The position numbers were made by a program, and so were the translations under genes. Source: Candidatus Parcubacteria bacterium (GTDB lineage: Bacteria; Patescibacteriota; Saccharimonadia; Saccharimonadales; 2-12-FULL-41-12). Taken from it: DNA of 60,485 nucleotides. Below the pieces are notes generated by a model. The model worked only from the letters and a program-made list of their open reading frames with translations. It ran no database searches and was not told the origin of the DNA. The DNA is taken from positions 1-60,485 of the forward strand of contig JAHWKM010000005.1 in assembly GCA_019347895.1 (NCBI GenBank), read 5' to 3'. Positions 1 through 60,485 of this stretch are shown here, piece by piece (the first letter of the stretch is position 1; every line of letters starts with the position of its first letter).

Positions 1-747
1 ACCGGACGGCCCATGCTCACTAGACCATAATCGGTCCCTGTCGTCCCAGGCCAAACCTTGGGGATTTCTATGACCGTAACTGTAAACTGCGTTATTAAAA
101 GGATTGTCGCCGGGAATACTGCCGTCTGCATTTATGCGTAAAATTTTTCCTGATAGTACGCTGGTGTCTTGAGCGCTTTGCTCGTCGCCTGCGTCGCCGG
201 TTGTAATATAAAGCTTGTCATCCGGACCAAATGCTATAAACCCGCCGTCATGAAACCTGGCCCCGGGAATTTGGTCGATAATGATCGTTTTTTCAGACAA
301 ACCTCCGTTTTTATATATGTAACTTTCCACCCGGTTTATCAAACCGGCGTCAGTTCTGGTTGTTAAATAAAGATAAATTTTATTATTCTCAGCGAAATCC
401 GGATGCAGTGCCAAGCCCAATAGCCCGCCTTCCCCGCTGTGTTCTACTCCGGAAATTTCAATTGATTGTCGGTCGCTGCCTACTCTTTTTAGCTTGCCTG
501 CCCTTTCCGTCACTAATAAATCTCCCCCGGGCAGCTCAGCAATAGCCCACGGAATATTCAAATCAACAGCCGCAATTTTAATGTTCGCTTCATCCCGCTG
601 GCCTGATTGTGTACCCGCCGGCAAATTAGAATCGGTCGGCTTGAATATATATCTTTCGAGTTGCCCTGATAGAATAATCCATCCCCCAAATATCAAAATC
701 CCGGCCATCACAATTAACAAAAAACGCTTTTTTGACACCTTATCCAT
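1..747 (-). CDS. PQQ-dependent sugar (glucose/sorbosone) dehydrogenase, partial (runs off left edge)
   Basis: Not in ORF track. Manual translation from ATG 747 gives an N-terminal TM helix, then IPWAIAELPGGDLLVTERAG, GEGGLLGLALHPDF, HDGGFIAFGPD, YGHRNPQGLAWD (YliI/GSDH motifs). Confidence 0.9.
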   Translation of the reverse strand, partial: MDKVSKKRFLLIVMAGILIFGGWIILSGQLERYIFKPTDSNLPAGTQSGQRDEANIKIAAVDLNIPWAIAELPGGDLLVTERAGKLKRVGSDRQSIEISGVEHSGEGGLLGLALHPDFAENNKIYLYLTTRTDAGLINRVESYIYKNGGLSEKTIIIDQIPGARFHDGGFIAFGPDDKLYITTGDAGDEQSAQDTSVLSGKILRINADGSIPGDNPFNNAVYSYGHRNPQGLAWDDRDRLWSSEHGPSG

Positions 748-786
748 CGTTTTATCATATCACTTTAATAGGGTTACAATTGTTGT

Positions 787-1314
787 ATGCAGCCGCGATA
801 TTTTATTGGCATTGCCCTGCCTGATGAGCTAAGCAGCCGAATTAGCAAGATTCAAAACGATCTATTTCAGCCAGGCAAAGTTATGCAGCCGCTCGTCCCG
901 CACATTACGCTGCTGAATCCGAATATGTTAGAAAAACTGCCGCCAAAAGATTTCATACCCCAAGTCAGAAAAGTTACTAATAATATTTTGCCAGTTGAAA
1001 TAAGACTTAGCGAAATTTCAATGTTTAAAAAGCGGGTAATTTACATAAAAGCTGAAGGTAAAGCAGCCGTGTATCTATATGATGAGCTAGTAAAACTATT
1101 GCCAGATTCTGTTCGCACTAAATTTACACCCAATCGGAAATTTGAACCGCACATCACACTCGCCCAGGCCAAACCCAAGCAAAATTTAGATCCAAAGTTG
1201 ACTGAGCAAATCAAAACCAGGCTCAGCCCCCTTCTTCCCGTCCACTTCGAAGCCCAAAACCTATCCCGCTTCATTTGGCAAGGACCAAGAATCTATCAAG
1301 TTACAGAAGTCTAG
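787..1314 (+). CDS. 2H phosphoesterase / 2'-5' RNA ligase family protein
   Basis: Two HxT motifs (PHITL twice); YFIGIALP N-terminus. Confidence 0.85.
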   Translation: MQPRYFIGIALPDELSSRISKIQNDLFQPGKVMQPLVPHITLLNPNMLEKLPPKDFIPQVRKVTNNILPVEIRLSEISMFKKRVIYIKAEGKAAVYLYDELVKLLPDSVRTKFTPNRKFEPHITLAQAKPKQNLDPKLTEQIKTRLSPLLPVHFEAQNLSRFIWQGPRIYQVTEV

Positions 1315-1315
1315 T

Positions 1316-1693
1316 CTAAAGACTTACGAAAAGCTGGCGTTCTCGGGGACCGTCGAGTTCGACTAGGATTATTCGCTGCCAGGTGCCGAGGACTAGCTTG
1401 CCGTCTTCCACCGGAACTGTCACTTGCGGACCTATTATTGAACTGGCCAAGTGAGCCGGTACGTGAGACGGATCATGCGGATGGCGGTAGTTTAGCTTCG
1501 GTATCATCTCCCAAACCGCATCCAGTAAATCCAGGTCTGTTCCCGGATCCAAATCTGCCGTAGTTATAGCGCAAGTGGTGTGGGCAACAAAAACCGAGCA
1601 AAGTTTAGTCTCTTTAGTAATATAGCCTTGAACCTGGTCTGTTATATCTATAACCTGCCTATTTCTATCTGTTTGAATTGTCAATCTTTTCAT
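1316..1693 (-). CDS. YjbQ/UPF0047 family protein
   Basis: HTTCAIT, H..SHVPAH, LGTWQRIILVELDGPRER; start moved to MKRLTIQ. Confidence 0.88.
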   Translation of the reverse strand: MKRLTIQTDRNRQVIDITDQVQGYITKETKLCSVFVAHTTCAITTADLDPGTDLDLLDAVWEMIPKLNYRHPHDPSHVPAHLASSIIGPQVTVPVEDGKLVLGTWQRIILVELDGPRERQLFVSL

Positions 1694-1790
1694 AATTAAT
1701 ATTTTACCCCACCCCTTGCACCTTTGCACAAATTTGTTACACTGGCCCTATATTAACCATTAATGGTGGGAAACAAACAGGAGGAAAAAT

Positions 1791-2489
1791 ATGAATAATA
1801 ACAAAAATATTGCTGACCAGTTCAGCGAGTCAGTCAGTGAATTTTGGAACGCAATCGGCAGCTATCTGCCAAAAGTTTTTGGCGCGCTATTATTACTTGT
1901 CTTAGCGGTAATTGTAGCTAAGCTAGCTCAAACAGCCGTAGTAAAAGGCTTACAATTAGCGGGCGTGGACAAATTAGCCAAAAATAAGAATGTTTCTAAA
2001 GGCTTAAAAACAGCCGAAATTGATCTGGACTTTATTGCTATAACCGGCCGGATTATTTTCTGGGTAGTTATTATAATCTTTGCCCTGACAATCGCCGATG
2101 TGCTTGGGTTGAGCGCTATGAGCGAAGTTATTAGCGGCTTGCTTGGTTACCTGCCTAGCGTATTAGCCGCGGCTATTGTCTTAACTGTTACCGTAGCTGG
2201 TGCCAGATTGATTCGTGACGTGGTTTCAGCCGCGCTTAGAAGAATGCGTGTCGATTACGGCCACATTATCGGCAATATTACCTTCTACCTTATATTGGTT
2301 TTCGGTACGGTAATGGCTATCGACCAGCTAGGTTTTGATACTACAATCCTAACCGCTAACATAACGATAATCGTAACGGGCTTTGTGCTAGCATTAGCCT
2401 TAGCCTTCGGACTCGGCGGGCGCGATTTAGCCGGCCGCCTGCTAGAGGATGCCTACAGCAACGTCAAAAAAGCCAAGCACAAAAAATAG
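1791..2489 (+). CDS. Mechanosensitive-channel TM-helix (CmpX-like) membrane protein
   Basis: YLPKVFGAL / YLPSVLAA repeats, ALAFGLGGRD; SD gagga upstream. Confidence 0.75.
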   Translation: MNNNKNIADQFSESVSEFWNAIGSYLPKVFGALLLLVLAVIVAKLAQTAVVKGLQLAGVDKLAKNKNVSKGLKTAEIDLDFIAITGRIIFWVVIIIFALTIADVLGLSAMSEVISGLLGYLPSVLAAAIVLTVTVAGARLIRDVVSAALRRMRVDYGHIIGNITFYLILVFGTVMAIDQLGFDTTILTANITIIVTGFVLALALAFGLGGRDLAGRLLEDAYSNVKKAKHKK

Positions 2490-2508
2490 CTGTATTTTCA
2501 GTTTTTTA

Positions 2509-2886
2509 TTAATCTTCGTTGCTAATCGCGAGCATATTACCCGAGGGGTCTTTAATCCAAACGACTATGAAATCACCCATTTTGTGAATATCGCCCTCTA
2601 TAGTAATTCCCGGTAATTCGGGATAGTGTCCGAAGCTCACGCCTTTTTCCTTTAAGGCAGAAGCAACTTCTTCCACGTTTGGTACCACGAAGGCAGCATA
2701 AGTAGCTTTATTAGTTCCGGCATACTGCGACGGATAAACAAATAATTTACTATTGCCGCTTCTATATGTAATTCCCCCTTCATTCCTTTTTACTTCCTCC
2801 AAACCTAGCGTCTGACCGTAGAATTTTTCGGCTTCCTCTAGGTTGTTAACGGCAATTGTTGCCGTAACATTCGCATCTTTTAACAT
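2509..2886 (-). CDS. VOC/glyoxalase family protein
   Basis: AEKFYGQTLGL ... WIKDPSGN; SD aggagg. Confidence 0.85.
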   Translation of the reverse strand: MLKDANVTATIAVNNLEEAEKFYGQTLGLEEVKRNEGGITYRSGNSKLFVYPSQYAGTNKATYAAFVVPNVEEVASALKEKGVSFGHYPELPGITIEGDIHKMGDFIVVWIKDPSGNMLAISNED

Positions 2887-2957
2887 ATCCCCTCCTTAAT
2901 TAATTTGTAATCTAATTAAAGACCAAAGGGGGCAAAATGCGCAGTAAATTTTTATGC

Positions 2958-3158
2958 TTAGGGTTCTTGGGGAACAATAATCCAAAGGATTACATACGGG
3001 ATAAAGCCGGGCAAACCGCCAGGCAACAGCAATATAACAAAAATTATCCTGGGGATAATAGGATCAACGTTGAAATAATGCCCTAAACCGCCGCAAACTC
3101 CGGCAATAACTTTGTCATCCCGCGATCGATACAGCCGTTTTGGTTCAGTTTCATTCAT
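2958..3158 (-). CDS. PspC domain protein
   Basis: KRLYRSRDDKVIAGVCGGLGHYF. Confidence 0.9.
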   Translation of the reverse strand: MNETEPKRLYRSRDDKVIAGVCGGLGHYFNVDPIIPRIIFVILLLPGGLPGFIPYVILWIIVPQEP

Positions 3159-3185
3159 AGTTATAGTGTAGCAAAAATTTCTACG

Positions 3186-4059
3186 CTAATTAATATTGAG
3201 CATAACTACGCCTACCACTACTAAGACCGCGCCTGCTCTCTTGGTGATTATTATTTTTTCCTTATCAAAAATTGCTGCCAAAAGCGAAGTTACCAAGACC
3301 GAGGCTGATGCGATAACAGCTGGGATTATAAGATTCCCGGATATTTCTGAACCAACAAAAAAACCTATGGCTCCCAAGGTAAGGGTAAGCCCGGAAGCAA
3401 TTCCTATCTTGTTTTTGCGTAAATTCCTTAGCGATTTTATAGTAGCTGATTTATTTTTAAGAAATGACAAGGTTAAAACATATATTGCCGCCGAAACGGC
3501 CGTAAGGCCAGTTATTGTTTCCCAAGGTAATTCATCAACTACCATATTTAAAAAGAAAATATCTACGCCTAAAAATATAGCCGCCAGTAATGCCATGACT
3601 ACTTCTTGGCTTAAATGATCTTTTATCTTACGGGTGTTTAACTTTTCTGTACCAAGCAATACTGCCCCAAAAACTATTATTAACATGCGGAGATTTTAGG
3701 TTGGAAAATGTAAGGCCCATAAATAAAAATGTTGCTAGAAGTACAAATAAGGGATAGGTATTTATCAAAGGAATGACGACTCCAGCCTGGCCAATCGAAA
3801 GAGCCTTAATAGATAAAATATAACCCGCGGTAAAAAACGCGGCCGCCAGCATGATTATCAAGATTTGGTTTAATCCCGGTATACTTTGTCCTGAAATTAA
3901 AAATATAATCGTCAATATAATTGCGGCCGGCAAGTGAATAGCCAAATTTACTTCCAAGCCGGCGTGTGTTTTGCTGTTTCTTGTGGCCAGCCAGTCGCTT
4001 ACACCCCAAAAAATAAGGGCGACTAAACCGCCAATTGTCGCCGCTAAAACTCCATTCAT
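3186..4059 (-). pseudogene. DMT/EamA transporter split by a frameshift near 3690
   Basis: Two overlapping hydrophobic ORFs (3628-4059, 3186-3686) form the two halves of a ~290-aa 10-TM EamA protein; the 874-nt span is not a multiple of 3. Confidence 0.75.
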
Positions 4060-4066
4060 TAACTAA

Positions 4067-4657
4067 TCATACATTATATTCAGACCGCCTAGATGCAATA
4101 ATAGTCCTGGCCGAGTGAACAAACACGAGCGCGAACCCCAGGCCGAATAATATTTCGCCAGTGTACAAATTATTGATCTCGGCAAAATAATAGCTCAGCC
4201 CGCTGATGATCAGACCGGCTATTAGCAGCAGGCTATAGATTACATTAGGCACGCTGCGAAGAACTTTTAACCCCCAATAAAGTCCTATCAGAGCCCCTGT
4301 AACAACAAGGGTTAACGAGATGTAGTGATGCGTCAATCTGTAAAATTCATTGACCTGATAAGGGTAAGTGCTGAAGGCAACCAGTATATATTCGACGCTT
4401 AGTATTTTACAAAACAAGCCCAGCTGCCCTAGCCGGAGTTCTTTAGCGCGTAATCGGCGAGCGGCCAGCCACAAAAATATTCCGGCTCCCATAAAAGAAA
4501 AGCTGTAAGGAACAAGTGTTACCAGCTGCGTACCGTAATGGCTGATTCCACCCTGATCATCGCGCAGAAAATACACCGGTTCAATAATGAAGCAGACAAG
4601 CATAAAAAATCCCAGATTAAGCTGGCTCAAGATGATAAATCCCCGTACCTTTTTCAC
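4067..4657 (-). CDS. Multi-pass membrane protein (DUF998-like)
   Basis: Hydrophobic helices, GISHYG motif, His pair in TM4. Confidence 0.5.
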   Translation of the reverse strand: MKKVRGFIILSQLNLGFFMLVCFIIEPVYFLRDDQGGISHYGTQLVTLVPYSFSFMGAGIFLWLAARRLRAKELRLGQLGLFCKILSVEYILVAFSTYPYQVNEFYRLTHHYISLTLVVTGALIGLYWGLKVLRSVPNVIYSLLLIAGLIISGLSYYFAEINNLYTGEILFGLGFALVFVHSARTIIASRRSEYNV

Positions 4658-4790
4658 GAGCCAAAGATAATTAAATTTTTCATATCAAGCGTACCTCATA
4701 TTAAAACTAATCATAGCATCAGGTATTTATAGGTCCGAAATAGAAATTTTTGCTGGCCTGGGTTTCCGCCGGTTGGTAAATAATATCCGG

Positions 4791-6095
4791 CTATTTTGAG
4801 AGTTTTGTGAGTAGATCATCGACTTTAACTCTTTCTTGTTTTGTCGTGTCTCTGTCCCGAATTGTTACATCATTGGCGTCTAAGCTCTCAAAATCTATTA
4901 CTACGCAATATGGGGTGCCTATTTCGTCTTGTCGACGATATCTTTTGCCGATGTTGCCGTTGTCGTCCCACATGACGTTGCCAAATTCTTTTTTCAGCAT
5001 GTCATAGACTTCTTTGGCTTTAGCGACCAACTCCGGTTTATTTTTTAGCAGCGGGCTGACTGCAACTTTAACCGGCGCTAAATTATGAGGCAGTTTTAGA
5101 TATGTGCGTTTTTCACCGTTTATTTCATCTTCTATGTAAGCTGAGGTTAAAACCGCCATAATCAAACGTTCTATGCCGAAGCTTGGTTCAATCACATGCG
5201 GCAAAAATGGTTCATTTCCGTCTTTTGGACGGTATTGCATGTTTTTTCCTGAAACTTTTTGATGGTTGGATAAATCATAATCAGTGCGGTAAGCAAGACC
5301 GAGCAATTCGTCTTTTTTGTGCGGAAAATCGAACTCAAAATCGATCGTGCGCTTAGAATAATGCGCCCTATCTTCTTCTGGTACTTCTAGCTCATGGACA
5401 GATTCCTCAGGTAAGCCTACTTTTCTTAAAAATGTTTTTATGCTTAAACGCCAATTTTCAAAAGCTTCTTCCCATTCATCCGGATGGATAAAATATTCAA
5501 TTTCCATTTGCTCAAACTCCCGCGAACGAAATACAAAATCACGCGGGCTTATCTCGTTTCTAAATGCTTTGCCAATTTGAGCGATACCAAACGGAATATC
5601 AGGATAAAAACTATCAACTACATTATTAAAATTGGTAAAAATCCCCTGTGCTGTTTCCGGTCGGAGAAAAGAATCTGGCGATTTTGCGTCTTCAACCGCA
5701 CCAAACTTAGTCTTGAGCATCATGTTAAACATGCGCGGTTCGCCAAAGGCATCTATTTGGCCACAGGTCGGGCATTTATTATCCTCCAAATGATCTGCCC
5801 GAAACTGCGAATGGCAATTAGTGCAAACTACTAAGGGATCTTTAAAACCTGCTAAGTGACCGCTGGCTTCAAAAACCTTTTCAGGCATAATTATTGCTGC
5901 GTCCACGCCATACATATCGGCTCGGTCTTCGACAAAGGTTTTCCACCACAGACTTGTGATATTACGCTTTAGCGCTACGCCCAAAGGACCGTAATCCCAC
6001 GTTCCGCTCAGACCGCCATAAATCTCAGAGCCTTGGTATATAAAACCCCGGCGTTTGCAAAGCGAAACAATATCTTCTAAAGAAATATCACTCAT
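4791..6095 (-). CDS. glyQS: Glycine--tRNA ligase (homodimeric type)
   Basis: CKRRGF, DYGPLG, LRPETAQG, FRNEISPR, IEPSFG, IGKRYRRQDEIGTP. Confidence 0.97.
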   Translation of the reverse strand: MSDISLEDIVSLCKRRGFIYQGSEIYGGLSGTWDYGPLGVALKRNITSLWWKTFVEDRADMYGVDAAIIMPEKVFEASGHLAGFKDPLVVCTNCHSQFRADHLEDNKCPTCGQIDAFGEPRMFNMMLKTKFGAVEDAKSPDSFLRPETAQGIFTNFNNVVDSFYPDIPFGIAQIGKAFRNEISPRDFVFRSREFEQMEIEYFIHPDEWEEAFENWRLSIKTFLRKVGLPEESVHELEVPEEDRAHYSKRTIDFEFDFPHKKDELLGLAYRTDYDLSNHQKVSGKNMQYRPKDGNEPFLPHVIEPSFGIERLIMAVLTSAYIEDEINGEKRTYLKLPHNLAPVKVAVSPLLKNKPELVAKAKEVYDMLKKEFGNVMWDDNGNIGKRYRRQDEIGTPYCVVIDFESLDANDVTIRDRDTTKQERVKVDDLLTKLSK

Positions 6096-6143
6096 TAAAC
6101 TAGATTATATTATAAATTAATATCTATTGGTATTACCGGTAAT

Positions 6144-6893
6144 CTAGATCGATCCTGAAACATGAGCAGTTACGAAATCAGGCTGAGGCTGCTGCGGTCC
6201 CCAAAAAGCCAGTGTCTTGTCTCTTACACTTCCAGTATTAACGATTTCATCAAACAATAATGCGTTTTCAGGACGCGGAAAATCATGTGCAAGAGGACTA
6301 ATATTTACACCTATATCAGCAGGTTCTATCATAAATCCGACTGGCAGATCAGGCTGCTCGAAACGCGTAGGTTTTAATATTCCCATACTATATCCTCTTT
6401 TTAAGCTATGAACAGCTAATGCGTCCAAGCCGATATATGGTGCATCGGCTACCATAAATAACTCAGGCCGATCATCGACTTCTAGTTTAGGTTGAATAGT
6501 GCGGTGAAAGTTTTTAATACTAGAACCAAAACCGCGTCTTGATACTTGGGCTAGTTTTACGCCCTTTACTGTTGGATCAGGCTGGTCTTCGAAGTAACTA
6601 AGAGCATCAGTAAAGTCATCGCTTGTAGCAAGGCTTAAGTCAAATCTATGTGATGCAACCCGGCGAAGCAGACGTTCCTGAATACTGTCATTTTCGTCAG
6701 TAGCCTTCATAATTAGATATAATCCCAAGTAACTAAATCTGGTCTCGTCGTTTAGTAAATTACGAATATGGCCACTATTTAGTCTTGCGCCATTATGGCC
6801 AAGAGCAAATCTAATACTTTCTGGCAATATCCTTTTGTCAGGATCATATTCACTTGAAGGTTGGGATCTTCTTCTAGTTAAGGGCGACATCAT
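6144..6893 (-). CDS. Hypothetical protein with C-terminal phosphoribosyltransferase-like motif
   Basis: 249-aa ORF; LLFDEIVNTGS resembles the PRPP-binding loop (LLVDDxxxTGxT). Confidence 0.45.
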   Translation of the reverse strand: MMSPLTRRRSQPSSEYDPDKRILPESIRFALGHNGARLNSGHIRNLLNDETRFSYLGLYLIMKATDENDSIQERLLRRVASHRFDLSLATSDDFTDALSYFEDQPDPTVKGVKLAQVSRRGFGSSIKNFHRTIQPKLEVDDRPELFMVADAPYIGLDALAVHSLKRGYSMGILKPTRFEQPDLPVGFMIEPADIGVNISPLAHDFPRPENALLFDEIVNTGSVRDKTLAFWGPQQPQPDFVTAHVSGSI

Positions 6894-7102
6894 ACATAAA
6901 TCACAAATATAAGACTGAGAATCTTATCTAAGCTAAGTTTTTTATAAGTTTTTCTAAGTTTTCCTCTTCACTTACTGTTTAAATTGTAGCATCTAAACTT
7001 TTGATAGCATAGTTTCTGAAAAAAACCTTCCGGATTTTCTTCTGTAAAAAATTTATGTATTTTATAACAAATATTCAGTTAATGCAAGTTGAGAACCCGC
7101 TA

Positions 7103-7795
7103 CTATTTTAAATGTTCTTGGAGTAAAAAATTGGAAAGTCCTTCAACTTCTAAAGCATTTTTATTGGGAAGCTTATTGATTTTTACAAATAGTTTTTTGC
7201 TATTAAGGTAGCGGAGGATTTTTATATGATTTTGGTTGTATTTGCCTGATTCATGGACCGCAAAACACTGGTGGTCAAAATCAAAATTGTATTTTTTATT
7301 TGGGGGCAATGGCGCGCCGGTTGATAATGTTTTAAGATTTGGCTCTACGCCTATGAGATTTAGCAGCTTTAGTCCAAACCAAATTTTAATTTGCCCGAGC
7401 GGCAGATTTTTATCATTTAATGATGCTAGCACATTGCTGAGATACGGATAATATTCGCTTCCTTCCTCATCCACGGTAAGTTTATTGACATTTTTTAGGC
7501 AGTCATAGGCATACATTGCTCTGTCTATATCGCTTGTGATATTGCCGTAAAATTTATCCATCCGGCTGGAAGTAAGCATGTACAGATCTCCCCTGCCCTT
7601 TAATAGTATGAGATGATTCTCCGCGAATAATTCTATGCCGCCGGCCAGCTTGCTTTTGCCGGAACGAACGGATTTGGCAATAGCCTTTAGCTTGCCGTGC
7701 TCCTGGCTCAGGACAGTTATGATACGGTCTTTTTCACCGTAATCAATGCGCGCTAAAATTATAGCTTTGTCGGAAATGTTTTTGCTGGTCGGCAT
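7103..7795 (-). CDS. recO: DNA repair protein RecO
   Basis: AIILARIDYGEKDRII..HGKLKAIAKSVR..KSKL; conserved recO-glyS linkage. Confidence 0.92.
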   Translation of the reverse strand: MPTSKNISDKAIILARIDYGEKDRIITVLSQEHGKLKAIAKSVRSGKSKLAGGIELFAENHLILLKGRGDLYMLTSSRMDKFYGNITSDIDRAMYAYDCLKNVNKLTVDEEGSEYYPYLSNVLASLNDKNLPLGQIKIWFGLKLLNLIGVEPNLKTLSTGAPLPPNKKYNFDFDHQCFAVHESGKYNQNHIKILRYLNSKKLFVKINKLPNKNALEVEGLSNFLLQEHLK

Positions 7796-7801
7796 AGTCT
7801 A

Positions 7802-8176
7802 TTATTCTAAAAGTTTCTCTGCGTTTTTTATAAGTTCATCAAGCGTTACAGATGATTTATACAAGTGTGCGGCCACGCCCATATCTTCTAAGATAGAGTC
7901 CGTAACGCCCAGATCCTCCTTGGGCATTTGGCTGTAAATAACAATAGGAATATTTAGCCATTCAGGATAGGAGCGGAATTCATGAATAAATTCCAGACCG
8001 TTATGCTTGGGCATAAGAAGCTCTAAAATAACCAAGCGCGGAGTACTTTTATCGGCTTGCTCAATGGCTGATTGTGAGGTGTGGGCTATAGCCGAGGACC
8101 TTTCCTGCCTTGCCAGAGCTTGGGCAATAACCAGCGCTAACTCCTTTGACGGTTCGATTATAAGCACGTCTGTCAT
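7802..8176 (-). CDS. Atypical single-domain response regulator (phospho-Asp replaced by Glu)
   Basis: Receiver fold: VLIIEPS, LVILELLMPKHNG, IPIVIYS, LYKS. Confidence 0.75.
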   Translation of the reverse strand: MTDVLIIEPSKELALVIAQALARQERSSAIAHTSQSAIEQADKSTPRLVILELLMPKHNGLEFIHEFRSYPEWLNIPIVIYSQMPKEDLGVTDSILEDMGVAAHLYKSSVTLDELIKNAEKLLE

Positions 8177-8937
8177 AAAAGATGCAATTGCTGGCTTTTT
8201 ATCAGCCGCAAGGCCAAGCCGCTGCTGCTGCCCCTTCTCGCGACATGCAAACCGTCGCCGGCAGCATTAGCAAAAAGATCGGCGATAGCCAAATGAACAC
8301 CGCTGCTTTTTGAATGCAAGGCTATAGCCAGATGCGAGTTGCCTTGAAGTTTGCGGGCCAGCGACATCTCGCTCCGGCTGACTTCAAGATTGGCCAGCAC
8401 GGATACGGTCACATTATTGCCCCGCTGCCTTCTGGCGCTAACCATGATCTGTCTGGTAGATTTTTCTTCTACTGATTCCAGGGCCATGTTCAATAAGCAC
8501 CAAAGTGCGGTTTTTAATCCTTTGGGGTTAGTTTCTACCGTCTGGTCATGAATGTCGGAAATCAAGTTAATTCGCTGGCTGGCGGCAACTGGCCGAAATT
8601 CCTCAAGAGCATCATATATAACCGATCCGATACCAATTGTCTCAAGCGGCAGTTTAACCTGCCCGTACTCTGACTGAGCTAGCAGCAAGTAGCTGTCAAT
8701 CAGTTTTAAAGTCTGTTCAGCGGTATTCTGGATTGACGCGAAAGACGCGTCAGAGGAATTCAGCGCTTCAAGTTCTGCCTGCCGGGCAATTAGAATTAAC
8801 GGGTTTTTTAATTCACGGGCCAATGCCCCGAGCAGCTGCGTATTACTTGGAAAATTTTGATTTTCGCCCACAGAATTCCCCCGCTTTTCTTTAATAATTG
8901 TATCACGCGCACTCATTACTATAGCAAGCTGTAGCAT
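8173..8937 (-). CDS. Degenerate histidine-kinase-like protein (H-box His->Arg)
   Basis: LARELKNPL H-box, LIDSYL, degenerate N and G boxes (LLNMA, SSGVHLAIA); overlaps the regulator start (ATGA). Confidence 0.65.
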   Translation of the reverse strand: MLQLAIVMSARDTIIKEKRGNSVGENQNFPSNTQLLGALARELKNPLILIARQAELEALNSSDASFASIQNTAEQTLKLIDSYLLLAQSEYGQVKLPLETIGIGSVIYDALEEFRPVAASQRINLISDIHDQTVETNPKGLKTALWCLLNMALESVEEKSTRQIMVSARRQRGNNVTVSVLANLEVSRSEMSLARKLQGNSHLAIALHSKSSGVHLAIADLFANAAGDGLHVARRGSSSGLALRLIKSQQLHLL

Positions 8938-8981
8938 TTAAGTTTCTTTAAAAGTCTGCCTATCCTTGGAGGAACCAAGAC

Positions 8982-9360
8982 ATTTCGGCAGTACTTCGTA
9001 CCTTCCCCGACCCACTTTCTTGTGTTGACAAGAAAGTGGGCAAAGAAACGCTCGTCAGGTGATAAAACGCGACTGAAGCGAGATACCAGAATCATGGAAT
9101 TCTAATTATTGGGTTTGGGCATTGAGAGCCGTCCTGATTGGTGAGTGTCAAAAACACAATTACTAGCGAGGCAGTGTTAAGCCAATTTCTCTTTGGAAAT
9201 AATGCAAAATTGGTGAGTTTGCCGAGCATTGTGTCTTTTGACAATGAGCCAGTCAAGATGGTTCGACGCCCAAGAGCTTTTGCATTCTTTTGTCGGCACA
9301 AAAGAATGGACTTGGTTCTTGGTCGCAAGAACATGGCTTGGTTCTTCACTAGAAGAACAT
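8982..9360. repeat. Family I nested-palindrome element, locus 1
   Basis: Long hairpin ttgggc(9115)..gcccaa(9273) plus three short hairpins; 9265-9314 matches the reverse complement of 23858-23907 at 49/50. Confidence 0.85.
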
Positions 9361-9364
9361 GGTT

Positions 9365-10015
9365 TTATGGCGAAAATGTAAGGTCAGGCAAGATTATATT
9401 ATTGAAGTCTTTAAACCGGTCCGAAGCTTGGCTGGCAATAGTTATGGTTTTATCCCTTAGCGGCAGGACTATGACAGATTCAACCCTACCCTCTTCAACC
9501 TGCCCGTCAAATTTAACACCTACGACACCCGGTACTTTAGGCAATGAATACGCTACTGCCTTTAACAATCCATCCCGGACTTGGCCTTCGTATTTAGTTA
9601 TTGATTCATCATAAGACATACCTTCAACAGTTATTTTTAAAGCGTGCGGACTGTCATTCGCAGCCGATACAAACTTCGGGTTAAAGATATACTCCGCATT
9701 TTCCTCGTTTAGTATGTAGGAGCTCCAGGTTTTAGGATAGCTGACTTTTATACCCCCAAATTGTGCCGGCCCCTGGTATTCACTCAAAGGAAATTTCTCG
9801 CGCTCCAAAAATTCATTGTCTTTCTCTGTTGCGAGCTTTTCGTTAGCCACCTCTACGGCCGCTTCAATCTTTTGGTCGACATTATTTTTATAATCATTGC
9901 GCTCGTAAAATGCCCAGGCAGCGAAACCAAGTACTCCAAAAAAGCATACTGATGAAATAATCAGCGGTATTAATAAAATGTTCAAAGCGCCCTGTTCGCC
10001 GAGTTTACGCTTCAT
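9365..10015 (-). CDS. Membrane-anchored hypothetical protein, prepilin-like N-terminus
   Basis: EQG|ALNILLIPLII hydrophobic helix, then a soluble domain (VSYPKTWS). Confidence 0.55.
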   Translation of the reverse strand: MKRKLGEQGALNILLIPLIISSVCFFGVLGFAAWAFYERNDYKNNVDQKIEAAVEVANEKLATEKDNEFLEREKFPLSEYQGPAQFGGIKVSYPKTWSSYILNEENAEYIFNPKFVSAANDSPHALKITVEGMSYDESITKYEGQVRDGLLKAVAYSLPKVPGVVGVKFDGQVEEGRVESVIVLPLRDKTITIASQASDRFKDFNNIILPDLTFSP

Positions 10016-10104
10016 CCGCTTAAGAGCTCTCTTTCATTTTTCAACCCGCAGAAATTAATACTGTCCGATTTTCTAACGGTATTCATAATTCTTATGTTAT
10101 CACA

Positions 10105-10587
10105 TTAGTATTTGTACAGATATACGCCGTGCAGTTCTTTTATGTGTTTTTTGGCCGTAATTTTAAAGGAGTTGCTGACGACAAGTATTGGCTTTTTATA
10201 GCGAGTTCGAATTTTTTTATCGAGTTTGTTCATATATCTATCTAACAAGAAAATATAAATAGCGTCGCATTCCGGCCAATTCTTGGTCCAAAAATTACCC
10301 CAGATGATTTTTACCTGGCTCCTATATTTTCGCGTTTGATAAATCGATATTAAAACCAGCAGCGGATTCAGTTCATAGCCGACCACGTATAGGCCCCTCT
10401 GGGCAGCGCTAACCATAACCCGCCCGTCGCCGCTGCCAAGTTCCAGCAGTGTTTGGCCGGGCTTCAGCTCTAAAAGATCTAGGGCGTTTTTTTTAGTGTT
10501 GGCCAGCGTGGGCAAATAAGGCGCGCCGAAAAAAACCACCATGCCGAATGTTAGGATTATTGCAAAAATTGCATATAAGAATAGCAT
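10105..10587 (-). CDS. Class I SAM-dependent methyltransferase, N-terminal TM
   Basis: GAPYLPT, LLELGSGDGR, GYELNP. Confidence 0.85.
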   Translation of the reverse strand: MLFLYAIFAIILTFGMVVFFGAPYLPTLANTKKNALDLLELKPGQTLLELGSGDGRVMVSAAQRGLYVVGYELNPLLVLISIYQTRKYRSQVKIIWGNFWTKNWPECDAIYIFLLDRYMNKLDKKIRTRYKKPILVVSNSFKITAKKHIKELHGVYLYKY

Positions 10588-10596
10588 TTTTTAGGG

Positions 10597-10782
10597 TTAG
10601 CTTCTTGTTATTTTCTTGATTTTGGCTTCGGATTTTTTTAAATAAACGTCCATCTCGGCTATTACCTTTTGGCTTTTTTCGTATAATTTTATAGCTTCGT
10701 CCACGTCTAACGACTCGTCTTCCAGCTTGGCTATTAGCTTGTCCAGCTCTGTCTTTAGGTTGGTGTATTCATTTGAGCTCAT
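10597..10782 (-). CDS. xseB: Exodeoxyribonuclease VII small subunit
   Basis: ELDKLIAKLE..LDVDEAIKLYEK; follows xseA. Confidence 0.88.
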   Translation of the reverse strand: MSSNEYTNLKTELDKLIAKLEDESLDVDEAIKLYEKSQKVIAEMDVYLKKSEAKIKKITRS

Positions 10783-11890
10783 TTATTTTCACAACCTCGC
10801 TAGTTAACTCGCCGTCGATTAATTCTATGGATATATGTTCTTTAATTTTAACATCCTTTGTCCCCCGTACCTGTTTTTGGCGGCTATTCCTAATTAGCGC
10901 GTAGCCTTTATCCAGCGGCAATTTTGGATTCAAAGCGTTAATCAAACTGGCTTTTTGGTCTAAATTTATCCGTTCTTGTTCAACTTTTGTGTTCAATTTC
11001 TGGTATAAATATTCAACTATACGAAGATTGTCTTGTCTATTCTCTTCAATAATATGGCGGACATTTCTCTGTAGATTTTTTTTGTTTTGTTCAAAAGCTG
11101 ACTTCTCATGCCGGCCGTCGGGCACCAGAAGCTCCGCGGCGTTGCTGGGCGTACTGGCACGCTGGTCAGAGGCTAGCTCAGCTAGGCTTATGTTTCTTTC
11201 ATGGCCAATAGCTATCAGTGTAGGCACCCGGCTGGACGAAATGGCGCGTACAACCCGCTCATCCGAAAATGCCGCCAAGTCGTCTTCGCTTCCGCCGCCG
11301 CGTATCAGCACCAAAGCTTCCGGCGGATCAGCCATCTGACTGACAAAATTAACGGCTCTAATGATCTGTTCCGGCGCGCTGGCGCCTTGTACCAGGCAAT
11401 CCAACACTTCTATTGTTAGGTTGCCCCAGCGTGCATTAATAATCTTTATAAAATCACTATAGGCAGCTGAATCAAAAGAAGTAATCAAGGCAATTCTGCC
11501 AGGGGGGTAAGGCAAAGGGCGCTTGCGGTCTTGGCTAAAAAGACCTTCTGCTTCCAGCTTCTTAGCTAAAAGTGATTTAGCCTTGGCGATCGAACCTTCC
11601 CCGGTGACCTTGATGCTTCTCGCATTTACAGAAAAACCGTATATATTATGCAGCCAGGGTGATCCGTTAACCTCTAGGTTCATCCCGTCCTCCAGCGGAC
11701 CGGGCAAGACTGTAACAGGACCAAAAAATTTCAGCGAAGACTTTTCATCCTTAAGGTCAAAATAAACCCAAGCGTTTTTGCTGATTCTCAGATTTGCCAG
11801 CTCGCCGCGCACATTAACATCTGGCAGAATCATCTGCATGGATTGGTTAAATACAGCTACGAACTCACTGACCGATAGAGTTGGCGTCAT
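10769..11890 (-). CDS. xseA: Exodeoxyribonuclease VII large subunit
   Basis: VYFDLKD, IRGGGSEDDLAAF, AIGHE, STPSNAAE. Confidence 0.95.
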   Translation of the reverse strand: MTPTLSVSEFVAVFNQSMQMILPDVNVRGELANLRISKNAWVYFDLKDEKSSLKFFGPVTVLPGPLEDGMNLEVNGSPWLHNIYGFSVNARSIKVTGEGSIAKAKSLLAKKLEAEGLFSQDRKRPLPYPPGRIALITSFDSAAYSDFIKIINARWGNLTIEVLDCLVQGASAPEQIIRAVNFVSQMADPPEALVLIRGGGSEDDLAAFSDERVVRAISSSRVPTLIAIGHERNISLAELASDQRASTPSNAAELLVPDGRHEKSAFEQNKKNLQRNVRHIIEENRQDNLRIVEYLYQKLNTKVEQERINLDQKASLINALNPKLPLDKGYALIRNSRQKQVRGTKDVKIKEHISIELIDGELTSEVVKINELK

Positions 11891-12951
11891 GTTTTGCCCA
11901 AATCGCCCATATTCTTGCCGATCCCGCCCGCACTATTGATGGTTTTATGGTAAAAGTAATAACCTATCGGCAGCTGCAGCGACATTGTCAGCATTCTATA
12001 CATAATAACCGCGGGGATGCTTACGGCCGGAGACACTCCGCCGGTTGCCAAAACCGCAACCATCAAGGCCTCATAAATACCAACTCCGCCCGGTAATACG
12101 GAGATTAAGCCGGCGAAGTTAGCTATGGCGTAGGCAATTATCACGGCACCGGGGTTGACTGCCTCGCCAAAAGCCAAAAATACACTATAAAGCGCGGCAA
12201 TCTCCCCGAAGTTTGCCAGGCTAATGTAGAGTATCGGTTTTTTTAATTTTTTCAGATCTTTTTTAATTTCTAAATAATTATCATGCAGTTCGTAAAACAT
12301 TTTTCTGGCGGCAGCTATATTGATCGTTTCGGGACTCGCCGGTCTTACGAAATGAATCAAACGGTTAACTAACTTGGTTAGAAAGGTGAAGAAGCCGCTT
12401 ATCCGTTCACGGCTGCTAATGATGTATGCCAGCAGCACCGTACCGACAACCAGTAATGTAGTTAGCGAGCTAGCCACCAATATGGTCAGGTTGCCCGCCT
12501 TGCCCGCGGCGGCTAAAACAAACAGCCCGAAGAAAATAAAAATCTGGAATGATACAAACGTATTGATAAACCGCATGGCTTGAACCAGCGTAGATCTCCC
12601 GGCGCTTATGCCGAACTCGTGCATCTTTAGGCTAAAGTAGGAAAAACCGGTAACTCCTCCGCTGGGAAAAACATTGTTCACAAAATTAAGTTCCAGCGTA
12701 ATTTTGTACATCGTCCAATACTCTATCTTTTTGCCCAGTATCTTAAACATGTCTATATACATCTTTGTATAGCCATGGAAAACCAAAAATTTCCAGAGAA
12801 GAATAAGCACCAGAAAGCTAGCTTGAACCCGGCCGAGATTAGATAGAGTTTCGCCTATTTGTTGCCGGGAAACATAAATAAGCACCCCCAAAGCCAGCAA
12901 GGTTATAATTGTAATAATTTTTTTCCATTTGCCGCCTAGCTTTTCTGCCAT
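11887..12951 (-). CDS. Lysylphosphatidylglycerol synthase TM / flippase-like (UPF0104) membrane protein
   Basis: NNVFPSGG, LPGGVGIYE, YRMLT; start set at MAEKL (12978 also possible). Confidence 0.8.
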   Translation of the reverse strand: MAEKLGGKWKKIITIITLLALGVLIYVSRQQIGETLSNLGRVQASFLVLILLWKFLVFHGYTKMYIDMFKILGKKIEYWTMYKITLELNFVNNVFPSGGVTGFSYFSLKMHEFGISAGRSTLVQAMRFINTFVSFQIFIFFGLFVLAAAGKAGNLTILVASSLTTLLVVGTVLLAYIISSRERISGFFTFLTKLVNRLIHFVRPASPETINIAAARKMFYELHDNYLEIKKDLKKLKKPILYISLANFGEIAALYSVFLAFGEAVNPGAVIIAYAIANFAGLISVLPGGVGIYEALMVAVLATGGVSPAVSIPAVIMYRMLTMSLQLPIGYYFYHKTINSAGGIGKNMGDLGKT

Positions 12952-13030
12952 CAGGTACTTAGTATAACTTAAGTTCATTGCCCGAAAAATGATTCGGGAA
13001 TTCCCGGGCAGCTATGATAATATTGCTTAA

Positions 13031-14224
13031 ATGCTAAAAACTACACGAAAACTTATCAAAAAAACAGCGGCCAATCTCAACATTTCTGACGATGTTCTCA
13101 CCCGACTGCTTAAGGTTGATAAAATTCATGAATTCGAGATCCAGCTCAAAAGTGGCAAAAAATTTAAGGCTTACCGTTCGCAGCACAATAATCGGCTTGG
13201 TCCCTATAAAGGCGGCATCCGTTTTCATCCGGAAGTAACCGCCGAAGAAGTCGAAGCCTTGTCTATACTTATGAGTTTTAAATGTGCGGCGGTTGGTTTG
13301 CCTCTGGGCGGCGGCAAAGGAGGTATTAGCGTAAACCCGAAAGAACTTAATATTGACGAAATCGAAGAACTTAGCCGGGCTTACGTAAAACACTTGCATC
13401 CGCACATAGGCCCCGATAAGGACGTGCCGGCGCCCGACGTTAATACAAATAGCCAAATAATAGACTGGATGGTCGACGAATATTCCCGTCAGACAAACCT
13501 GGAAACTGTCGCCAGCTTTACGGGGAAGAGCTTGCTCAAAGGCGGCAGCCACGGGCGCGAAGCAGCCACGGGCTACGGCGGCGTCATCGCCCTCAATCGC
13601 TACCTTGAGCTGAAAAACGAGCAAAATAAGGAGATTTCTATAGCTATCCAGGGTTTTGGCAAAGTCGGGAAATTCTTTGCCCGAAGAAGCCGGCCAAACT
13701 GGAAAATCACGGACGTTTCCGACAGCAGCGCCAGCCTCCAAAACTCTCAGGGCCTGGATATAGACGAATTGATAAAATTTAAAAACGACGGAAAATCATT
13801 TAAAGATTTTTCTTCGGCCACCGCGACGGTATTAAAGAGCAATCAAATTATAAGCGCGGATACAGACGTACTTGTCCCCGCTGCGCTTGGCAACGCAATA
13901 ACGCAGAATAATGCCGGCTTAATTAAAGCTAAAATAATTGTGGAGCTGGCTAACGGGCCGGTGACTGAACCAGCCTTCCGTATTTTGGATAAAAAAGGCG
14001 TAACGGTCTTGCCTGATATTATCGCTAACGCCGGCGGCGTAATCGTAAGCTACCTGGAGTGGCAGCAAAACCTAAACCATGAAAAGTGGCCGGTAGAAAA
14101 GGTTGAAAGCCGGTTAAAAATGTATATAGAAAAAGCCATAGAGACAGTTTATTCAGTATCTAAGTCAGACAAGGTGTCCATCAAAGAAGCCGCTCTGCGG
14201 GTAGCTATAAAAAGACTAATATAA
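13031..14224 (+). CDS. gdhA: Glu/Leu/Phe/Val dehydrogenase (glutamate dehydrogenase)
   Basis: GPYKGGIRFHP, GGGKGG, DVPAPDVNT, IQGFGKVG, ELANGP, ANAGGVIVSY. Confidence 0.9.
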   Translation: MLKTTRKLIKKTAANLNISDDVLTRLLKVDKIHEFEIQLKSGKKFKAYRSQHNNRLGPYKGGIRFHPEVTAEEVEALSILMSFKCAAVGLPLGGGKGGISVNPKELNIDEIEELSRAYVKHLHPHIGPDKDVPAPDVNTNSQIIDWMVDEYSRQTNLETVASFTGKSLLKGGSHGREAATGYGGVIALNRYLELKNEQNKEISIAIQGFGKVGKFFARRSRPNWKITDVSDSSASLQNSQGLDIDELIKFKNDGKSFKDFSSATATVLKSNQIISADTDVLVPAALGNAITQNNAGLIKAKIIVELANGPVTEPAFRILDKKGVTVLPDIIANAGGVIVSYLEWQQNLNHEKWPVEKVESRLKMYIEKAIETVYSVSKSDKVSIKEAALRVAIKRLI

Positions 14225-14950
14225 TTAAACAGATACGTTAAATAGCCGGCCAATGAAATAAGTAGCCGTCATGGCCAGAATTCCGCCTGCTACAACTCTA
14301 GCTATAGCTTTTCGGGCTTTTGCTCCGCCCACTCTGGCGCTTAAAAACCCGGTGATCGATAAGGCCAAAACAACCGATACAAAAGTCACCCATATTTTTT
14401 GCGGCTGCGGCGGCAGCAGTACCGCCACCAGCGGAATAAGCGCTCCGCAGACAAAAGCGGCGGCTGAAGCAAAAGCCGCGTGCCAAGGGTTAGTTAAATC
14501 GTCGGGATCAATCTTGAGCTCCGCTTCGACATGAGCCCGGAAGGGATCGCGGGCTGATAATTCCTTAGCGACGTTCATCGCGGTTTTTTCACTCAAGCCC
14601 TTTCGTACGTATATTGCTGTCAATTCCTTTAATTCTTCCCTCGGGAAGTTTTTCAACTCGTAGGCTTCTTTGGCAAGCAAGGCTTTTTCACTGTCGCGCT
14701 GCGAACTAACAGATACGTATTCTCCGGCTGCCATCGAAAGCGCTCCTGCCACAATACCGGCCAGACCAGCGGCTAGAACTATGCTCGCGTTGCTTGTAGC
14801 GGTGGCGACACCTACTACCAGTCCGGCAATTGATACAATTCCATCATTGGCGCCAAGCACGGCCGCCCTCAGCCAATTTAACTTTGAAGCTTTATGATTC
14901 TTATGAAATTGCGGATGCCTGCCGGAATGTTTGTAGCTTTTATTTCTCAC
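14225..14950 (-). CDS. VIT1/CCC1 family Fe/Mn transporter
   Basis: LRAAVLGANDGIVS, GALSMAAGEYVSVSSQRD. Confidence 0.93.
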   Translation of the reverse strand: MRNKSYKHSGRHPQFHKNHKASKLNWLRAAVLGANDGIVSIAGLVVGVATATSNASIVLAAGLAGIVAGALSMAAGEYVSVSSQRDSEKALLAKEAYELKNFPREELKELTAIYVRKGLSEKTAMNVAKELSARDPFRAHVEAELKIDPDDLTNPWHAAFASAAAFVCGALIPLVAVLLPPQPQKIWVTFVSVVLALSITGFLSARVGGAKARKAIARVVAGGILAMTATYFIGRLFNVSV

Positions 14951-14990
14951 ATTCTTTATTTTACAATTTTTACTCGGTTATACTAAGTTA

Positions 14991-16238
14991 ATGCAGACAA
15001 TTATTATTCACGGTCGCCAGCCGGGACTTGGCAGAGCCGAGCTGGAAAGTTTATATGGCCCTGAAGTATCGCGCCCGGCAGGCAATATCGCCACTCTTAT
15101 AGATAAAAACCCGTCCGAGATCAATTTTATGCGCCTGGGCGGAATGGTTAAATTCGCTAAAATCCTAACGGTTTTAGATACTACCGACTGGAGAGAAATC
15201 GAAGTGTTTTTATTGGAGGCAACCCCGCAGCATTTTTCAACTTTGCCTGAAGGCAAACTTAAAATAGGTCTGAGCGCATACGATATAAAGACCAGTCCAA
15301 AAAGCCTGCATATAACCGCCCTCAAGCTTAAAAAAGCCGCCAAAGCTACTGGCCGTTCCGTTAGAATAATTTCCAATAAAGAATTAGCATTGAACAGCGC
15401 TACGGTGCTTTATAATAAATTAACTCAAAAACTAGGCTGGGAAATAATATTTGTGCGCGATGGGAACCAAACCATAGTCGCCCAATCAATAGCGGTCCAA
15501 GATATAAACAGCTACGCTCGGCGCGACCAAGAGCGCCCATACCGCGACGCTCGCGTGGGCATGCTGCCGCCTAAATTAGCGCAGATCATCATTAATTTGG
15601 CAGTTGGCCGAATTAGTAGATCGAAGGCAGTAGATAGTACGATTCTAGACCCCTTTTGCGGTACGGGTGTTGTTTTGCAGGAAGCAATTTTGATGGGCTA
15701 CCAAGCTTACGGAACAGATCTTGAGCAAAGGATGGTTGATTATTCTGAAGGGAACTTAAAATGGCTTACTGGTCTCCACGGATTACCGCCGGCTTGCCCT
15801 GACGGCTTGCCAATGACGGAATCAAACAGCCGGCCTGCCACCTATAAGCTGGAGATTGCTGATGCGACTAGCCATACTTGGGAGCCAAAGCCCGGTTATA
15901 TTGCCGGCGAAACTTATTTAGGCCGGGCATTGTCTTCTCTGCCACAGCGCCAAACTCTACAAAAAATTATTTCAGACGTCAATACAATCCACCTAAAATT
16001 TTTGAAAAACGTAGCTAGTCAGACCGAGCCCGGCTTCCGGCTATGCCTGGCCGTACCAGTCTGGGCCGCTTTGGCAAATTCCAAAGCCAAAGGCTTTATC
16101 CGTCTTCCGACCCTTGATAAATTAAACGATTTGGGTTACAATCGTATTAAATTCGCGCACGCAAGCCAAGATGAATTAATTTACCATCGTCCTGGCCAAA
16201 TAGTCGGCAGAGAGCTGGTAGTACTCGAAAGGAAGTAA
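14991..16238 (+). CDS. TRM11-like RNA methyltransferase
   Basis: RDARVGMLPPKLAQIIINL, LDPFCGTGVVLQEA, ETYLG. Confidence 0.75.
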   Translation: MQTIIIHGRQPGLGRAELESLYGPEVSRPAGNIATLIDKNPSEINFMRLGGMVKFAKILTVLDTTDWREIEVFLLEATPQHFSTLPEGKLKIGLSAYDIKTSPKSLHITALKLKKAAKATGRSVRIISNKELALNSATVLYNKLTQKLGWEIIFVRDGNQTIVAQSIAVQDINSYARRDQERPYRDARVGMLPPKLAQIIINLAVGRISRSKAVDSTILDPFCGTGVVLQEAILMGYQAYGTDLEQRMVDYSEGNLKWLTGLHGLPPACPDGLPMTESNSRPATYKLEIADATSHTWEPKPGYIAGETYLGRALSSLPQRQTLQKIISDVNTIHLKFLKNVASQTEPGFRLCLAVPVWAALANSKAKGFIRLPTLDKLNDLGYNRIKFAHASQDELIYHRPGQIVGRELVVLERK

Positions 16239-16241
16239 AAT

Positions 16242-16514
16242 ATGTCAAAGATTAAAGCAGGCGGCAGCAGTAAGAACAACCACGACAGTCCCGGCCAGAG
16301 GCTGGGTGTCAAGTTATCGGGCGGCCAGAAGGCCAAGGTCGGGCAAATTATCGTCCGGCAAATCGGTATGACCAAGCGTCCCGGCCCCGGTACCAAAATG
16401 AGCGTAAACTTCACAATTCACGCCGCAAAAGACGGCGTAGTGGCTTTTAAAACCCGCAGAGTGCGTACCTTCACCGGCCGCACCGTCCCCCGCACCGAAG
16501 TCTCAGTAGTATAA
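16242..16514 (+). CDS. rpmA: 50S ribosomal protein L27
   Basis: KAGGSSKN..DSPGQRLGVK, GQIIVRQ. Confidence 0.95.
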   Translation: MSKIKAGGSSKNNHDSPGQRLGVKLSGGQKAKVGQIIVRQIGMTKRPGPGTKMSVNFTIHAAKDGVVAFKTRRVRTFTGRTVPRTEVSVV

Positions 16515-16527
16515 CGCGCTGGCAGCC

Positions 16528-16908
16528 CTATAGGCCAAGGTGGAATTTGATACGGTCTACTACGTCGGCTATTACTACTTGAGATTTTATTAGATAGTCA
16601 TCAGCGCCGAGTGCTTTGGCACGTTCTTTGTCGCTGTCTTGGCTTAATGCGGTTAGCATAATAATCTTAATTTCTTTAGTCTCTTCGGTGTTACGCAGTA
16701 TGTCTAAAACATCAAAACCGCTGACTTTCGGCATCATAACGTCTAATAAAATTAGGTCCGGTTTGATCTGTATAGCTGTAGCCAATGCGTCTTCGCCGTT
16801 AGATACCCGCCTGGTAGTAAAACCTTCGGCCTGCAAGCGCGTTTCATAGACGCTAGCTAACCTGTCGTCGTCTTCTACCAATAAAATTGTTTTTTTATTT
16901 TCTTCCAT
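16528..16908 (-). CDS. Single-domain response regulator (canonical)
   Basis: LLVEDD, LLDVMMP, MLTA, YLIK all intact. Confidence 0.92.
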   Translation of the reverse strand: MEENKKTILLVEDDDRLASVYETRLQAEGFTTRRVSNGEDALATAIQIKPDLILLDVMMPKVSGFDVLDILRNTEETKEIKIIMLTALSQDSDKERAKALGADDYLIKSQVVIADVVDRIKFHLGL

Positions 16909-16949
16909 TAATATAATGCTAAATTAATCCGCTTGAATTTACAAGTAGA

Positions 16950-18548
16950 TTAGATACCTCTATTTTTAATAATAGCCTCTATAAAGCCTTTGAACATAGG
17001 ATGAGGGTGGTTTGGGCGGGAGTTAAACTCCGGATGAAACTGGCTGGCTACAAAATACGGATGATCAATACCTTCTATCATTTCCACTAAGAGCTCGTCA
17101 GGGCTGGCGCCTGCTATCTTAATGCCCCACTCCTGGTATTTGTCCCGAAATGCGTTATTACACTCATATCGATGGCGGTGCCTTTCCCGTATTTCCTTTT
17201 TTCCATATATGCTTCTGGCTATAGTGCCGCTGGCAAGTACACAGGGATAATCGCCGAGACGCATAGTACCGCCGGTTTCTTCCTTGCCTAGCTGGTCCGC
17301 CATTGTATCAATAACCATATGCCGGCTGTTGGGATCGAATTCTCGGGAATTCGCGTCTGCTACACCGGCGTTGCGTGCGGCAGCGATGACGCCAACCTGA
17401 AGTCCTAAACATAGGCCAAGGTAAGGTTTTTTATTCTTGAGTGCGTACTGGGCGGCGGCAATTTTACCTTCAATTGCCCGGCTGCCGAAGCCGCCGGGTA
17501 CTAAGATGCCGTCGTAGTTCGACAGTTCTTTGATGGACTGCGTATCTTCAGCATTTACCCAGCGGATATCCAGGCCGACGCCGGCAGCCCAGGCCGCCGC
17601 TTTCAACGCCTCGAATACCGAGATGTAAGTATCTTGGTTGTCTAAATACTTAGCAACCACGCCGACACTTACTCTCTTTTTTGGTTTATTAAGCGCGCTG
17701 GCTACCATTTTGGACCAGTCATTTAATTTGGGTTTCTTAGCGTTTAGGTCCAGCCTTTTAGATAAAAACTTGCCGATACCGTTTTCTTCCAGCGTCAGCG
17801 GGACTTCGTAGATGGTTTCGGCGTTTGGCAGCAATACCAAGGCTTCTCTGCTTACGCCCGCGTAGGAACTGAGCTTTTGCAAAGTCTCCTCGCCCGGCTG
17901 CCCCTCGCTTCGGGCCACCAATACATCCGGTACTATCCCGGCGGAGCGCAAATCCCGAACCGCGTTTTGGGCAGGCTTGGTTTTATACTCTTGGCTCGTA
18001 CCTAAAAATGGCAAATAAACCACATGCACATAAATATAGTTTTCCCGGCCCAGCGTAAGACCCATTTCTCGAATAGCCTCTATAAATGCCGGGCTTTCAT
18101 AGTCGCCGACAGTCCCGCCTATCTCTACGATATGTACGTCGAAGCCTTTTCCGGCTGCGGCAATTTCTTTTTGTATAGCGTTAGTCAAATGCGGAATGAC
18201 TTGCACTGTTTTGCCGATAAATTTACCGGCCCGCTCATCTTGAATCAGCTTCAACAGCAACCGGCCGCTCATCAAGCTGCTTTTTTGGGTCAGCTGAACA
18301 TTGATGAACCGTTCATAATGGCCTAAGTCCAGATCAGTTTCCGCCCCGTCTATGGTAACGAAACATTCGCCATGCTCAGCCGGATTTAGGGTACCGGCGT
18401 CAACATTAAAATAAGGATCGCATTTTTGTATATTGACCCGCAGACCGCGGGCTTTTAAGATGTTACCGATCGAGGCGCTGGTGATACCCTTGCCGATTCC
18501 CGACAAGACGCCACCTGTCACAAAAATATATTTTGTTTGCTTTGCCAA
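16950..18548 (-). CDS. pyrG: CTP synthase
   Basis: KYIFVTGGVLSGIGKG, DLDLGHYERF, GLCLG, QFHPEF; TTG start at 18548 after agagg. Confidence 0.97.
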   Translation of the reverse strand: MAKQTKYIFVTGGVLSGIGKGITSASIGNILKARGLRVNIQKCDPYFNVDAGTLNPAEHGECFVTIDGAETDLDLGHYERFINVQLTQKSSLMSGRLLLKLIQDERAGKFIGKTVQVIPHLTNAIQKEIAAAGKGFDVHIVEIGGTVGDYESPAFIEAIREMGLTLGRENYIYVHVVYLPFLGTSQEYKTKPAQNAVRDLRSAGIVPDVLVARSEGQPGEETLQKLSSYAGVSREALVLLPNAETIYEVPLTLEENGIGKFLSKRLDLNAKKPKLNDWSKMVASALNKPKKRVSVGVVAKYLDNQDTYISVFEALKAAAWAAGVGLDIRWVNAEDTQSIKELSNYDGILVPGGFGSRAIEGKIAAAQYALKNKKPYLGLCLGLQVGVIAAARNAGVADANSREFDPNSRHMVIDTMADQLGKEETGGTMRLGDYPCVLASGTIARSIYGKKEIRERHRHRYECNNAFRDKYQEWGIKIAGASPDELLVEMIEGIDHPYFVASQFHPEFNSRPNHPHPMFKGFIEAIIKNRGI

Positions 18549-18639
18549 ACCTCTATTAACCCTTCTGTTAAAAATAAATATTACCTCAGATAACACTCTT
18601 TAGCAAGCCTCGGTTGATCTTTAATTGTATATAAAAGAC

Positions 18640-19200
18640 ATTTCGCACGCACTTCGTGCTTACAGCGAGATACTTTTCCCTGCAGCAGCAAAAGTATGCA
18701 AAAGTGCTGCAGCAGGTTACCAAACACGACTGGTTTGAGATACCAGGCTGGTTGGTTAGGCAAAAAACGTCCCTTCGGGGCCGGTCTTCGAATTTATTAT
18801 TAATATAAGATGATTCTCAGACTAGCTTTTGCCTAAGCCATTCCAACCAGCGCAGGTTCAAACCAATCGGTTTGGCAAGTGCTGGTTAAAAGCAGATGAG
18901 AAAACAAGTTTTTCTCAAATAATAAATAATGGCAATTCCATTTTTTGGGTTTGGGCATTATGGAGCGCCCTGATTGGCGAATGTCAAAAACACAATTAGC
19001 AGCGAGGCAGTGTCTAAGCCCCGCCCTCTATTGAATTAATTAAGGTGGGGTGAGTTTGCCGAGCGTTGTGTTTTTTGACAATGAGATAGTCAAGGTGCGT
19101 AATACTGCCCAATCGGTTTGGAATACCTTTGCCGAAACAAAGGTATTGATTTGCTTCTTTATCCAAAGAAGTATGGCTTGGTTCTTCGCCAGAAGAACAT
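18640..19200. repeat. Family I nested-palindrome element, locus 2 (two inverted arms)
   Basis: Right arm 18951-19200 aligns with 9115-9360. Left arm has gatacttttccctgcagcagcaaaagtat, the reverse complement of the hairpin near 24310-24338. Confidence 0.85.
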
Positions 19201-19203
19201 AAT

Positions 19204-20418
19204 TTATTGTTTTAAAAATCGTATAGCGGCGTCACGCTGCGGATCTTTTTTGGCTTCCGCGTCTTTATCGGTTAACTCGACTTTTTTGTCCGGTTCAATG
19301 CCTTCCTTATCGATATTGCGGCCGTTTGGCGTGAACCAGCGGGCTATAGTAACCTTTAACAGGCCGCCGAAATCAAGCGGTTTTACTTCTTGCACGCTGC
19401 CCTTGCCGTAGCTTTGTTCGCCAAATAAGGTAGCCGCATTGTTGTCCTTTAAGGCTCCCCCCACAATCTCGCTGGCGCTGGCGCTGCCTTCGTTTATCAA
19501 TACTGCCGTTTTTATTCCTCCTAGCATTGGGGTGTTTTGTGAAGTATAGGTCTTTATAACTACCTCATCTCGCTTTTCTTGCAGGATTGTGGCACCTTTT
19601 GGCAGCCAAATCTCTGAAACCCCAACCGATGCTTCCAGCAGGCCGCCGGGGTTGCCGCGCAGGTCCAAAATCACCTTATTCACCTGTTTGGCCTTAAAGT
19701 CTCTGGCGGCTTCTTTTACCAACTGGACAGTATCCTCGCCGAACCTGGTAATTTTTATAACTCCGATGTTTGACTCGAGAGTTTCAATTTCCACGCTCGG
19801 TATGGATATCTGGGCGCGGCTTACTTCTATATCCAGTTTTTCGCCGTTTCGAATTATGCCCAGCTTTACCTTCGTGCCTTTCGGCCCCCGTATTTTCTTG
19901 ACCGCTTCGGTAATAGATAAGTCATAGGCACTTTCTCCGTCGATTTCAGCGACTATATCTTTGGCTTTTATGCCGGTCTTGGCCGCCGGGAACCCTTCAA
20001 TCGGAGCTACGATTACAATCGCCTGTTCTTCCTTGCCCAGCTCGGCCCCGATACCCTCAAATGAACCGCTTAAACCTTCCTCAAAATCTTTGCTCTCCTC
20101 AGCATTCAAATATTCCGTGTAAGGGTCGCCGGAAGCCTTAACCAGCCCTTCCTTGAGCCCGTTGATCAATTCATCCGGGTCCAAATTCCCATCAAAACTA
20201 GCCTTGAGTTCGTCATATACTTCTTCGACGCCTTGGTAATTGAGTTTATTAGGCAAACGGTTGTTTTGGGAGGCCTCGTTTCGTTCGGTAGGCAAATTAA
20301 AGCTTATGACTCTTTGTTGTCCTAAAATAACACCAAGCGAAAAAACCAAGGCTATTAAAATTGCGCCTTTGAAAAAGTTTTTAGGCAACTTAAGTCGTGG
20401 TTTATATTTATTTTTCAA
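19204..20418 (-). CDS. ctpA: S41 carboxyl-terminal processing protease
   Basis: GDPYT, FEGIGA, PDZ domain, LDLRGNPGG, SASASEI, GKGSVQ. Confidence 0.93.
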   Translation of the reverse strand: MKNKYKPRLKLPKNFFKGAILIALVFSLGVILGQQRVISFNLPTERNEASQNNRLPNKLNYQGVEEVYDELKASFDGNLDPDELINGLKEGLVKASGDPYTEYLNAEESKDFEEGLSGSFEGIGAELGKEEQAIVIVAPIEGFPAAKTGIKAKDIVAEIDGESAYDLSITEAVKKIRGPKGTKVKLGIIRNGEKLDIEVSRAQISIPSVEIETLESNIGVIKITRFGEDTVQLVKEAARDFKAKQVNKVILDLRGNPGGLLEASVGVSEIWLPKGATILQEKRDEVVIKTYTSQNTPMLGGIKTAVLINEGSASASEIVGGALKDNNAATLFGEQSYGKGSVQEVKPLDFGGLLKVTIARWFTPNGRNIDKEGIEPDKKVELTDKDAEAKKDPQRDAAIRFLKQ

Positions 20419-20508
20419 AAAACCCTTCCATATTCACTTATATATTAGCGTAAATCTAAAGAAAAATCTGCGGTTTTATTAAACTTTAGACTCTCTTTTG
20501 AATAGATT

Positions 20509-21726
20509 TTAGAAATGTATGAATTCTAAGCCAGAAGCTCTGACGTTCATTTCGCTATATTGCCCTGGTGCTCCAAAATTGAACTGACTAACTCTGATCC
20601 ACCCACCCCCCAGAACCGCCTCTACGTACATTACATGTCCAACAGGTCCGTAGTATCCTCCTGCTTCAGCAACCGCCACATCACCAACCCTTGGGTTGCT
20701 GTCTACTTTAATACCAGCGCTACGAGCATTGTCATCCCACAGATGGGCATTACCACGTCCTCCCCAATAAGGCATGTCTCGGCCTGATGCAGCAACCCTA
20801 TAAGCGGTATAGCTAACGCACTCGCGGTTGTACATACCCCAATTGTCGATAGTGTTATCCAGCGGATAATTGCAACCCCAGCGAGCTCCAAAATTATTTA
20901 CCGCATCGCGAGGATAGCCACCGCCGCAATTTCCACGAGCAACAATACTGACTCCTCCGCTACTTATAGCCCGTTTATTAGCTGCAAGCTGCTCGGCACG
21001 TATACTAGCTATTCTTCTTTGATTTGCCCTGATCTGAGCTTCTACCTTATTTTGCTCACTTTTATTCAAAGATAGTAGCCTGTTTTTTTCACTGCGTTGG
21101 CTTAATAATTGATTTTTTAGCCTTGTTTGTTCTTTAAGCAGTTTTTCTGCTTTATCTTTTTTAGTACTTAAGTCCAGCTTTAGCTGGTTGACCTTATCAA
21201 GGGTGGTCTTTACCTGGGAGCTAACACTTTCCCTGTACTGCTGCTGGTCAAAAAAGTCCGCCAAATCGTCACTCGAGGCCAGCATTTCCACAGTTGAAAT
21301 GTCGCCTTCTACGTAAATAGCCCGAATTATATCTCTTAGCAAACCTTTTTGCCTTTCAAGCTCTATCTCGGCTTTTTTGATTTCTTGTTTTAGCTTCGTA
21401 ATTTCTTTCTGGTGAGCCCGGATAGCTCCCGCTTTAGCATTAATTTCAACTTGCAGCTTATTAACAAGGTCTTTTAAACTTTTGGCCTCCGATCCAAGCT
21501 GGGCTGCAGCGGCCTCTTTTTTATTATTTTGTTTTTCTAGTTCTTTAATCCTTGTATCAAACTGATCAGCCTGAGCAACAGAAAAGCCGGCGACAGAAAA
21601 GGCCATGACAAAAACCAAGCATAAGGCCATTATTCCTTGGCGGCTTAGAACGGAAATACTTCTGTTTTTAATTTTTTTTGATTTTGACATTTTTATTTTT
21701 TGAGTGTACAAATACAATTTTAGCAT
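20509..21726 (-). CDS. Coiled-coil + CHAP peptidoglycan hydrolase (PcsB/CwlO-like, FtsEX partner)
   Basis: Signal peptide, long coiled coil, RECVSY..GNAHLW..GHVMYVE; downstream of ftsEX. Confidence 0.88.
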   Translation of the reverse strand: MLKLYLYTQKIKMSKSKKIKNRSISVLSRQGIMALCLVFVMAFSVAGFSVAQADQFDTRIKELEKQNNKKEAAAAQLGSEAKSLKDLVNKLQVEINAKAGAIRAHQKEITKLKQEIKKAEIELERQKGLLRDIIRAIYVEGDISTVEMLASSDDLADFFDQQQYRESVSSQVKTTLDKVNQLKLDLSTKKDKAEKLLKEQTRLKNQLLSQRSEKNRLLSLNKSEQNKVEAQIRANQRRIASIRAEQLAANKRAISSGGVSIVARGNCGGGYPRDAVNNFGARWGCNYPLDNTIDNWGMYNRECVSYTAYRVAASGRDMPYWGGRGNAHLWDDNARSAGIKVDSNPRVGDVAVAEAGGYYGPVGHVMYVEAVLGGGWIRVSQFNFGAPGQYSEMNVRASGLEFIHF

Positions 21727-21879
21727 AAGCTTATAAATAAATCAACCCCTCTCCCCCAGGTTGCGGAGGAAATTATTTAGTATTAGATGTAGTTTGATTT
21801 TCGTAGTATTTATGTGTGGGGGGCGCAACCTGCCGGTTTTTCGGTATTTGTTTATTGCGCTTATGACTATACTAACACA

Positions 21880-22869
21880 CTATTTTCGGAGACGAAGTTT
21901 TTCTAATTTTTGGCGGAACATCGGATGCGACACCCGCAAATAGCGGTGAGTAGCAATGAGCGAAGAGACCACGCCGATAGCTATGCCGGCTCCTAGCTGC
22001 AGCAATAAGATCCACCAGAAGTTCGACGCAAAATAAGTATTGGTATATTGAAGATCCAAAAGTCCCAAGCTGGTCGCGCCAAATGCCTGGGACTGAAATA
22101 CAAATAATGAATTAATCAGCAGCAGAGAAATAACGGCGGATACTATGCCATAAAGCATGGCTTCCACTATAAAAGGACCTCTTATATACCAGGGGTTCGC
22201 GCCCAGCAGTCGCATGATGTTCAGCTCCTCGCGCCGGTTAAAAATAGCCATCTGAATGGTGTTAAATATCAGAAGCATGGAGATCACTGCGAAGATAACA
22301 ACACCCGCGAAGACTGCCCTCTTAAAAAAAGATGTGGCGTTGGTTATTTTATCTATGGCATCCTTGCGGCTGCCGGAGTATGAGGTTTCGGTATAAAGTT
22401 CCTTGACCTCCGGAGATTCTATGAGGGCTGTTATGCTTGCTATTTTATCGGGCTCATATTCATGCGGCTTGATTCGGACTGTCTCCGGCAAAGGGTTCTC
22501 TACCGAGGCCACGGCAATCAACGCGTCGGCATCCTGGTCGTTTTTTTTCTCTTTTCGGTAATCTTCCAGGGCTTTTTCTTTTGAAATGTATTCCACGGAT
22601 TTAACTTCAGGATTTTCTTGCAACTTTTCGAGCAATTCATTTCTCTGCTCTTCGTTCACTGAATCCTTTAAGTAAACAGATATGCCGATTTTGTCATTAA
22701 TTTGCTGAATGGTGTGATTGAAGGTCGCGTTGGCAATAACGGAAAACAAAACGATAGTAAGGGTTACGACCATAACTGCCGTGGCTGCCACGCTCAGGCT
22801 AATGTTGCGCACAAAGTTTACGCTACCGCTGCGAAATACTCTCGATAAGGTAATGAAACGCCTGTCCAT
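21880..22869 (-). CDS. ftsX: Cell division permease FtsX
   Basis: ENPLP, IFNTIQMAIFNRREE..IMRLLGA..IRGPF. Confidence 0.93.
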   Translation of the reverse strand: MDRRFITLSRVFRSGSVNFVRNISLSVAATAVMVVTLTIVLFSVIANATFNHTIQQINDKIGISVYLKDSVNEEQRNELLEKLQENPEVKSVEYISKEKALEDYRKEKKNDQDADALIAVASVENPLPETVRIKPHEYEPDKIASITALIESPEVKELYTETSYSGSRKDAIDKITNATSFFKRAVFAGVVIFAVISMLLIFNTIQMAIFNRREELNIMRLLGANPWYIRGPFIVEAMLYGIVSAVISLLLINSLFVFQSQAFGATSLGLLDLQYTNTYFASNFWWILLLQLGAGIAIGVVSSLIATHRYLRVSHPMFRQKLEKLRLRK

Positions 22870-22887
22870 ATTAGATTACACCTTTTC

Positions 22888-23060
22888 GATCTGCCTTACA
22901 CACTTGAGTGCCAGACACAATCCGCCCACGGCGGACGGACTGAGCCGTATAATTTATACGGCTCAGGAGTATCACAGGAGAAAATTGCGTCTGGCGCCAA
23001 GAAGCTGGCGGGGTTTTGGGCTCTGCCCGAAAGCGGGACAGCTGGTGTGTAAGGCAGATC
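22888..23060. repeat. Family II structured element between ftsE and ftsX
   Basis: Perfect 16-bp terminal IR gatctgccttacacac / gtgtgtaaggcagatc; internal 13-bp IR 22940-22966; homologous to 26762-26933 in the opposite orientation. Confidence 0.85.
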
Positions 23061-23742
23061 ACTCGTTATACCCGCTGTTAGCCCTATCGCTGACGATTTT
23101 GCCGTCTCTTATAGTCACCACGCGTCTTTTCAGACGGTTTACAATTTCTTGATTATGGGTAGTCAAAAGCACAGTCGTGCCGAATTTATTAATTCTTTCT
23201 AATACTTTTATAACGTCCCAGGCATGCTTCGGGTCAAGATTGCCGGTCGGTTCATCGGCTATTAATATCTTTGGCTGGCGGACAACCGCCCTGGCTATCG
23301 CTACCCGCTGCATTTCGCCTCCCGATAATTCGCGCGGATAATTCTTGGCCTTATTTTTAAGTCCGACAATATTTAATACTTTAGGCACGGTATAACGGAT
23401 TTCCCGGTTGGAATAACCGGCAATTTCCAGAGCGAACGCTACATTTTCAAAGACGGATTTATTGGGCAGCAATTTAAAATCCTGAAAAACCACGCCTATT
23501 TTTCGACGAAGCCTAGGAATATTTTTATCCTTTAACCGTTCATAATCTATTCCGCCGATAATAATTTTGCCGCTTGAAGGTTTCTCTTCCCTAGTCAAAA
23601 TTTTAAGCAGCGTGGATTTGCCGGCACCACTTGGACCTACGATAATCACGAATTCCCTCGGTTCAACATGCAAGCTAATCCGGTCCAGGGCAGCCATCTT
23701 CCTAGGCTGGTATGTTTTAGTTACTCGATCCAAAAGAATCAT
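23059..23742 (-). CDS. ftsE: Cell division ATP-binding protein FtsE
   Basis: GPSGAGKST, VVFQDFKLL, LSGGE, ADEPTGNLDP; start MILLDRV. Confidence 0.95.
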   Translation of the reverse strand: MILLDRVTKTYQPRKMAALDRISLHVEPREFVIIVGPSGAGKSTLLKILTREEKPSSGKIIIGGIDYERLKDKNIPRLRRKIGVVFQDFKLLPNKSVFENVAFALEIAGYSNREIRYTVPKVLNIVGLKNKAKNYPRELSGGEMQRVAIARAVVRQPKILIADEPTGNLDPKHAWDVIKVLERINKFGTTVLLTTHNQEIVNRLKRRVVTIRDGKIVSDRANSGYNE

Positions 23743-23811
23743 TAGCACTATTATAGCAAAAACGCTCATCTTTAGATAAAGAAGTAAAATCTTATTTATA
23801 ATAAAGAACGA

Positions 23812-24365
23812 ATTTCCGGTACTTCGTACCTACAGCCATCTTCTTTCGACAAAGAAGCAAGTCCATTCTTTTGTGCCGACAAAAGAATGCAAAAACTCTT
23901 GGGCGTCGATCCATCATGACTGTCTCATTGCCAAAAGCAACAACGGCTTGAAAAACTCCCTTTGGTCGGCTTCGCTCTTTATTAATTAATAAAGATGTCG
24001 CTCAGCTCGCTTTCAAGCCTTAAAGTTGTTGTTTTGACACTCGTCAATCAGGACGGCTCTCTATGCCCAAACACGGGAGAATGGAATTTCCATTACTATT
24101 TAATTTGAGAAATTGAAGAATTTCTCATCTACTTTTGGTCAGGCTCTGGAAGTTCCTGATGAGTGAATGTCTAAAGCACAATTTCTAGCGAGGAAGTGTC
24201 TGAAGCTTTCCATCCTATGGATCAATAAAGGAAGGCTGAGTTTTCCGAAGCATTGTGCTCTTTGACAATGAACTCCTCAAGAACTGGAAGCCGCCTGCGG
24301 CATTTTGGGATACTTTTGCTGCTGCTGGGAAAAGTATCGACTTGTTTCTTGGTCACAAGAAAATG
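23812..24365. repeat. Family I nested-palindrome element, locus 3 (two full inverted arms)
   Basis: Left arm (about 23834-24135) is the reverse complement of the locus 1/2 right arms; right arm (24140-24365) is a diverged forward copy. Confidence 0.85.
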
Positions 24366-24368
24366 ACC

Positions 24369-25445
24369 TTATTTAATAGAATAATCAGTATAGGCTTCGA
24401 GGAAGTCATTTAGGTCGCCGTCCAGGACCTTGTCCGGGTCTTTGCTCTCATAACCCGTCCGCAAATCTTTTACCTGTTTATAGGGGTGTAGGACATAGTT
24501 TCGTATTTGGTTGCCCCAGGCGGCCTGTTCATTCGGGCCCTTCAGTTGGGAAATTTTTTCGGCATGCTGCTCTATTTTCAATTGGGCCAGTTTGGAGCGC
24601 AAGATTGTCATAGCTGTTTCTTTATTCTGTAGCTGCGAACGCTCGTTTTGGATACTGACAACAATACCGGTTGGCAAATGCGTAACGCGCACGGCTGAAT
24701 CGGTAGTGTTTACGCTCTGGCCACCTCGTCCGCCAGCCCGGAAAACATCGATTTTCAGCTCGCTGTCATCTATTGGCAGGGATTCAGGTTCGTCAATTTC
24801 GGGCATAATGTCGACTTTGGCAAAGCTGGTTTGGCGCAAGCTTTGGGCGTTAAATGGGCTCTGCCGGACCAGACGATGGACACCATGCTCGCCTTTTAGC
24901 TTGCCGTAGGCCAGCGGACCAGAAATTTCTAAACTTACACTTTTTAGACCGGCCTCATCGCCGATAGATTCATCTAAAATCCTGGCTTTGTAGCCTTGCG
25001 CCTCCGCCCAGCGCAAATACATCCGCTGCAGCATAGCCGCCCAGTCCTGAGCGTCAACGCCGCCAGCCCCAGCCCGTATATCCAAAAGAACGTTATGTTC
25101 GTCGTACGGACCGCTAAAAGCCAGGTCCGTGTGCATACTCGTATATTTTTTTCGCAAAATTTTAAATTGTTTTTCTATGCCAAGCCGCAAAGACTCATCG
25201 TGCATCTCCAGCAATTCCTTTAGTTCCGCTGACTCTTTTTGCAGCTGTTCCCAAGCGTTAATTTTTTCTTCCAACCGTGCCAGCTGCTGCATTACCTTGA
25301 TAGCTTTTTGATTATCGTTCCAAAATCCCGGTTCTTCGCTTTTTTTCTTTAATTCTATTTGCTTCTTTTTTATTTTTTCCAAATCAATAGCCTCAACATC
25401 TTTTTGAATATTGCCGGCTAATTCGTTTATTTGCTGGGCGTCCAT
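24369..25445 (-). CDS. prfB: Peptide chain release factor 2 (single ORF, no frameshift)
   Basis: SPF motif (RQSPFN), GGQ, WGNQIRNYV. Confidence 0.96.
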   Translation of the reverse strand: MDAQQINELAGNIQKDVEAIDLEKIKKKQIELKKKSEEPGFWNDNQKAIKVMQQLARLEEKINAWEQLQKESAELKELLEMHDESLRLGIEKQFKILRKKYTSMHTDLAFSGPYDEHNVLLDIRAGAGGVDAQDWAAMLQRMYLRWAEAQGYKARILDESIGDEAGLKSVSLEISGPLAYGKLKGEHGVHRLVRQSPFNAQSLRQTSFAKVDIMPEIDEPESLPIDDSELKIDVFRAGGRGGQSVNTTDSAVRVTHLPTGIVVSIQNERSQLQNKETAMTILRSKLAQLKIEQHAEKISQLKGPNEQAAWGNQIRNYVLHPYKQVKDLRTGYESKDPDKVLDGDLNDFLEAYTDYSIK

Positions 25446-25473
25446 GGTATCTGGCTTAATTCTTTGGCAGCTT

Positions 25474-26760
25474 TCAATTCCAAAGCGCGCTTAATTTTTC
25501 GGCCAGTTTATCGGCTGGGCGGCGGTCCGTGCCGCCTAAAATTCCCAAGCCCCAATTTTTATCCGTGAATAAATCTTGTACGCCCTTAACGATTTGCTGT
25601 TTGGTTACGGCCTTTATATGCTGCGGTGTTTTAGTATACTCCTCGATTTTGTCCTCAAAGAAATACCGGCCCATGTAGCCCGCGGATAACCCGCCAACTG
25701 TCTGAACGTCGCGCTGGAATCGCCCCAGCCGGTATTGTTTAGCGGCCTTAAGATCCTTTTCGGTTATCTTGCCGTCTTGTATTTTCTTTATCTCAGTAAT
25801 GATAATATCAAATAATTTCGAGGCATTTTTAGGCTGGACCTGAGCTCCAAACCACCAGTTGGTGGTATATTTGTCAAAAAATATGTTGGAATTCATACCG
25901 TAAACTAAGCCTCTCTCACGGGCTTTGCCCAGTACCCGCGAGTGCAAGGTCTCGGTTAGCATGCTGTTAACTAAGCTCATGGCATACAGTTCCTTTTCTC
26001 TCATGCGCCGAGCCATAAAGGTATCAAAATAAAAATAAAAGTTATCGACTGTTTCATTAGGAATAAATAGCGGTTTTTTGAGGCTCGTTGGTCGTTCTTC
26101 CGGTAATTTTTTACGACCGCCGCCTTTTGGTAAACCAATTGCGGCTAGACGTTTTTTAATATGATTGCGCCGGTTTAGAGTTAGATTGCCGGCGATGACG
26201 AATCTGATATTGCTGGTGTAGTGCGTTTTTTTATAGTGGTCAACTAAATCCTGGCAGGTGACGTTATCCATAAGCTCCAAGCGTTTTTGATAGGTGGCTG
26301 AATGGTAGCCGTAAGCTTCACGCAAGGCCAAGCTGAGGTGCCGGAAATGATTATTCGACCGAGCCATGAGCTCTTCCCGGACATTGCCTACCTCGGCCTT
26401 AAATTCTTCTTCGGCAAAAAGCGGTTCCGCCAAAGAAAGAATCATCCGGTCTATTATGCGCTGCCACTCAAAATCAGCGCACTCGGCTTCATAAGTTATG
26501 TCGTAATGGCCGGTACTGGCATTGGAATACGCTCCGTTTTTTTCAAAATCCGCCTGAAAATCCCGGGCTCTCGGAAATTTCTTATTGGCGCCTAAAATGA
26601 CATGTTCCATCAGATGCGGCGCCTCCCATTTTGCTTCCGGAACCAGATATTCTCCCGCCCGGACATTTATATAAAAAGTCATGACGCTGGCATCGGGGAC
26701 ATTAATAAATAGCCCCCTGGCCCCGTTATCGAATCTAGCTTCAGAAACCCAATGCTTCAT
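25474..26760 (-). CDS. M16 (pitrilysin) family zinc peptidase
   Basis: HLMEH inverted zincin motif, NAST, RERGLVYG; start MKHWVSE. Confidence 0.88.
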   Translation of the reverse strand: MKHWVSEARFDNGARGLFINVPDASVMTFYINVRAGEYLVPEAKWEAPHLMEHVILGANKKFPRARDFQADFEKNGAYSNASTGHYDITYEAECADFEWQRIIDRMILSLAEPLFAEEEFKAEVGNVREELMARSNNHFRHLSLALREAYGYHSATYQKRLELMDNVTCQDLVDHYKKTHYTSNIRFVIAGNLTLNRRNHIKKRLAAIGLPKGGGRKKLPEERPTSLKKPLFIPNETVDNFYFYFDTFMARRMREKELYAMSLVNSMLTETLHSRVLGKARERGLVYGMNSNIFFDKYTTNWWFGAQVQPKNASKLFDIIITEIKKIQDGKITEKDLKAAKQYRLGRFQRDVQTVGGLSAGYMGRYFFEDKIEEYTKTPQHIKAVTKQQIVKGVQDLFTDKNWGLGILGGTDRRPADKLAEKLSALWN

Positions 26761-26761
26761 C

Positions 26762-26933
26762 CAGATCTCCTGCACCATTCTGCCCGCCAAACTGCAAAGC
26801 CGTCTGCCCCGCAGGATTCTTGAGCTAAAACGCGATTTTCTTCTGCGGTACTCAAGGCGACGTACATATTTCCGTACGTCTTTTTCCGTTCCTCAAAGAG
26901 AAATCGCTTTTTAACTTCAAGTGCAGAATTCTG
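26762..26933. repeat. Family II structured element between secA and the M16 peptidase
   Basis: Closing stem ctgcac/gtgcag, inner gacgtac..gtacgtc (26859-26880); aligns with the ftsE-ftsX element. Confidence 0.75.
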
Positions 26934-26938
26934 ATACA

Positions 26939-29545
26939 TTACTTGCGCTTCTTGCTCTTCTTTCTTCTTTGACGCTCGGCTTTTCGCGATTTTTTAATCT
27001 TATTGTGGGATCTCCTGAGTTCGCTATTTTGTTTCTTTTCAGAGGCGAAATGGGCTTCTTCGAATTCCTGGCCTTCTATAATTTTGTCGGCATTATCGAC
27101 AGATCCGCGAGCGGCGCGCGTAAGTTCGGTCTCTACCGAACGGTTAAGCTCGGACTGCTCGAGCGGACGCGCATGAAAGAGCGCCCGGACTACATCGTGC
27201 CGCAAGTCCCGCTGCATTTGCTCAAAAATAATTTGCGACTGTTTTCGATATTCTACCAAAGGGTCTTTTTGGCCGACACCCATCCAGTGGATTCCTTCGC
27301 GCAGATGCTCCATATTCTCCAGATGCTGCATCCAGAAATTATCCAAGATCTGCAAATACGCATCCCGCTCGACTTTTCGTAATATTTCAGGGGTGAAGCG
27401 CTCTTCTTGCTCTTTATAAAGTTCATCGGCCGCCTTGATCAGTTCCTCTTCAAACTTCTCGGCCGGCTGGTCAAACAAATGATCCAAAGTACCCTCGTCA
27501 AAAGGAAAAACTTCCTTCACGAAAGCCTCGTAATCTTCACTCGCGGCTTGCGGCGAATTGGCCAGGTCTTTGGCCTCTGAATGAATGAAAATTTTAATAC
27601 GCTTGCTGATGTCGGCTTGTTTTAGAATTTCCGAACGCATCATATAGGTAGCTTTGCGGTGGCGATTCATCACATCGTCGTATTTAACGACGTTTTTTCT
27701 GGCATCAAAGTTAAAGCCTTCTACCTTCTTTTGCGCGCCCTCCAGGCTTTTGCTAATAACCCGATTTTCAACCGGCGTGTCATCATCTACGTTCATGCGG
27801 TCCATAACCTTCATTATTCTCTCGCCGCCGAACACACGCATCAAATGGTCTTCGCAGGAAACAAAAAATTGTGTCGCGCCCGGATCTCCCTGGCGGCCGG
27901 AGCGTCCGCGCAGCTGGTTGTCGATCCGCCGGGCCTCATGCCGCTCCGAGCCGACTACGAATAAACCGCCGGCCTTTTTGGAGTCCTCATCAAGTACAAT
28001 ATCTGTTCCGCGGCCGGCAATATTGGTAGCCAGCGTGACAGCACCGCGCGTTCCGGCCTTGGCAATAATCGCGGCTTCCCGCTCGTTGTTTTTTGCGTTT
28101 AATACCTGGTGGGGCACCTCAGCTTTTTTTAGCAGGCTGGTGAGTTTCTCATTCTTTTCGATTGACGCCGTTCCTATTAAAACCGGCTGGCCGTTTTTAT
28201 GCAGTTTCTTTACTTCGGCTATCAAGGCTTTGAACTTGCCGGCCTCATTTTTAAAGATTTTGTCCGGTAAATCTTTACGTATGAGTTTTTTATGGGGCGG
28301 AATCTCCAGAACCTCAAGTTTGTAGATCATATGGAATTCTTCAGCCTCGGTCAACGCCGTACCGGTCATACCCGACAATTTTTTATACAGGCGGAAGTAG
28401 TTCTGAAAGCTGATTGTCGCTAAGGTTTGGGATTCTTCTTGGATTTCGACGTTTTCTTTGGCTTCGATTGCCTGATGGAGTCCTTCGTTATAGCGCCGGC
28501 CGGCTAGCAAGCGTCCGGTAAATTCGTCGACTATCACTATTTCGCCGCTGCTGGTGACCACATAGTCTTTGTCGCGCTTAAAAAGTGCTTGGGCGCGCAA
28601 TGCCTTGTCCAGGTGGTAAATTGTTCGGATATTGCCGGTACCATAAAGATTATCGATACCTAATATTTTTTCGACTAAATCGACGCCGTCATCATTTAGG
28701 GCAACTTGTTTGCGCTTTTCGTCGACCTCATAATGCTTGTCGCGCTCCAGCTGGCGAACCACTTTGGCGAATTGCTGGTAAGATGTGCTGCTGGCTGTAG
28801 AAGGGGCTGAAATAATCAGCGGTGTGCGGGCCTCGTCAATTAAAATCGAATCCACCTCGTCAACAATAGCAAAATTTAAATCTCGCTGGCGCAATTGTTC
28901 AATCTCACGAACCATATTGTCGCGCAAATAATCAAATCCGAATTCATTGTTGGTGCCGAAGGTTATATCAGCCCGGTAAGCTTCCTGGCGGGTGCATGGT
29001 TTTAAATGGTGCATTCTTGGGTCGTCATGTTCTTCGTTTTTATATTTGGAATCAAATATAACTGATTTCTCAGGTATAATGGCTCCGACGCTAAGGCCTA
29101 AAAAGTCATAAACTTCACCCATCCAGCCGGTGTCGCGCTGCGCCAGGTAATCATTAACCGTGACCACATGCACGCCTTTGCCTTCCAGCGCGTTCAAATA
29201 AGCCGGCAAGGTAGAGGTAAGAGTTTTACCCTCGCCGGTTTTCATCTCCGTAACAGCACCTGTATGCAGGCCCATTCCGCCGATCAGCTGTACGTCGAAA
29301 TGCCGCTGCCCTAACGTCCTTCTAGCTGCTTCTCTGACGGTTGCAAAAGCTTCGGGTAATATTTCATCAAGCATTTTGCCTTTTTCTAATTCACTTTTGA
29401 ATTTATCGGTTTGGTTCCTAAGATCTGTATCGGATAATTTTTTGATTTTCGGCTCAAGGTCATTGATTTCGCTAACGCGTTTAGTTAGCTTTTTTACCGT
29501 CCTGATTTGCGGGTCGCCAAAAACTTTTTTAAGAATTTTTTTCAT
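26939..29545 (-). CDS. secA: Preprotein translocase ATPase SecA
   Basis: EMKTGEGKT, VTVNDYLA, IVDEVDSILIDEARTPL, QLRGRSGRQGDPG. Confidence 0.98.
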   Translation of the reverse strand: MKKILKKVFGDPQIRTVKKLTKRVSEINDLEPKIKKLSDTDLRNQTDKFKSELEKGKMLDEILPEAFATVREAARRTLGQRHFDVQLIGGMGLHTGAVTEMKTGEGKTLTSTLPAYLNALEGKGVHVVTVNDYLAQRDTGWMGEVYDFLGLSVGAIIPEKSVIFDSKYKNEEHDDPRMHHLKPCTRQEAYRADITFGTNNEFGFDYLRDNMVREIEQLRQRDLNFAIVDEVDSILIDEARTPLIISAPSTASSTSYQQFAKVVRQLERDKHYEVDEKRKQVALNDDGVDLVEKILGIDNLYGTGNIRTIYHLDKALRAQALFKRDKDYVVTSSGEIVIVDEFTGRLLAGRRYNEGLHQAIEAKENVEIQEESQTLATISFQNYFRLYKKLSGMTGTALTEAEEFHMIYKLEVLEIPPHKKLIRKDLPDKIFKNEAGKFKALIAEVKKLHKNGQPVLIGTASIEKNEKLTSLLKKAEVPHQVLNAKNNEREAAIIAKAGTRGAVTLATNIAGRGTDIVLDEDSKKAGGLFVVGSERHEARRIDNQLRGRSGRQGDPGATQFFVSCEDHLMRVFGGERIMKVMDRMNVDDDTPVENRVISKSLEGAQKKVEGFNFDARKNVVKYDDVMNRHRKATYMMRSEILKQADISKRIKIFIHSEAKDLANSPQAASEDYEAFVKEVFPFDEGTLDHLFDQPAEKFEEELIKAADELYKEQEERFTPEILRKVERDAYLQILDNFWMQHLENMEHLREGIHWMGVGQKDPLVEYRKQSQIIFEQMQRDLRHDVVRALFHARPLEQSELNRSVETELTRAARGSVDNADKIIEGQEFEEAHFASEKKQNSELRRSHNKIKKSRKAERQRRKKSKKRK

Positions 29546-29614
29546 AAATTATATTCACTTACCTCCAAGTGGTTTTGATACATTGTAACGTTTTTTATCA
29601 GTTGTTTCCAGAGT

Positions 29615-30235
29615 TTATAGCGTGAAGCGTATTTCTTCCTTTTTAACGGGCGCGCCATTTTCAAAATGATAAACCAATATTAATTCATGCGGCATTTCAA
29701 CTTGGCTTACGGCCTCATCCGCCAAGCCGTCCAAGTGCTTGATAAGCGCCCGGTTAGTATTGCCGTGAGTGACCGAGATTACGATTTCTCCGGCGGCAAT
29801 CTCAGGCAATATATTTTTTTGTAAATATGGAACGGCTCGCTCGTAAACGTCCTTTAGCGATTCACCTTCCGGTACACGGTAATCCCAGCTGCGGCGGATT
29901 TGCATAAACTCCGCGTCCCCAACCTCTTTTTTAACCTGCCACTTGTTTTTGCCGGCAAATTTACCATAACTGCGTTCGTTTAAATGCTGGTGGGCTTGGA
30001 CGGGTATTGCCTGCTCGTTAATTATTATATGCTCATGAATGATTTGCCATGTATGTTTAGCGCGGATTAGCTCTGATGTGTAAGCTTTGGAAACACCGTA
30101 ATTCCTTAATGCTTCAGCAATAGCTTTGGCGTGCTTTTTGCCCTTCGGACTTAACAGCGGGTCGTGCCAGCCGGTCCATAAGCCTTTAGCGTTATATACC
30201 GTTTCTCCATGCCGGACTAATATTAATTTAGACAT
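29615..30235 (-). CDS. gpmA: 2,3-BPG-dependent phosphoglycerate mutase
   Basis: LVRHGET, WTGWHD, LNERSYG, GESLKD, HGN; coupled to eno. Confidence 0.9.
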   Translation of the reverse strand: MSKLILVRHGETVYNAKGLWTGWHDPLLSPKGKKHAKAIAEALRNYGVSKAYTSELIRAKHTWQIIHEHIIINEQAIPVQAHQHLNERSYGKFAGKNKWQVKKEVGDAEFMQIRRSWDYRVPEGESLKDVYERAVPYLQKNILPEIAAGEIVISVTHGNTNRALIKHLDGLADEAVSQVEMPHELILVYHFENGAPVKKEEIRFTL

Positions 30236-31512
30236 TATTTCCTATCCCAGGCGGCTAATTTGCCCGGACCGATTTGTTCTGAGATTCTTATAAGTTCGTT
30301 GTACTTAGCAGTCCTCTCGCCGCGGCTCAAACTGCCGGTTTTAATCTGTCCGGCACCTGTGCCAACGGCAAGATGCGCGATGGTTGTATCTTCGGTTTCG
30401 CCGCTGCGATGGCTTATTATAGTGTTCCATCCGGCTTTTTGCGCCATGACAATAGACTCTATAGTTTCGCTAAGCGTACCTATCTGGTTAGGTTTGATCA
30501 ATATCGCATTAGCTGCTTTTTGCTCAATTGCTTTAGCCAATAATTGCGAATTTGTAACCAGCAAATCATCGCCTACCAGCTGGATTTTAGCTCCAATTGC
30601 CTTTGTAAGGTTTTTCCAGCCTTGCCAGTCATCTTCGGCGCAAGCATCTTCAATCGACGTAATCTCGTACTGCTGTGCCAGTCCGGCCACCCACTCAACC
30701 ATTTGCCGGCTGTCCAGCTCCCGGCCATCGCTGGTTAATTTGTATTCACCAGCCTGATAAAATTCTGAGCTGGCTATATCTAAAGCGATACAAACGTCTT
30801 TGCCGTATTTAAAGCGTGATTTGCCTATGGCTTCCACCAGCAGCTCCAGCGCGGCTTCGTTGCTTTCAAGCTTGGGTGCGAAACCGCCTTCATCTCCGAC
30901 AGTGGTTGGTTGGCCTAAATTACTTAATGATTTCTTCAGCGAATAAAAAACATCGGCAATTATTTCTATAGCTTGGTCAAAGTCTTTGGCACCAACCGGC
31001 ACCAGCATGACTTCCTGGACGTCCACCCCGCCACTGGCGTGCGCCCCGCCGTTCAGCACGTTTACCATTGGCATGGGCAGGGATAAATCCTTCTTACCGC
31101 CGGCTTTTTTGTAGAGGCTGGAAATATGTCTATATAACGGCTGTCCTTGGGCGGCAGCGTGCGCCGCAGCCAATGAAACCGATAAAATCGCGTTGGCTCC
31201 CAGGCTGGATTTTTGCTCGGTTCCATCAAGCTCTATCATTTTTTTATCAATGGCCGACTGGTCGGCAGCCTCCATGCCGATGAGCTCTTTTGCGATAATA
31301 TTATTTACATTTTCAACGGCCTTATACACGGCTTTGCCGCCGAATTTTTTGCCGCTATCGCGTAACTCAACCGCTTCCAGCGCACCGGTAGACGCTCCGC
31401 TTGGAACGATAGCCCGGCCAATAAAACCGTCTTGCAAGGTGACTTCCGCTTCAACGGTGGGATAACCTCTCGAATCAAATACCTGCCTGCTGAATATTTT
31501 TTTAATTTTCAC
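30235..31512 (-). CDS. eno: Enolase
   Basis: DSRGYPTVE, VPSGASTG, GDEGGFAP, SHRSGET, KYNELIRI. Confidence 0.98.
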   Translation of the reverse strand: MKIKKIFSRQVFDSRGYPTVEAEVTLQDGFIGRAIVPSGASTGALEAVELRDSGKKFGGKAVYKAVENVNNIIAKELIGMEAADQSAIDKKMIELDGTEQKSSLGANAILSVSLAAAHAAAQGQPLYRHISSLYKKAGGKKDLSLPMPMVNVLNGGAHASGGVDVQEVMLVPVGAKDFDQAIEIIADVFYSLKKSLSNLGQPTTVGDEGGFAPKLESNEAALELLVEAIGKSRFKYGKDVCIALDIASSEFYQAGEYKLTSDGRELDSRQMVEWVAGLAQQYEITSIEDACAEDDWQGWKNLTKAIGAKIQLVGDDLLVTNSQLLAKAIEQKAANAILIKPNQIGTLSETIESIVMAQKAGWNTIISHRSGETEDTTIAHLAVGTGAGQIKTGSLSRGERTAKYNELIRISEQIGPGKLAAWDRK

Positions 31513-31539
31513 GGTTACCCTCCAAATTAATTCTTGATT

Positions 31540-31896
31540 CTATTTCCCCTGCAGCCGATTGATTAGCCGGCGATGCAGGCGCGGGCCGGCGTGTTTTTCT
31601 TTATATTTTTTGAGCTGAATTTTTAAATTTTCTTCTACCAAATCTATGGCTTCGGGTATCGTCAAACCCTTTTTATGGACGGTAATTTGGGTTTTGGGCA
31701 GTCTTAATATAACTTCGCATTCGTATTGTTTCTTATCTTTAGCTTTTGATTGTTTAATTTTTACTTCTGCATGGGTAGATTCGCGGGCATTTTTTGGGAT
31801 GAAACGGTCCAGCGCGCCAATTTTTCTTTGCACGTAGCTTTCTATATCATTATTTAATTTTTTATGGACTCCGCTGATATTGATAGATTTGATCAT
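31540..31896 (-). CDS. hpf: Ribosome hibernation promoting factor (short HPF/RaiA)
   Basis: INISG..YVQRKI..AID..LKIQLKKYKEK. Confidence 0.85.
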   Translation of the reverse strand: MIKSINISGVHKKLNNDIESYVQRKIGALDRFIPKNARESTHAEVKIKQSKAKDKKQYECEVILRLPKTQITVHKKGLTIPEAIDLVEENLKIQLKKYKEKHAGPRLHRRLINRLQGK

Positions 31897-32059
31897 ATCT
31901 TTTCTCTGCCTCCTTTGGGAGCTAAAATTACATAAGAAAACATTCCTGAGTCCACCCTCTTTAGCTGCAAATTAGCATAATTCTTCTCAAAGTATTTTCC
32001 AATACTCTTCGTCAAATTATGTAATTTTCGCATAAAGATCATTGTCATCAGAAATATTT

Positions 32060-33352
32060 CTATATAAATTCAGCTCCCATGTATTTTTGTAAAACTTTAG
32101 GTACCACCACAGAGCCATCGGCTTGCTGGTTGTTTTCTATAATGGCAATTAGCGGTCGCTGCGAAAAAGCCGTGGCGTCATTATTGTGCACGAACTGGAT
32201 GTTGCCGTCTCGGCGCTTTACCCGCGTATTGGTGCCTCGGGCCTGAAAATCAGTTATGTAATCGGCCGTATGGGTTTCTCGGTATTTATTCTGGGCTGGC
32301 AGCCAGACATCTATATCCATGCCGCGGGCGTTCGGAAAGCCGATATCGGCCGTACATTTATTAAGCAAACGATACGGCAACTCTAATTGCTGCATAAGAT
32401 ATTCCTGAATCGCCACCATGAATAAATGTTCCTGCAACGATGCTTCAGCCAAGTTAAAGCTCTCCATTTCCAGTTTATTGAATTGATGCAGGCGTAAAAT
32501 ACCTTCCATGTCTTTGCCGTAAGTACCGGCCTCGCGACGAAAAGCTGTGGTATGGCCAACGTAGCGGATAGGGAAATCGGCTTCGGTCAGAACTTCCCCC
32601 ATATACATCGGTGCCAGCGTATGCTCGGCGCTGGCATTTAGCCAAAGCTCATCATTTTCTAATTTATAAGTTTGCTGTTCTTTGTCCAACCGTCCGGTAG
32701 CTTGGTAGACTTCCGTCTTAGCCATAGCCGGCGGAATTACAGGTATAAATGGTTTCGGGCTGACATTTAGATCATTGTCCCCAATAATTTTTTGCAGGAT
32801 TTTTTCATCAGTTAATACGCTCAGTCCGAAATTCCAAAGCGCGTATTCCAGCATAACTAAATCACCCTTTAAATAAACGAATCTCGTACCGGCCACTTTT
32901 GCGCCGCGCTCTTTGTCCAGCCAGCCCTTGGCTTCGGCGATCTCAGAATGGTTTTTTATTTCAAAATCAAAGTCTGGTTTTTCGCCCCAAGTTTTAACCT
33001 CTTGATTTTCGTCTTCGCTGGCGCCAACCGGCACGTCGTCAACCGGCATATTCGGTATGCTTTTGAGCAATTTAAGCCACTGCTCTTCAGTTTCTTTGAG
33101 GTATTCCTCCCTGTGGGCCAGTTCAATTTTAATTTGGCGCCCTTCTTCCACCAGCGATTCTTCCGGTTTACCGCCTTTTGTAGATTCAGCTATTTTGTTA
33201 CGTTTGCCTCTAAGCTCTTCAACCTGGGCCAATAATTCTTTGCGATCAGAATCATATTTCAAAAGCTGCTCAACATCAACCTCAAAACCCTTCTGAGCCG
33301 CCTTTTTCCGCACCAGCCCCGGATTATCCCGCACAAACTGAATATCAATCAT
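32060..33352 (-). CDS. serS: Serine--tRNA ligase
   Basis: MIDIQFVR, ASAEH, FRREAG, GILRLHQFNKLE, ENNQQADG. Confidence 0.96.
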   Translation of the reverse strand: MIDIQFVRDNPGLVRKKAAQKGFEVDVEQLLKYDSDRKELLAQVEELRGKRNKIAESTKGGKPEESLVEEGRQIKIELAHREEYLKETEEQWLKLLKSIPNMPVDDVPVGASEDENQEVKTWGEKPDFDFEIKNHSEIAEAKGWLDKERGAKVAGTRFVYLKGDLVMLEYALWNFGLSVLTDEKILQKIIGDNDLNVSPKPFIPVIPPAMAKTEVYQATGRLDKEQQTYKLENDELWLNASAEHTLAPMYMGEVLTEADFPIRYVGHTTAFRREAGTYGKDMEGILRLHQFNKLEMESFNLAEASLQEHLFMVAIQEYLMQQLELPYRLLNKCTADIGFPNARGMDIDVWLPAQNKYRETHTADYITDFQARGTNTRVKRRDGNIQFVHNNDATAFSQRPLIAIIENNQQADGSVVVPKVLQKYMGAEFI

Positions 33353-33359
33353 GGTTCGA

Positions 33360-34142
33360 TTATACGCCTTTTTTATAGAATTTTTGCATGTGTTTAAGGG
33401 TTAGTTCGGTGCGTTTGCGGGCGTAGGCGCAATGTTCGCATTCTCCGCCCATGGCTGCCGTGCCTACCTCCGGCATATTACCTTCCATGCACTGTTTCAT
33501 CTTCATAATTGTCGGCTCCACCCAATCATCGTTGCCCGTATAGGGAATAACTTTTGTGCGGAACTCTATGCGGTCATTGAAGCCGTCCATATCCATTCGG
33601 CCATTGGTATAGACAAAATAACCGGTATCGCTGACGTCAAAACCGTTTTGGCGCAGCAGCCACTGATATATTTCCATCTGGCGCTTGTACATTATTTGCC
33701 AGTCGGAATCCAGGGTAATCTCGGCGTTTTTTGCCGTAGCTTTATAATCAACGACGATTAGTTGGCCATCGTCATCTACCCAGATGTCATCCACGGCTCC
33801 AAAGATGTGCAAATTAGTCGGCTTGTGAAGCGCTGTGACGCCCGTGAAGTTGTGCCGCCATTTATCCAGGTCACCATGGGTATACGGTATAGCCTTGATT
33901 TGATTATCCAGCATCAACGGGTGGGGGGCGGCTTTTTTTCGATAAACGTCGAATTCTTTTTTGAATAGTTCATCAATTGCCTTGTTGATTTGGAACGGAG
34001 GGCTGCTAGGGCGGGAGATTTTAAGGCGCGCGTCCAGCCAAAAACAGCGCGAACACTGGACAAACAGCTCGATTTTACTGCGGGATAATTTATAAACTTC
34101 CTTTTGCCCCGGTTTGTAGGGCAAATTTCTTTGATATGCCAT
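33360..34142 (-). CDS. PD-(D/E)XK nuclease family protein (RecB/Cas4-like)
   Basis: LSRSKI..CSRC, GAVDD, VVDYK, QMEIY, C-terminal CEHC. Confidence 0.8.
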   Translation of the reverse strand: MAYQRNLPYKPGQKEVYKLSRSKIELFVQCSRCFWLDARLKISRPSSPPFQINKAIDELFKKEFDVYRKKAAPHPLMLDNQIKAIPYTHGDLDKWRHNFTGVTALHKPTNLHIFGAVDDIWVDDDGQLIVVDYKATAKNAEITLDSDWQIMYKRQMEIYQWLLRQNGFDVSDTGYFVYTNGRMDMDGFNDRIEFRTKVIPYTGNDDWVEPTIMKMKQCMEGNMPEVGTAAMGGECEHCAYARKRTELTLKHMQKFYKKGV

Positions 34143-34168
34143 AGAGTTTTATTTTAGCAGTTTTTTGA

Positions 34169-35080
34169 TTAGGTTACTTTTGCAAATAATTCCGGATGCG
34201 ATTTTGGAAGCTTAGCAAATAAATCAACCATTTTTGTAGTAATTGTGCCCGGATTTGAAGAAATTTGCTTGTCATTAACCTGCCGGCACCAGGTTATTCC
34301 CGTAGCGGTTCCGCTAAAAAATATTTCATCGACCGCAAATAATTCTTCTTTTTTAACCTTGCGCTCTTCCACCTCAATCCCCTGCTCGCTCGCAATCTCA
34401 AGAATAGTCCTTCTAGTAATGCCTCCTAAAATATCGCTATCTAAAGACGGAGTAATCAGTTTGCCTTCCTTGGCTAAAAAAATGTTCATAACGGCACCTT
34501 CGGAGACATCTCCATTTTTATCCAGCATGATGGCCGAATCAAACCCGGACTGGCGCGCTTCGTTGATGGCCAAAGCGGAATTAATATATCCGCCGGTGGC
34601 TTTGCTGCTAGGCGGTATGGATTTCGAATTGTTTCTGACCCAGTCTGAAATGCACACTTTAAGGCCTTGGTTTTTATCAAAATAATTTTCAATTTTTAGC
34701 ATGTAGATTGCCAGCTCGTAATCGCCCGCAATGCCGGGAGATAAATTAAGATCGCTTCGGTATATAATCGGCCGGATATAGGTTGGCGCGGAGATTTTAT
34801 TTTTTTTGGCCAAATCAAATATTTTTGCCTTGATTTTTTCCGCGCTAAATTTATAGGGAAATCCAAGAATTTTAATACTGTCCTGCAGGCGCTTAATATG
34901 ATCCTCAAGTCTGAATACCGCCGGGCCGGTGGGAGTTTGAACTATTTTTAGTCCGCCGTATATGCCGCCGCCGTAATGCAGCGCGTTAGTCATTATCGAC
35001 AGCTTGGCTTCCTTAATTGGTATTATTTTTCCTTCAAAATAAGCATAATCATAAGGAGTTGCGAAAGGTTTTGAACTCAT
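34169..35080 (-). CDS. ilvE: Branched-chain amino acid aminotransferase (class IV)
   Basis: ALHYG, FRLEDHIKRL, YIRP, KATGGYINS, ILGGITR, GTA; start MSSKPF overlaps the pheA stop. Confidence 0.9.
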   Translation of the reverse strand: MSSKPFATPYDYAYFEGKIIPIKEAKLSIMTNALHYGGGIYGGLKIVQTPTGPAVFRLEDHIKRLQDSIKILGFPYKFSAEKIKAKIFDLAKKNKISAPTYIRPIIYRSDLNLSPGIAGDYELAIYMLKIENYFDKNQGLKVCISDWVRNNSKSIPPSSKATGGYINSALAINEARQSGFDSAIMLDKNGDVSEGAVMNIFLAKEGKLITPSLDSDILGGITRRTILEIASEQGIEVEERKVKKEELFAVDEIFFSGTATGITWCRQVNDKQISSNPGTITTKMVDLFAKLPKSHPELFAKVT

Positions 35081-36156
35081 TTTTTGTTCAATTCCGCCGG
35101 ATACGACCCCAAGACCTTGCAAATTCTGGTCATTCCATCAATTTTTTCCAAGGCTAGCTTAACCGACTCATCGTCTCTATGCCCGACAAAATCAATATAA
35201 AAAGCATACTGGCCTTGCTCGTAAGGCTGCGACTCCAGCCGGGTCATGGAAATATTTCCCTCGGCTAAAACGCCCAGGATCTGATACAGCGCGCCGGGCT
35301 TGTCTTTGGCAACGCAAATCATTGATGTCTTATCGCTTCCGGTTGGTTTGGTCTTAAGATTTCCCAGGGCTATAAATCGCGTCTCATTGTCAGGCTGATC
35401 ATTGATAGCTGTTTCCAAAATATTTAAGCCGTAAATCTCCGCCGCTTTTTTTGGTGCAATAGCAGCACCTTCTGTTGTATTAGCAGCCATTTGGGCAGCC
35501 GAAGCGTTGCTTTTTTGAGGCACATGAATAGCACTCGGTAAATGAGTAGCCAGCCATGTGCGGCACTGGCCAAGGGCTTGAGGATGGGCGTAAACTCTTT
35601 TTATGGACGAGAGGTCTTTATCCTTGCTAAGCAGGCAGTGCGCAACCGGAACGCTGATTTCGGACACAATATTAACGTCCGTTTTAAGCAGCAAGCTGTG
35701 CGTCTCCCGGACGGCACCTTCGCTGGAATTTTCAATCGGCACGACAGCAAGTTGAGTCGTACCGGCTTGAACCGCCCGAAATACCGCGGATATGGTCTCT
35801 TCCGGATGCAACTGCACGGTGTTGCCGAATAGTTTTAGGGCTGCTTCCTGGCTGTAAGTTCCTTCCGGCCCCAGATAACCCACGCTTATAGGCCGATCAA
35901 GCTGCAGCTGATCGCGAAAACTTGAGATTATTTGCGTAAAAATCGATCTCACGGCATCTGTGGTCAGCGGGCCATTATTAATGTCGCTCAGACGTCGGAC
36001 TATCTCAATCTCCCTTTCTGGCCGAATAGGAGTTTTTCCAGTGGAAGTTTTTTTAATTTTAAGAGCCAGCCTGGCACGGTCATTCAGCAGATCCAGAATT
36101 TTGCTGTCCAGCCCGTCAATCTCTTTTCTAATCTTTTCTAGATCGCTATCGCTCAT
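35077..36156 (-). CDS. pheA: Chorismate mutase / prephenate dehydratase
   Basis: IRKEIDGLD, YLGPEGTYS, VPIENSSEG, HPQALGQC, NETRF, ACT domain. Confidence 0.94.
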   Translation of the reverse strand: MSDSDLEKIRKEIDGLDSKILDLLNDRARLALKIKKTSTGKTPIRPEREIEIVRRLSDINNGPLTTDAVRSIFTQIISSFRDQLQLDRPISVGYLGPEGTYSQEAALKLFGNTVQLHPEETISAVFRAVQAGTTQLAVVPIENSSEGAVRETHSLLLKTDVNIVSEISVPVAHCLLSKDKDLSSIKRVYAHPQALGQCRTWLATHLPSAIHVPQKSNASAAQMAANTTEGAAIAPKKAAEIYGLNILETAINDQPDNETRFIALGNLKTKPTGSDKTSMICVAKDKPGALYQILGVLAEGNISMTRLESQPYEQGQYAFYIDFVGHRDDESVKLALEKIDGMTRICKVLGSYPAELNKK

Positions 36157-36883
36157 TTTTATCCTTTAATTCTTCATCAATTTTACTTAATACCTTAATA
36201 AATCTAGTCCGCACCTCTGCAGCGTAAGGATTACCGCGCTCTATAGTCTTAAATAATTCTATACTGTGCAAGCGCTCTAGCTCAACCAAGTCAAGTAGTT
36301 TTTGATAATAGCCTGTTTTGAGGGGGCTGCTTGGCAAGTCAAGTTTGAGCAGTCCCCGGCCGACAAAAAACGTCAGGGCATGCACCAAGGCCATTTCCCT
36401 GTCATGCTCTTCCGGACCCATCTCAATTATTTCCAGCCGCAAAAAATCCCTGAGCAAGGTTAGGATTTGATTATAATCTTTAACTTCTAGCGGATAAATA
36501 ACAATTTTCTGCCCGTTAAGATTGGTACCTTTTACAGTCTGCGGCCCGAACAAGGGATGTGTGGCTACCAACTGGCATTTGCCGTCTAAGTATTTTTTCA
36601 TAATTTCGACCGGTTTGGTTTTAACAGAGCATACGTCGAGCACAACAGTTTCAGTATTCACATACCTTGCAAGCTTTTGGCATACTATCGGCATTTCATC
36701 CAGTCCGCAGGCCATAATTACTACTCGGCAAGCAGCAACTTCTTTAATAGTGGTTTGCGTGATTCTATTTGGCAGAGATTTTGATATGTCGCGCTTGCTA
36801 TATACCAGCACATTGCCGTATTTAACCAGTATTTTAGCTATGAATTCACCGAACGCGCCATAACCAACTATACCTGTGTTCAT
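36146..36883 (-). CDS. tyrA: Prephenate/arogenate dehydrogenase
   Basis: GIVGYGAFG, DVCSVK, THPLFGP, EEHDREMA. Confidence 0.9.
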   Translation of the reverse strand: MNTGIVGYGAFGEFIAKILVKYGNVLVYSKRDISKSLPNRITQTTIKEVAACRVVIMACGLDEMPIVCQKLARYVNTETVVLDVCSVKTKPVEIMKKYLDGKCQLVATHPLFGPQTVKGTNLNGQKIVIYPLEVKDYNQILTLLRDFLRLEIIEMGPEEHDREMALVHALTFFVGRGLLKLDLPSSPLKTGYYQKLLDLVELERLHSIELFKTIERGNPYAAEVRTRFIKVLSKIDEELKDKNER

Positions 36884-36893
36884 TTATACAAGC

Positions 36894-37586
36894 TTACAGG
36901 AGTTTTGAAACGGCTACAATCGCGGCTGTTTCAGCGCGAAGTGTAAGCTCGCTGATTTTTACTATTGCCAGTTCACGGTTTTTAAATAAAGCCAACTCTG
37001 CATTGGACCAACCGCCTTCAGGACCGATCAGCACACCTGACGGTTCGCTAATTTTCAATTTACAATTTTCAATTTTCAAACCATCTGGTTCGCAAACCAT
37101 TAACTGGACCTTGTCCTTATGCTTTTCGATAGTAGCTTTAAGCTTTAGCGGACTATGAATTTGCGGTATGTCAAAGCGGCCGCATTGCTCGCTGGCTTCG
37201 ATAACTATCTTCTGCGAGCGTTCCAGGTTAAAATCTTTTTTAATTGTCCTGTCGCTAATGACGGGTACAAAATCCGAAACGCCCAGCTCGGTGCACTTTT
37301 GCAATATTAATTCATTATTATCACGCTTTAACAGCGACCAAAATAAGAATAATTTTTTAGTTATTTTCTTTGGTTTTATATCGCTTAATTTTTCCAAATC
37401 TACGGACTTGTTGGAAATTTTTAATATTTTATAAACAGCTTCAGTTTGATCTTGGTTAAATAAAATTATTTGCTGAGCGGCCTTAAGTCTCAATACCTTT
37501 TCCCACTGCCAAAGCAAGGTTTTATCAGTTATCCTAAGCCCGCTGTCCAGGTGCTTGTCGGCCACGTAAAACCTATGAAGTCGCAA
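36894..37586 (-). CDS. rsmE: 16S rRNA m3U1498 methyltransferase
   Basis: QKCTELG, EASEQCGR, IGPEGG, LRAETAA. Confidence 0.93.
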   Translation of the reverse strand: MRLHRFYVADKHLDSGLRITDKTLLWQWEKVLRLKAAQQIILFNQDQTEAVYKILKISNKSVDLEKLSDIKPKKITKKLFLFWSLLKRDNNELILQKCTELGVSDFVPVISDRTIKKDFNLERSQKIVIEASEQCGRFDIPQIHSPLKLKATIEKHKDKVQLMVCEPDGLKIENCKLKISEPSGVLIGPEGGWSNAELALFKNRELAIVKISELTLRAETAAIVAVSKLL

Positions 37587-37600
37587 AATATAACCTGTTT

Positions 37601-38503
37601 TCAGTTAAAAAGAGCGACGAATACAACGATAAAAAAGGCGACCCTGATCAAAAAATCAGTAGATATGTATTTACCTTCAATCTGTAAATACTCCTCTTTG
37701 CCGGCGCCGCTTCGTATGTAACGAGACTGAGTCAACGCCAGGCTGATAAATCCAACCAATAGTACCGCGGCAAGCACGTAAACGTGCCAGCCGAAAGCCT
37801 GCATGCCATAAAGGGACGTACCGACTAAACCAACAGCTAGAGGGAACCAGGCAAAAACGCCGGTGACCAAGCTTATGTAAAATGACGCGTAACTTTGGGC
37901 GCCTGCTTTGTTCTGTTTTTCTGAAACCCAGCCCAAAAGCGCTGTTACCAATATTAATACGGCGATAAGTTTTAGGGTTACTATGTCTGAAACGCCGCCG
38001 ATCAAGCTTACAAATGCTAGCGTTAAAGCGGAAATTATTCCCATAGATATCCATCTAAGCGCAGGGGCTTTATTATTTACGCCTTCTTCGTATTTAGCGC
38101 GTAATCTTGTGGCTAGCAACAGAGAAAAAACCGCGCTTAAGCCAAATATTGCCGCTAGCAAATAGCGAAGCTCTACGCTGGCGACGATTTCATAGGCTGG
38201 CCCTAAAACTGTTGACTCAAGGCTGGCCAGCTCATCTTTTGTTGAGTAAGGCAAGTAAAATTCAGCCGATTTGTTCGATAAAAATACCACGCTCAAGACC
38301 GCAAAAATAGCGTTGATTGCCGCCGCGAAAAGATTGAACTTTTTCAATTTCGCAAATGTGACCGACTGCTTAGATTCTTTCTTAGGCGCCATTGCTTTAC
38401 TGACAGCTTTTTTTGCGGTTGTTTTTTTTGTTGTTGTTCTGGCCGAAGCTGTTTTTCTCTTTGCAGCTGATTTCTTGTTTGACGATTTTTTGGCGGTAGC
38501 CAT
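37601..38503 (-). CDS. Heliorhodopsin-like 7-TM protein lacking the Schiff-base Lys, with a basic N-terminal tail
   Basis: LKKFNL, FGLSAVF, YEEGV..LRW, GVSD, GWVSE, YLQIEGKYI..DFLIR follow the HeR motif order. Confidence 0.7.
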   Translation of the reverse strand: MATAKKSSNKKSAAKRKTASARTTTKKTTAKKAVSKAMAPKKESKQSVTFAKLKKFNLFAAAINAIFAVLSVVFLSNKSAEFYLPYSTKDELASLESTVLGPAYEIVASVELRYLLAAIFGLSAVFSLLLATRLRAKYEEGVNNKAPALRWISMGIISALTLAFVSLIGGVSDIVTLKLIAVLILVTALLGWVSEKQNKAGAQSYASFYISLVTGVFAWFPLAVGLVGTSLYGMQAFGWHVYVLAAVLLVGFISLALTQSRYIRSGAGKEEYLQIEGKYISTDFLIRVAFFIVVFVALFN

Positions 38504-38651
38504 CTTAAATTCTCCCTTATTTCCCTTTGCAGATTACTATATCATAAGAGTAGTATAAAAGCATGAGTAATAAGACTACAGTCTACGCACTTGCTAAGAA
38601 CGGCTTGCAAAGTAGAGCTTTGCCCGGCTTAGGAGGCGTGGTGTGTAAGCT

Positions 38652-39173
38652 GTGAAGGCCACTTTGGCTGGCGGTTGTTTCTGGTGCACGGAAGCGGTTT
38701 TTCAGGAAGTAAAAGGAGTACAATCAGTAGTTTCCGGGTATAGCGGCGGACGAAGCGATAATCCCACGTATGAGCAAATACATTCTGAAGATACCGGCCA
38801 CGCCGAGTGCGTCCAGGTCACGTTTGATCCGGCAGTTATAAGTTACGAAGAAATTCTTCAAGTTTTTTACTATACGCATAATCCAACCACGCTCAATCAA
38901 GACGGGGCTAATTATGGTGCCGAATATCGGTCAGTGATTTTTTACCATGACGCCGAGCAAAAAATGATAGCCGAAGACGTGAGTAAAAATTTCGCGGCGC
39001 AAATTTGGGATGACCCGATTACGACCCAAATAGTGCCCTTTGAAAAGTTTTACCCGGCCGAAGATTATCATCAAAACTTCTTTAAAAACAATCCAAGCCA
39101 AGCTTATTGCCAGCTAATAATCAACCCAAAGCTAGAAAAATTCCGCAAAAAATTCAAGTCACTTTTAAAGTAA
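38652..39173 (+). CDS. msrA: Peptide methionine sulfoxide reductase A
   Basis: GGCFWC, SGYSGG, GHAE, FYPAEDYHQ, YC. Confidence 0.96.
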   Translation: MKATLAGGCFWCTEAVFQEVKGVQSVVSGYSGGRSDNPTYEQIHSEDTGHAECVQVTFDPAVISYEEILQVFYYTHNPTTLNQDGANYGAEYRSVIFYHDAEQKMIAEDVSKNFAAQIWDDPITTQIVPFEKFYPAEDYHQNFFKNNPSQAYCQLIINPKLEKFRKKFKSLLK

Positions 39174-39211
39174 CGGCAAACTATGCAGTGTGGTGTGGAG
39201 GGTATGGTAGT

Positions 39212-40738
39212 TTATTCTTCGAATCTGAGTCTTTTAATGAGCCAATCCCTGGGTAATATACTCAAAAACCAGCCGGCTCGCGGTCCTGAATCTTTGCCGA
39301 TAATAACCCGGTATAGAGTTTGAAAAAGTTGTTTCGGCTCAAGCTCGGTTTTGTCTTTAAAGTCATAAATCGCCTTATGAAACCACTCGCCGCCAGCATT
39401 AGCCGGAGCTTTTTGTATTTTATCGGCTAAGGCCCGCAGATAATCTTTTTGGGCTTCACTAAATTGTGCCTTGTCAGAGGTTTCGTTCAAACTAAATTTA
39501 ATATCTTTTGGAGCCCACTTATCCAGCCAGTTAGCTATAAATTTTAATTCGGCTAGAATGGTTCCTGCCTCGTTTCTAGTAGCTGGGCCATATTCTGTCC
39601 TGGAAATGACTTCAATGGTTTTATTAGGGTCGCGAAGCGCTGATTGATAGCTGGCCACCAGATGACTAAAAGGTATGCTGCTGACTATAGAATCAACCCC
39701 GTTCTCGCACAGCTCAATTAGCTGTTTATCGGCTTCGTCCTTATTTTCTTTGGCTAAGAGCTCGGCGAATTCATCAATCAGTTTCGCAACGTTTTGCGGG
39801 TCAAAAAACAACAGTTTGTTAGGAGGTGATCTGAATATAAAAAATCTGGCTACTTCCGGCGGCAATACTTGCACGACGTCTCTCATTCCAATAGCATCAC
39901 CCTTGCTGGCGCTCATTTTGGTAGTTTTGCCAGCTTGGTTTATAAAATCATATGGAATTGGAAGAGGCGCAGGAGCCTTAAAGACCCTGTCCATAAGTCC
40001 TTTGCCCGTTTCATAGCTGCCGCCCTTTGTGGCGTGATCTTTCCCGAACGGTTCTATGTTTATGCCTTGAAGCCACCAGCGTGCCGGCCAATCAATCCGC
40101 CAATCCAGCTTGACCCGCCCATTTTTGTACACTGCTGTTTGTTCCTGGCCGTTTTTGTCCAGATATTTTATGGTTTTCTGGTCAACATTTATGCCCACGA
40201 AAGGCCTTTTCTTTAAACAGCCGGCTTCGTTCACTTGGATAGGCGACCAATTTTCATCCAGTTGACGTCCTGATATTTCTTCCAATACTTTTCTAACTTC
40301 CCCTATATGAGACAGGACAAGTTCTATAGCAGGAACAAAGTAGCCTTCCCGGTATTTACGATGGCTGCGGATAACTTCCATCTCAACACCTAGTGCTTCA
40401 ACGCTTTTTAAAAATGGCTTCAGGGAATAATCGGCGTAGGTTTGTCCGGAGCCGTCCGGAGCCGGCATGTCACAAAGCGGCTGGCCCAGGTACTGAGCAT
40501 ATTCTTCCGGCAAATTAGCCGGTACTTTTCGAAAACCGTCCTGGTCATCAACAAAATGTATGTGCTTGGACTTTCGGCCCCGGCGTTTTAGTTCCAGAAC
40601 TACCGCGTCACAGGTCAAAATTTCACGCAGGTAGCCCATATGGTAGTTACCCGAGGGAGAAATCCCGGATTCCACAAGAATCTCTCCCTCAGGATAGAGT
40701 TTTTCCGCCTCATCAATAATTTTATTTAACCACAGCAT
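39212..40738 (-). CDS. lysS: Lysine--tRNA ligase, class I
   Basis: SGISPSGNYHMG, WRIDWPARW, EPFGKDH, KMSASKG, GPRAG. Confidence 0.95.
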   Translation of the reverse strand: MLWLNKIIDEAEKLYPEGEILVESGISPSGNYHMGYLREILTCDAVVLELKRRGRKSKHIHFVDDQDGFRKVPANLPEEYAQYLGQPLCDMPAPDGSGQTYADYSLKPFLKSVEALGVEMEVIRSHRKYREGYFVPAIELVLSHIGEVRKVLEEISGRQLDENWSPIQVNEAGCLKKRPFVGINVDQKTIKYLDKNGQEQTAVYKNGRVKLDWRIDWPARWWLQGINIEPFGKDHATKGGSYETGKGLMDRVFKAPAPLPIPYDFINQAGKTTKMSASKGDAIGMRDVVQVLPPEVARFFIFRSPPNKLLFFDPQNVAKLIDEFAELLAKENKDEADKQLIELCENGVDSIVSSIPFSHLVASYQSALRDPNKTIEVISRTEYGPATRNEAGTILAELKFIANWLDKWAPKDIKFSLNETSDKAQFSEAQKDYLRALADKIQKAPANAGGEWFHKAIYDFKDKTELEPKQLFQTLYRVIIGKDSGPRAGWFLSILPRDWLIKRLRFEE

Positions 40739-40827
40739 GCGTCAGTCTATTATAAGATATGCGACTGCAAGAGCTGCTAAAATTGTTTAATATTTTTTAT
40801 TATAGATAAGTTTAAGGAGTTACTTAT

Positions 40828-41274
40828 ATGCAGCTAACCAGTAAAGATTTCGAAAATAATCAGGTTATGGCGGATAAATTTACCTGCCGGGGTGAAAATT
40901 GCAGTCCGCAGTTAAATATTAAGGATGTGCCGCAAGATGCGCAGAGTCTTTGTTTGATTTTGCATGACCCCGATGCTGTAGGCAGTGACTTTACGCACTG
41001 GCTGGTTTGGAATATCGATCCTAAAACTACCGTGATCGAAGAAAATAGCCTGCCTATTGGCAGCATGGAGGGAACAAACGATTTTGGTAATGCGGGTTAT
41101 GGCGGCCCCTGCCCGCCGGCCGGAACTGGCACTCACCGCTACATATTTGAACTCTACGCCCTTGATACTACCTTAAAACTATCCGATACCACTACTGAAG
41201 ACCAGCTACGCTCGGCAATAGAGTCCCCCATAATCGATCACGCGGTTTTGACCGGGCTGGTTAGCTCTGAATGA
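40828..41274 (+). CDS. YbhB/YbcL (PEBP) family protein
   Basis: HDPDA, FTHW, GYGGPCPP..HRYIF. Confidence 0.92.
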   Translation: MQLTSKDFENNQVMADKFTCRGENCSPQLNIKDVPQDAQSLCLILHDPDAVGSDFTHWLVWNIDPKTTVIEENSLPIGSMEGTNDFGNAGYGGPCPPAGTGTHRYIFELYALDTTLKLSDTTTEDQLRSAIESPIIDHAVLTGLVSSE

Positions 41275-41733
41275 CTAGCTTACTTCAGTGACTTTGTAAG
41301 TTTTAGTATCGTTGGGCGCTGGAATTTCTACGATGTCTCCGACCGCTTTGCCAAGTAAAGCCTGGCCGATTGGCGACTCGTCAGAAATTTTGCCTTCTAA
41401 CGGATCGGCTTCTACTGTCCCTACAACTGCAAATGTCTTATTGCCGCCATCACCTTTTAGCTTGACGCTGCTGCCAAGTACGACTTTGCCGCCGGATCGA
41501 GGTTTGTTTATAACTTCCGTATTCGTAAGGATATGCTCCAACTCAGAAATACGCGATTCAGTACGTTCTTGGTCTTCTTTGGCAGAATGGTATTCCGCAT
41601 TTTCCGTTAGATCACCTTGTTCACGGGCAGCTTTAATAGATTCGGCGATTTCGCCGCGGCGGGATGTAAGCGCCTCAAGCTCGGCTTGAAGTTCTTTTAT
41701 ACCTTCTTTTGTCATGTGAAACTGTTTTTTCAT
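41275..41733 (-). CDS. greA: Transcription elongation factor GreA
   Basis: GDLTENAEYHSAK, ISDESPIGQALLG. Confidence 0.96.
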   Translation of the reverse strand: MKKQFHMTKEGIKELQAELEALTSRRGEIAESIKAAREQGDLTENAEYHSAKEDQERTESRISELEHILTNTEVINKPRSGGKVVLGSSVKLKGDGGNKTFAVVGTVEADPLEGKISDESPIGQALLGKAVGDIVEIPAPNDTKTYKVTEVS

Positions 41734-41853
41734 CTGTATTCCTCCATTTTATGGCCAATTTAATACGCCTTTTGCACTTTTGGCTTCCCCGGCTTAAAGT
41801 GCAATGTGCGTGTTAAGCCTGCTTTGGATGCCTTAGATTATAGCGATCTTACG

Positions 41854-43104
41854 CTACTTCGCAAGCCTTTTTATCAACTCATCCTTTGTAATAATTTCGG
41901 CATTTTCTTCCGTGCGTTTTTGAAATTCAAAACCGCCTTTTCCTAAGCTCTTTTCACTAATCACAACGCGGCAAGGAATACCGGTTAAATCCGCGTCGGC
42001 AAATTTCTGGCCGGGCCGAATGTCCCGATCATCATACAGGACATTAATGTTTTTACTCTGTAAAAATTCGTACAGCTCTTTAGCGGTTTCTATTATTTTT
42101 GATTCGATTCCAAGAGATGCCAAATATACTTGATACGGCGCAATGTTAGCTGGCCATACCAGGCCCTTTTTATCGGCAAATTTTTCAACCAGGACACCTA
42201 TCAGTCTGGTAATACCAATGCCATATGAGCCAAGGTGTACAAACTGCGACTCGCCGGCTTCATTCGTATACTTAAAGTCCATTTCCTTACTTTTTATGGT
42301 ATCGAAATTAAATATATTGCCGACTTCCGCGGTTTTTACACGCTCCAGTTCATCACGTTTTAGCCCTAGTTTATCCACTACTTCGTCGGTAAAAACTTCT
42401 TCATTGACCGCTATTTTTTTATCCCGGCTTAGATAAACCGCGTCTTCCCCGGCCTCGCAAATGGTCTGGAACTCATGGCTAAATTCCGTAAATGCCCCGC
42501 CGCTGGCGACGGTTAAGAACGTTTCCTCACCTATACCTAACCGAGAGAATACTCTATGATAAGCTTCGATGCTTTTTTGATAAAAATCTTCATGCTGATC
42601 CGCGTCCAGGCTGCAAGAGTACATGTCTTTCATCACGAACTCCCGCCCGCGCATGACGCCGCTTTTTGCCCTGAGCTCATTGCGCAGTTTTGTTTGGAAC
42701 TGGTAGACATTGGCCGGCAAATCTTTGTAGCTTGATAAATGGTTTTTCATCATTTGGATAATCGCTTCCTCGTGCGACCAGGCCAGTCCGACTTCCGTGC
42801 CATTTTTAAGCTTCGATTTGAACCATATATCTACAATTTCATCGCTCCATCTGTCTGTTTTTTCCCAGGTTTCTCTAGATTGTAGGCTGCTCATAATCAG
42901 CTCTTGTCCGCCGATTGCATTCATCTCTTCGCGCACAATCTGCTTAATATTTTCCGCCACGGCCAGACCCAGCGGCAAATACGAATAAACCCCGGCCATT
43001 TCTTTATGGACATAGCCGGCCTGAATCAACAGCTGGGCATTACGCGCCGTCTCATCGGCCGGTACATTTTTAGACGTTTTTGTGAATAACTGCGACTGAC
43101 GCAT
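41854..43104 (-). CDS. proS: Proline--tRNA ligase (short form without editing domain)
   Basis: LLIQAGY, SHEE, RNELRAKSGVMRGREF, GSYGIGITR, DADLTG. Confidence 0.94.
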   Translation of the reverse strand: MRQSQLFTKTSKNVPADETARNAQLLIQAGYVHKEMAGVYSYLPLGLAVAENIKQIVREEMNAIGGQELIMSSLQSRETWEKTDRWSDEIVDIWFKSKLKNGTEVGLAWSHEEAIIQMMKNHLSSYKDLPANVYQFQTKLRNELRAKSGVMRGREFVMKDMYSCSLDADQHEDFYQKSIEAYHRVFSRLGIGEETFLTVASGGAFTEFSHEFQTICEAGEDAVYLSRDKKIAVNEEVFTDEVVDKLGLKRDELERVKTAEVGNIFNFDTIKSKEMDFKYTNEAGESQFVHLGSYGIGITRLIGVLVEKFADKKGLVWPANIAPYQVYLASLGIESKIIETAKELYEFLQSKNINVLYDDRDIRPGQKFADADLTGIPCRVVISEKSLGKGGFEFQKRTEENAEIITKDELIKRLAK

Positions 43105-43126
43105 TTTTATCTCCTTTGCAATTTCC

Positions 43127-43954
43127 TTATTGTACCATTCTCGTACATGCGCATTTGCCTAAAATCATATCAACTGGACTAATGCCAGAGTTTCCGTAAA
43201 TTACTTCACCGACCTTGCCGCTCTTAACCGCTTTAGCCATTGCTTTTAATTTGCTTTCAATACCTCCTGTTCCCCTTACGGATTTCATCCCAGCAAATTT
43301 TTTTAGCAGCATATCAATGTCATCTACCTTTATTTGTTCAACTACCTCATCATTATCATCTTTAAAACCATCCGTGCGCTGGCTCTGTAGAATTAAATAT
43401 TTTGCCCCTAAAACAATGGCTATGTGTGCTGCTAGCCAGTCATTGTCAGGTTCAAAATCTTTTTTTCCGTGTTCTTCGCTATTAAGGTAAGCCGCCAAAA
43501 ATTCATCAAGTTCTTCTTCGCCTGTAGCTTGATTTTCATTGATAATAGGCAAAGCTCCTCGATACAAATCATCCCGAATAGCCCTTTGAAATAAATGTCT
43601 TTCATAGGCATCATCAAGCTCATGATTAGTAGCAAGTATTTGAGTGGTTTCTACTCCGTATCTGTCGCCAGAATCACTCCATCGTTGCATCTGTCCCAAT
43701 GTGCCTCTTCTAGCCAGTTCGGCAAAAGTAAGTCTCTCGGGATCAATTCCACGATCAACACAATATTGTTTGCCCTCTACGACTGAACCTGACGCGACTT
43801 GAGCTGTAGCCGTAACTAAGCCAGACTCTCTAAGTTCAACGTTATATCCCGTTGTCCGGTCTATTTTTTCTTGGTCTGATCCAATGCCATTTTCATTAGC
43901 GAAAGAGCCTGAACCACCTTTTAAAATTCCTATTTCTAATTTTTCCAAACTCAT
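43127..43954 (-). CDS. proB: Divergent glutamate 5-kinase (no PUA domain)
   Basis: LKGGSG, VASGSV, PIINENQ, PDND, GTGGIESKL match G5K motifs. True start is MSLEK at 43954 after ggag; the gene is linked to proS and a Pro leader. Confidence 0.75.
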   Translation of the reverse strand: MSLEKLEIGILKGGSGSFANENGIGSDQEKIDRTTGYNVELRESGLVTATAQVASGSVVEGKQYCVDRGIDPERLTFAELARRGTLGQMQRWSDSGDRYGVETTQILATNHELDDAYERHLFQRAIRDDLYRGALPIINENQATGEEELDEFLAAYLNSEEHGKKDFEPDNDWLAAHIAIVLGAKYLILQSQRTDGFKDDNDEVVEQIKVDDIDMLLKKFAGMKSVRGTGGIESKLKAMAKAVKSGKVGEVIYGNSGISPVDMILGKCACTRMVQ

Positions 43955-43975
43955 AGTTTTCTCCAAAATCAGCAC

Positions 43976-44004
43976 AAACAAAAAAACGGCCCGGAGGCCG
44001 TTTT
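43976..44004 (-). terminator. Intrinsic attenuator terminator upstream of proB
   Basis: Minus strand aaaacggcc-TCCG-ggccgtttttttgttt: 9-bp stem, UNCG loop, U-tract. Confidence 0.85.
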
Positions 44005-44036
44005 GCGCTGATTTTTTAAATTTACTTAATTTTAAC

Positions 44037-44096
44037 TTAGCCTCCGGGGTTAATCGGGGCCGGCGGAACAATTAAGTTTATTTTTATAACAATCAT
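44037..44096 (-). CDS. Pro-rich leader peptide MIVIKINLIVPPAPINPGG (19 aa)
   Basis: atg att gtt ata aaa ata aac tta att gtt CCG CCG gcc CCG att aac CCC gga ggc taa; its 3' end is complementary to the downstream terminator. Confidence 0.8.
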   Translation of the reverse strand: MIVIKINLIVPPAPINPGG

Positions 44097-44139
44097 AATT
44101 ATCCATAAACATTAACATACCAAAAAGATTTTAGCAAAT

Positions 44140-44183
44140 ACAGTACCGTAAACTTGTCCGGCCGGACATAAAAATGGTACTGT
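44140..44183. terminator. Hairpin after the CPBP gene (probable terminator)
   Basis: acagtaccgt/atggtactgt arms enclosing the perfect palindrome tgtccggccggaca. Confidence 0.5.
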
Positions 44184-44198
44184 TTTTATTTTTAATTG

Positions 44199-45044
44199 TT
44201 ATTTTATATGGAAGATGAAAATACTGACGAAAGCTATGCTGTTTTTTGCAGCGTGAACTAGCATGCCGGCGTAGATGTTGCCGGTTTTCTCGCGCAGCCA
44301 GATCAAAAACATAGACAACACAAAGGTATCAATGGCAACTATCCATAACGGATGATTGCCGCTGCCTAGTTGAAGGTGGGCGAATCCGAAAATCGCGCTG
44401 GCTAATAAGGCGGCGGATACTTTGCCTAATTTTTTAACTAAACCGCCGTATAAAAAGCCGCGGATCAATATTTCTTCGGAAACAGACGGAACAATCACTA
44501 AGCTTATGAAAACCATGGCCAATGCTATCTGGCCGGCTGCTTGATCAAAACCGATCTGCTGGTCTTGCTCCACATTAATGGCCGGTACAAACGACGAGAT
44601 TACCGCTACCACGATAATCAATGAAACAAAATAAACCCCGAAAACCGGGATGGCCAGCAGCAAGTTTTTTAGGCTGGTTTTTTTAAGTCCAATATCGCTC
44701 CATTTTACGCCGCGGAGATTTAAAAAAAGCCGAAGAAGCAAGATGGTAAATATACCGACAGATAAAAAATAAAAGAATTGGGCTATCGTAGAACCACTCA
44801 GCAAAGCCACTGTTTGACTTTGGTTCAAACCCTTAGCAGCCGCATATAATCCCAACCCTACGGCGGCTATTATCTGTGAGCCAAAATATACAGCGATGGT
44901 TATTAAGATCGCGGAAATTGGTCCAAATTCTGTTAATTTCTGGGGTCGTTTTTTAAAGCCGGTTTTTTTTGCCATATTATGGCTAGGCTCAACTTCGGTA
45001 TTGTCTCTTGCCGTTTCGCTAGTTTCTTTTTTTGCGCTAGCCAT
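44199..45044 (-). CDS. CPBP (CAAX/Abi) intramembrane protease
   Basis: EEILIRG, FGFAH, HAAKN. Confidence 0.9.
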   Translation of the reverse strand: MASAKKETSETARDNTEVEPSHNMAKKTGFKKRPQKLTEFGPISAILITIAVYFGSQIIAAVGLGLYAAAKGLNQSQTVALLSGSTIAQFFYFLSVGIFTILLLRLFLNLRGVKWSDIGLKKTSLKNLLLAIPVFGVYFVSLIIVVAVISSFVPAINVEQDQQIGFDQAAGQIALAMVFISLVIVPSVSEEILIRGFLYGGLVKKLGKVSAALLASAIFGFAHLQLGSGNHPLWIVAIDTFVLSMFLIWLREKTGNIYAGMLVHAAKNSIAFVSIFIFHIK

Positions 45045-45058
45045 ATATGCCCTATTTA

Positions 45059-46165
45059 TTAGAAGAAGCGTTTAATATCAACAATCGTAATTAAAATAAT
45101 AAGTCCCATTAAAGCCACGAAGCCAGCTCCGTGAATAAGTTCTTCTGTTTCTTTTTTTAACGGCTTGTTTAAGGCTCTGAACAGTAGCAATACAAATAGC
45201 CTGCCGCCATCCAGTGCCGGTATGGGAAGGGCGTTGATTATAGCCAAAGTAAGAGAGATTATGGCGATTATAACCAGTACGAAGCTAAGTCCGATCTGGC
45301 TGCCCGCTTCTAGGATTTTGACTATGCCGACCGGGCCTGTTACTTGCTCGCTAGCCGTTTTGGTGTCGCCTTTAAACAAGCTGGAGAAAACTTTTCCCAG
45401 GCCTTCAAAAGTCAGGCCTGTAAGCTGAGCAGACAGCCCGACGCCCACGATTGGCGCCGACCAGGTGCTGCGTTGCAGCTGAACGGCGCTGGCGCCGGGT
45501 TCGGTAGCAACACCAAGGAAGCCTCCGTCATTTTCTTGGTTTAGCGCCACCTCGAGAGCCTGGCGCTTGCCATTCCTTTCGATAACTATCGGTACGGTTT
45601 GGCCGGCATTTTCTTCTGTTAAATCACCGATTTCTCCTAAGCGGCTGATCTGTGTATTATTTATTGAGACTATCCGGTCGCCTTCCTTAATTCCGGCTTG
45701 CTCGGCCGGGGAATTTTCGGTGACCTTACTGGTAAGAACTTCTATTTCTTGGATTACTTTTGTATCGCCGGCGATGGTATATTGCTTATCGACCAGCTTC
45801 GGCATGCCTAGGACAGCTAGGGCGCTAAAAAGCAAAATTGCTACCACCAAATTCATAAAAACGCCCGCCAGCATAATCTTGATCTTGGTTTTTATCGGAG
45901 CCGCGCCGAAGGTGGCCGGCCGCCTGTCTTCGTCGTTTTCACCCTTTAGCTTTACAAATCCGCCCAGCGGCAACAGGTTTATTGTGAAGAGGAACTTGCT
46001 ATTATTTGTCTTAACCTTGCGTCCCCATACTTTTGGCGGGAAACCTATGCCAAATTCCTCTACTTCAACGCCGCCGCGACGGGCCGCCAAAAAATGCCCC
46101 CACTCATGGACCACAACCAAGCCCACGAAGAGCACAAAAGCTAAAACCATTAATAATACTGTCAT
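45059..46165 (-). CDS. rseP: Site-2 (M50) RIP metalloprotease with PDZ
   Basis: HEWGH, FGIGF, NALPIPALDGG. Confidence 0.92.
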   Translation of the reverse strand: MTVLLMVLAFVLFVGLVVVHEWGHFLAARRGGVEVEEFGIGFPPKVWGRKVKTNNSKFLFTINLLPLGGFVKLKGENDEDRRPATFGAAPIKTKIKIMLAGVFMNLVVAILLFSALAVLGMPKLVDKQYTIAGDTKVIQEIEVLTSKVTENSPAEQAGIKEGDRIVSINNTQISRLGEIGDLTEENAGQTVPIVIERNGKRQALEVALNQENDGGFLGVATEPGASAVQLQRSTWSAPIVGVGLSAQLTGLTFEGLGKVFSSLFKGDTKTASEQVTGPVGIVKILEAGSQIGLSFVLVIIAIISLTLAIINALPIPALDGGRLFVLLLFRALNKPLKKETEELIHGAGFVALMGLIILITIVDIKRFF

Positions 46166-46725
46166 ATGGTGAGGATTTCTTGTTCTTTGGTTTTGGCGGT
46201 TAACTCGACTTGGGTTTTGACCTTGGTCATTAGATCATCGATTTGTTTAGCGTAGCGTTTTTGTTCGTCCTCGCCGATTTGTTTGTCTTTTTTAGCCTGG
46301 TCGATCTCGCGCATGGCTTCGTGGCGGGCATTTCTCATGGCTATCATGCATTCTTCTACTTTTATATTAAGCTGCTTTACGATTTCGCGGCGGCGCTCTT
46401 CTGTTAGCGGTGGAATTTGGACGCGGACTACCTGGCCGTCGTCGCTGGGATTCATGCCTAATGTCGGGTTGTTCCTGATGCTATCTGAAATAGATTGTAA
46501 ATTATTCGGGTCAAAGGGGCGAATTTGCAACAGCTGAGGCTCCGGCGTCGTAATTGTCGCCACCTGGATAAGCGGCATTGGCGAACCATAAGCGTCTACC
46601 TTAAGGCTTTCCAGCATATCCGGATGGGCCCGGCCGGTGCGCAGCTTTTTTAGCTCATTTTTAAAATGCTCGGCCGCCGCCTGAAATTTATTCTCCGCCT
46701 GCTTAACTGATTGCTCTGGAGTCAT
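46162..46725 (-). CDS. frr: Ribosome recycling factor
   Basis: LRTGRAHP, PPLTEERRREIVK. Confidence 0.96.
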   Translation of the reverse strand: MTPEQSVKQAENKFQAAAEHFKNELKKLRTGRAHPDMLESLKVDAYGSPMPLIQVATITTPEPQLLQIRPFDPNNLQSISDSIRNNPTLGMNPSDDGQVVRVQIPPLTEERRREIVKQLNIKVEECMIAMRNARHEAMREIDQAKKDKQIGEDEQKRYAKQIDDLMTKVKTQVELTAKTKEQEILTI

Positions 46726-46745
46726 GTTATTTAAGTTTACCCTAT

Positions 46746-47336
46746 TTACGAAACTTCGCCCAAAGCCAGGCGGCTAAATCTTTTAACTACTATATTTTCG
46801 CCTAGTTTGGCGTTATTTTCCTTTACGTATTCAGCGATTGTCTGGTCAGGATTTTTTATAAAGGGCTGGTCAAGCAGGCAGCGCTGTGCAAAATGTTTTT
46901 TTAGCATTCCTTCTACTATTTGCTCTATCATATTTTCCGGCTTGCCCTCGGCTTTTATTTTTTCGCTGAATTCCGCCTTTACCTTTTCACGCGCGTCTTC
47001 AGGCACATCATCTTGGCTTATGTATTGGGGGCTGGAGGCCGCGATATGCATCGCCAGATTTTTAACCATATCTGTGAAGATTTCATTCCTGGCTACAAAA
47101 TCAGTCTCGCAGTTAACTTCTACGACGACGCCTATTCTGCTGTCGTGGTTGTATGTGCCGATAATGCCGGCGCGTGCTTCACGTTCGCCGCGTTTTTCAG
47201 CCTTGGTCAAGCCTTTTTTGCGCATGGCCTCCAGGGCTTTGTCAAAATCACCGCCGGTTTCTTCCAGGGCTTTTTTGGCGTCCGTTATGCCTACACCGGT
47301 AAGTTCGCGCAGCCGTTTAATTTGCTCTATATCCAC
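46746..47336 (-). CDS. tsf: Elongation factor Ts (short form)
   Basis: LRELTG..DAKKAL, EVNCETDFVA. Confidence 0.96.
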   Translation of the reverse strand: MDIEQIKRLRELTGVGITDAKKALEETGGDFDKALEAMRKKGLTKAEKRGEREARAGIIGTYNHDSRIGVVVEVNCETDFVARNEIFTDMVKNLAMHIAASSPQYISQDDVPEDAREKVKAEFSEKIKAEGKPENMIEQIVEGMLKKHFAQRCLLDQPFIKNPDQTIAEYVKENNAKLGENIVVKRFSRLALGEVS

Positions 47337-48071
47337 CTAGGCCTCCTTATCAGATTTTTCTTCTTCATCTTTATCACTTGTCTTAACTTTTGATTTGCCC
47401 TCGCTAATTGCCTGTTTTACATAATCAACAATTAGCTGCACGCCTTTTATGGCGTCGTCATTGGCCGGAATCGGGTAGTCAACCAGGCTCGGGTCAGCAT
47501 TGCTGTCGACTATAGCGACCACCGGAACTTTCAGCTTTCGAGCTTCCTTGACGGCGTTGAGTTCATTGTTTACATCAATTATAAATACCGCGCCCAGCTT
47601 GCCGGACATATGTTTAATCCCGCCGTATAAATAGTTCATATGGTCGATTTCTTCCTGGTAACGCTGTACTTCAAGCTTGTTATACTTGGCGTCCAGCGCT
47701 CCGGAATCCATTTTTTGTTCCAGGTCTTTTAGATGTTTGATGCGGTCATTCATAGTGGCGGTGTTGGTCAGCATGCCGCCAACCCAACGCTCTGTCACGA
47801 AAGGCATGTTAGTTTCATCGGCTGCTTGCCTAACGATGTCTTTAGCTTGGCGCTTAGTGCCCACCAACAGAACCTGCTTGCCGGCGGCAGAGGTAGCCTC
47901 AATGAAGCTTAGAGCTTCATCCAGTTTTTTAACGGTTTTTGTCAGGTCGATTATATGGCTGCCGCCGCGTTTGCTGTGAATATAGGGCGCCATTTTAGGA
48001 TGCCAGCGGCTGGTCTTGTGCCCAAAGTGAACACCCGCCTCCAGCAGTTTTTTGATATCAACATTAGCCAT
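47337..48071 (-). CDS. rpsB: 30S ribosomal protein S2
   Basis: LEAGVHFGH, RWVGGMLTN, IPANDDA. Confidence 0.97.
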   Translation of the reverse strand: MANVDIKKLLEAGVHFGHKTSRWHPKMAPYIHSKRGGSHIIDLTKTVKKLDEALSFIEATSAAGKQVLLVGTKRQAKDIVRQAADETNMPFVTERWVGGMLTNTATMNDRIKHLKDLEQKMDSGALDAKYNKLEVQRYQEEIDHMNYLYGGIKHMSGKLGAVFIIDVNNELNAVKEARKLKVPVVAIVDSNADPSLVDYPIPANDDAIKGVQLIVDYVKQAISEGKSKVKTSDKDEEEKSDKEA

Positions 48072-48145
48072 TCGCTAATTCCTTTCGTCTTCACCGAAGG
48101 GCTCTAAACAGTGCCGAAGCGGCCGCTGAGTGAGAGGAATATTTC
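48072..48145 (-). promoter_or_regulatory. Structured rpsB 5' leader (probable S2 autoregulatory element)
   Basis: Outer pairing attcct/aggaat (48078-83 with 48135-40) covers the ribosome-binding region; inner GC hairpins. Structured rpsB leaders are widespread. Confidence 0.5.
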
Positions 48146-48225
48146 CCCGGTTGTTTAATTATTACTCTGGAACAGTATCACACCTGTTGACCTATGTCCA
48201 GGTATACGATAGAATCTATATCCTA

Positions 48226-48555
48226 ATGAAGAAAGAAATTCACGCCAAAAACTATCGGCCTGTAGTGTTCCAGGACATATCCAATGGAACGACCTTTTTG
48301 ACGCGTTCTACCGCCAAAGCGGAAGATACTATCAAGCTGGACGGAGCAGAATACCCGCTGATAAAAGTTCATATTTCCAGCGCTTCGCATCCGTTCTTTA
48401 CCGGCCAGGAGAAATTAGTCGATATCGAAGGCCGGGTTGATAAGTTCAAAGCCCGCGCCAAAGCCGCCGCCGACGCCCGCGCCAAAACCCAAGCCAAAGC
48501 TAACAAGCCCGCGGCCAAAAAAGAAGAAAAAGAAGCACCTCAAAAAATCGGCTAA
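48226..48555 (+). CDS. rpmE2: 50S ribosomal protein L31 type B with a Lys/Ala-rich tail
   Basis: [31 protein letters not shown]; no Zn-binding cysteines. Confidence 0.93.
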
Positions 48556-48556
48556 T

Positions 48557-48691
48557 TTAATCATTCAAAAACTTTATCAAAATATTGACTCTTCTGAAGC
48601 ATATGCCCTAAATACTAAGATTCAAAAAATGCTATCATCTCTCTCAAAAAGACTTAAAGAAAAAATACCATCAACCATAAGCAATAAATAA
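48557..48691 (+). pseudogene. 3' remnant of a four-helix-bundle (23S rRNA IVP-like) gene followed by 7-mer repeats
   Basis: Startless frame LIIQKLYQNIDSSEAYALNTKIQKMLSSLSKRLK resembles the family C-terminus; ccatcaa/ccataag/caataaa/taataaa at 48668-48695. Confidence 0.45.
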
Positions 48692-48701
48692 TAAACCAAC
48701 C

Positions 48702-49754
48702 ATGTATGAAAAAGAACAATTATTAAGAACCGAATACGAAGAATTGCAGAAAAAACTGCAGGATCCTGATATTTATTCTGATAAGTCTTATCCTAAGCTG
48801 GCCAAACGGGTCAGTGAATTAGAGGAAGTTATCGGCCTGTTTGAACAGCTTCATAAAATTCAAGTAAATGAAAAATTGACTCAGGATATAGTCAATGCCG
48901 GTGGAGAATTATCAGAGCTGGCTCATGAAGAATTAGATGCTATAAAAGAACAGCGGCTGGCTGCCGAGCAAGCTTTGGAAGAAGTGTTGACGCCGAAAGA
49001 TCCCAATGACGAGCGAAATGCCGTCATAGAAATACGCGCCGCAGCCGGCGGCGATGAAGCCAGCTTGTTTGCCGGCGAACTGTATAAAATGTATGCCCGC
49101 TGGGCTGAAAATCATGGTTTTAAGACAGTACACGTAGACGACAGTCCTTCCGAGGCCGGTGGTTTTAAAGAAGTTATTTTTGAAATAAACGGAAATGAAG
49201 CCTATAAAAATCTGAAGTTTGAAGCCGGTGTTCACCGCGTACAAAGAGTTCCCGTTACGGAATCCCAAGGCCGAGTGCACACCAGTACAGTAACAGTTGC
49301 CGTAATGCCTGAAGCCGAGGAAACCGACATGGAAATCAAGCCGGAAGATCTGCGAATAGACGTTTTTCGCTCCGGCGGCCACGGCGGCCAGAGCGTGAAT
49401 ACCACGGATTCGGCCGTGAGGATAACCCATGTCCCAACCGATACCGTGGTAACCTGTCAGGATGAAAAATCACAGATAAAAAATAAAGAAAAAGCTATGG
49501 GAGTTCTGCGCTCTCGCTTGCTCCAAGCCAAAATCGAAGCCGAGCAAAAAGAATTGTCCGATGCCCGGCGCAAGCTAATTGGCTCTGGCGACCGCTCGGA
49601 AAAAATCCGCACTTATAACTTTCCCCAGGATCGCATCACAGACCACCGCATAGGCTATTCCCGTTCCAACATCCCGACCGCCCTAACCGGCGACATAGAC
49701 GATTTGATAGAAAACCTCCACCAAGCTTTTCGCACCGCAACTGAAAACAAGTGA
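48702..49754 (+). CDS. prfA: Peptide chain release factor 1
   Basis: PVT motif (RVPVTES), [15 protein letters not shown]. Confidence 0.97.
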
Positions 49755-49769
49755 ACTTGTTTTCAGTTG
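49738..49769. terminator. Perfect 14-bp hairpin over the prfA stop codon
   Basis: caactgaaaacaag-tgaa-cttgttttcagttg. Confidence 0.55.
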
Positions 49770-49832
49770 TTCTTGGCACATTTTGTATTATTTGGGCTGT
49801 AAACAGTCGACTGTAACCTGTAAACTACATGC

Positions 49833-50699
49833 ATGACTATTGCGCAGTGGTTGTTTGATGTGATGCAGAAGCTGGGCGAGGCCGGGGTGGATTCCCCGCG
49901 GCGCGATGCCTTAGTGCTCTTGGAAGATACGCTAAATAAAGATCGGGCCTGGATAATTACTCATCCGGAATATGAAATTCCAGGTCATCAACTACACGAA
50001 ATTAACCAGCTTGTTAAGCGACGGATTGACCGCGAACCGCTGGCATATATCCGAAACAAAGCGTGGTTTTACAAAAGATTTTTTAACGTCACTCCTGATG
50101 TTATGATCCCCCGCCCCGAATCCGAATCATTCATCAATCTTATAAAACAAATCACGAATGATAATGTGAAAGGTCTGACCTTTCACATAGTGGATGTGGG
50201 GACTGGGAGCGGTTGCTTGGCTATTACGGCTAAGCTTGAACTTCCGAGCCGCGAGAAATTTCCGGGCTGCGAAGTAATCGCCATTGAAAATAGCGAAAAG
50301 GCTTTAAAAGTTGCCAAAAAAAATGCTGAAAAACACCAAGTGCATATTCAGTTCTTAAAAGGCAATCTGCTTGAACCCCTGCTAAATACTAACTACGAAC
50401 TACGAAATACTATCTTGATGGCTAACCTACCCTACGTGCCCGATGGCTTAGTAACCAGTCCGGAGATAAAGCAGGAGCCAGCCGAAGCATTGTTCTCCGG
50501 CAAGGACGGCCTGGATCATTACCGTAAATTCTTCACACAAATTGCAACAATGTCGCAAATCGATAATAGAAGTATAGGGTTGGAATATGTATTAACTGAG
50601 TCTTTAAAAACTCAGCACGCAGAAATGATTAAGCTGGCGAAGAAAACCGGTTACAAGCTAATCAAAACCGACGTGTTAATACAAATCTTTAGAAAATAA
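49833..50699 (+). CDS. prmC: Release factor glutamine methyltransferase (HemK)
   Basis: REPLAYI, IPRPESE, DVGTGSG, ANLPYV, EP..ALF.G.DGL; follows prfA. Confidence 0.92.
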   Translation: MTIAQWLFDVMQKLGEAGVDSPRRDALVLLEDTLNKDRAWIITHPEYEIPGHQLHEINQLVKRRIDREPLAYIRNKAWFYKRFFNVTPDVMIPRPESESFINLIKQITNDNVKGLTFHIVDVGTGSGCLAITAKLELPSREKFPGCEVIAIENSEKALKVAKKNAEKHQVHIQFLKGNLLEPLLNTNYELRNTILMANLPYVPDGLVTSPEIKQEPAEALFSGKDGLDHYRKFFTQIATMSQIDNRSIGLEYVLTESLKTQHAEMIKLAKKTGYKLIKTDVLIQIFRK

Positions 50700-50701
50700 A
50701 A

Positions 50702-51886
50702 TTATTCTGCAGCTTCAAGCGTAGCTTCTATAGTCATCTCAGCGCCGTCCCGAATAACCGTGAGCTTTACCTTATCGCCTACCGAAAGACGCCCGAGCAC
50801 AGAGGCTAAGCTATTACGATCGTTGATTTTGTTATCGTTGACTTTGACTATTATGTCTTTTTCTTTTAAGCCGGCTTTGGCGGCCGGGCTATCCTTAATA
50901 ATTGGCGACCCGTTTTGGAGAGGCGCGAGATAGGATCCCCGCTTGGTATCTAGGTTAAGTTGGTAGGCAATATCATCGGTCAGGTTGATGTAGCGGACGC
51001 CAAGATAAGGCCGGCGCAACTCCCCCGTATCAAGCACGCTTTTGATCAATCCGCTGATATCGCTTATAGGGATGGCGAAGCCGATATTTTCGGCCGACCC
51101 TGCGGCTACCGCCGTATTTATGCCGATAACTTCTCCGCTCATATTGACCAGCGGGCCCCCGGAATTACCTTGGTTGATGGCTGTGTCGGTCTGAAAAAGA
51201 TTTTGCAGCGTTTCGCTGCCTGAAGCGGCTGAACCGGCACTGGCTTCGATGTTCCGGCCGTAACCGGAAATTATGCCGGCCGTAACTGTGTTTTGAAATT
51301 GGCCCAGGGCATTGCCGATAGCTATTACTTTGTCCCCTACATTTACTTTTGATGAATCTCCTAATTTAACAGGCTTCAGATCTTTACCTTTTTTATCATT
51401 AACTTTTAAAAAGGCAATGTCCAGCGGGTCATTCGCTCCCGTTCGGCCAACTACGCTTATATCATCCAGCTCCGTGCCGTCAGACAATGTTACCGATATA
51501 TTGTCAGTATTCTCCAGTATAACGTGGCGATTGGTGACAATTATCCCGTCAGCACTTACGATAAAGCCGGTTCCGGCGCTTTTTTGGGAAAATTCCCTGG
51601 CTCCGAAAAATGTATCGGTCACACCCGTACTGATGACATTGACTGATACTACGCTCTGCCCTACTTCTTCGGCTAACTGGGCGATCAAACCGCTTTCATT
51701 ATTGACAATTTGCTGCTGGGCTTCACGACCTTGATTGACGGCGGTTTTATCATTACTGTAGTAGCCGCCCACGAATCCTGCGCCTACGCTGGCGATAAGC
51801 ATTAATATTACCAGTCCGATTTTTTCGCTCATTGAAAACGGCTTCTTCTTAGCTGATTCAAAAGACTTGGATTGATTATTTTCCAT
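50702..51886 (-). CDS. htrA: HtrA/DegP serine protease with PDZ
   Basis: TNRHV, DIA, QTDTAINQGNSGGPL. Confidence 0.93.
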   Translation of the reverse strand: MENNQSKSFESAKKKPFSMSEKIGLVILMLIASVGAGFVGGYYSNDKTAVNQGREAQQQIVNNESGLIAQLAEEVGQSVVSVNVISTGVTDTFFGAREFSQKSAGTGFIVSADGIIVTNRHVILENTDNISVTLSDGTELDDISVVGRTGANDPLDIAFLKVNDKKGKDLKPVKLGDSSKVNVGDKVIAIGNALGQFQNTVTAGIISGYGRNIEASAGSAASGSETLQNLFQTDTAINQGNSGGPLVNMSGEVIGINTAVAAGSAENIGFAIPISDISGLIKSVLDTGELRRPYLGVRYINLTDDIAYQLNLDTKRGSYLAPLQNGSPIIKDSPAAKAGLKEKDIIVKVNDNKINDRNSLASVLGRLSVGDKVKLTVIRDGAEMTIEATLEAAE

Positions 51887-51925
51887 AAGCCTTATTATAA
51901 CGTCCTTCCCGGATTCATTAAAAAA

Positions 51926-52678
51926 TTAAATTGTTTTGTCGCCCCATTGGCCGAAAACAAGCAGCACAAATACAATCGCAAACATGGTGAAAATAATCTG
52001 CTGGCGAATAGTGGAGGACAGCCGGTCGCTGCTTTCTAAATAATAAAGCCCTGCCAGTCCGAAAGATAACGAGCCAAGCAAAAGCGCCGGATGGGCAATG
52101 GGGCCAAAAAACAGTAGCCAGTGGCCTAAAACCCACATTATCGCGCCCGCGAAAAAAGCCCATATAGAAGATAGTAGCCTGCCATGTTTTTCGTCAAAAG
52201 CATTTAAGAAATGCCGGGCTGAAAAATATCCAACCACCCAATAGGCCGCCACATAAACCGCCAGGACACCGTCATCGATAGCGTAAAAAATGCTCGAAAA
52301 ACCTAAGACCGCCGCGATCAAGGCTTGAAGTGATATTAGGCCAACTTTTACACCAGGCTTGATATAAAGCAACCAAATTTCAAACAAAACAACCCATAAT
52401 ATTTGCAGCCACATAGCGCTAGTGGAGCTCATAAACATTAAAAAGCTAACACCGACTATAATATCAACCGCATTTGTTCTAAGATGTGCCAGCCAATATC
52501 TGGGATGCAAGGCAAACATCCGCCATTTACTCATAAGCAAAACCGCTAGCGCCACATATACTAGATCAAGGCGAACCAAAACCAGCAAAACCGGCGGCAG
52601 CAGGGCCAGGAAACTAAGATGAAACGCATGAGCAAAACCCCGGCCGGGACGTATTTTTTCGACAATATATTTAACCAC
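51926..52678 (-). CDS. Hypothetical integral membrane protein
   Basis: 250-aa polytopic ORF in operon context. Confidence 0.6.
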   Translation of the reverse strand: MVKYIVEKIRPGRGFAHAFHLSFLALLPPVLLVLVRLDLVYVALAVLLMSKWRMFALHPRYWLAHLRTNAVDIIVGVSFLMFMSSTSAMWLQILWVVLFEIWLLYIKPGVKVGLISLQALIAAVLGFSSIFYAIDDGVLAVYVAAYWVVGYFSARHFLNAFDEKHGRLLSSIWAFFAGAIMWVLGHWLLFFGPIAHPALLLGSLSFGLAGLYYLESSDRLSSTIRQQIIFTMFAIVFVLLVFGQWGDKTI

Positions 52679-52727
52679 TTATTTTATCTCCAAACTCTTT
52701 TTAGCCTGTCCGCGTTTTATTTGACGG

Positions 52728-54371
52728 CTAGATGTCACTGCCGAGTATTATAACAAAGTCAGCAAAACTCGGTTGAATGGTTTTATCGGGCAAAGATCCG
52801 GTAGCAAAAACTTTAAAACGGCGCTGCAAATAGTGCTTGGTGTATTTTTTATCGCCATCTCGCATATCAATTAAAATTGTCTTGGGGTAATTAAGAGTAG
52901 GCGCGTTATCCGAACCGATAACCTTGTAGCCGTAAGACTTCAGCTCCTCGACTTTTTCCTTGCCCAGGCCGGATTTGGACGTTCCATTTAAAACAAGCAC
53001 GCTGGCGTTTTCATCTTTTATAAAGCTGTCTTTGAGGGTGTTCCTTATATAGGAATGAATCTCCGCGTAATTCCCTGCTCCTGTCCTTGGAATAACCACG
53101 GACTGGCCGTCAATGGTAGATGTTGCCACGAAATCATTTGGCGGATCGGCTAAACCGATAGAGACTATTTTAGAGCTATCAATGTCTTTGAATATTTCAT
53201 GCAACCTGGCCAAATCCTCCAGGTTAAAATTAGATTTAATGTGATTGCCGAAATTATCCAGCAGTTGGGAAATTTTGGCCGGATTGGAATAAGTTTCGGC
53301 GCTCATAATCTTATTTTTAGTAGCCGTGATTATTGCCCTTTGTCTTTCAGACCGATCGAAATCCCCGCGCTTACTTGAGAAGCGCGACCTGGAATAAGCC
53401 AACGCTTCGAAGCCGTCCATATGCTGGTAACCCTTTTTGACACTAAGGGTGTAGGGCCTTCCGTTAATACGCATCTGCTCATGGATCGGCTGGGTCGCTT
53501 CAAAATCAATTCCGCCAATGGTGTCTATGGCTTTTTCAAAGCCGGAAAAATCTATCGCGCTGCGGTAATGCACGGGTATTCCTAAAACTTCTTCGACAGT
53601 ATTTTGAACTAAGTTAAATCCCTCATTTTCAGCTCGGTCTTTTACTTGGTCGGTAATTTTGCCGGCATTGTTAAGAACGGATGATTTGCCGGTATAAAAA
53701 ACGCTGTTGATTTTCATGGAGCCATTACCTGGAACTTCGACCAATAAGTCGCGCGGTATACTGACCAAACCGGCTTCTTTGGCAATAGGGTCAATGCTAA
53801 CTAATATAATTGTATCTGTTAAATCCGGTCCCGTGTGCCCTTCGCCGCCGCGTCCCAGGAGTAATATATTAACCCGTCCGTCTCCCTCGACTCTTAATTT
53901 GGATGGGTCGACTCCGCCATGCAGAGCGGCGGCGTTACCTCCGCCGCCTAAAATTTTGCGTAAATTTATATAGCCCTTAGCCGCCAAAAATCCAAATATA
54001 GCCAGCAAGATAAGTACTATAACGCCGGCAATTTTTAAGCGTTTTTTCCGCTTAGCTTTTTTGGCGTCATAAGGATCGATACCATCGACTCCGTTTTCTT
54101 TCTTCCGGCGCCAAGGCAAAAGCTTTGATCGTTTGCTATATGCCGGGCGCTGAACCACCGAGGGCACATCTATGGCTTGATTGGTTCTCGGCTGGCTGAA
54201 TCCTTCGCCGCTAGCTTTAAAATCACTGATATTTTGCGGTCTGGCAGCTGGCTGATTAGAATTATGTTCGCCTGTATTAAATCCGATGCCGCTTGAGTTG
54301 GAGGCGGATCCGGATTTAATGCCGTCGATAGAAACTCTGGGTTTTCTATATCTGTTTTTTTTATCGTTCAT
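52728..54371 (-). CDS. LCP (LytR-CpsA-Psr) glycopolymer transferase with LytR_C domain
   Basis: NILLLG, TDTIIL, SIPRDL, KIN, SRSR, DFDRSERQR, VLNGT; start MNDKK assumed. Confidence 0.9.
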   Translation of the reverse strand: MNDKKNRYRKPRVSIDGIKSGSASNSSGIGFNTGEHNSNQPAARPQNISDFKASGEGFSQPRTNQAIDVPSVVQRPAYSKRSKLLPWRRKKENGVDGIDPYDAKKAKRKKRLKIAGVIVLILLAIFGFLAAKGYINLRKILGGGGNAAALHGGVDPSKLRVEGDGRVNILLLGRGGEGHTGPDLTDTIILVSIDPIAKEAGLVSIPRDLLVEVPGNGSMKINSVFYTGKSSVLNNAGKITDQVKDRAENEGFNLVQNTVEEVLGIPVHYRSAIDFSGFEKAIDTIGGIDFEATQPIHEQMRINGRPYTLSVKKGYQHMDGFEALAYSRSRFSSKRGDFDRSERQRAIITATKNKIMSAETYSNPAKISQLLDNFGNHIKSNFNLEDLARLHEIFKDIDSSKIVSIGLADPPNDFVATSTIDGQSVVIPRTGAGNYAEIHSYIRNTLKDSFIKDENASVLVLNGTSKSGLGKEKVEELKSYGYKVIGSDNAPTLNYPKTILIDMRDGDKKYTKHYLQRRFKVFATGSLPDKTIQPSFADFVIILGSDI

Positions 54372-54459
54372 ATACTTTGTCAAAGAACCAGTATAACTTT
54401 TTCTAGCCTTTCTTGCCATACTGCAATGAGACAAAAAATGTGATAATCTCTAGAGATAC

Positions 54460-55113
54460 ATGAATAATATACCGATTTATGGGGACCCGAATCCCCAGCC
54501 GTTTTCGCAGCCCGAACCAACGCCCCAGAAGCCAAAAAAGAAACTCAGTAGAGAGGTAATTTCGACTCTTTTGATTATCGCGGCGGCTCCGTTGATTGCC
54601 TTTATCTTGACGATATTTGTTTTTCAATCTTACGAAGTGGAGGGTGATAGTATGGAGCCTACCCTGCAAAACAAAGACCGACTAATAGTTAATAAGATAA
54701 ATAAGACTTGGTCTAATGTTAGCGGCCATAACTATTTGCCCGAGCGATTTGAAATTATCATATTTAATTACACCGGCTCCAATACAAACGGCGAAGGCGA
54801 CAAACAACTTATTAAGCGAGTGGTCGGTTTGCCCGGCGATAGAATAGTCATCAAAGATGGGGCGGTTACAATTTACAATGACGGGAATCCGGACGGGTTT
54901 AACCCGAAAGACAAGGATGAACAGCTGGACACAGCAGCTAGCACGACTGACGGTAATATCGATGAAACCATCGGCAAAGGCGAAGTTTTCGTAATGGGAG
55001 ATAACCGGCAAAATTCTCTTGACTCGCGGGTTTTTGGCCCGGTTAGCACTTCGGAAATTATTGGCAATCTGGCGCTGCGTATTTATCCTTTAGATGAAGT
55101 TCAAAGGTATTAG
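54460..55113 (+). CDS. lepB: Signal peptidase I
   Basis: GDSMEPTL, IKRVVGLPGD, MGDNRQNSLDSR. Confidence 0.95.
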   Translation: MNNIPIYGDPNPQPFSQPEPTPQKPKKKLSREVISTLLIIAAAPLIAFILTIFVFQSYEVEGDSMEPTLQNKDRLIVNKINKTWSNVSGHNYLPERFEIIIFNYTGSNTNGEGDKQLIKRVVGLPGDRIVIKDGAVTIYNDGNPDGFNPKDKDEQLDTAASTTDGNIDETIGKGEVFVMGDNRQNSLDSRVFGPVSTSEIIGNLALRIYPLDEVQRY

Positions 55114-55120
55114 AGCTAAA

Positions 55121-55990
55121 TTAGCTCTCAGCCAGCAATTTAAATATTCTCTCCAGATCTTTATCGTTTTTATAGGTTATTTTTAAATCTCCCCCTTCAG
55201 ATTTGGGCTTGATTACGACCTTTGCCTCAAGTTTTTTGGAAATCGCCTCGGTCCGGGCGCGGTAATGTTCCAGGTTATTGCTGCCAAGCTTTTTAGCTGG
55301 AGAGGTTTTTTTATGCTCATTGGCATATTGCTCGGCCCGCCTGACTGACCAGCCGTATTTTATTATGGAGTCTAAAAGTTTTTTCTGCTGACCAGGACTA
55401 GCGCTTAAGGATAAAATCGTGCGAGCATGGCCTTCGCTTATTTTGTCATTTTGCAGAGCCTCTCTCGCATCCGGCGGTAATTTTAAAAGCCGGACCATAT
55501 TTACTACTGTAGTCTGGGCTTTGCCTAATTTCTTACCGATTTCCTCATAGCTTAAATTAAACTGCTGGTTAAGCTTGGCGATTGAAATAGCTTGCTCTAG
55601 AGGCGAAAGGTCAACTCGCTGCACGTTTTCCACCAATCCTATCTCCAGCCTTTCTTGCTCTGCGCTGGAGCGGACTAAAACCGGCAGGCTATTTAAGCCG
55701 GCAATTTTGGCCGCCCTAAATCTTCGCTCGCCGGCAATAATCACATATTGACCGTCTTCCGGCCTGACGACCAGCGGCTGCAATATACCGTGGTTTTTAA
55801 TGGATATAGCCAGCTCTTTTAAGCTTGTTTGATCAAAATGCTTCCTGGGCTGGTTCTTATCGGGGCTAACTTCGCTCAGTAATACTTTCTGGATCCGATC
55901 TTTTTTGTCTAGAAGCATAGAGCGGTCAAAATCATCCGGAAGCAAACTGCCGAAGCCTTTGCCTAATCCTTTGCTTGTTTTTTTATTCAT
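55121..55990 (-). CDS. parB: Chromosome partitioning protein ParB/Spo0J
   Basis: KGLGKG, QPRKHF, GILQP, IAGERRFRA, ENVQR. Confidence 0.95.
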   Translation of the reverse strand: MNKKTSKGLGKGFGSLLPDDFDRSMLLDKKDRIQKVLLSEVSPDKNQPRKHFDQTSLKELAISIKNHGILQPLVVRPEDGQYVIIAGERRFRAAKIAGLNSLPVLVRSSAEQERLEIGLVENVQRVDLSPLEQAISIAKLNQQFNLSYEEIGKKLGKAQTTVVNMVRLLKLPPDAREALQNDKISEGHARTILSLSASPGQQKKLLDSIIKYGWSVRRAEQYANEHKKTSPAKKLGSNNLEHYRARTEAISKKLEAKVVIKPKSEGGDLKITYKNDKDLERIFKLLAES

Positions 55991-56759
55991 AACCTTCGCT
56001 TCGTTTAACTACTTCTTGAGCCGCTTTTTTATAGGCCCTTGCGCCTTTGCTCCATTTGTCATACTCAGATATAGGTTTGCCGTAACTTGGCGCTTCGGCT
56101 AAACGTACATTCCTTGGGATGACCGCTTGAAAAAGCTTCTCCCCAAAATCACTGCTCAACTCATTATATACTTCACCGCTTAGACTGTTTCTTTTATCAA
56201 ACATTGTAAGCAGTACGCCCATCAGTTCAAGGTCCGGATTCAGCCGGCTCCTTATTTGCTGCATAACCTGCAAAAGCTGGCTAAGCCCTTCCAGCGCGTA
56301 AAACTCCGCTTGTACAGGCACCAGAACACTATCCGATGCTACTAAGGCGTTAACAGTTAGCAATCCTAGCGATGGCGGGCAGTCTATAAGCATAAAGTCA
56401 TATTGGAGTCCGGACAGAATATTTTTTAACGCAAATTCTCTCTCTTGCGCCCCTGCTAATTCAACTTCGCTGCTAGCAAGCCGCGCATTACCCGGCATAA
56501 TAAACAAATTATACAAATCAGTTTTGTAAATTACTTCTTCCGCCTTTTTATGCCCATCAATTGCATCCGCTAGCGTTGCCATTAAAGACTTATCTTCAAC
56601 CCCTAAGCCGCTGGTAGCGTTACCTTGCGGATCAAAATCAACTACAAGTATTTTTTTACCCTTTTTAGCTAAATACGCGCCAATACTTATCGCAGTAGTT
56701 GTTTTACCCACCCCACCCTTTTGATTTAATATTGCGATAATTTTTGATTTCAATTTCAA
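55983..56759 (-). CDS. parA: Chromosome partitioning ATPase ParA/Soj
   Basis: NQKGGVGKTT, DPQGNAT, DCPPSLG, IPRNVRLAEAPS. Confidence 0.96.
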   Translation of the reverse strand: MKLKSKIIAILNQKGGVGKTTTAISIGAYLAKKGKKILVVDFDPQGNATSGLGVEDKSLMATLADAIDGHKKAEEVIYKTDLYNLFIMPGNARLASSEVELAGAQEREFALKNILSGLQYDFMLIDCPPSLGLLTVNALVASDSVLVPVQAEFYALEGLSQLLQVMQQIRSRLNPDLELMGVLLTMFDKRNSLSGEVYNELSSDFGEKLFQAVIPRNVRLAEAPSYGKPISEYDKWSKGARAYKKAAQEVVKRSEGYE

Positions 56760-57099
56760 GCATCCTAAAAACTTTGTTCCTTCTTAGACTATCATAAATA
56801 CTATAAATTTCATTTTGTATTATGATACTAGCCATATAATACTAGCTTTATTAAATATTCCTCCACTGGTCTGGCAGCGGCACCCTTTTACTAATCTCTT
56901 TTACTTTTACGCGATTTTAGGATCGGGTTAAGAGATTTTAATTATTTGCTAGGACATGTGCGGTAAATGGCGCGCAAGGTACCACTTTATGGCTAAGCGG
57001 TGATGTATTCTACATTAAAAATTAGTTTTGGAGCTTCAACCAAAGTTATAAGTTATAAAAATAGAAACATCAAACATAGAGAAACGATAGAAATGATAG

Positions 57100-57120
57100 A
57101 GGTCGGACCTATAACAGATA
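57100..57120 (+). repeat. REP-like flank (left) of the RAYT gene
   Basis: aggtcggacctataacagata; 19/21 identical to the reverse complement of 57687-57707. Confidence 0.75.
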
Positions 57121-57165
57121 ATAGGTATACAATTTTTACATTTTTATCTGTTAACTGTCAGCAAG

Positions 57166-57646
57166 TTAATGCTTAATCTCTTCTAGTTTTCTCTTATACT
57201 CTTCATAATCATAGACAAATTCTATGTATTTTTCTCTATCTTCGTGCATATCGAGTACCTTACTGGTCTTTAACCATTCTGGTTCATTGCCCCGTCGATA
57301 GTAGTCAATGCTCGAGTATGGATATCGTTTCCAGCTTCTTGGATTTAAATGTATATACCGACTAATATGGGTCAGGTAGGTATCGCTGCTAATGCGTGAT
57401 GCTTTATAGCGACCATCGAACAAAGCGCCGGAACGTTTGTATTTTAAGTTGAAATAACGACTGTAACTAATCATTAGGCTTTTCATAAATAAGCTAAGCG
57501 TACTCTTGTCCTTCTGATAAACCAATAAATGGAAATGATTTCTCATTAAACAATAGGTGAGCAATTCTATCCCTGCTCAATCCGCGAGCATAAACATGAT
57601 AATAAGACTCAGGAGCATCAAAACGAATAATATTTGGTGAAGGCAT
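57166..57646 (-). pseudogene. REP-associated tyrosine transposase (RAYT / Y1 HUH), frameshifted by an internal deletion
   Basis: N-terminus MPSPNIIRFDAPESYYHVYARG (ATG 57646) is out of frame with GIELLTYCLMRNHFHLL..YFN..G.LF.GRYK..RYIHLNP..YPYSS. Confidence 0.8.
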
Positions 57647-57686
57647 AATAAAATTACAATAGTAAATATCTAAATTGCAATTTCAC

Positions 57687-57707
57687 TATCTGTTTGAGGT
57701 CCGACCT
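57687..57707 (-). repeat. REP-like flank (right) of the RAYT gene
   Basis: tatctgtttgaggtccgacct, inverted copy of 57100-57120. Confidence 0.75.
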
Positions 57708-57878
57708 TTTGCCTCTCGGGTATTAGCAACGGCCGTCATAATATGCCGTTATCGACGTAGCCTGCCTGCGTTAAGATACCGGCCAGCCTCAAAACCCGGG
57801 TTCTCTTACGCCTTACCCAGACTCCTGGTGCCGTTATTGATGACATAACGGCGGTGTTGGATGTTAATTCTCCTTTCG

Positions 57879-60485
57879 TTATAGCGAGCCTAAGCTACCC
57901 GTTATTACCCAGTTAGCGCCGTCACTGGTAATCTGCCGAGTTGTCCACTGCGTACCTATGGCGGTGGTGGCATTGCCGTCAATGGTTTCAGTACCGTCCG
58001 GGTCCATTGTTACGGTATTCAAACTGGAATCAATCTTTTTAATGGTGTAGGTGCGGCCATTGATACCAACAGCTGACGGCAAGCTAATGACAATCGAGCC
58101 ACCCCCTGCATCACCTAAGATAACCGAGTCGGAGGCGGTAGCGGTGTAGTTGGCGGTTTTGGTGGTAATGGCGGTGGTGATGTTGGCTGCGATAAAGCTG
58201 TCGTCAGTCTTCAGCGTGTTGGCCGCACTGCGGTAGAGGTTGGTGTCGGTACCAAAGTACAGGCCGCCGCTGGCAGTTGTAGTGTCGGTACCGACCGTCA
58301 GGATGCCGTTGGCAGGCACGGCGGCCGGACCGACGGCCAGGCGCTGATTGGTGGTGTCGGCTACCAGCAGGTTCTGTCCGGCGGCATTCTGGATATGGAA
58401 AGCGGTAGAGGAGTCGGAACGGTTTTTGAAGATAGCCTCGCCGTTGTTGTTGATTTGAAAGTTAGTACTGTAATCTGTGGTATTTAGAAACTTAAAGGAA
58501 TCAGACTGTACCTGAATGTCTCCTCCGGCGTTGTAATTGCCCAGCTGGATAGAGCTTGTGCCTGAAAGGTATTTTAAGGTGGCGTTGCCAGTACTGCCAT
58601 CAAGAGTAAGTGTCTTATCGGCGCTTAGATTGATATCAGCATTGGCTATAATTTTTCCATCATTAGTGTTTACGCTAAGCAAATTAGTCCCTGCGGCGTT
58701 TTGGACTTGGAAGGCAGTGGCGGAGTTTGTGGCAGTTTGGATACTAAAACTATCATCCGTCTTCAGCACGTTGGCGGCCGAGCGGTAGAGGTTGGTGTCG
58801 GTGCCAAACGTAATACCTCCGGCAGCGGCGGTGTCAGTATCTGCGCCGATATTTATTCTGGAAATCGTCTGGCTGCTGCCAACTTGCAGCTTGCCTTCGA
58901 TAAGGTTCTTGGCAGTCGCACCAGCCGAGAAAAGATTATAGCTATTGGAAGAGCCGACACCTGACTGGTCTTGGATGTAGAGGCCGTAGTTATTGGTGAA
59001 AGTACCACCACCGGAATTAGACGCGGATTGGATGTGTACGCCGTACCCGTCGGTGATGGTTCCGGTGCCAGCGTTCCCTACTATCGCGTTAACGCCTTTT
59101 GCGCTCGTAATAGTTCCGCTACTAGAGTTATAGATAAAATTATTTGATCCTTTGGCGTCAGTTACCGTACCGCTAGATACGTTTTGAGCCGTGAGAAAAG
59201 CACCGCTCAAAAAATCGACACTGCCGGTTCCCCGATGAGTGCCGCCAATGTTGGCGCCTTCCAGAACATAAAAGTTTTGAATATTACCACTTTGGGAGTT
59301 GGCTAAAAGCTGGGCGCCACGGAAGCTTGAGCTAGAAGCGGCAGCCGGGTTACCAGTAATACTGCTGTAGATAGCTTCCCTACCGCCGCCTGCCGTATCG
59401 GTGCGAGTTTCTTCAATGTTAACGGTTGTAGTGCTAAATATATTGGCTGTTGGGCCAAAGGCTGCCCGGCCGGCTACATCAAGATTACCTGCGAAGTTTG
59501 AAGTACCCGTCCCCTGCACCGTCAGATTGGAGCCGGTACCGTTGAGAACAAAGCTGTCATCGGTCTGCAGGGTGTCGGCGGCAGAGCGGTATAAGTTGGT
59601 GTCGGTAGCTGCCGTGCCGTCTCCAAACAGCAGTGCTCCGTCTTGGCGCAGCACGAAGCGGTTAAAGGCGTCGCCACTGACACCGGCACTGAGCGCGCTG
59701 TCGGTGGCGCTGCTCCGGCTAATGTTGAACTGGTCGTTGGTGGCGAGCATATCCGCGCCTCCGCGGAACAATACGGTATCCACTACACCTGCACCATCAC
59801 CCCACCAGTGATTACCATTGCCCTGGATGTAGAAACTAAGCTGGGGGTTTGTGCTGTTGTATGTACTAAATGCAATGTCGGCGGCGTTCCCCCGGTAGAC
59901 GCGGAATTGATCGTCGGTCTGCAGCAGATTAGCCGCTGAACGGTACAGATTCGTATCTGTACCAAAGTACAGGCCGCCAGCCGCTGTAGTGGTGTCTGTG
60001 CCGACAGTAAGAACACCGCCTGCCGGTACGGCAGCCAATCCTACGGCCAGGCGCTGGTTGGTAGTGTCGACTACCAGCAGGTTGCTCCCCGCCGCATTCT
60101 GTACCCGGAAGGCGGTGGTGGAATCAGTGGTGTTCTTGAACAGCCCGCTGCCATTAACCGTCAGATCACCTCCCGTAGTGTTGGTGGTGTTAGGAGTATA
60201 GGCACTGGTGGCCTGTCCGGTGTCGTTGATGGTGGTGGCGGTGACGCTGGTAGCCAGTGAAGTACTGGTAGTACCTTTTAAGACATCGTAGCTGGTGGCG
60301 TTAGCTACGGCTGTCCAGGAGATGGTGTTGTAGTTGGTGGCATCAAGGATGGCGTTGCCGGTGCTAGTGGTACCGGCCGGTCCGGGGATGGTAGCGCCGT
60401 TGGCGTTTTTAGCCACAATGAAGTAGTCGTAGGTAGTAGAGCCGATAGTACCAACGTTGGTAACCGTAGGAGCAGACGGAGTAGC
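57879..60485 (-). CDS. Large repeat-rich surface/fibre-like protein, partial (5' end beyond window)
   Basis: Frame is open to the window edge; rich in G/T/S/N/A; repeated DTNLYRSAAxxLxTDD and STTAFxVQNAAG modules. Confidence 0.75.
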   Translation of the reverse strand, partial: ATPSAPTVTNVGTIGSTTYDYFIVAKNANGATIPGPAGTTSTGNAILDATNYNTISWTAVANATSYDVLKGTTSTSLATSVTATTINDTGQATSAYTPNTTNTTGGDLTVNGSGLFKNTTDSTTAFRVQNAAGSNLLVVDTTNQRLAVGLAAVPAGGVLTVGTDTTTAAGGLYFGTDTNLYRSAANLLQTDDQFRVYRGNAADIAFSTYNSTNPQLSFYIQGNGNHWWGDGAGVVDTVLFRGGADMLATNDQFNISRSSATDSALSAGVSGDAFNRFVLRQDGALLFGDGTAATDTNLYRSAADTLQTDDSFVLNGTGSNLTVQGTGTSNFAGNLDVAGRAAFGPTANIFSTTTVNIEETRTDTAGGGREAIYSSITGNPAAASSSSFRGAQLLANSQSGNIQNFYVLEGANIGGTHRGTGSVDFLSGAFLTAQNVSSGTVTDAKGSNNFIYNSSSGTITSAKGVNAIVGNAGTGTITDGYGVHIQSASNSGGGTFTNNYGLYIQDQSGVGSSNSYNLFSAGATAKNLIEGKLQVGSSQTISRINIGADTDTAAAGGITFGTDTNLYRSAANVLKTDDSFSIQTATNSATAFQVQNAAGTNLLSVNTNDGKIIANADINLSADKTLTLDGSTGNATLKYLSGTSSIQLGNYNAGGDIQVQSDSFKFLNTTDYSTNFQINNNGEAIFKNRSDSSTAFHIQNAAGQNLLVADTTNQRLAVGPAAVPANGILTVGTDTTTASGGLYFGTDTNLYRSAANTLKTDDSFIAANITTAITTKTANYTATASDSVILGDAGGGSIVISLPSAVGINGRTYTIKKIDSSLNTVTMDPDGTETIDGNATTAIGTQWTTRQITSDGANWVITGSLGSL

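Follow-up and report, generated by a model that had tools for sequence, protein, structure and literature searches.

REP palindromes are imperfect, about 20-40 nt long and carry a conserved 5' GTAG. In the REP/REPIN-RAYT systems of proteobacteria they are interspersed and extragenic, often form inverted doublets behind genes, fold on one strand and are accompanied by a RAYT-like gene, and these latter features have a counterpart in the elements described here. The BIMEs of E. coli and the BOX elements of Streptococcus pneumoniae are composed of modular hairpin boxes of variable number and order, lie in intergenic or 3' regions and have no known transposase of their own. Rickettsia palindromic elements (RPE) and the ERIC/Correia-type MITEs are palindromic repeats of 100-150 bp that spread without an obvious transposase, some of them in reduced genomes. 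Finally, the miniature IS200/IS605 derivatives and the TnpB/IscB guide RNAs (omega/reRNA and HEARO, the latter an Rfam family) resemble the arms described below in being structured elements of 150-300 nt that are active on a single strand and border on flanking host sequence at their 3' end.

Saccharibacteria have some of the smallest genomes among bacteria. We analysed a stretch of 60,485 nt (the window) from one such genome (G000, 907 kb), in which a first-pass annotation had pointed to three hairpin-rich elements. These stretches are real and take up the spaces that separate minus-strand ORFs at 8938-9364, 18597-19203 and 23770-24368. They are probably copies of an interspersed repeat that is non-autonomous, mosaic and rich in hairpins and that is found in one family-level group of Saccharibacteria only. 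Their parts are the following:

8979..9092, minus strand: left arm of locus 1, a truncated B-type arm (nhmmer, 78.5 bits over positions 2-114 of the B model) limited to the outer part, with gtac-ttc-gtac as mini-hairpin, cccactttcttgtg..caagaaagtggg as H1 and the first stretch of the rod; minus is the better-folding sense, as for B-type arms
9106..9359, plus strand: right arm of locus 1, full A-type (nhmmer 251.7 bits; model R1 166.5 bits), with rod 9112-9275, H1 9283-9308 and two small ggttctt..aagaacc hairpins, the last of them finishing 5-6 nt short of 9365-9367, where a minus-strand gene of 216 aa has its stop codon
18636..18920, minus strand: left arm of locus 2, full B-type (nhmmer 277.8 bits), which reads on the minus strand H0, a rod of ~210 nt with a three-way apex, H1, gcac-gaa-gtgc and cgaaatg
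18921..18941, no strand: A+T-rich centre between the arms of locus 2, aataataaataatggcaattc, which is conserved among doublets in alignments of upstream regions
18942..19198, plus strand: right arm of locus 2, full A-type (nhmmer 221.8 bits; R1 155.7 bits), with its closing hairpin at 19181-19198 and ataattta after it
19204-19206: stop codon after locus 2, belonging to an S41 protease gene (ctpA-like) according to Pfam searches of the neighbour genes
23812..24078, minus strand: left arm of locus 3, A-type subtype 2 (nhmmer 193.5 bits; R1 119.4 bits), with a three-way apex and the end gtag-gtac-gaa-gtac-cggaaat, which points toward the start of an ABC ATPase gene (23059-23769)
24105..24368, plus strand: right arm of locus 3, A-type subtype 3 (nhmmer 171.3 bits; R1 144.8 bits), which has H0 and a rod marked by 'cctgatgag' and whose closing hairpin (24351-24368) reaches right up to the stop codon of prfB (24369-24371)
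24369-25445: prfB, the gene beside locus 3 (Pfam PCRF/RF-1)

The repeat unit is the arm, 250-280 nt long, which consists of a rod of 165-210 nt, hairpin H1 and then one to three small hairpins, with an optional hairpin H0 at its 5' end. Distal to H1 there is an optional mini-hairpin followed by cgaaat, and the arm closes with zero to two small ggttctt/aagaacc hairpins. The internal loops of the rod are conserved, and their primary sequence is strongly so across genera. Arms are of two types, A and B, diverged from each other, the B nhmmer model matching A sites on the opposite strand, and they are present singly or as back-to-back inverted pairs. The rod starts face the centre in 11/11 full doublets (B+A+ 8, A-A+ 2, B+B- 1), the A-A and B-B doublets being inverted by construction. 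The stretches had been called bipartite, which means that they are inverted pairs of two related arms. The left arm of locus 1 is only a fragment of 114 nt, and locus 3 is A-type/A-type rather than B/A. By reading of the sequence we also confirmed that the stretches open with atttc and a mini-hairpin (gcac-ttc-gtgc or gtac-ttc-gtac) and that they contain the alternative H1 hairpins and, at the apical stem, the surrounding junction motif; the c-GAA-g triloop is frequent but not constant, with TTC, TAAA and CAAA also present. Modules are exchanged between different arms: the 49/50 identical block already noticed (window 9263-9312 versus the reverse complement of ~23860-23909) is common to arms with differing rod apices, that is, the copies are mosaic.

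The family does not stop at the three copies initially recognized but is dispersed throughout the genome. nhmmer searches gave 24 A-type matches and, at the chosen iteration, 25 B-type matches, and once overlaps had been resolved there were 44 non-overlapping matches in 29 loci, which cover ~9.9 kb or 1.1% of the genome. This count is a lower bound because three contigs (C2, C13 and C15) each terminate within a copy. Many copies are fragments and no two are identical, the best long matches reaching 88-94%, so that nothing points to very recent movement.

Compared with BIME and BOX elements, the arms are likewise modular, hairpin-built and located behind genes, but have no sequence relation to them, their modules are larger (the rods of 165-210 nt), their fold is kept across genera with compensatory changes, and they reside in a Saccharibacterium whose genome is <1 Mb. 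They share with RPE and ERIC/Correia elements the palindromic character and the presence/absence differences between relatives; unlike these, the units are longer, no in-frame insertion of an arm into a gene was seen in the window, and neither a TA duplication nor terminal inverted repeats could be defined. Nor was an IS630-type DDE_3 gene found, and a search for an autonomous IS related to a putative MITE gave 0 matches to DDE_3, rve, DDE_Tnp_1, OrfB_IS605 and RVT_1 in both G000 and G007, a relative with many copies. In contrast with the IS200/IS605 derivatives, the two ends of the arm do not have similar hairpins, and in contrast with the TnpB/IscB guide RNAs no TnpB was found, since besides OrfB_IS605 (PF01385, 0 matches in 5 genomes) the TnpB zinc-ribbon domain PF07282 had 0 matches in G000. 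No known Rfam family was recognized either: the whole window had 0 matches at gathering score, positions 8900-24400 had 0 at E up to 1, and 7 other loci searched at E up to 1 gave one chance-level snoRNA match.

The proposal that structure is under selection was borne out, and the substitution pattern indicates that the arm fold is clearly kept by evolution. In the rods of 41 arms from 13 genomes, compensatory changes on both sides were observed in 23/31 pairs, in an alignment that had been fitted to the model; 0/500 shuffles reached this level and slid controls gave 3-9. Across the same arms 96.7% of the cells were paired versus 82.8% in shuffles, and in the B arms (alignment A6) 33/59 pairs had compensatory changes. 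The signal is also strand-specific. For 16/17 A arms one sense gives the better fold (mean -12.1 kcal/mol), and for 14/15 B arms it is the sense opposite to that of the B model (mean 12.7 kcal/mol); the A arm of locus 1 has z = -6.45 on the plus strand and -5.06 on the minus strand. Rods contain 55 G-U cells versus 18 A-C cells, and U-G wobble pairs of the B arms are kept in 15/16 and 12/16 arms, a pattern in which each arm retains its wobble pairs on a single strand. New copies may arise through a single-stranded intermediate of fixed polarity, either DNA or RNA, which would explain why fold and wobble pairs lie on one strand regardless of the orientation of the neighbour gene, and some factor would then recognise the rod in single-stranded form.

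A folding signal on one strand is equally what REPIN-like elements would display if moved as single-stranded DNA by a RAYT-like HUH (Y1) transposase that recognises the GAA-loop mini-hairpin, preceded by GTAG in some arms. The inverted doublets (all 11 full ones) resemble REPINs, several arms end in gtag-gtac-gaa-gtac, and the genome encodes one intact Y1_Tnp (RAYT-like) gene (contig C20, 203 aa) and a broken copy (window 57166-57646). We nevertheless consider this explanation highly improbable. The Y1 protein scores 46.3 bits against NCBIfam REP_Tyr_transpos, below the cut-off of 80, and the C20 gene is flanked by its own, unrelated 21-nt hairpin (ttgcaaggccgggccttgcaa / tgcgaggcccggccttgcaa), which occurs 5 times in the genome but never within an arm. 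Co-occurrence is at chance level: of 25 family genomes scored for both, arms are present in 11, Y1_Tnp in 7 and the two together in 3, with ~3.1 expected if unrelated, and G007 carries ~18 arms and no Y1_Tnp. The GTAG before the mini-hairpin was found only in some arms of G000 and G006, and neither it nor the GAA loop is conserved in the G007 arms. Moreover, the arms are multi-domain and, at 250-280 nt, ~10 times longer than REP sequences. The HUH-type DNA substrate put forward in the first-pass annotation is consequently unsupported, and the search for a co-occurring nuclease or transposase found none, with no mobilising enzyme among the seven transposase / reverse-transcriptase families tested in G007.

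Copies occupy short spacers directly behind stop codons. Each element had been described as ending 3-4 nt from the stop of a minus-strand gene; the ends are indeed near the stop, but the last hairpin in the window is 0-6 nt away. Genome-wide, 9/17 full A arms abut a convergent stop with their last hairpin 0-15 nt from it, and in relatives ~8/13 arms, read by eye, lie within 15 nt of one. The common polarity of the three loci holds generally for B-A doublets, whose A end lies against a convergent stop in 7/9 cases as read by eye from the matches with mechanical ORFs. This arrangement could mean that the host has recruited the arms as cis elements of operon mRNAs, acting as processing sites, 3'-end stabilisers or antisense-transcription barriers, roles reported for REP and BIME sequences in enterobacteria. 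Copies flush behind stops, an arm in the same orthologous spacer in three genera and B-type arms whose well-folding sense mostly agrees with that of the operon are consistent with such a role. On the other hand, A-type arms at stops are antisense to the gene and therefore the mRNA carries the worse-folding strand, the neighbours are unrelated to one another (Pfam), and the same spacers are without an arm in most relatives (26/29 and 28/29, detailed below), which makes mRNA elements very unlikely. For an interspersed repeat, the position behind stops would mostly reflect tolerance of insertion, the spacers of 40-150 nt probably holding the promoter of the next gene; the extended -10 TGnTAnAAT is present before the orthologous downstream gene in many relatives.

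Searching other genomes with model R1 detected arms in 14/30 family genomes and in 6/8 genera, with a patchy distribution: ~17 copies in G000, ~18 in G007, 8 in G014, 1-4 in 11 others and zero in 16, the latter including a one-contig genome that is 98% complete. Empty orthologous sites were also found in relatives. The pyrG-ctpA spacer has 156 nt and no arm in G001 and is empty in G006, a contig of run X1 (flanks ~88% identical) joins 8952 to 9364, skipping 411 nt of locus 1, and an arm is present at the prfB site in 1/29 genomes. Behind the 216-aa gene, 3/29 genomes from three genera (G000, G006 and G014) have an arm, and these might alternatively be old copies that were retained because they serve the host. 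No consistent target-site duplication was observed at the junctions, the empty sites being 71-88% identical and too diverged for border placement, and no matching terminal repeats could be defined, as B-A doublets have unlike outer ends. Expansion has taken place separately within individual genomes, in genome-specific bursts: in the arm tree, G000 subtypes 1 and 2 constitute a G000 clade and the G007 arms a clade of their own, and subtype 3 of G000 falls with G011 and G007. The patchy distribution, the empty sites, the bursts and the mosaic copies agree with the non-autonomous interspersed element proposed at first, and the family behaves as a mobile or expanding element rather than as a conserved RNA gene. 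Points that speak against this explanation are the failure of the searches above to detect a mobilising enzyme, the lack of a definable duplication or of matching ends, the lack of identical copies, the shared site behind the 216-aa gene, the terminator-like hairpin and A+T-rich box described next, and the fitting of the main covariation alignment to the model.

This distribution also bears on the other initial proposal, a proliferated multi-copy ncRNA in which each arm would be an independently transcribed structured small RNA of ~250-280 nt. Doublets would then be divergent gene pairs, in which each RNA begins at the A+T-rich centre, extends as far as the terminal hairpin and stops either shortly before the 3' end of the neighbour gene or antisense to it. 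In favour of this, it is the outward-reading strand of each arm that retains the fold and the wobble pairs, the internal loops show strong primary-sequence conservation between genera, and a transcribed RNA gene would fit both the terminator-like 3' hairpin with T-rich tail on the outward strand of the A arms (9341-9358, 19181-19198 and 24351-24368) and the conserved A+T-rich, AATAAT-like box ~20 nt upstream of the rod in G000 and G007. Against this, the host-type extended -10 (TGnTAnAAT) is rare, with 3 occurrences within arms +/-60 nt versus 8.4 expected, promoter and terminator scans of the region are near shuffle level (35 vs 26.6 and 29 vs 22.1, respectively), 16/30 family genomes have no copy, copy number ranges from 0 to about 20 in per-genome bursts, and fragments account for many of the copies. 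The ncRNA proposal is rather unlikely, and the copies are distributed as those of an expanding element would be.

We also think it unlikely that the arms constitute a new class of mobile structured elements with no known enzyme, in one or the other of two forms. One would be an undescribed way of DNA copying in ultra-small bacteria, with a rod-shaped single-stranded intermediate (RNA or DNA) of fixed polarity and conserved internal loops that is directed to gene 3' ends and recognised by a factor outside the seven families tested; the other would be expression of each arm as a ~250-nt RNA ending antisense to the 3' end of its neighbour.

As copies of an interspersed repeat, the arms mean that one family of folded repeats takes ~1% of a very small Saccharibacteria genome, and they combine features that are unusual for bacterial interspersed repeats: long rods whose loops are conserved, wobble pairs on one strand, module exchange and separate bursts in different genera, together with a high-copy genome (G007) that has none of the seven tested enzyme families. 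If a mobilising factor or an RNA role were found, it could be used as a natural insertion tool for bacteria that are difficult to manipulate genetically. In addition, the repeats break assemblies, as in the three contig ends mentioned above, and create spurious ORFs.

The first-pass annotation had proposed three intergenic elements in the window, and the gaps in which they lie are indeed filled by them.

Gaps occupied by the hairpin-rich stretches, with neighbouring products (Pfam)
8938-9364, between minus-strand ORFs: locus 1; neighbours are a HisKA-like protein and a 216-aa protein without family
18597-19203, between minus-strand ORFs: locus 2; neighbours are CTP synthase and an S41 (CtpA-like) protease
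23770-24368, between minus-strand ORFs: locus 3; neighbours are an ABC ATPase and release factor 2

The loci are assembled from folded units of 250-280 nt, which we call arms and which belong to two types, A and B. Locus 1 comprises a B fragment and an A arm, locus 2 a B and an A arm, and locus 3 two A-type arms of different subtypes. Sequence comparison bore out the block that loci 1 and 3 have in common (49/50 identical), and since this block connects arms with unlike rod apices, modules have been exchanged between arms, one of the two possibilities that the annotation had suggested.

The three loci are real, but the family is not limited to three copies. Using blastn and iterated nhmmer with two profiles (model A, window 9090-9364; model B, window 18634-18925), we obtained 24 matches to A and 25 to B, at the iteration used, in the source genome (907,117 bases in 27 contigs, 45% G+C, the window being contig C23). 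Once overlaps were resolved, these came down to 44 hits at 29 loci, which together take up about 9.9 kb (1.1% of the genome). The count is a minimum because contigs C2 (at its end), C13 (at its start) and C15 (at its end) terminate inside copies; the repeats therefore limit the assembly. Sites of A were also matched by the B model on the opposite strand, so that B is a diverged, inverted relative of A, and arms are read here in the sense of A, the reverse of B.

Parts of an arm
H0: optional hairpin
Rod: 165 nt in A; about 210 nt with a three-way apex in B and in A subtype 2
Hairpin H1: discrete alleles, e.g. cattcttttg/caaaagaatg, gatacttttg/caaaagtatc and aatacctttg/caaaggtatt
Mini-hairpin: optional, with cgaaat after it
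ggttctt/aagaacc hairpins: zero to two

All 11 full doublets consist of two arms inverted back to back with the rod starts in the centre (eight B+A+, two A-A+ and one B+B-), while three more composite loci, which include fragments, are arranged differently. Small conserved ORFs within arms were considered and dropped, their strand and frame being inconsistent.

The claim that the structure is under selection held up in alignments of the arms. RNAalifold on a MAFFT alignment of 30 arms gave 32 pairs, 18 of them changed on both sides. When 41 arms from 13 genomes were aligned to R1, a covariance model of the rod with 165 positions and 31 pairs, 96.7% of cells were paired, compared with 82.8% in shuffles, and double changes were found in 23 of the 31 pairs, a value reached by none of 500 shuffles, slid controls giving 3-9; this alignment is fitted to R1 and so favours the model, and the MAFFT alignment agrees in direction. 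B arms read in reverse sense (n = 16) showed compensatory changes at 33 of 59 predicted pairs. Such covariation shows that the arm fold is under selection. The signal is also one-sided: the A sense gives the better fold in 16 of 17 A arms (mean -12.1 kcal/mol), as does the strand opposite to the B model in 14 of 15 B arms (mean 12.7 kcal/mol). Among rod cells, G-U outnumbers A-C by 55 to 18, with two columns supplying 24 of the 55, and U-G is kept at two positions of the B arms (15/16 and 12/16 copies). The folding energies and the wobble bias indicate that the constraint acts on each arm in single-stranded form and in one polarity, so that in a doublet both constrained polarities are directed outward from the centre.

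A signal confined to one strand would also suit RNA genes, and we considered this alternative together with two further features that speak for it, the hairpin and T-rich tail at the 3' ends of A arms and, in two genera, an A+T-rich box that precedes the rods. However, arms contain only 3 host-type extended -10 motifs where 8.4 were expected, and scans for promoters and terminators remained at noise level. The distribution of the arms, moreover, fits an expanding element. Searching 30 family genomes with R1 located arms in 14 of them and in 6 of 8 genera, with about 17 copies in the source genome (A-type only), about 18 in G007, 8 in G014 and 1-4 in another 11 genomes; the 16 genomes without a copy include G002, which is 98% complete in one contig.

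Empty orthologous sites were likewise found. The pyrG-ctpA spacer measures 156 nt and is armless in G001, a genome of the same genus, and is empty in G006 as well; at locus 1, a contig of run X1 (flanks about 88% identical) connects 8952 to 9364 with 40 other letters replacing 411 nt; and the site 3' of prfB carries an arm in only one of 29 genomes, the source genome, and is empty in the other 28. Behind the 216-aa gene, arms occur in 3 of 29 genomes (the source genome, G006 and G014), all in the same orientation and each with armless congeners, which makes this site either a hot spot or one where old copies were lost many times. In a FastTree of 41 rods (midpoint root, branch supports not considered), one clade holds subtypes 1 and 2 of the source genome and the sole G021 copy, the G007 arms form a clade of their own, and subtype 3 of the source genome groups with G011 and G007. 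As far as rod sequences can tell, this pattern indicates separate bursts per genome, unlike what would be expected for a vertically kept RNA gene. An exact scan with an 18-mer rod pattern, too short to avoid mostly chance matches, returned 53 stretches in genome_contigs and 4 in viral_contigs; on these nhmmer confirmed arms only in five Saccharimonadales loci, with a marginal score for locus L115 (17.6 bits) and no arm in the four viral contigs.

The arms also occupy a preferred position. Of 17 full A arms, 9 have their 3' end 0-15 nt away from a convergent gene's stop codon, and two of these nine overlap that codon with their last hairpin; manual reading gave the same pattern in about 8 of 13 arms of relatives. 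B arms standing alone tend to lie with the rod start behind a stop codon, co-directional with the gene, a placement that the usual doublet would leave if its A arm were taken away. In relatives, the spacer behind the 216-aa gene measures 40-135 nt, two arm-bearing spacers excluded, and often includes the next gene's promoter (TGnTAnAAT), so that an insertion would be harmless only directly after the stop codon. In the orthologues of window 9365-10015 (loci L132-L159), these 40-135 nt mostly contain an extended -10 (GTGCTATAAT or GTGCTATACT), followed by GAGGG, after which the downstream HisKA-like gene starts. This motif is absent between arm and HisKA-like gene in the source genome, so the promoter may have been displaced or lost. 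Neither GC skew nor gene-strand bias showed a relation to arm orientation that could be told apart from the orientation of the genes.

A check for an already described family returned no Rfam match at gathering score in the whole window, nor for the window arms at E up to 1, and no tRNA or tmRNA was found in the window. A hammerhead was rejected, since the main subtype has cctgattgg in place of the 'cctgatgag' of subtype 3 and Rfam gave no match. Abstracts on repeats or structured intergenic RNA in Saccharibacteria, Patescibacteria and CPR described no such repeats, and the family appears, at this level, to lack a published description. The arms work like interspersed palindromes of the REP, BIME, BOX and RPE type. 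The annotation had favoured a REPIN/MITE-like element serving as a HUH-type substrate, and two genes with the RAYT-like transposase domain Y1_Tnp bear on this.

Y1_Tnp genes of the source genome
C20:46729-47340 (L001 1306-1917), minus strand: intact RAYT-like gene, 203 aa, Pfam 43.5 bits
Window 57166-57646, minus strand: broken second copy, ORFs of 50 and 132 aa with one TGA within the family match

The intact gene scores 46.3 bits with NCBIfam REP_Tyr_transpos, under the cut-off of 80, and is flanked on both sides by a 21-nt G+C-rich hairpin in inverted orientation (L001 1270-1292 and 1946-1966). This hairpin has five copies in the genome, including C20:38670, C4:29782 and C22:24910, none of them in an arm. 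Gene and hairpins are a small, separate REP-RAYT-like system. Of the 25 genomes in which both were scored, arms are present in 11 and Y1_Tnp in 7, with an overlap of 3 genomes. Apart from the inverted doublets, the arms thus differ from REPIN-RAYT in the features compared, and the RAYT assignment is not sustained. Nor did another co-occurring enzyme emerge, OrfB_IS605, RVT_1, rve, DDE_3 and DDE_Tnp_1 giving no match in the source genome or G007 and the TnpB zinc ribbon none in the source genome. The non-autonomous part of the proposal fared better: we lean towards a non-autonomous mosaic repeat, whose copying by some factor would pass through a single-stranded intermediate of fixed polarity. 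Close to the broken copy, the minus strand at window 57879-60416 encodes an internally repeated, Thr-/Gly-rich protein of 845 aa (direct repeats D1 and D2), which looks like a repetitive surface protein.

Genes lying between arms (a helicase on C20; small ORFs on C11, C27 and in G007) were not transposase-like by eye. At C27:2200-4100, 9600-11300 and 26900-31300, arms alternate in a cassette-like manner with small hypothetical genes (about 135-205 aa), and at C11:87075-88653 two small ORFs are bracketed by two inverted B arms. The C20 gene (30705-34901) encodes a 1157-aa SF1-type helicase-like protein, by eye with a P-loop ATPase core and an endonuclease-like C-terminus, and is flanked by two solo arms, one B and one A, both directed outward like a split doublet.

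Follow-up and report, generated by a model that had tools for sequence, protein, structure and literature searches.

The genomes of Saccharibacteria, like those of other Patescibacteria, are very small and densely packed, and inserting 180 nt at a junction between translationally coupled genes should be harmful there. The DNA analysed here, a stretch of 60,485 nucleotides from a Saccharimonadales genome (Candidatus Parcubacteria bacterium, contig JAHWKM010000005.1; hereafter the window), holds two inserts of about this length between neighbouring genes, and raises the question of what they are and how such DNA can persist in this setting. The original prediction was that both belong to one family of mobile hairpins, which would persist inside operons where they preserve translational coupling, acting as ribosome relays.

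The first insert separates the gene for an ftsE-like ABC ATPase (23059..23769; Pfam ABC_tran, 3e-38) from ftsX (21880..22869; FtsX_ECD and FtsX), and the second separates secA (26939..29545; SecA_DEAD, 2.9e-126) from the gene for an M16-family peptidase (25474..26760; Peptidase_M16 and M16_C), all four genes lying on the minus strand. The two inserts, each of about 180 nt, proved to be homologous and in opposite orientation, with 64.6% identity over 96 nt in blastn, and a single covariance model (R1) matched both over its full length, at 22882..23063 on the minus strand (E 1.4e-30) and at 26757..26941 on the plus strand (E 2.9e-28). A weak, partial match to the same model lies at 38569..38659 on the minus strand (E 2.9e-4, 31 bits). 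We refer to the C-rich strand of the model (GCACC...CTCAAGTGC) as P and to its complement, which is G-rich, as M. The mRNA strand of the ftsE/ftsX copy is P; in the secA/M16 copy P lies on the plus strand of the window, so that the mRNA bears M.

Each insert is spanned by an ORF that runs from the stop of one gene to the start of the next, as had been claimed. The ftsE/ftsX ORF (22871..23062, minus strand, 63 aa) has a GTG start overlapping the TGA stop of ftsE (GAGTGATC) and a TAA stop one base upstream of the ftsX ATG, and the secA/M16 ORF (26757..26939, minus strand, 60 aa) takes its ATG from a TAATG that includes the secA stop and closes with an ATGA that includes the M16 ATG at 26760. Overlap or a spacing of a few bases between stop and start is therefore present in both copies, as GTGA and TAA-n-ATG in the first and as TAATG and ATGA in the second. 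The peptidase start at 26760 (MKH..) agrees with that of its relatives (ATGAAGCAT / ATGAAACAT / GTGAGACAT), and in the junction comparison ftsE ends in ..YNE* in the window and in ..YEL* or ..YEI* in relatives.

Many copies of the element carry an ORF of 55-65 codons, which would fit functional small proteins; we regard this explanation as the least credible of those considered here. The two window peptides are unrelated, as predicted (BLASTP E 0.16), and neither matched Pfam; the frame used differs between copies, being frame 0 in 11 of the 14 anchorable junction frames and frame 1 in 6 of the 6 anchorable in-gene frames; and Atlas scores of about 0.81, the same level as those of shuffled sequences, gave no meaningful match. 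The suggestion that the elements are a source of de novo small proteins is consequently unsupported.

The element consists of a core of about 150 nt (153 model positions) and a closing stem whose sequence varies by copy (GATCTGCCTTAC / GTAAGGCAGATC in the ftsE/ftsX copy). Its fold is strong: the ftsE/ftsX copy reaches -92.1 kcal/mol, with z-scores of -9.6 and -9.8 on the two strands against dinucleotide shuffles, and the secA/M16 copy has z-scores of -4.7 (plus) and -5.0 (minus). The stems differ in sequence yet still pair. Across 20 copies 89.7% of stem cells were paired, against 64.1% after shuffling (0 of 500 shuffles reached the observed value) and 30-42% when the partners were slid, and 42 of 49 pairs showed compensatory change. 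Of 21 pairs of copies that occupy the same site in different genomes, 16 had also kept the fold, judged against random-substitution controls.

Such very strong covariation, together with the retained fold and a downstream initiation region that is predicted to be sequestered, could indicate that selection acts on the RNA, as a cis-acting structure (a regulatory leader, an attenuator, a stabiliser or a processing site), the ORFs being incidental. We consider this very unlikely, since copies can point either way with respect to genes and are also found in frame within coding sequence, and G-U and A-C mismatches showed no bias to the transcribed strand (sense 14/12, antisense 38/25). One-sided G-U changes were rare next to double changes, suggesting a constraint that acts on the DNA or on both strands, and Rfam gave no match in the window at the gathering score; six copies searched at E up to 1 also gave none.

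A covariance-model scan placed the window inserts as two of 36 family copies in this 0.9-Mb genome, the 36 being found by nhmmer and by the covariance model alike, and the family model matched 51 of 61 related Saccharimonadales genomes, in 33 of 39 genera. Comparison with relatives revealed the empty sites that a mobile family would leave. The ftsE-ftsX junction lacks the element in 29 of 29 relatives' loci (among the loci listed, 17 of 18 had aligned gaps of 5-48 nt), and the secA-M16 junction also lacks it in 29 of 29, many of them with TAATG or an adjoining stop and start, as well as in all 64 further loci. Judged by this comparison, the two window copies are lineage-specific, each having been inserted into a junction that most relatives keep tight. 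Gain and loss among close relatives was equally apparent in a same-genus genome, where only 2 of 9 elements in eight loci stood at a junction also occupied in G000.

We found no target-site duplication: the longest direct match between 30-nt flanks averaged 4.67, against 4.50 for mismatched partners, direct matches of at least 6 occurred in 16% against 13%, and none was visible when the two window junctions were compared with empty sites. The flanks are inverted repeats (mean match 6.00 against 4.55; at least 6 in 55% against 15%) whose sequence varies by copy. A search of the genome for a mobilising enzyme found no Cas12f1-like_TNB/TnpB-type (PF07282) and no RVT_1 gene. A Y1_Tnp-type gene is present twice; its presence in 18 of 61 genomes is uncorrelated with that of the element, and G001, G006, G022, G026 and G044 carry 15-31 element copies and no Y1_Tnp.

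The family is compatible with translation. Stop trinucleotides are depleted on both strands (78 against 142 +/- 8 on P; 147 against 221 +/- 9 on M), which would explain why copies survive both in frame and at junctions. In-frame copies, which the original prediction had not included, were found inside GlmS, a UDP-glucose dehydrogenase and an MPG glycosylase, and 12 of 99 copies lay inside an ORF on the M strand. Residues 1-59 and 125-667 of GlmS align to residues 1-59 and 67-609 of 4amv, and because this alignment breaks across the element, the GlmS copy is an insertion; the domains of UDP-glucose dehydrogenase and MPG are likewise split at the element. We therefore think it probable that the family persists in gene-dense genomes by being translatable.

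The prediction that bridging ORFs exceed shuffled controls held for one orientation only. At junctions where M is the mRNA, as in secA/M16, 16 of 28 copies had a bridging or fused ORF, against 1.47 +/- 1.15 and a maximum of 6 in 200 shuffles of the inner core, and in 16 of 28 the stop and start overlapped or stood a few bases apart. In the P orientation, that of ftsE/ftsX, bridging was at chance (2 of 13 against 0.65 +/- 0.73), and P-orientation junction copies in relatives gave a bridging ORF in 0 of 9. The element also lies with M facing a downstream gene far more often than P (48 times against 20, p 9e-4).

The context of the copies pointed the same way. The frame spanning the M strand was open in 38 of 48 copies with a gene start following and in 13 of 39 without one (Fisher p 2.4e-5), and after copies with shared flanks were merged the figures were 25 of 32 and 12 of 31 (p 0.002). 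The copies came from a set picked by model score, comprising the genome's own copies and the best-scoring 80 relatives' matches, and kin are not independent; a simple ORF rule, rather than annotation, defined the gene starts. HMM score did not distinguish the copies with a following gene start from those without, nor did the openness of the P strand (37 of 48 and 29 of 39) or the total M stop count (5.8 and 6.3), and a dependence of M openness on context at equal stop counts and model scores needs frame-specific retention. The claim that elements persist where coupling is kept is supported for M, whose ORF is retained preferentially when a gene follows, and unsupported for P, where roughly 77% of copies have an open strand irrespective of what follows.

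These data also bear on the possibility that the bridges are a neutral by-product, arising when a family that is stop-poor for reasons of fold or movement fills tiny gaps, its frames touching the neighbours without a translational role. Several observations would suit this explanation: the P strand is about as often open with a gene following (16 of 20 copies) as without (58 of 76; p 1.0), bridging in P is at chance, the inner core of M-junction copies still yields 7 of 28 bridges when flipped in place, and no context effect was replicated in five more distant genomes, where 3 of 8 copies with a gene following, and 6 of 16 without, had an open M frame (a small set, 25 copies having passed the length filter). 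However, it does not account for the variation of M openness with context, for 16 bridges where shuffling gave at most 6, or for the uniform geometry of the M ORFs, which start -6 to -27 from the core and stop at +4 or at +10 to +15, and we judge it unlikely, though it is the likeliest of the alternatives. Part of the pattern is nonetheless intrinsic to the family and does not reflect survivorship alone: on the complement strand, one side of the closing stem holds a start codon and the other holds TAG/TAA or an ATGA overlap.

Taken together, the inserts are probably mobile, folded, palindromic and translatable repeats which, in the M orientation, bring a built-in leader or bridging ORF that would pass ribosomes on to the next gene. 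In an mRNA bearing M, the start codon is found within the 5' arm of the closing stem or just ahead of it, and one frame is open across the core. This frame ends at a TAG/TAA two bases past the core, with the next start only a few bases further on, or at a TGA that overlaps that start (ATGA/GTGA), and the start of the next gene, often with GGAGG, stands in the 3' arm, where it is predicted to be base-paired. Ribosomes translating the element ORF would melt the hairpin and reinitiate at the adjoining start, and would thereby re-establish a coupling otherwise lost to an insertion of 180 nt.

Folding predictions are consistent with this relay for the secA/M16 orientation, the only one for which it is supported. 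In 35 tight M copies the next start codon had a predicted pairing probability of 0.85 and the -13..-4 region one of 0.81; in the secA/M16 copy the values were 0.62 for the M16 start codon and 0.79 for the -13..-4 region, with an AGGAG 7 nt before the M16 ATG, within the closing stem. A more tentative possibility is that the mobile element carries its own relay: an M insertion beside a start would lock the initiation region in the closing stem and at the same time supply start, ORF and stop, leaving the host gene obligatorily coupled to translation of the element. Dozens of Saccharibacteria housekeeping genes would then have gained an element-borne leader ORF, which could also tune their expression to ribosome supply.

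The ftsE/ftsX ORF, one of the two in the window, falls outside this mechanism. In an mRNA bearing P, the element usually sits just after a stop codon, and since context has no bearing on whether the P frame is open, the bridge at ftsE/ftsX may have arisen there by accident or as a local adaptation. By eye, an unpaired AAGGTG stands 9 nt before the ftsX ATG (predicted pairing of the region about 0.5), so that ftsX may not need a relay. In this orientation the element might act as a terminator-like or insulating hairpin after the stop, the next gene having its own promoter. In most of the 13 P-orientation junctions inspected by eye the core follows the stop at a distance of 5-13 nt, and 6-10 nt separate the next ATG from a TATAAT/TAGAAT-like box, which looks like that gene's own -10 box; for ftsX, with TGTAAT 5 nt upstream of its ATG (also by eye), the promoter would fall within the 18 nt past the closing stem. 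But no T run follows the stem, a consensus scan finds no two-hexamer promoter there, and the -10 boxes are probably older than the insertions, which makes this explanation, its ftsX promoter included, quite unlikely.

A translatable, relay-bearing repeat suggests how selfish DNA can spread in such genomes, by being readable in most frames and by rebuilding, in one orientation, the hand-over from stop to start. If this is correct, annotation should reckon with spurious small ORFs, misplaced start codons and unexplained inserts of 50 residues in enzymes such as GlmS, and the family offers a natural insertion set for studying termination-reinitiation.

Our literature search turned up no description of such repeats from Saccharibacteria, and the closest systems resemble the element only in part. 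With REP/REPIN-RAYT (Y1/HUH) systems it shares hairpin repeats outside genes and a Y1_Tnp-type gene in the genome, but it occurs in 51 of 61 genomes against 18 of 61 for Y1_Tnp, including genomes with 15-31 copies and no Y1_Tnp, and it is about five times longer than REP. ERIC, Correia, BOX and RUP are MITEs that are co-transcribed with operons. MITEs are described, in the passages concerned, as short, non-autonomous folded repeats in operon intergenic regions, some with ORFs (PMC10969869). The Saccharimonadales element is likewise short, folded, located at such sites and furnished with ORFs; unlike MITEs, it has no target-site duplication and no related autonomous element was found, and its copies covary strongly rather than being near-identical, with closing stems that vary by copy.

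Translational coupling is reported to require overlaps or very short distances (PMC10666635, PMC6728339), and ATGA, TAATG, GTGA and TAG-N3-ATG occur at both ends of the element ORFs, although here the putative coupling partner is an ORF in an inserted repeat and not a resident gene. A Salmonella leader ORF is reported to open, by its translation, a structure hiding the ribosome-binding site of the next gene (PMC8092293). If, as predicted, the closing stem hides the start region, upstream translation would relieve this in a similar way, but such leaders are single-locus regulators whereas the Saccharimonadales element is a dispersed repeat.

The nearest likeness is to Rickettsia palindromic elements (RPEs), portrayed in the corresponding passages as dispersed palindromes of about 150 bp with an open frame, often in frame within housekeeping genes without destroying them (PMC10969869). 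The Saccharimonadales element is also a dispersed palindromic repeat, with in-frame inserts in GlmS, a UDP-glucose dehydrogenase and MPG, whose genes stay intact. RPEs, however, are described as encoding a conserved peptide, whereas the frames vary here, and those passages make no mention of an orientation-dependent start-ORF-stop-start arrangement at gene starts (PMC10969869). The two are likened here by description, and the hosts belong to different phyla, so the element is an analogue of RPEs and not a member; if our reading is right, the 'palindromes in proteins' phenomenon of Rickettsia reaches a second, unrelated lineage with reduced genomes.

Reading of both regions on the minus strand, together with a listing of their ORFs, confirmed the description of the two window inserts and their ORFs in all respects. 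The first ORF (22871..23062, minus strand, 63 aa) begins with a GTG overlapping the ftsE TGA and ends in a TAA with a single base between it and the ftsX ATG, while the second (26757..26939, minus strand, 60 aa) begins with the ATG of a TAATG at the secA stop and ends in the TGA of an ATGA on the peptidase start. By Pfam the neighbouring genes encode an ABC ATPase (FtsE-like), FtsX, SecA and an M16 peptidase, the last with its closest relatives in Candidatus Saccharimonadales or Saccharibacteria; a Pfam search of the two small ORFs gave no match. Aligned, the inserts are homologous in opposite orientation, and their peptides, compared directly, are unrelated to each other. Identity with a known protein was discarded for the element peptides, since Pfam returned nothing and the Atlas sub-threshold matches only. 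Both inserts fold well beyond dinucleotide shuffles on either strand (z from -4.7 to -9.8).

The inserts belong to a large family. Iterated nhmmer found 36 copies or fragments in this 907-kb, 27-contig genome, and the same number came from a genome scan with a covariance model trained on 20 full-length copies; an Rfam search with the element had no match. In the 20 copies standard pairs occupy 89.7% of the cells, versus 64.1% in column shuffles (0/500 reach the observed value), falling to 30-42% when the partners are slid by 1-3 columns, and in 42 of the 49 pairs both partners have changed. The pairing continues past the conserved core into copy-specific flanks, which are enriched in inverted but not in direct repeats. 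Covariance-model matches were present in 51/61 related genomes and 33/39 genera, the copy number ranging from 0 to 35 in a genome. Mismatches showed no bias to the transcribed strand in a G-U versus A-C test, and for this lack of asymmetry RNA-level selection on that strand was rejected. One-sided G-U changes were moreover rare relative to double changes, which speaks for a fold constraint at the level of the DNA, or of both strands, more than of one RNA. When copies at the same site in different genomes were compared, 16 of 21 partners folded better than at least 95% of copies given an equal number of random substitutions and five did not; 12 of the 33 same-site pairs, being less than 55% identical, were left out of this test.

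In line with the proposal that these hairpin elements are mobile, each of the two window copies is an insertion. In relatives ftsE and ftsX were adjacent and the element was absent between them in 29/29 loci, two of which carry a copy elsewhere, and the aligned gap measured 5-48 nt in 17 of the 18 junctions shown. The junction of one relative (L045, G041:C3) holds an unrelated 121-nt insert that has a 13-nt inverted repeat at its ends (CCCGTTAGAACCC / GGGTTCTAACGGG) and is not detected by the family HMM. Since the junction reads ..TAC GAG CTT TAG TT ATG in the same-genus genome and ..AAC GAG TGA followed by the element here, the insertion took the place of the last ftsE codon, its stop and the spacer, and no arm of the closing stem was there beforehand. 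The idea that the copy-specific stem derived from an earlier hairpin or terminator was rejected for the ftsE/ftsX copy, because the relatives' empty junctions hold 5-48 nt and neither arm. The secA-M16 junction was likewise empty in 29/29 relatives' loci, many with TAATG or a stop followed directly by the start, and in another 64 loci from Saccharibacteria. A separate copy, oriented the same way, occupies this junction in G014, a genome of another genus (TAATG...TAG GTT GTG). The same-genus genome carries nine elements in eight loci, only two of them at junctions also occupied here, indicating that the family is gained and lost on the species time scale. At one of these two junctions the copies lie in opposite orientation and are only about 50% identical: C5:28745-28896 in this genome and L116 (C10 of the same-genus genome) share an intergenic site, so that either the two insertions were independent or a copy was flipped in place between the arms of the closing stem.

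The original prediction was that such elements persist inside operons where an ORF bridges the upstream stop and the downstream start, handing ribosomes over. Its premise is that coupling by termination-reinitiation is limited to overlaps or very short distances, as stated in the parts consulted of two papers (PMC10666635, PMC6728339). We distinguished the C-rich model strand P (GCACC...CTCAAGTGC) from its complement M; the mRNA strand is P at ftsE/ftsX and M at secA/M16. The sample comprised 21 own copies passing the length filter and 78 unique copies from the best 80 non-own covariance-model rows, with flanking genes called by one fixed ORF rule, and a bridge had to start -10 to +20 nt from the upstream stop, span the core, and stop -7 to +12 nt from the downstream start or be fused to that gene. 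In M orientation 16/28 junctions had a bridging or fused ORF, versus a mean of 1.47 ± 1.15 (maximum 6 in 200) when the inner core was shuffled, and seven of the 28 were bridged when the core was flipped in place. In P orientation, however, only 2/13 junctions were bridged (0.65 ± 0.73 expected); the two copies, at ftsE/ftsX and at C5:23999, belong to this genome, and relatives gave 0/9.

Context pointed in the same direction. The core-spanning M frame was open in 38/48 copies with a gene start following versus 13/39 without (p 2.4e-5), and in 25/32 versus 12/31 after merging copies with common flanks (p 0.002), while the P strand was open in about 77% of copies irrespective of context. General decay behind the closed M frames was ruled out as an explanation, because model scores and P-strand openness do not differ between the groups and the numbers of M stop trinucleotides are nearly equal; what differs is which frames the stops occupy. 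The strand facing the downstream gene was also M more often than P (48 versus 20, p 9e-4). Replication in five more distant genomes (60 further loci, with 25 copies passing the filter, so small numbers) failed, the M frame being open in 3/8 copies with a following gene and 6/16 without; several genes in that set start further off, behind an apparent -10 box of their own. The context effect is thus seen only in the subfamily nearest this genome. Taken as a statistical pattern in this lineage, the proposed ribosome relay is partly supported by these sequence counts for the secA/M16 orientation, and for the ftsE/ftsX orientation it found no support. Elsewhere in this genome (C22:54907-55300) an intergenic region contains a head-to-head pair of family copies, where two consecutive ORFs (GTG...TAA, then an ATG 3 nt later...ATGA) jointly bridge the upstream stop to the likely start of the next gene.

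The geometry of the M copies is regular. Their ATG lies 6-27 nt 5' of the core, in or beside the 5' arm, and their ORFs end in one of two ways: with a TAG or TAA two bases past the core, followed after 3-4 bases by ATG or GTG (GTAGGTCATG, GTAGCTATGG, ATAGGTTGTG), or with a TGA overlapping the next start (ATGA, GTGA). Some have a GGAGG between core and start. In 35 tight M copies the predicted pairing probability was 0.85 for the next start codon and 0.81 for the 10 nt upstream of it; it was about 0.5 in 13 P-orientation copies, where the next start is further away.

At most of the P-orientation junctions read by eye the element directly follows a stop codon and a TATAAT-like box stands 6-10 nt before the next ATG, and these are probably not operon-internal sites. 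TATAAT- or TAGAAT-like boxes at this distance were seen behind P copies at relatives' loci L087, L088, L102, L142 and L151, at C4:725-878 of this genome, and at others; because they lie so close to the ATG, they suggest that many mRNAs of these Saccharibacteria may be leaderless. A promoter and terminator scan of 22700-27100 gave counts at the shuffle level and no hit in the stretch from either element to the gene after it. Since the ftsX ATG is preceded by an unpaired AAGGTG, the ftsE/ftsX bridge may have arisen by accident on a strand open in any case.

Each strand of the family has fewer stop trinucleotides than expected (78 versus 142 ± 8 and 147 versus 221 ± 9), and some copies lie within genes: 12/99 within an M-strand ORF and three of 99 within a P-strand one, at least two of the latter being the same copies. 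Three in-frame copies occur in genes of this genome. GlmS residues 1-59 and 125-667 align to residues 1-59 and 67-609 of the E. coli structure 4amv, placing the insertion exactly at the element, and the Pfam domains of a UDP-glucose dehydrogenase and a methylpurine glycosylase are split at it. In other genera, too, GlmS and the glycosylase carry insertions at these positions; the 52-residue element-derived GlmS insert occupies the same position in C11:13413-15416 of this genome and in L148 (G012), implying a long residence in an essential enzyme.

As for mobility, the idea that the two start codons arose by target-site duplication of ATGA/TCATGA was rejected, direct repeats not being in excess, although a few copies do fit it (L084, C11:7707). 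Y1 (IS200/RAYT-type) transposase genes occur twice in this genome: a TGA-interrupted frame in the window (57349-57591, minus strand), flanked by 44-nt inverted repeats (57100-57143 and 57664-57707), and an intact-looking copy at C20:46923-47147. A Y1/HUH transposase was dismissed as the mobiliser, its presence being uncorrelated with the element across 61 genomes; Cas12f1-like_TNB (TnpB-type, PF07282) and RVT_1 reverse transcriptase were not found in this 92.6%-complete genome. The window also holds three copies of a second repeat family of about 400-550 nt (8977-9365, 18635-19205 and 23805-24340), the third inverted relative to the others and filling the gap from a release-factor gene to ftsE. 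Within 58193-60140 are internal direct repeats (230 nt twice, 73% identity, and a 64-nt unit four times) that resemble domain repeats within a coding sequence.

In the literature searched, as far as the texts were accessible, we found no description of such repeats in Saccharibacteria, nor of any repeat whose start-ORF-stop-start layout at gene starts depends on its orientation. Among known kinds, Rickettsia palindromic elements (RPEs) come closest; according to a 2024 review (PMC10969869), these are about 150 bp long, carry an ORF and insert in frame into metabolic genes. Like RPEs, the element described here is translatable.

Follow-up and report, generated by a model that had tools for sequence, protein, structure and literature searches.

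How is the minus-strand operon that encodes an amino-acid kinase and prolyl-tRNA synthetase (proS) controlled in this genome, and what is the role of the segment directly in front of it? The stretch of DNA analysed here (the window) is 60,485 nt long and comes from a genome (G000) that is 92.6% complete. Comparison with related genomes, together with RNA folding, makes it likely that the segment is a ribosome-mediated (leader-peptide) transcription attenuator, which would set kinase-proS expression according to the supply of Pro-tRNA(Pro).

Leader element and its folding

On the minus strand, positions 44096 to 43955 hold a 19-codon upstream open reading frame (uORF), an intrinsic terminator, a 9–10 bp antiterminator and an outer stem, each lying where a sequence-only reading of this DNA had located it. 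In order of transcription, the features of the locus are as follows:

44141–44182, minus strand: palindromic hairpin directly after the stop codon of the CPBP protease gene (six copies aligned from G000 share an invariant core)
44109–44137, minus strand: putative promoter, with −35 TTGCTA (44137–44132), a 17-nt spacer and a TG-extended −10 TAATGT (44114–44109)
44037–44096, minus strand: leader uORF, 19 codons plus TAA, read from the sequence (ATG at 44096, TAA ending at 44037)
44055–44066, minus strand: regulatory codons CCG CCG GCC CCG (P-P-A-P), also termed region 1, a potential pairing partner of region 2
44039–44048, minus strand: region 2, the antiterminator 5′ strand, made up of the three final sense codons plus the stop codon's first base
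44005–44015, minus strand: outer stem, 5′ arm, with compensatory changes in relatives
43976–44004, minus strand: intrinsic terminator, with a 9-bp stem (44004–43996 with 43991–43983), a UCCG loop and a U tract to ~43976
43990–43999, minus strand: region 3, comprising terminator 5′ arm, loop and two 3′-arm bases, which pairs with region 2 or region 4
43965–43975, minus strand: outer stem, 3′ arm, downstream of the U tract and abutting the Shine-Dalgarno
43952–43964, minus strand: GGAG Shine-Dalgarno (43964–43961) and ATG (43954–43952) of the first structural gene, read from the sequence
43127–43954, minus strand: orphan glutamate-5-kinase-like amino-acid kinase, 275 aa, assigned by profile, structure and motif comparison
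41854–43104, minus strand: prolyl-tRNA synthetase, 416 aa, the conserved and putatively regulated gene

The terminator stem (44004–43983; nine pairs, five of them G-C, with a 4-nt loop and a T tail) was also detected by a terminator scan. Positions 44048–44040 are a perfect 9-nt complement of 43998–43990, as the sequence-only reading had noted in proposing a mutually exclusive antiterminator, and an extra U-G pair extends this helix to 10. The outer stem, which had been described as reaching the ribosome-binding site, pairs 44015–44005 with 43975–43965 and does end right at GGAG; its 3′ arm lies beyond the U tract, so that the complete stem would be present in read-through transcripts only. 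As had also been pointed out, the ORF list hides the element by starting the kinase at a TTG at 44071, so that its frame runs through the terminator, a call that is corrected here. The transcript is predicted to start ~5–7 nt before the uORF AUG, giving a 5′ UTR of ~6 nt in the window. The hairpin at 44141–44182, a member of a G000 repeat family, is outside the attenuator proper and probably terminates the upstream operon.

Both the fold and the antiterminator lie beyond chance expectation. The 261-nt intergenic RNA has a folding z of −4.28 (0/200 shuffles fold as well), and the antiterminator duplex (−15.5 kcal/mol, compared with −8.4 ± 2.4 kcal/mol for shuffles) was reached by 4/500 shuffles. 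Folding of the window RNA revealed that the most stable fold switches with ribosome position. In ribosome-free RNA, the terminator fold is favoured over the antiterminator (−32.3 vs −21.3 kcal/mol); with codon 11 in the ribosome P site, the antiterminator is the most stable structure (−18.9 vs −15.3 kcal/mol); and a ribosome masks region 2 when it is at Pro14 or has reached the stop codon. The window RNA follows the classical logic, in which a stall at Pro-Pro leads to the antiterminator, and the terminator forms when no ribosome is present or when one has reached the stop codon. Since a stall at Pro14 would mask the antiterminator in the window genome, the Pro-Pro pair appears to be the effective sensor there, and the earlier proposal that the Pro codons act as the sensor would hold for this pair and not for Pro14.

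Conservation and covariation in Saccharibacteria

At least 20 Saccharibacteria genomes carry this element at the equivalent place, in the gene order rseP, CPBP protease, leader, gene X, proS. In eight relatives, the leader DNA is 73–81% identical, while the kinase, where matched with the window query, is just 29–39% identical. The order leader-gene X-proS is kept in 20/21 aligned leaders, the exception being a second copy in genome G093, and a putative CPBP protease gene lies upstream wherever the fetched stretch reaches far enough. A covariance model returned one match in G000, matches in 7/30 genomes of the family and, after removal of three non-homologous weak matches, in 13/151 genomes of the order. 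At the class level, 5/151 genomes matched, of which four are real, namely that in G000 and those in three more genomes of the order; the sole match in another order was rejected as a plain terminator. A pattern scan, with at least 120 matches, proved too loose: among the matches listed, 3/80 loci were real by the covariance model, all three from records named Candidatus Saccharibacteria or Patescibacteria group, and most matches fell in G+C-rich genomes.

The uORF keeps its frame, length and start codon in 21/21 aligned leaders, each of which has an ATG followed by 10–11 non-conserved codons and then P-P-x-P. All 63 codons at the three Pro positions (63/63) encode Pro and differ only synonymously, in the third base; x is Ala in 19 leaders, Thr in one and Asn in one. 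The stop codon occupies four different positions, always ≤5 nt from region 2 (21/21). The Pro codons reported by the sequence-only reading at positions 11, 12 and 14 (44066–44055) and 17 of the window uORF are all present; the last is unique to the window genome among the aligned leaders and results from a 1-nt deletion that shifts the frame after the P-P-A-P codons. A −10-like hexamer ends 6–8 nt before the AUG in 15/21 leaders, and the uORF has no Shine-Dalgarno in 20/21, so that its translation would rest on a leaderless or near-leaderless start.

The antiterminator is paired in 189/189 alignment cells, although the alignment was not fitted to this helix; sliding one strand as a control gave 21–66% pairing. 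Three of its nine pairs, including terminator-loop bases, changed on both sides, in 4 cells only and among related genomes, so that the covariation statistics overstate independence. The terminator stem is conserved (98% paired), terminator and outer stem together are 95% paired with compensatory changes in 14/27 pairs, and G168, a base of region 3, covaries with region 2 as well as with region 4. Helix 1:2, at 91% pairing, covaries weakly and is broken in the P-P-T-P and P-P-N-P variants. The main outer helix has compensatory changes in 10/10 pairs (95% of cells paired), yet this strongly covarying stem has no role in the classical attenuation model. The sequence-only reading had named conserved Pro-codon uORFs and a covarying terminator and antiterminator as what should be sought in relatives, and both were found; the trp/his-type geometry that it proposed holds in all 21 aligned leaders, as well as in the folding energies of the window RNA.

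The gene after the leader varies, being the kinase in 9 of the aligned cases, an unrelated small protein in 11 and a 323-residue protein in one (the second G093 copy, after which no proS was seen). This distribution points to proS, not the kinase, as the conserved target of the leader. Of the glutamate 5-kinase plus ProRS operon suggested previously, the proS part is conserved, while the kinase slot is variable and the name 'proB' is not secure. The kinase scores 69 bits against TIGR01027 (ProB), under the cut-off of 186; its nearest solved structures are all glutamate 5-kinases (E ~3e-8), and the motifs K-x-G-S, DND-x-L-x-A and GTGG-x-x-KL are kept. No proA or proC match was found in the 92.6% complete G000, and proA exceeds its cut-off in 2/121 genomes of the order. 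The small X-slot protein family returned no Pfam match and no BLASTP link to kinases; its predicted model is helical (pLDDT 74.6) and matched 0 PDB folds at E ≤ 0.001. The 323-aa protein had no match in the protein atlas and belongs to no known family.

The closest congener searched (G001) carries kinase-proS behind a plain promoter without the leader, and no leader was seen in 43/48 non-R1 proS upstream regions sampled in the order, suggesting that the element is dispensable. Eleven further genomes possess sequence-unrelated leaders of the same design before a kinase-proS or X-proS operon, which would have arisen independently. Each has 9–11 codons followed by 2–4 Pro within ~7 codons, and a stop codon adjoining a segment complementary to a different terminator, which is present. 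An unbiased scan of the 48 non-R1 regions returned five such leaders on the sense strand and none on the reverse strand; a peptide-only Pro-leader criterion was unspecific (7 sense vs 6 reverse strand), discrimination being obtained only with the criterion that also requires a terminator. In 15 varied leaders, the offset of region 2 relative to the stop codon ranges from −14 to +13 nt, and the duplex energies of single divergent leaders are modestly better than those of shuffles (1 to 84 of 500 shuffles reach them). A Met-codon leader of the same design (M-M-M-P-M) precedes MetRS operons at five loci in five genomes, and a sixth copy, the second in G066, precedes another, non-MetRS gene. No Met leader was found at G000 metG, and a crude screen of G000 (uORF, terminator and antiterminator) yielded no other convincing attenuator.

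Alternative explanations and known systems

Instead of the supply of proline or Pro-tRNA, the same switch could read polyproline stalling as such, and with it EF-P activity or the overall capacity for elongation; we regard this as unlikely. Pro-Pro bonding is slow without EF-P, and the resulting stall would free the antiterminator alike; moreover, the consecutive Pro-Pro is invariant in the 21 main-type leaders and G000 encodes EF-P (198.7 bits, over its cut-off). EF-P-responsive Pro-codon leaders have been reported for Salmonella mgtA (PMC6460261, PMC5021804). However, what all loci share as the putative target is the ProRS gene, in line with Pro-tRNA sensing, and several of the unrelated proS leaders lack Pro-Pro, their prolines being set apart (P-x-P, P-x-P-x-P, P-x-x-P), a spacing that does not suggest EF-P-dependent arrest. 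Such separated-proline motifs would be weak at this arrest, and the parallel Met-codon leader in front of MetRS operons suggests that cognate codons are what is sensed. Less likely again is another primary role to which proS control is incidental, with the short terminated transcript acting in trans as a small RNA or the hairpin serving processing or stability. The covarying outer stem would suit such a role, since its 3′ arm follows the U tract and the stem cannot join in termination, as would the G093 leader copy before an unrelated gene; attenuator-derived small RNAs are also known in Sinorhizobium (PMC6614838). A trans role leaves unexplained why the frame is fixed, why the Pro codons are invariant apart from synonymous changes and why the stop codon always abuts region 2, and sequence-unrelated leaders with the same logic stand at the same place.

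We consider it very improbable that the uORF is a small gene whose peptide product is functional, for instance as a substrate for the CPBP-family membrane protease encoded next to it, and that the hairpin is this gene's terminator. In the window, the uORF does directly follow a CPBP/Rce1-like protease gene, a gene comparable in size and start (identified by these two features) precedes it at every related locus whose stretch extends that far, and the first part of the peptide is fairly hydrophobic; its 10–11 N-terminal residues, however, are unconserved. The peptide tail is likewise unconserved as protein, given that the window reads another frame and that in 4/21 leaders the peptide ends one residue beyond P-P-x-P, with the underlying RNA conserved all the same. 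No gene-sized spacing or promoter lies between the hairpin and the next gene. A bidirectional terminator was also rejected, as the neighbouring genes are all on one strand and the opposite strand has no consistent T run in relatives.

The preferred reading, an attenuator responding to Pro-tRNA supply, is in keeping with the class features found in the proS leader, namely a cognate-codon uORF, a terminator, a strand-sharing antiterminator and the placement of the stop codon. An Rfam search of the whole window returned 0 matches at gathering score. The best sub-threshold match over the whole element was Phe_leader (RF01859; E = 0.0099), membership of which was rejected at 27.9 bits against a gathering score of 55. 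In E. coli, the pheM-pheST leader peptide controls phenylalanyl-tRNA synthetase. Further synthetase-type attenuators comprise predicted trpS and leuS leaders in Streptomyces and a His leader before a hisS paralogue in bacilli (PMC1262725, PMC2965389). The proS leader shares with these a cognate-codon uORF, an intrinsic terminator and an exclusive antiterminator before a synthetase operon, and charged cognate tRNA, their signal, is proposed for it as well. It differs from this group in concerning proline and ProRS, in its Saccharibacteria host and the lack of any sequence relationship, in an apparently (near-)leaderless uORF with a fixed 10–11-codon spacer, and in the extra covarying outer stem that clamps the terminator. 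As in the trp/his leaders and Phe_leader, four regions form the helices 1:2, 2:3 and 3:4; as in the trp/his leaders, the stop codon would let a terminating ribosome mask region 2, and the untranslated state would terminate too. Unlike the trp/his leaders, the proS leader has three sensing codons and no long run, and its target is a synthetase, not biosynthesis.

Salmonella mgtL and mgtP are similar in that Pro codons of the leader uORF couple Pro-tRNA or EF-P status to alternative stem-loops (PMC3641672), but their targets are Mg2+ transporter and virulence genes, they operate in combination with other signals and they share no sequence relationship with the proS leader, whose putative target is the proline-charging enzyme itself. 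The T-boxes of Firmicutes proS serve the same end, in that uncharged cognate tRNA raises synthetase levels, yet bind tRNA directly and need no translation. T-box RF00230 had no match in G000 at E ≤ 0.001 and none in the window; 0/121 genomes of the order, a tally that includes the unpublished genome G062 (which contributed no sequence to this work), exceeded the gathering score, and 17 had sub-threshold matches. The sequence-only reading knew of no such attenuator in CPR bacteria, and our search of the full-text literature, whose scope did not extend to supplementary lists of predicted attenuators, likewise yielded no earlier description of a ProRS leader. The proS leader would thus be a leader-peptide attenuator of a kind that we have not found described for ProRS or for Saccharibacteria/CPR, and would extend classical attenuation, so far listed for a small number of synthetases (Phe, Trp, Leu, His), to proline/ProRS.

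Proposed mechanism and a possible shared design

In the mechanism that we propose, the RNA would begin a few bases ahead of the uORF AUG, and a ribosome would translate 10 variable codons before meeting Pro-Pro-Ala-Pro. When Pro-tRNA is scarce, it would stall with codon 11 or 12 in the decoding sites, covering region 1 and leaving region 2 free to pair with region 3 as this emerges from the polymerase; no terminator stem would form, and the polymerase would read through into the kinase gene and proS. When Pro-tRNA is plentiful, the ribosome would run to the stop codon abutting region 2 and cover that region, regions 3 and 4 would form the terminator, and transcription would end in the U tract near 43980–43976. 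Without translation, regions 1 and 2 would pair and the terminator would form likewise.

To our knowledge, gene regulation has hardly been described in CPR/Patescibacteria, which are hard to grow and obtain amino acids from their hosts. The leader is a sequence-defined, comparatively supported cis-regulator from this group that is directly testable in reporters or cell-free systems, and it marks two genes of hitherto unassigned role as putatively proline-responsive. If the attenuator reading is true, Saccharibacteria cells monitor Pro-tRNA charging.

More tentatively, and with somewhat less than even confidence, we suggest that Saccharibacteria may use one modular attenuator design for several aminoacyl-tRNA synthetase operons, replacing high-scoring T-boxes. 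This design would consist of a leaderless uORF, a fixed 9–11-codon spacer, a few cognate codons and a stop codon abutting the antiterminator (P-P-x-P for proS, M-M-M-P-M for metG). The variable first gene could then serve amino-acid salvage or sensing in auxotrophic epibionts, and the outer stem could provide a further step on read-through transcripts only. Candidates for this first gene may be the orphan glutamate-5-kinase-like protein or the small helical protein in the Pro switch, and a SAM hydroxide adenosyltransferase-like protein in the Met switch.

The Pro-codon leader and its locus

The leader lies on the minus strand between a protease gene and the kinase–proS operon, and the features of the locus are as follows.

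Features of the window around the leader, in order of transcription
46746–47336, minus strand: tsf
46162–46725, minus strand: frr
45059–46165, minus strand: M50/RseP protease gene
44199–45044, minus strand: CPBP/Rce1-like protease gene
245-nt gap after the CPBP gene, minus strand: houses all leader elements
44096–44037, minus strand: leader uORF of 19 codons
Perfect 9-nt complement, minus strand: antiterminator, last sense codons against terminator 5′ arm and loop
44004–43976, minus strand: intrinsic terminator (terminator scan)
Up to the kinase-gene GGAG, minus strand: outer stem
43954–43127, minus strand: amino-acid-kinase-family gene
43104–41854, minus strand: prolyl-tRNA synthetase gene (proS), 416 aa
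Downstream of proS, minus strand: greA

Inspection of the window sequence recovered the uORF, the terminator, the 9-nt complement and the outer stem where the sequence-only reading, which had proposed a proline-sensing leader-peptide attenuator controlling proB-proS, had placed them. As it had also pointed out, the ORF list runs the kinase frame across the terminator up to a TTG at 44071; the ATG at 43954, preceded by GGAG, is the credible kinase start. The fold of the 261-nt region returned a z-score of −4.28. No Rfam family reached its gathering score in the window; the best sub-threshold match to the leader was Phe_leader (27.9 bits against a gathering score of 55), which it resembles in architecture, though a score below threshold confers no membership. 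Further upstream, frr directly follows tsf (46162–47336), without pyrH, the UMP kinase gene that usually occupies the tsf–frr interval; in one relative (G035, L011), an amino-acid-kinase-family gene is present between tsf and frr.

Alignment of 21 leaders revealed an ATG exactly 10 or 11 codons ahead of a P-P-x-P motif in every case, with no conservation of the codons in between. All 63 codons at the three Pro positions encode proline and vary at the third base only (one genome has three of the four motif codons altered, all synonymously), while x is Ala in 19 leaders, Thr in one and Asn in one. Beyond the motif, conservation at the protein level is lost; four leaders stop one codon past the motif, and the window's tail is read in another frame because of a 1-nt deletion. 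A Shine–Dalgarno sequence is missing ahead of the uORF in 20 of the 21 leaders, and a −10-like hexamer, often TG-extended, ends upstream of the AUG by 6–8 nt in 15, 9–10 nt in 4 and 12 nt in the window; in the G056 leader, the sole one with a Shine–Dalgarno sequence, no hexamer of this kind occurs within 14 nt. We infer that the uORF is leaderless or near-leaderless.

Mutually exclusive pairing and ribosome position

Here, the Pro codons are region 1, the antiterminator 5′ strand at the uORF end region 2, the terminator 5′ arm, loop and two bases of the 3′ arm region 3 and the terminator 3′ arm region 4. The 21-sequence alignment on which antiterminator pairs were counted had been fitted to the terminator fold, with no fitting to the antiterminator. 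All 189 cells (columns 24–32 with 81–89) were paired, and three of the nine pairs had changed on both sides, in four cells; sliding one strand by 1–3 columns lowered pairing to 21–66 %. None of 500 shuffles reached the observed pairing or the observed covariation score, a count that overstates independence because the genomes are related. Two of the compensated positions fall within the terminator loop, where terminator pairing imposes no constraint, and in G168, a relative, a single region 3 base has changed along with both its region 2 and its region 4 partner. In the terminator fold, compensatory changes occur in 10/10 pairs of the main outer helix, 2/2 of a short adjoining helix and 1/6 terminator pairs; in the 1:2 helix, pairing reaches 91 % and covariation is slight. 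The comparison suggested by the sequence-only reading, namely a search of relatives for a conserved Pro-codon uORF and a covarying terminator/antiterminator, was thus positive, and this strong comparative support argues that the element belongs to the leader-peptide attenuators, an assignment supported in its core.

The stop codon occupies four positions across the 21 leaders and is never more than 5 nt from region 2; therefore, a terminating ribosome would cover region 2 in every leader. When no ribosome was present, the window's RNA was computed to fold at −32.3 kcal/mol as the 1:2 hairpin plus terminator, against −21.3 kcal/mol with the antiterminator. A ribosome whose P site holds codon 11 leaves the RNA free from 44050, and the antiterminator then became the minimum-energy fold (−18.9 versus −15.3 kcal/mol). 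Once Pro14 occupied the A site, or the ribosome had reached the stop codon, region 2 was masked and the terminator formed. As a stall at Pro14 would mask region 2 and a stall at codon 11 would free it, the Pro-Pro pair would be the effective sensor in the window's genome (G000). The outer stem covaries strongly although it can form in read-through transcripts only, because its 3′ arm follows the U tract. It could possibly re-fold the leader and thereby keep the region 3 CCUCC from masking the GGAG further down; roles in transcript stability or processing are also possible.

Distribution and the regulated genes

A DNA search of 60 relatives returned the uORF-to-kinase-start stretch at 73–81 % identity in eight genomes from several genera and families; their kinases, where matched with this query, were just 29–39 % identical. 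A covariance model built from nine copies detected one copy in the window's genome, matches in 7/30 genomes of the family and, at E≤0.01, matches in 16/151 genomes of the order, 13 of them real on reading. The other three, read individually, were discarded as two plain terminators and one Met-codon leader. In the class-level search, matches were confined to the window's order, and at least three records of Candidatus Saccharibacteria or Patescibacteria group bacterium carry the element.

Wherever the fetched stretch extends far enough, the leader is preceded by the CPBP gene and, further out, rseP. Downstream, 20 of the 21 aligned leaders are followed by a single variable gene (X) and then proS. 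Gene X encodes an amino-acid kinase in nine cases, a small protein (98–156 aa) in 11 and a 323-residue protein in one. The last is the exception, on G093 contig C1 (L043; model match 1501–1621), a second complete Pro leader in that genome that is followed by the 323-aa protein instead of proS; this protein returned no Pfam or protein-atlas match. ProRS occurs in the order in two lengths, about 416–430 aa (the window's type) and about 570–600 aa with an inserted region, and the leader was found upstream of both. As it precedes proS whatever the X gene or ProRS length, the constant partner is proS; the proposal of a proline attenuator of proB-proS therefore stands in its core but not in its choice of regulated genes.

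Nor is the name proB secure for the window's kinase, whose TIGR01027 score is 69 bits (cut-off 186) and whose genome (92.6 % complete) has no match to proA or proC. Its closest solved structures are all glutamate 5-kinases (E about 3e-8), several of whose motifs it retains, and proA exceeds its cut-off in 2/121 genomes of the order. Judged by sequence, the kinase is a glutamate-5-kinase-like orphan. The small X proteins, which occupy the kinase's slot under the Pro leader, form one family (loci L018, L019, L022, L044, L046, L048, L049, L052, L057, L091 and L178), predicted to be all-helical with conserved W, R and AHH positions; they showed no Pfam family, PDB fold match or similarity to kinases.

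In G001, of the same genus (L015), kinase-proS lies behind a plain TTGACA-17-TATTAT promoter without leader or terminator, suggesting that the attenuator was gained or lost recently. Of 48 regions upstream of proS, each from a different genome and together spanning 46 families, 43 lacked a leader by the rule used; with G001, this indicates a common but dispensable element.

Leaders of equal design and alternative regulators

Genera without a model match carry leaders of equal design upstream of kinase-proS or X-proS operons: a −10 box, an ATG, 9–11 codons and then 2–4 prolines within about seven codons (P-P-P-P, P-x-P, P-x-P-P, P-x-P-x-P or P-x-x-P), followed by a stop codon adjoining a segment that complements the 5′ arm of a G+C-rich terminator of quite different sequence, then that terminator. 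Six were identified by reading upstream regions and five more by an unbiased scan of the 48 proS upstream regions (sense strand five, reverse strand none). In all 15 leaders tested, region 2 is located −14 to +13 nt from the stop codon and its duplex with the terminator arm is stronger than the shuffle mean, an effect that is singly modest (1 to 84 of 500 shuffles equal it).

The weak model match in G066 is a different leader, with 9–10 codons followed by M-M-(M)-[P/S]-M and a stretch that complements its own terminator. Copies were found in G066 (L054/L230 and L240), G061 (L231), G077 (L232), G097 (L233) and G130 (L234) but not in the window's genome. Five of the six lie upstream of a variable gene and MetRS, and L240 lies upstream of a different gene. 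The variable gene of G066 encodes a C-terminal domain of the SAM hydroxide adenosyltransferase family, and that of G097 has a similar start. The Met leader speaks for cognate-codon sensing as a device that recurs within this lineage.

T-boxes were absent above the gathering score from all 121 genomes of the order, the window's genome lacking even a sub-threshold match. Full-length sub-threshold matches in 17 of the 121 (25–40 bits against a gathering score of 93; e.g. L242–L244) may mean that some Saccharibacteria have divergent T-boxes. The window's genome encodes EF-P and, among 35 tRNAs found, tRNA-Pro with GGG and UGG anticodons.

In the main texts of the literature searched, no leader-peptide attenuator was described for proS or for proline genes, nor any in Saccharibacteria or CPR. 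Classical attenuators are reported to precede Streptomyces trpS and leuS, with pheST also cited (PMC1262725), and a His leader to lie upstream of a hisS paralogue in bacilli (PMC2965389); Vibrio proS is listed with a T-box-like label only (PMC2836559). Pro-codon leaders are on record for the Salmonella mgt genes.

Finally, a ~45-nt palindromic hairpin is present at 44141–44182 (minus strand). Its GTCCGGCCGGAC centre is invariant and its arms read CAGTACC/GGTACTG; an A run precedes it and a T run follows. At least six copies lie in the window's genome, among them those on C26, C20, C21 and C14 (two places; L028–L032), and the hairpin looks like a repeated bidirectional terminator that is possibly mobile.
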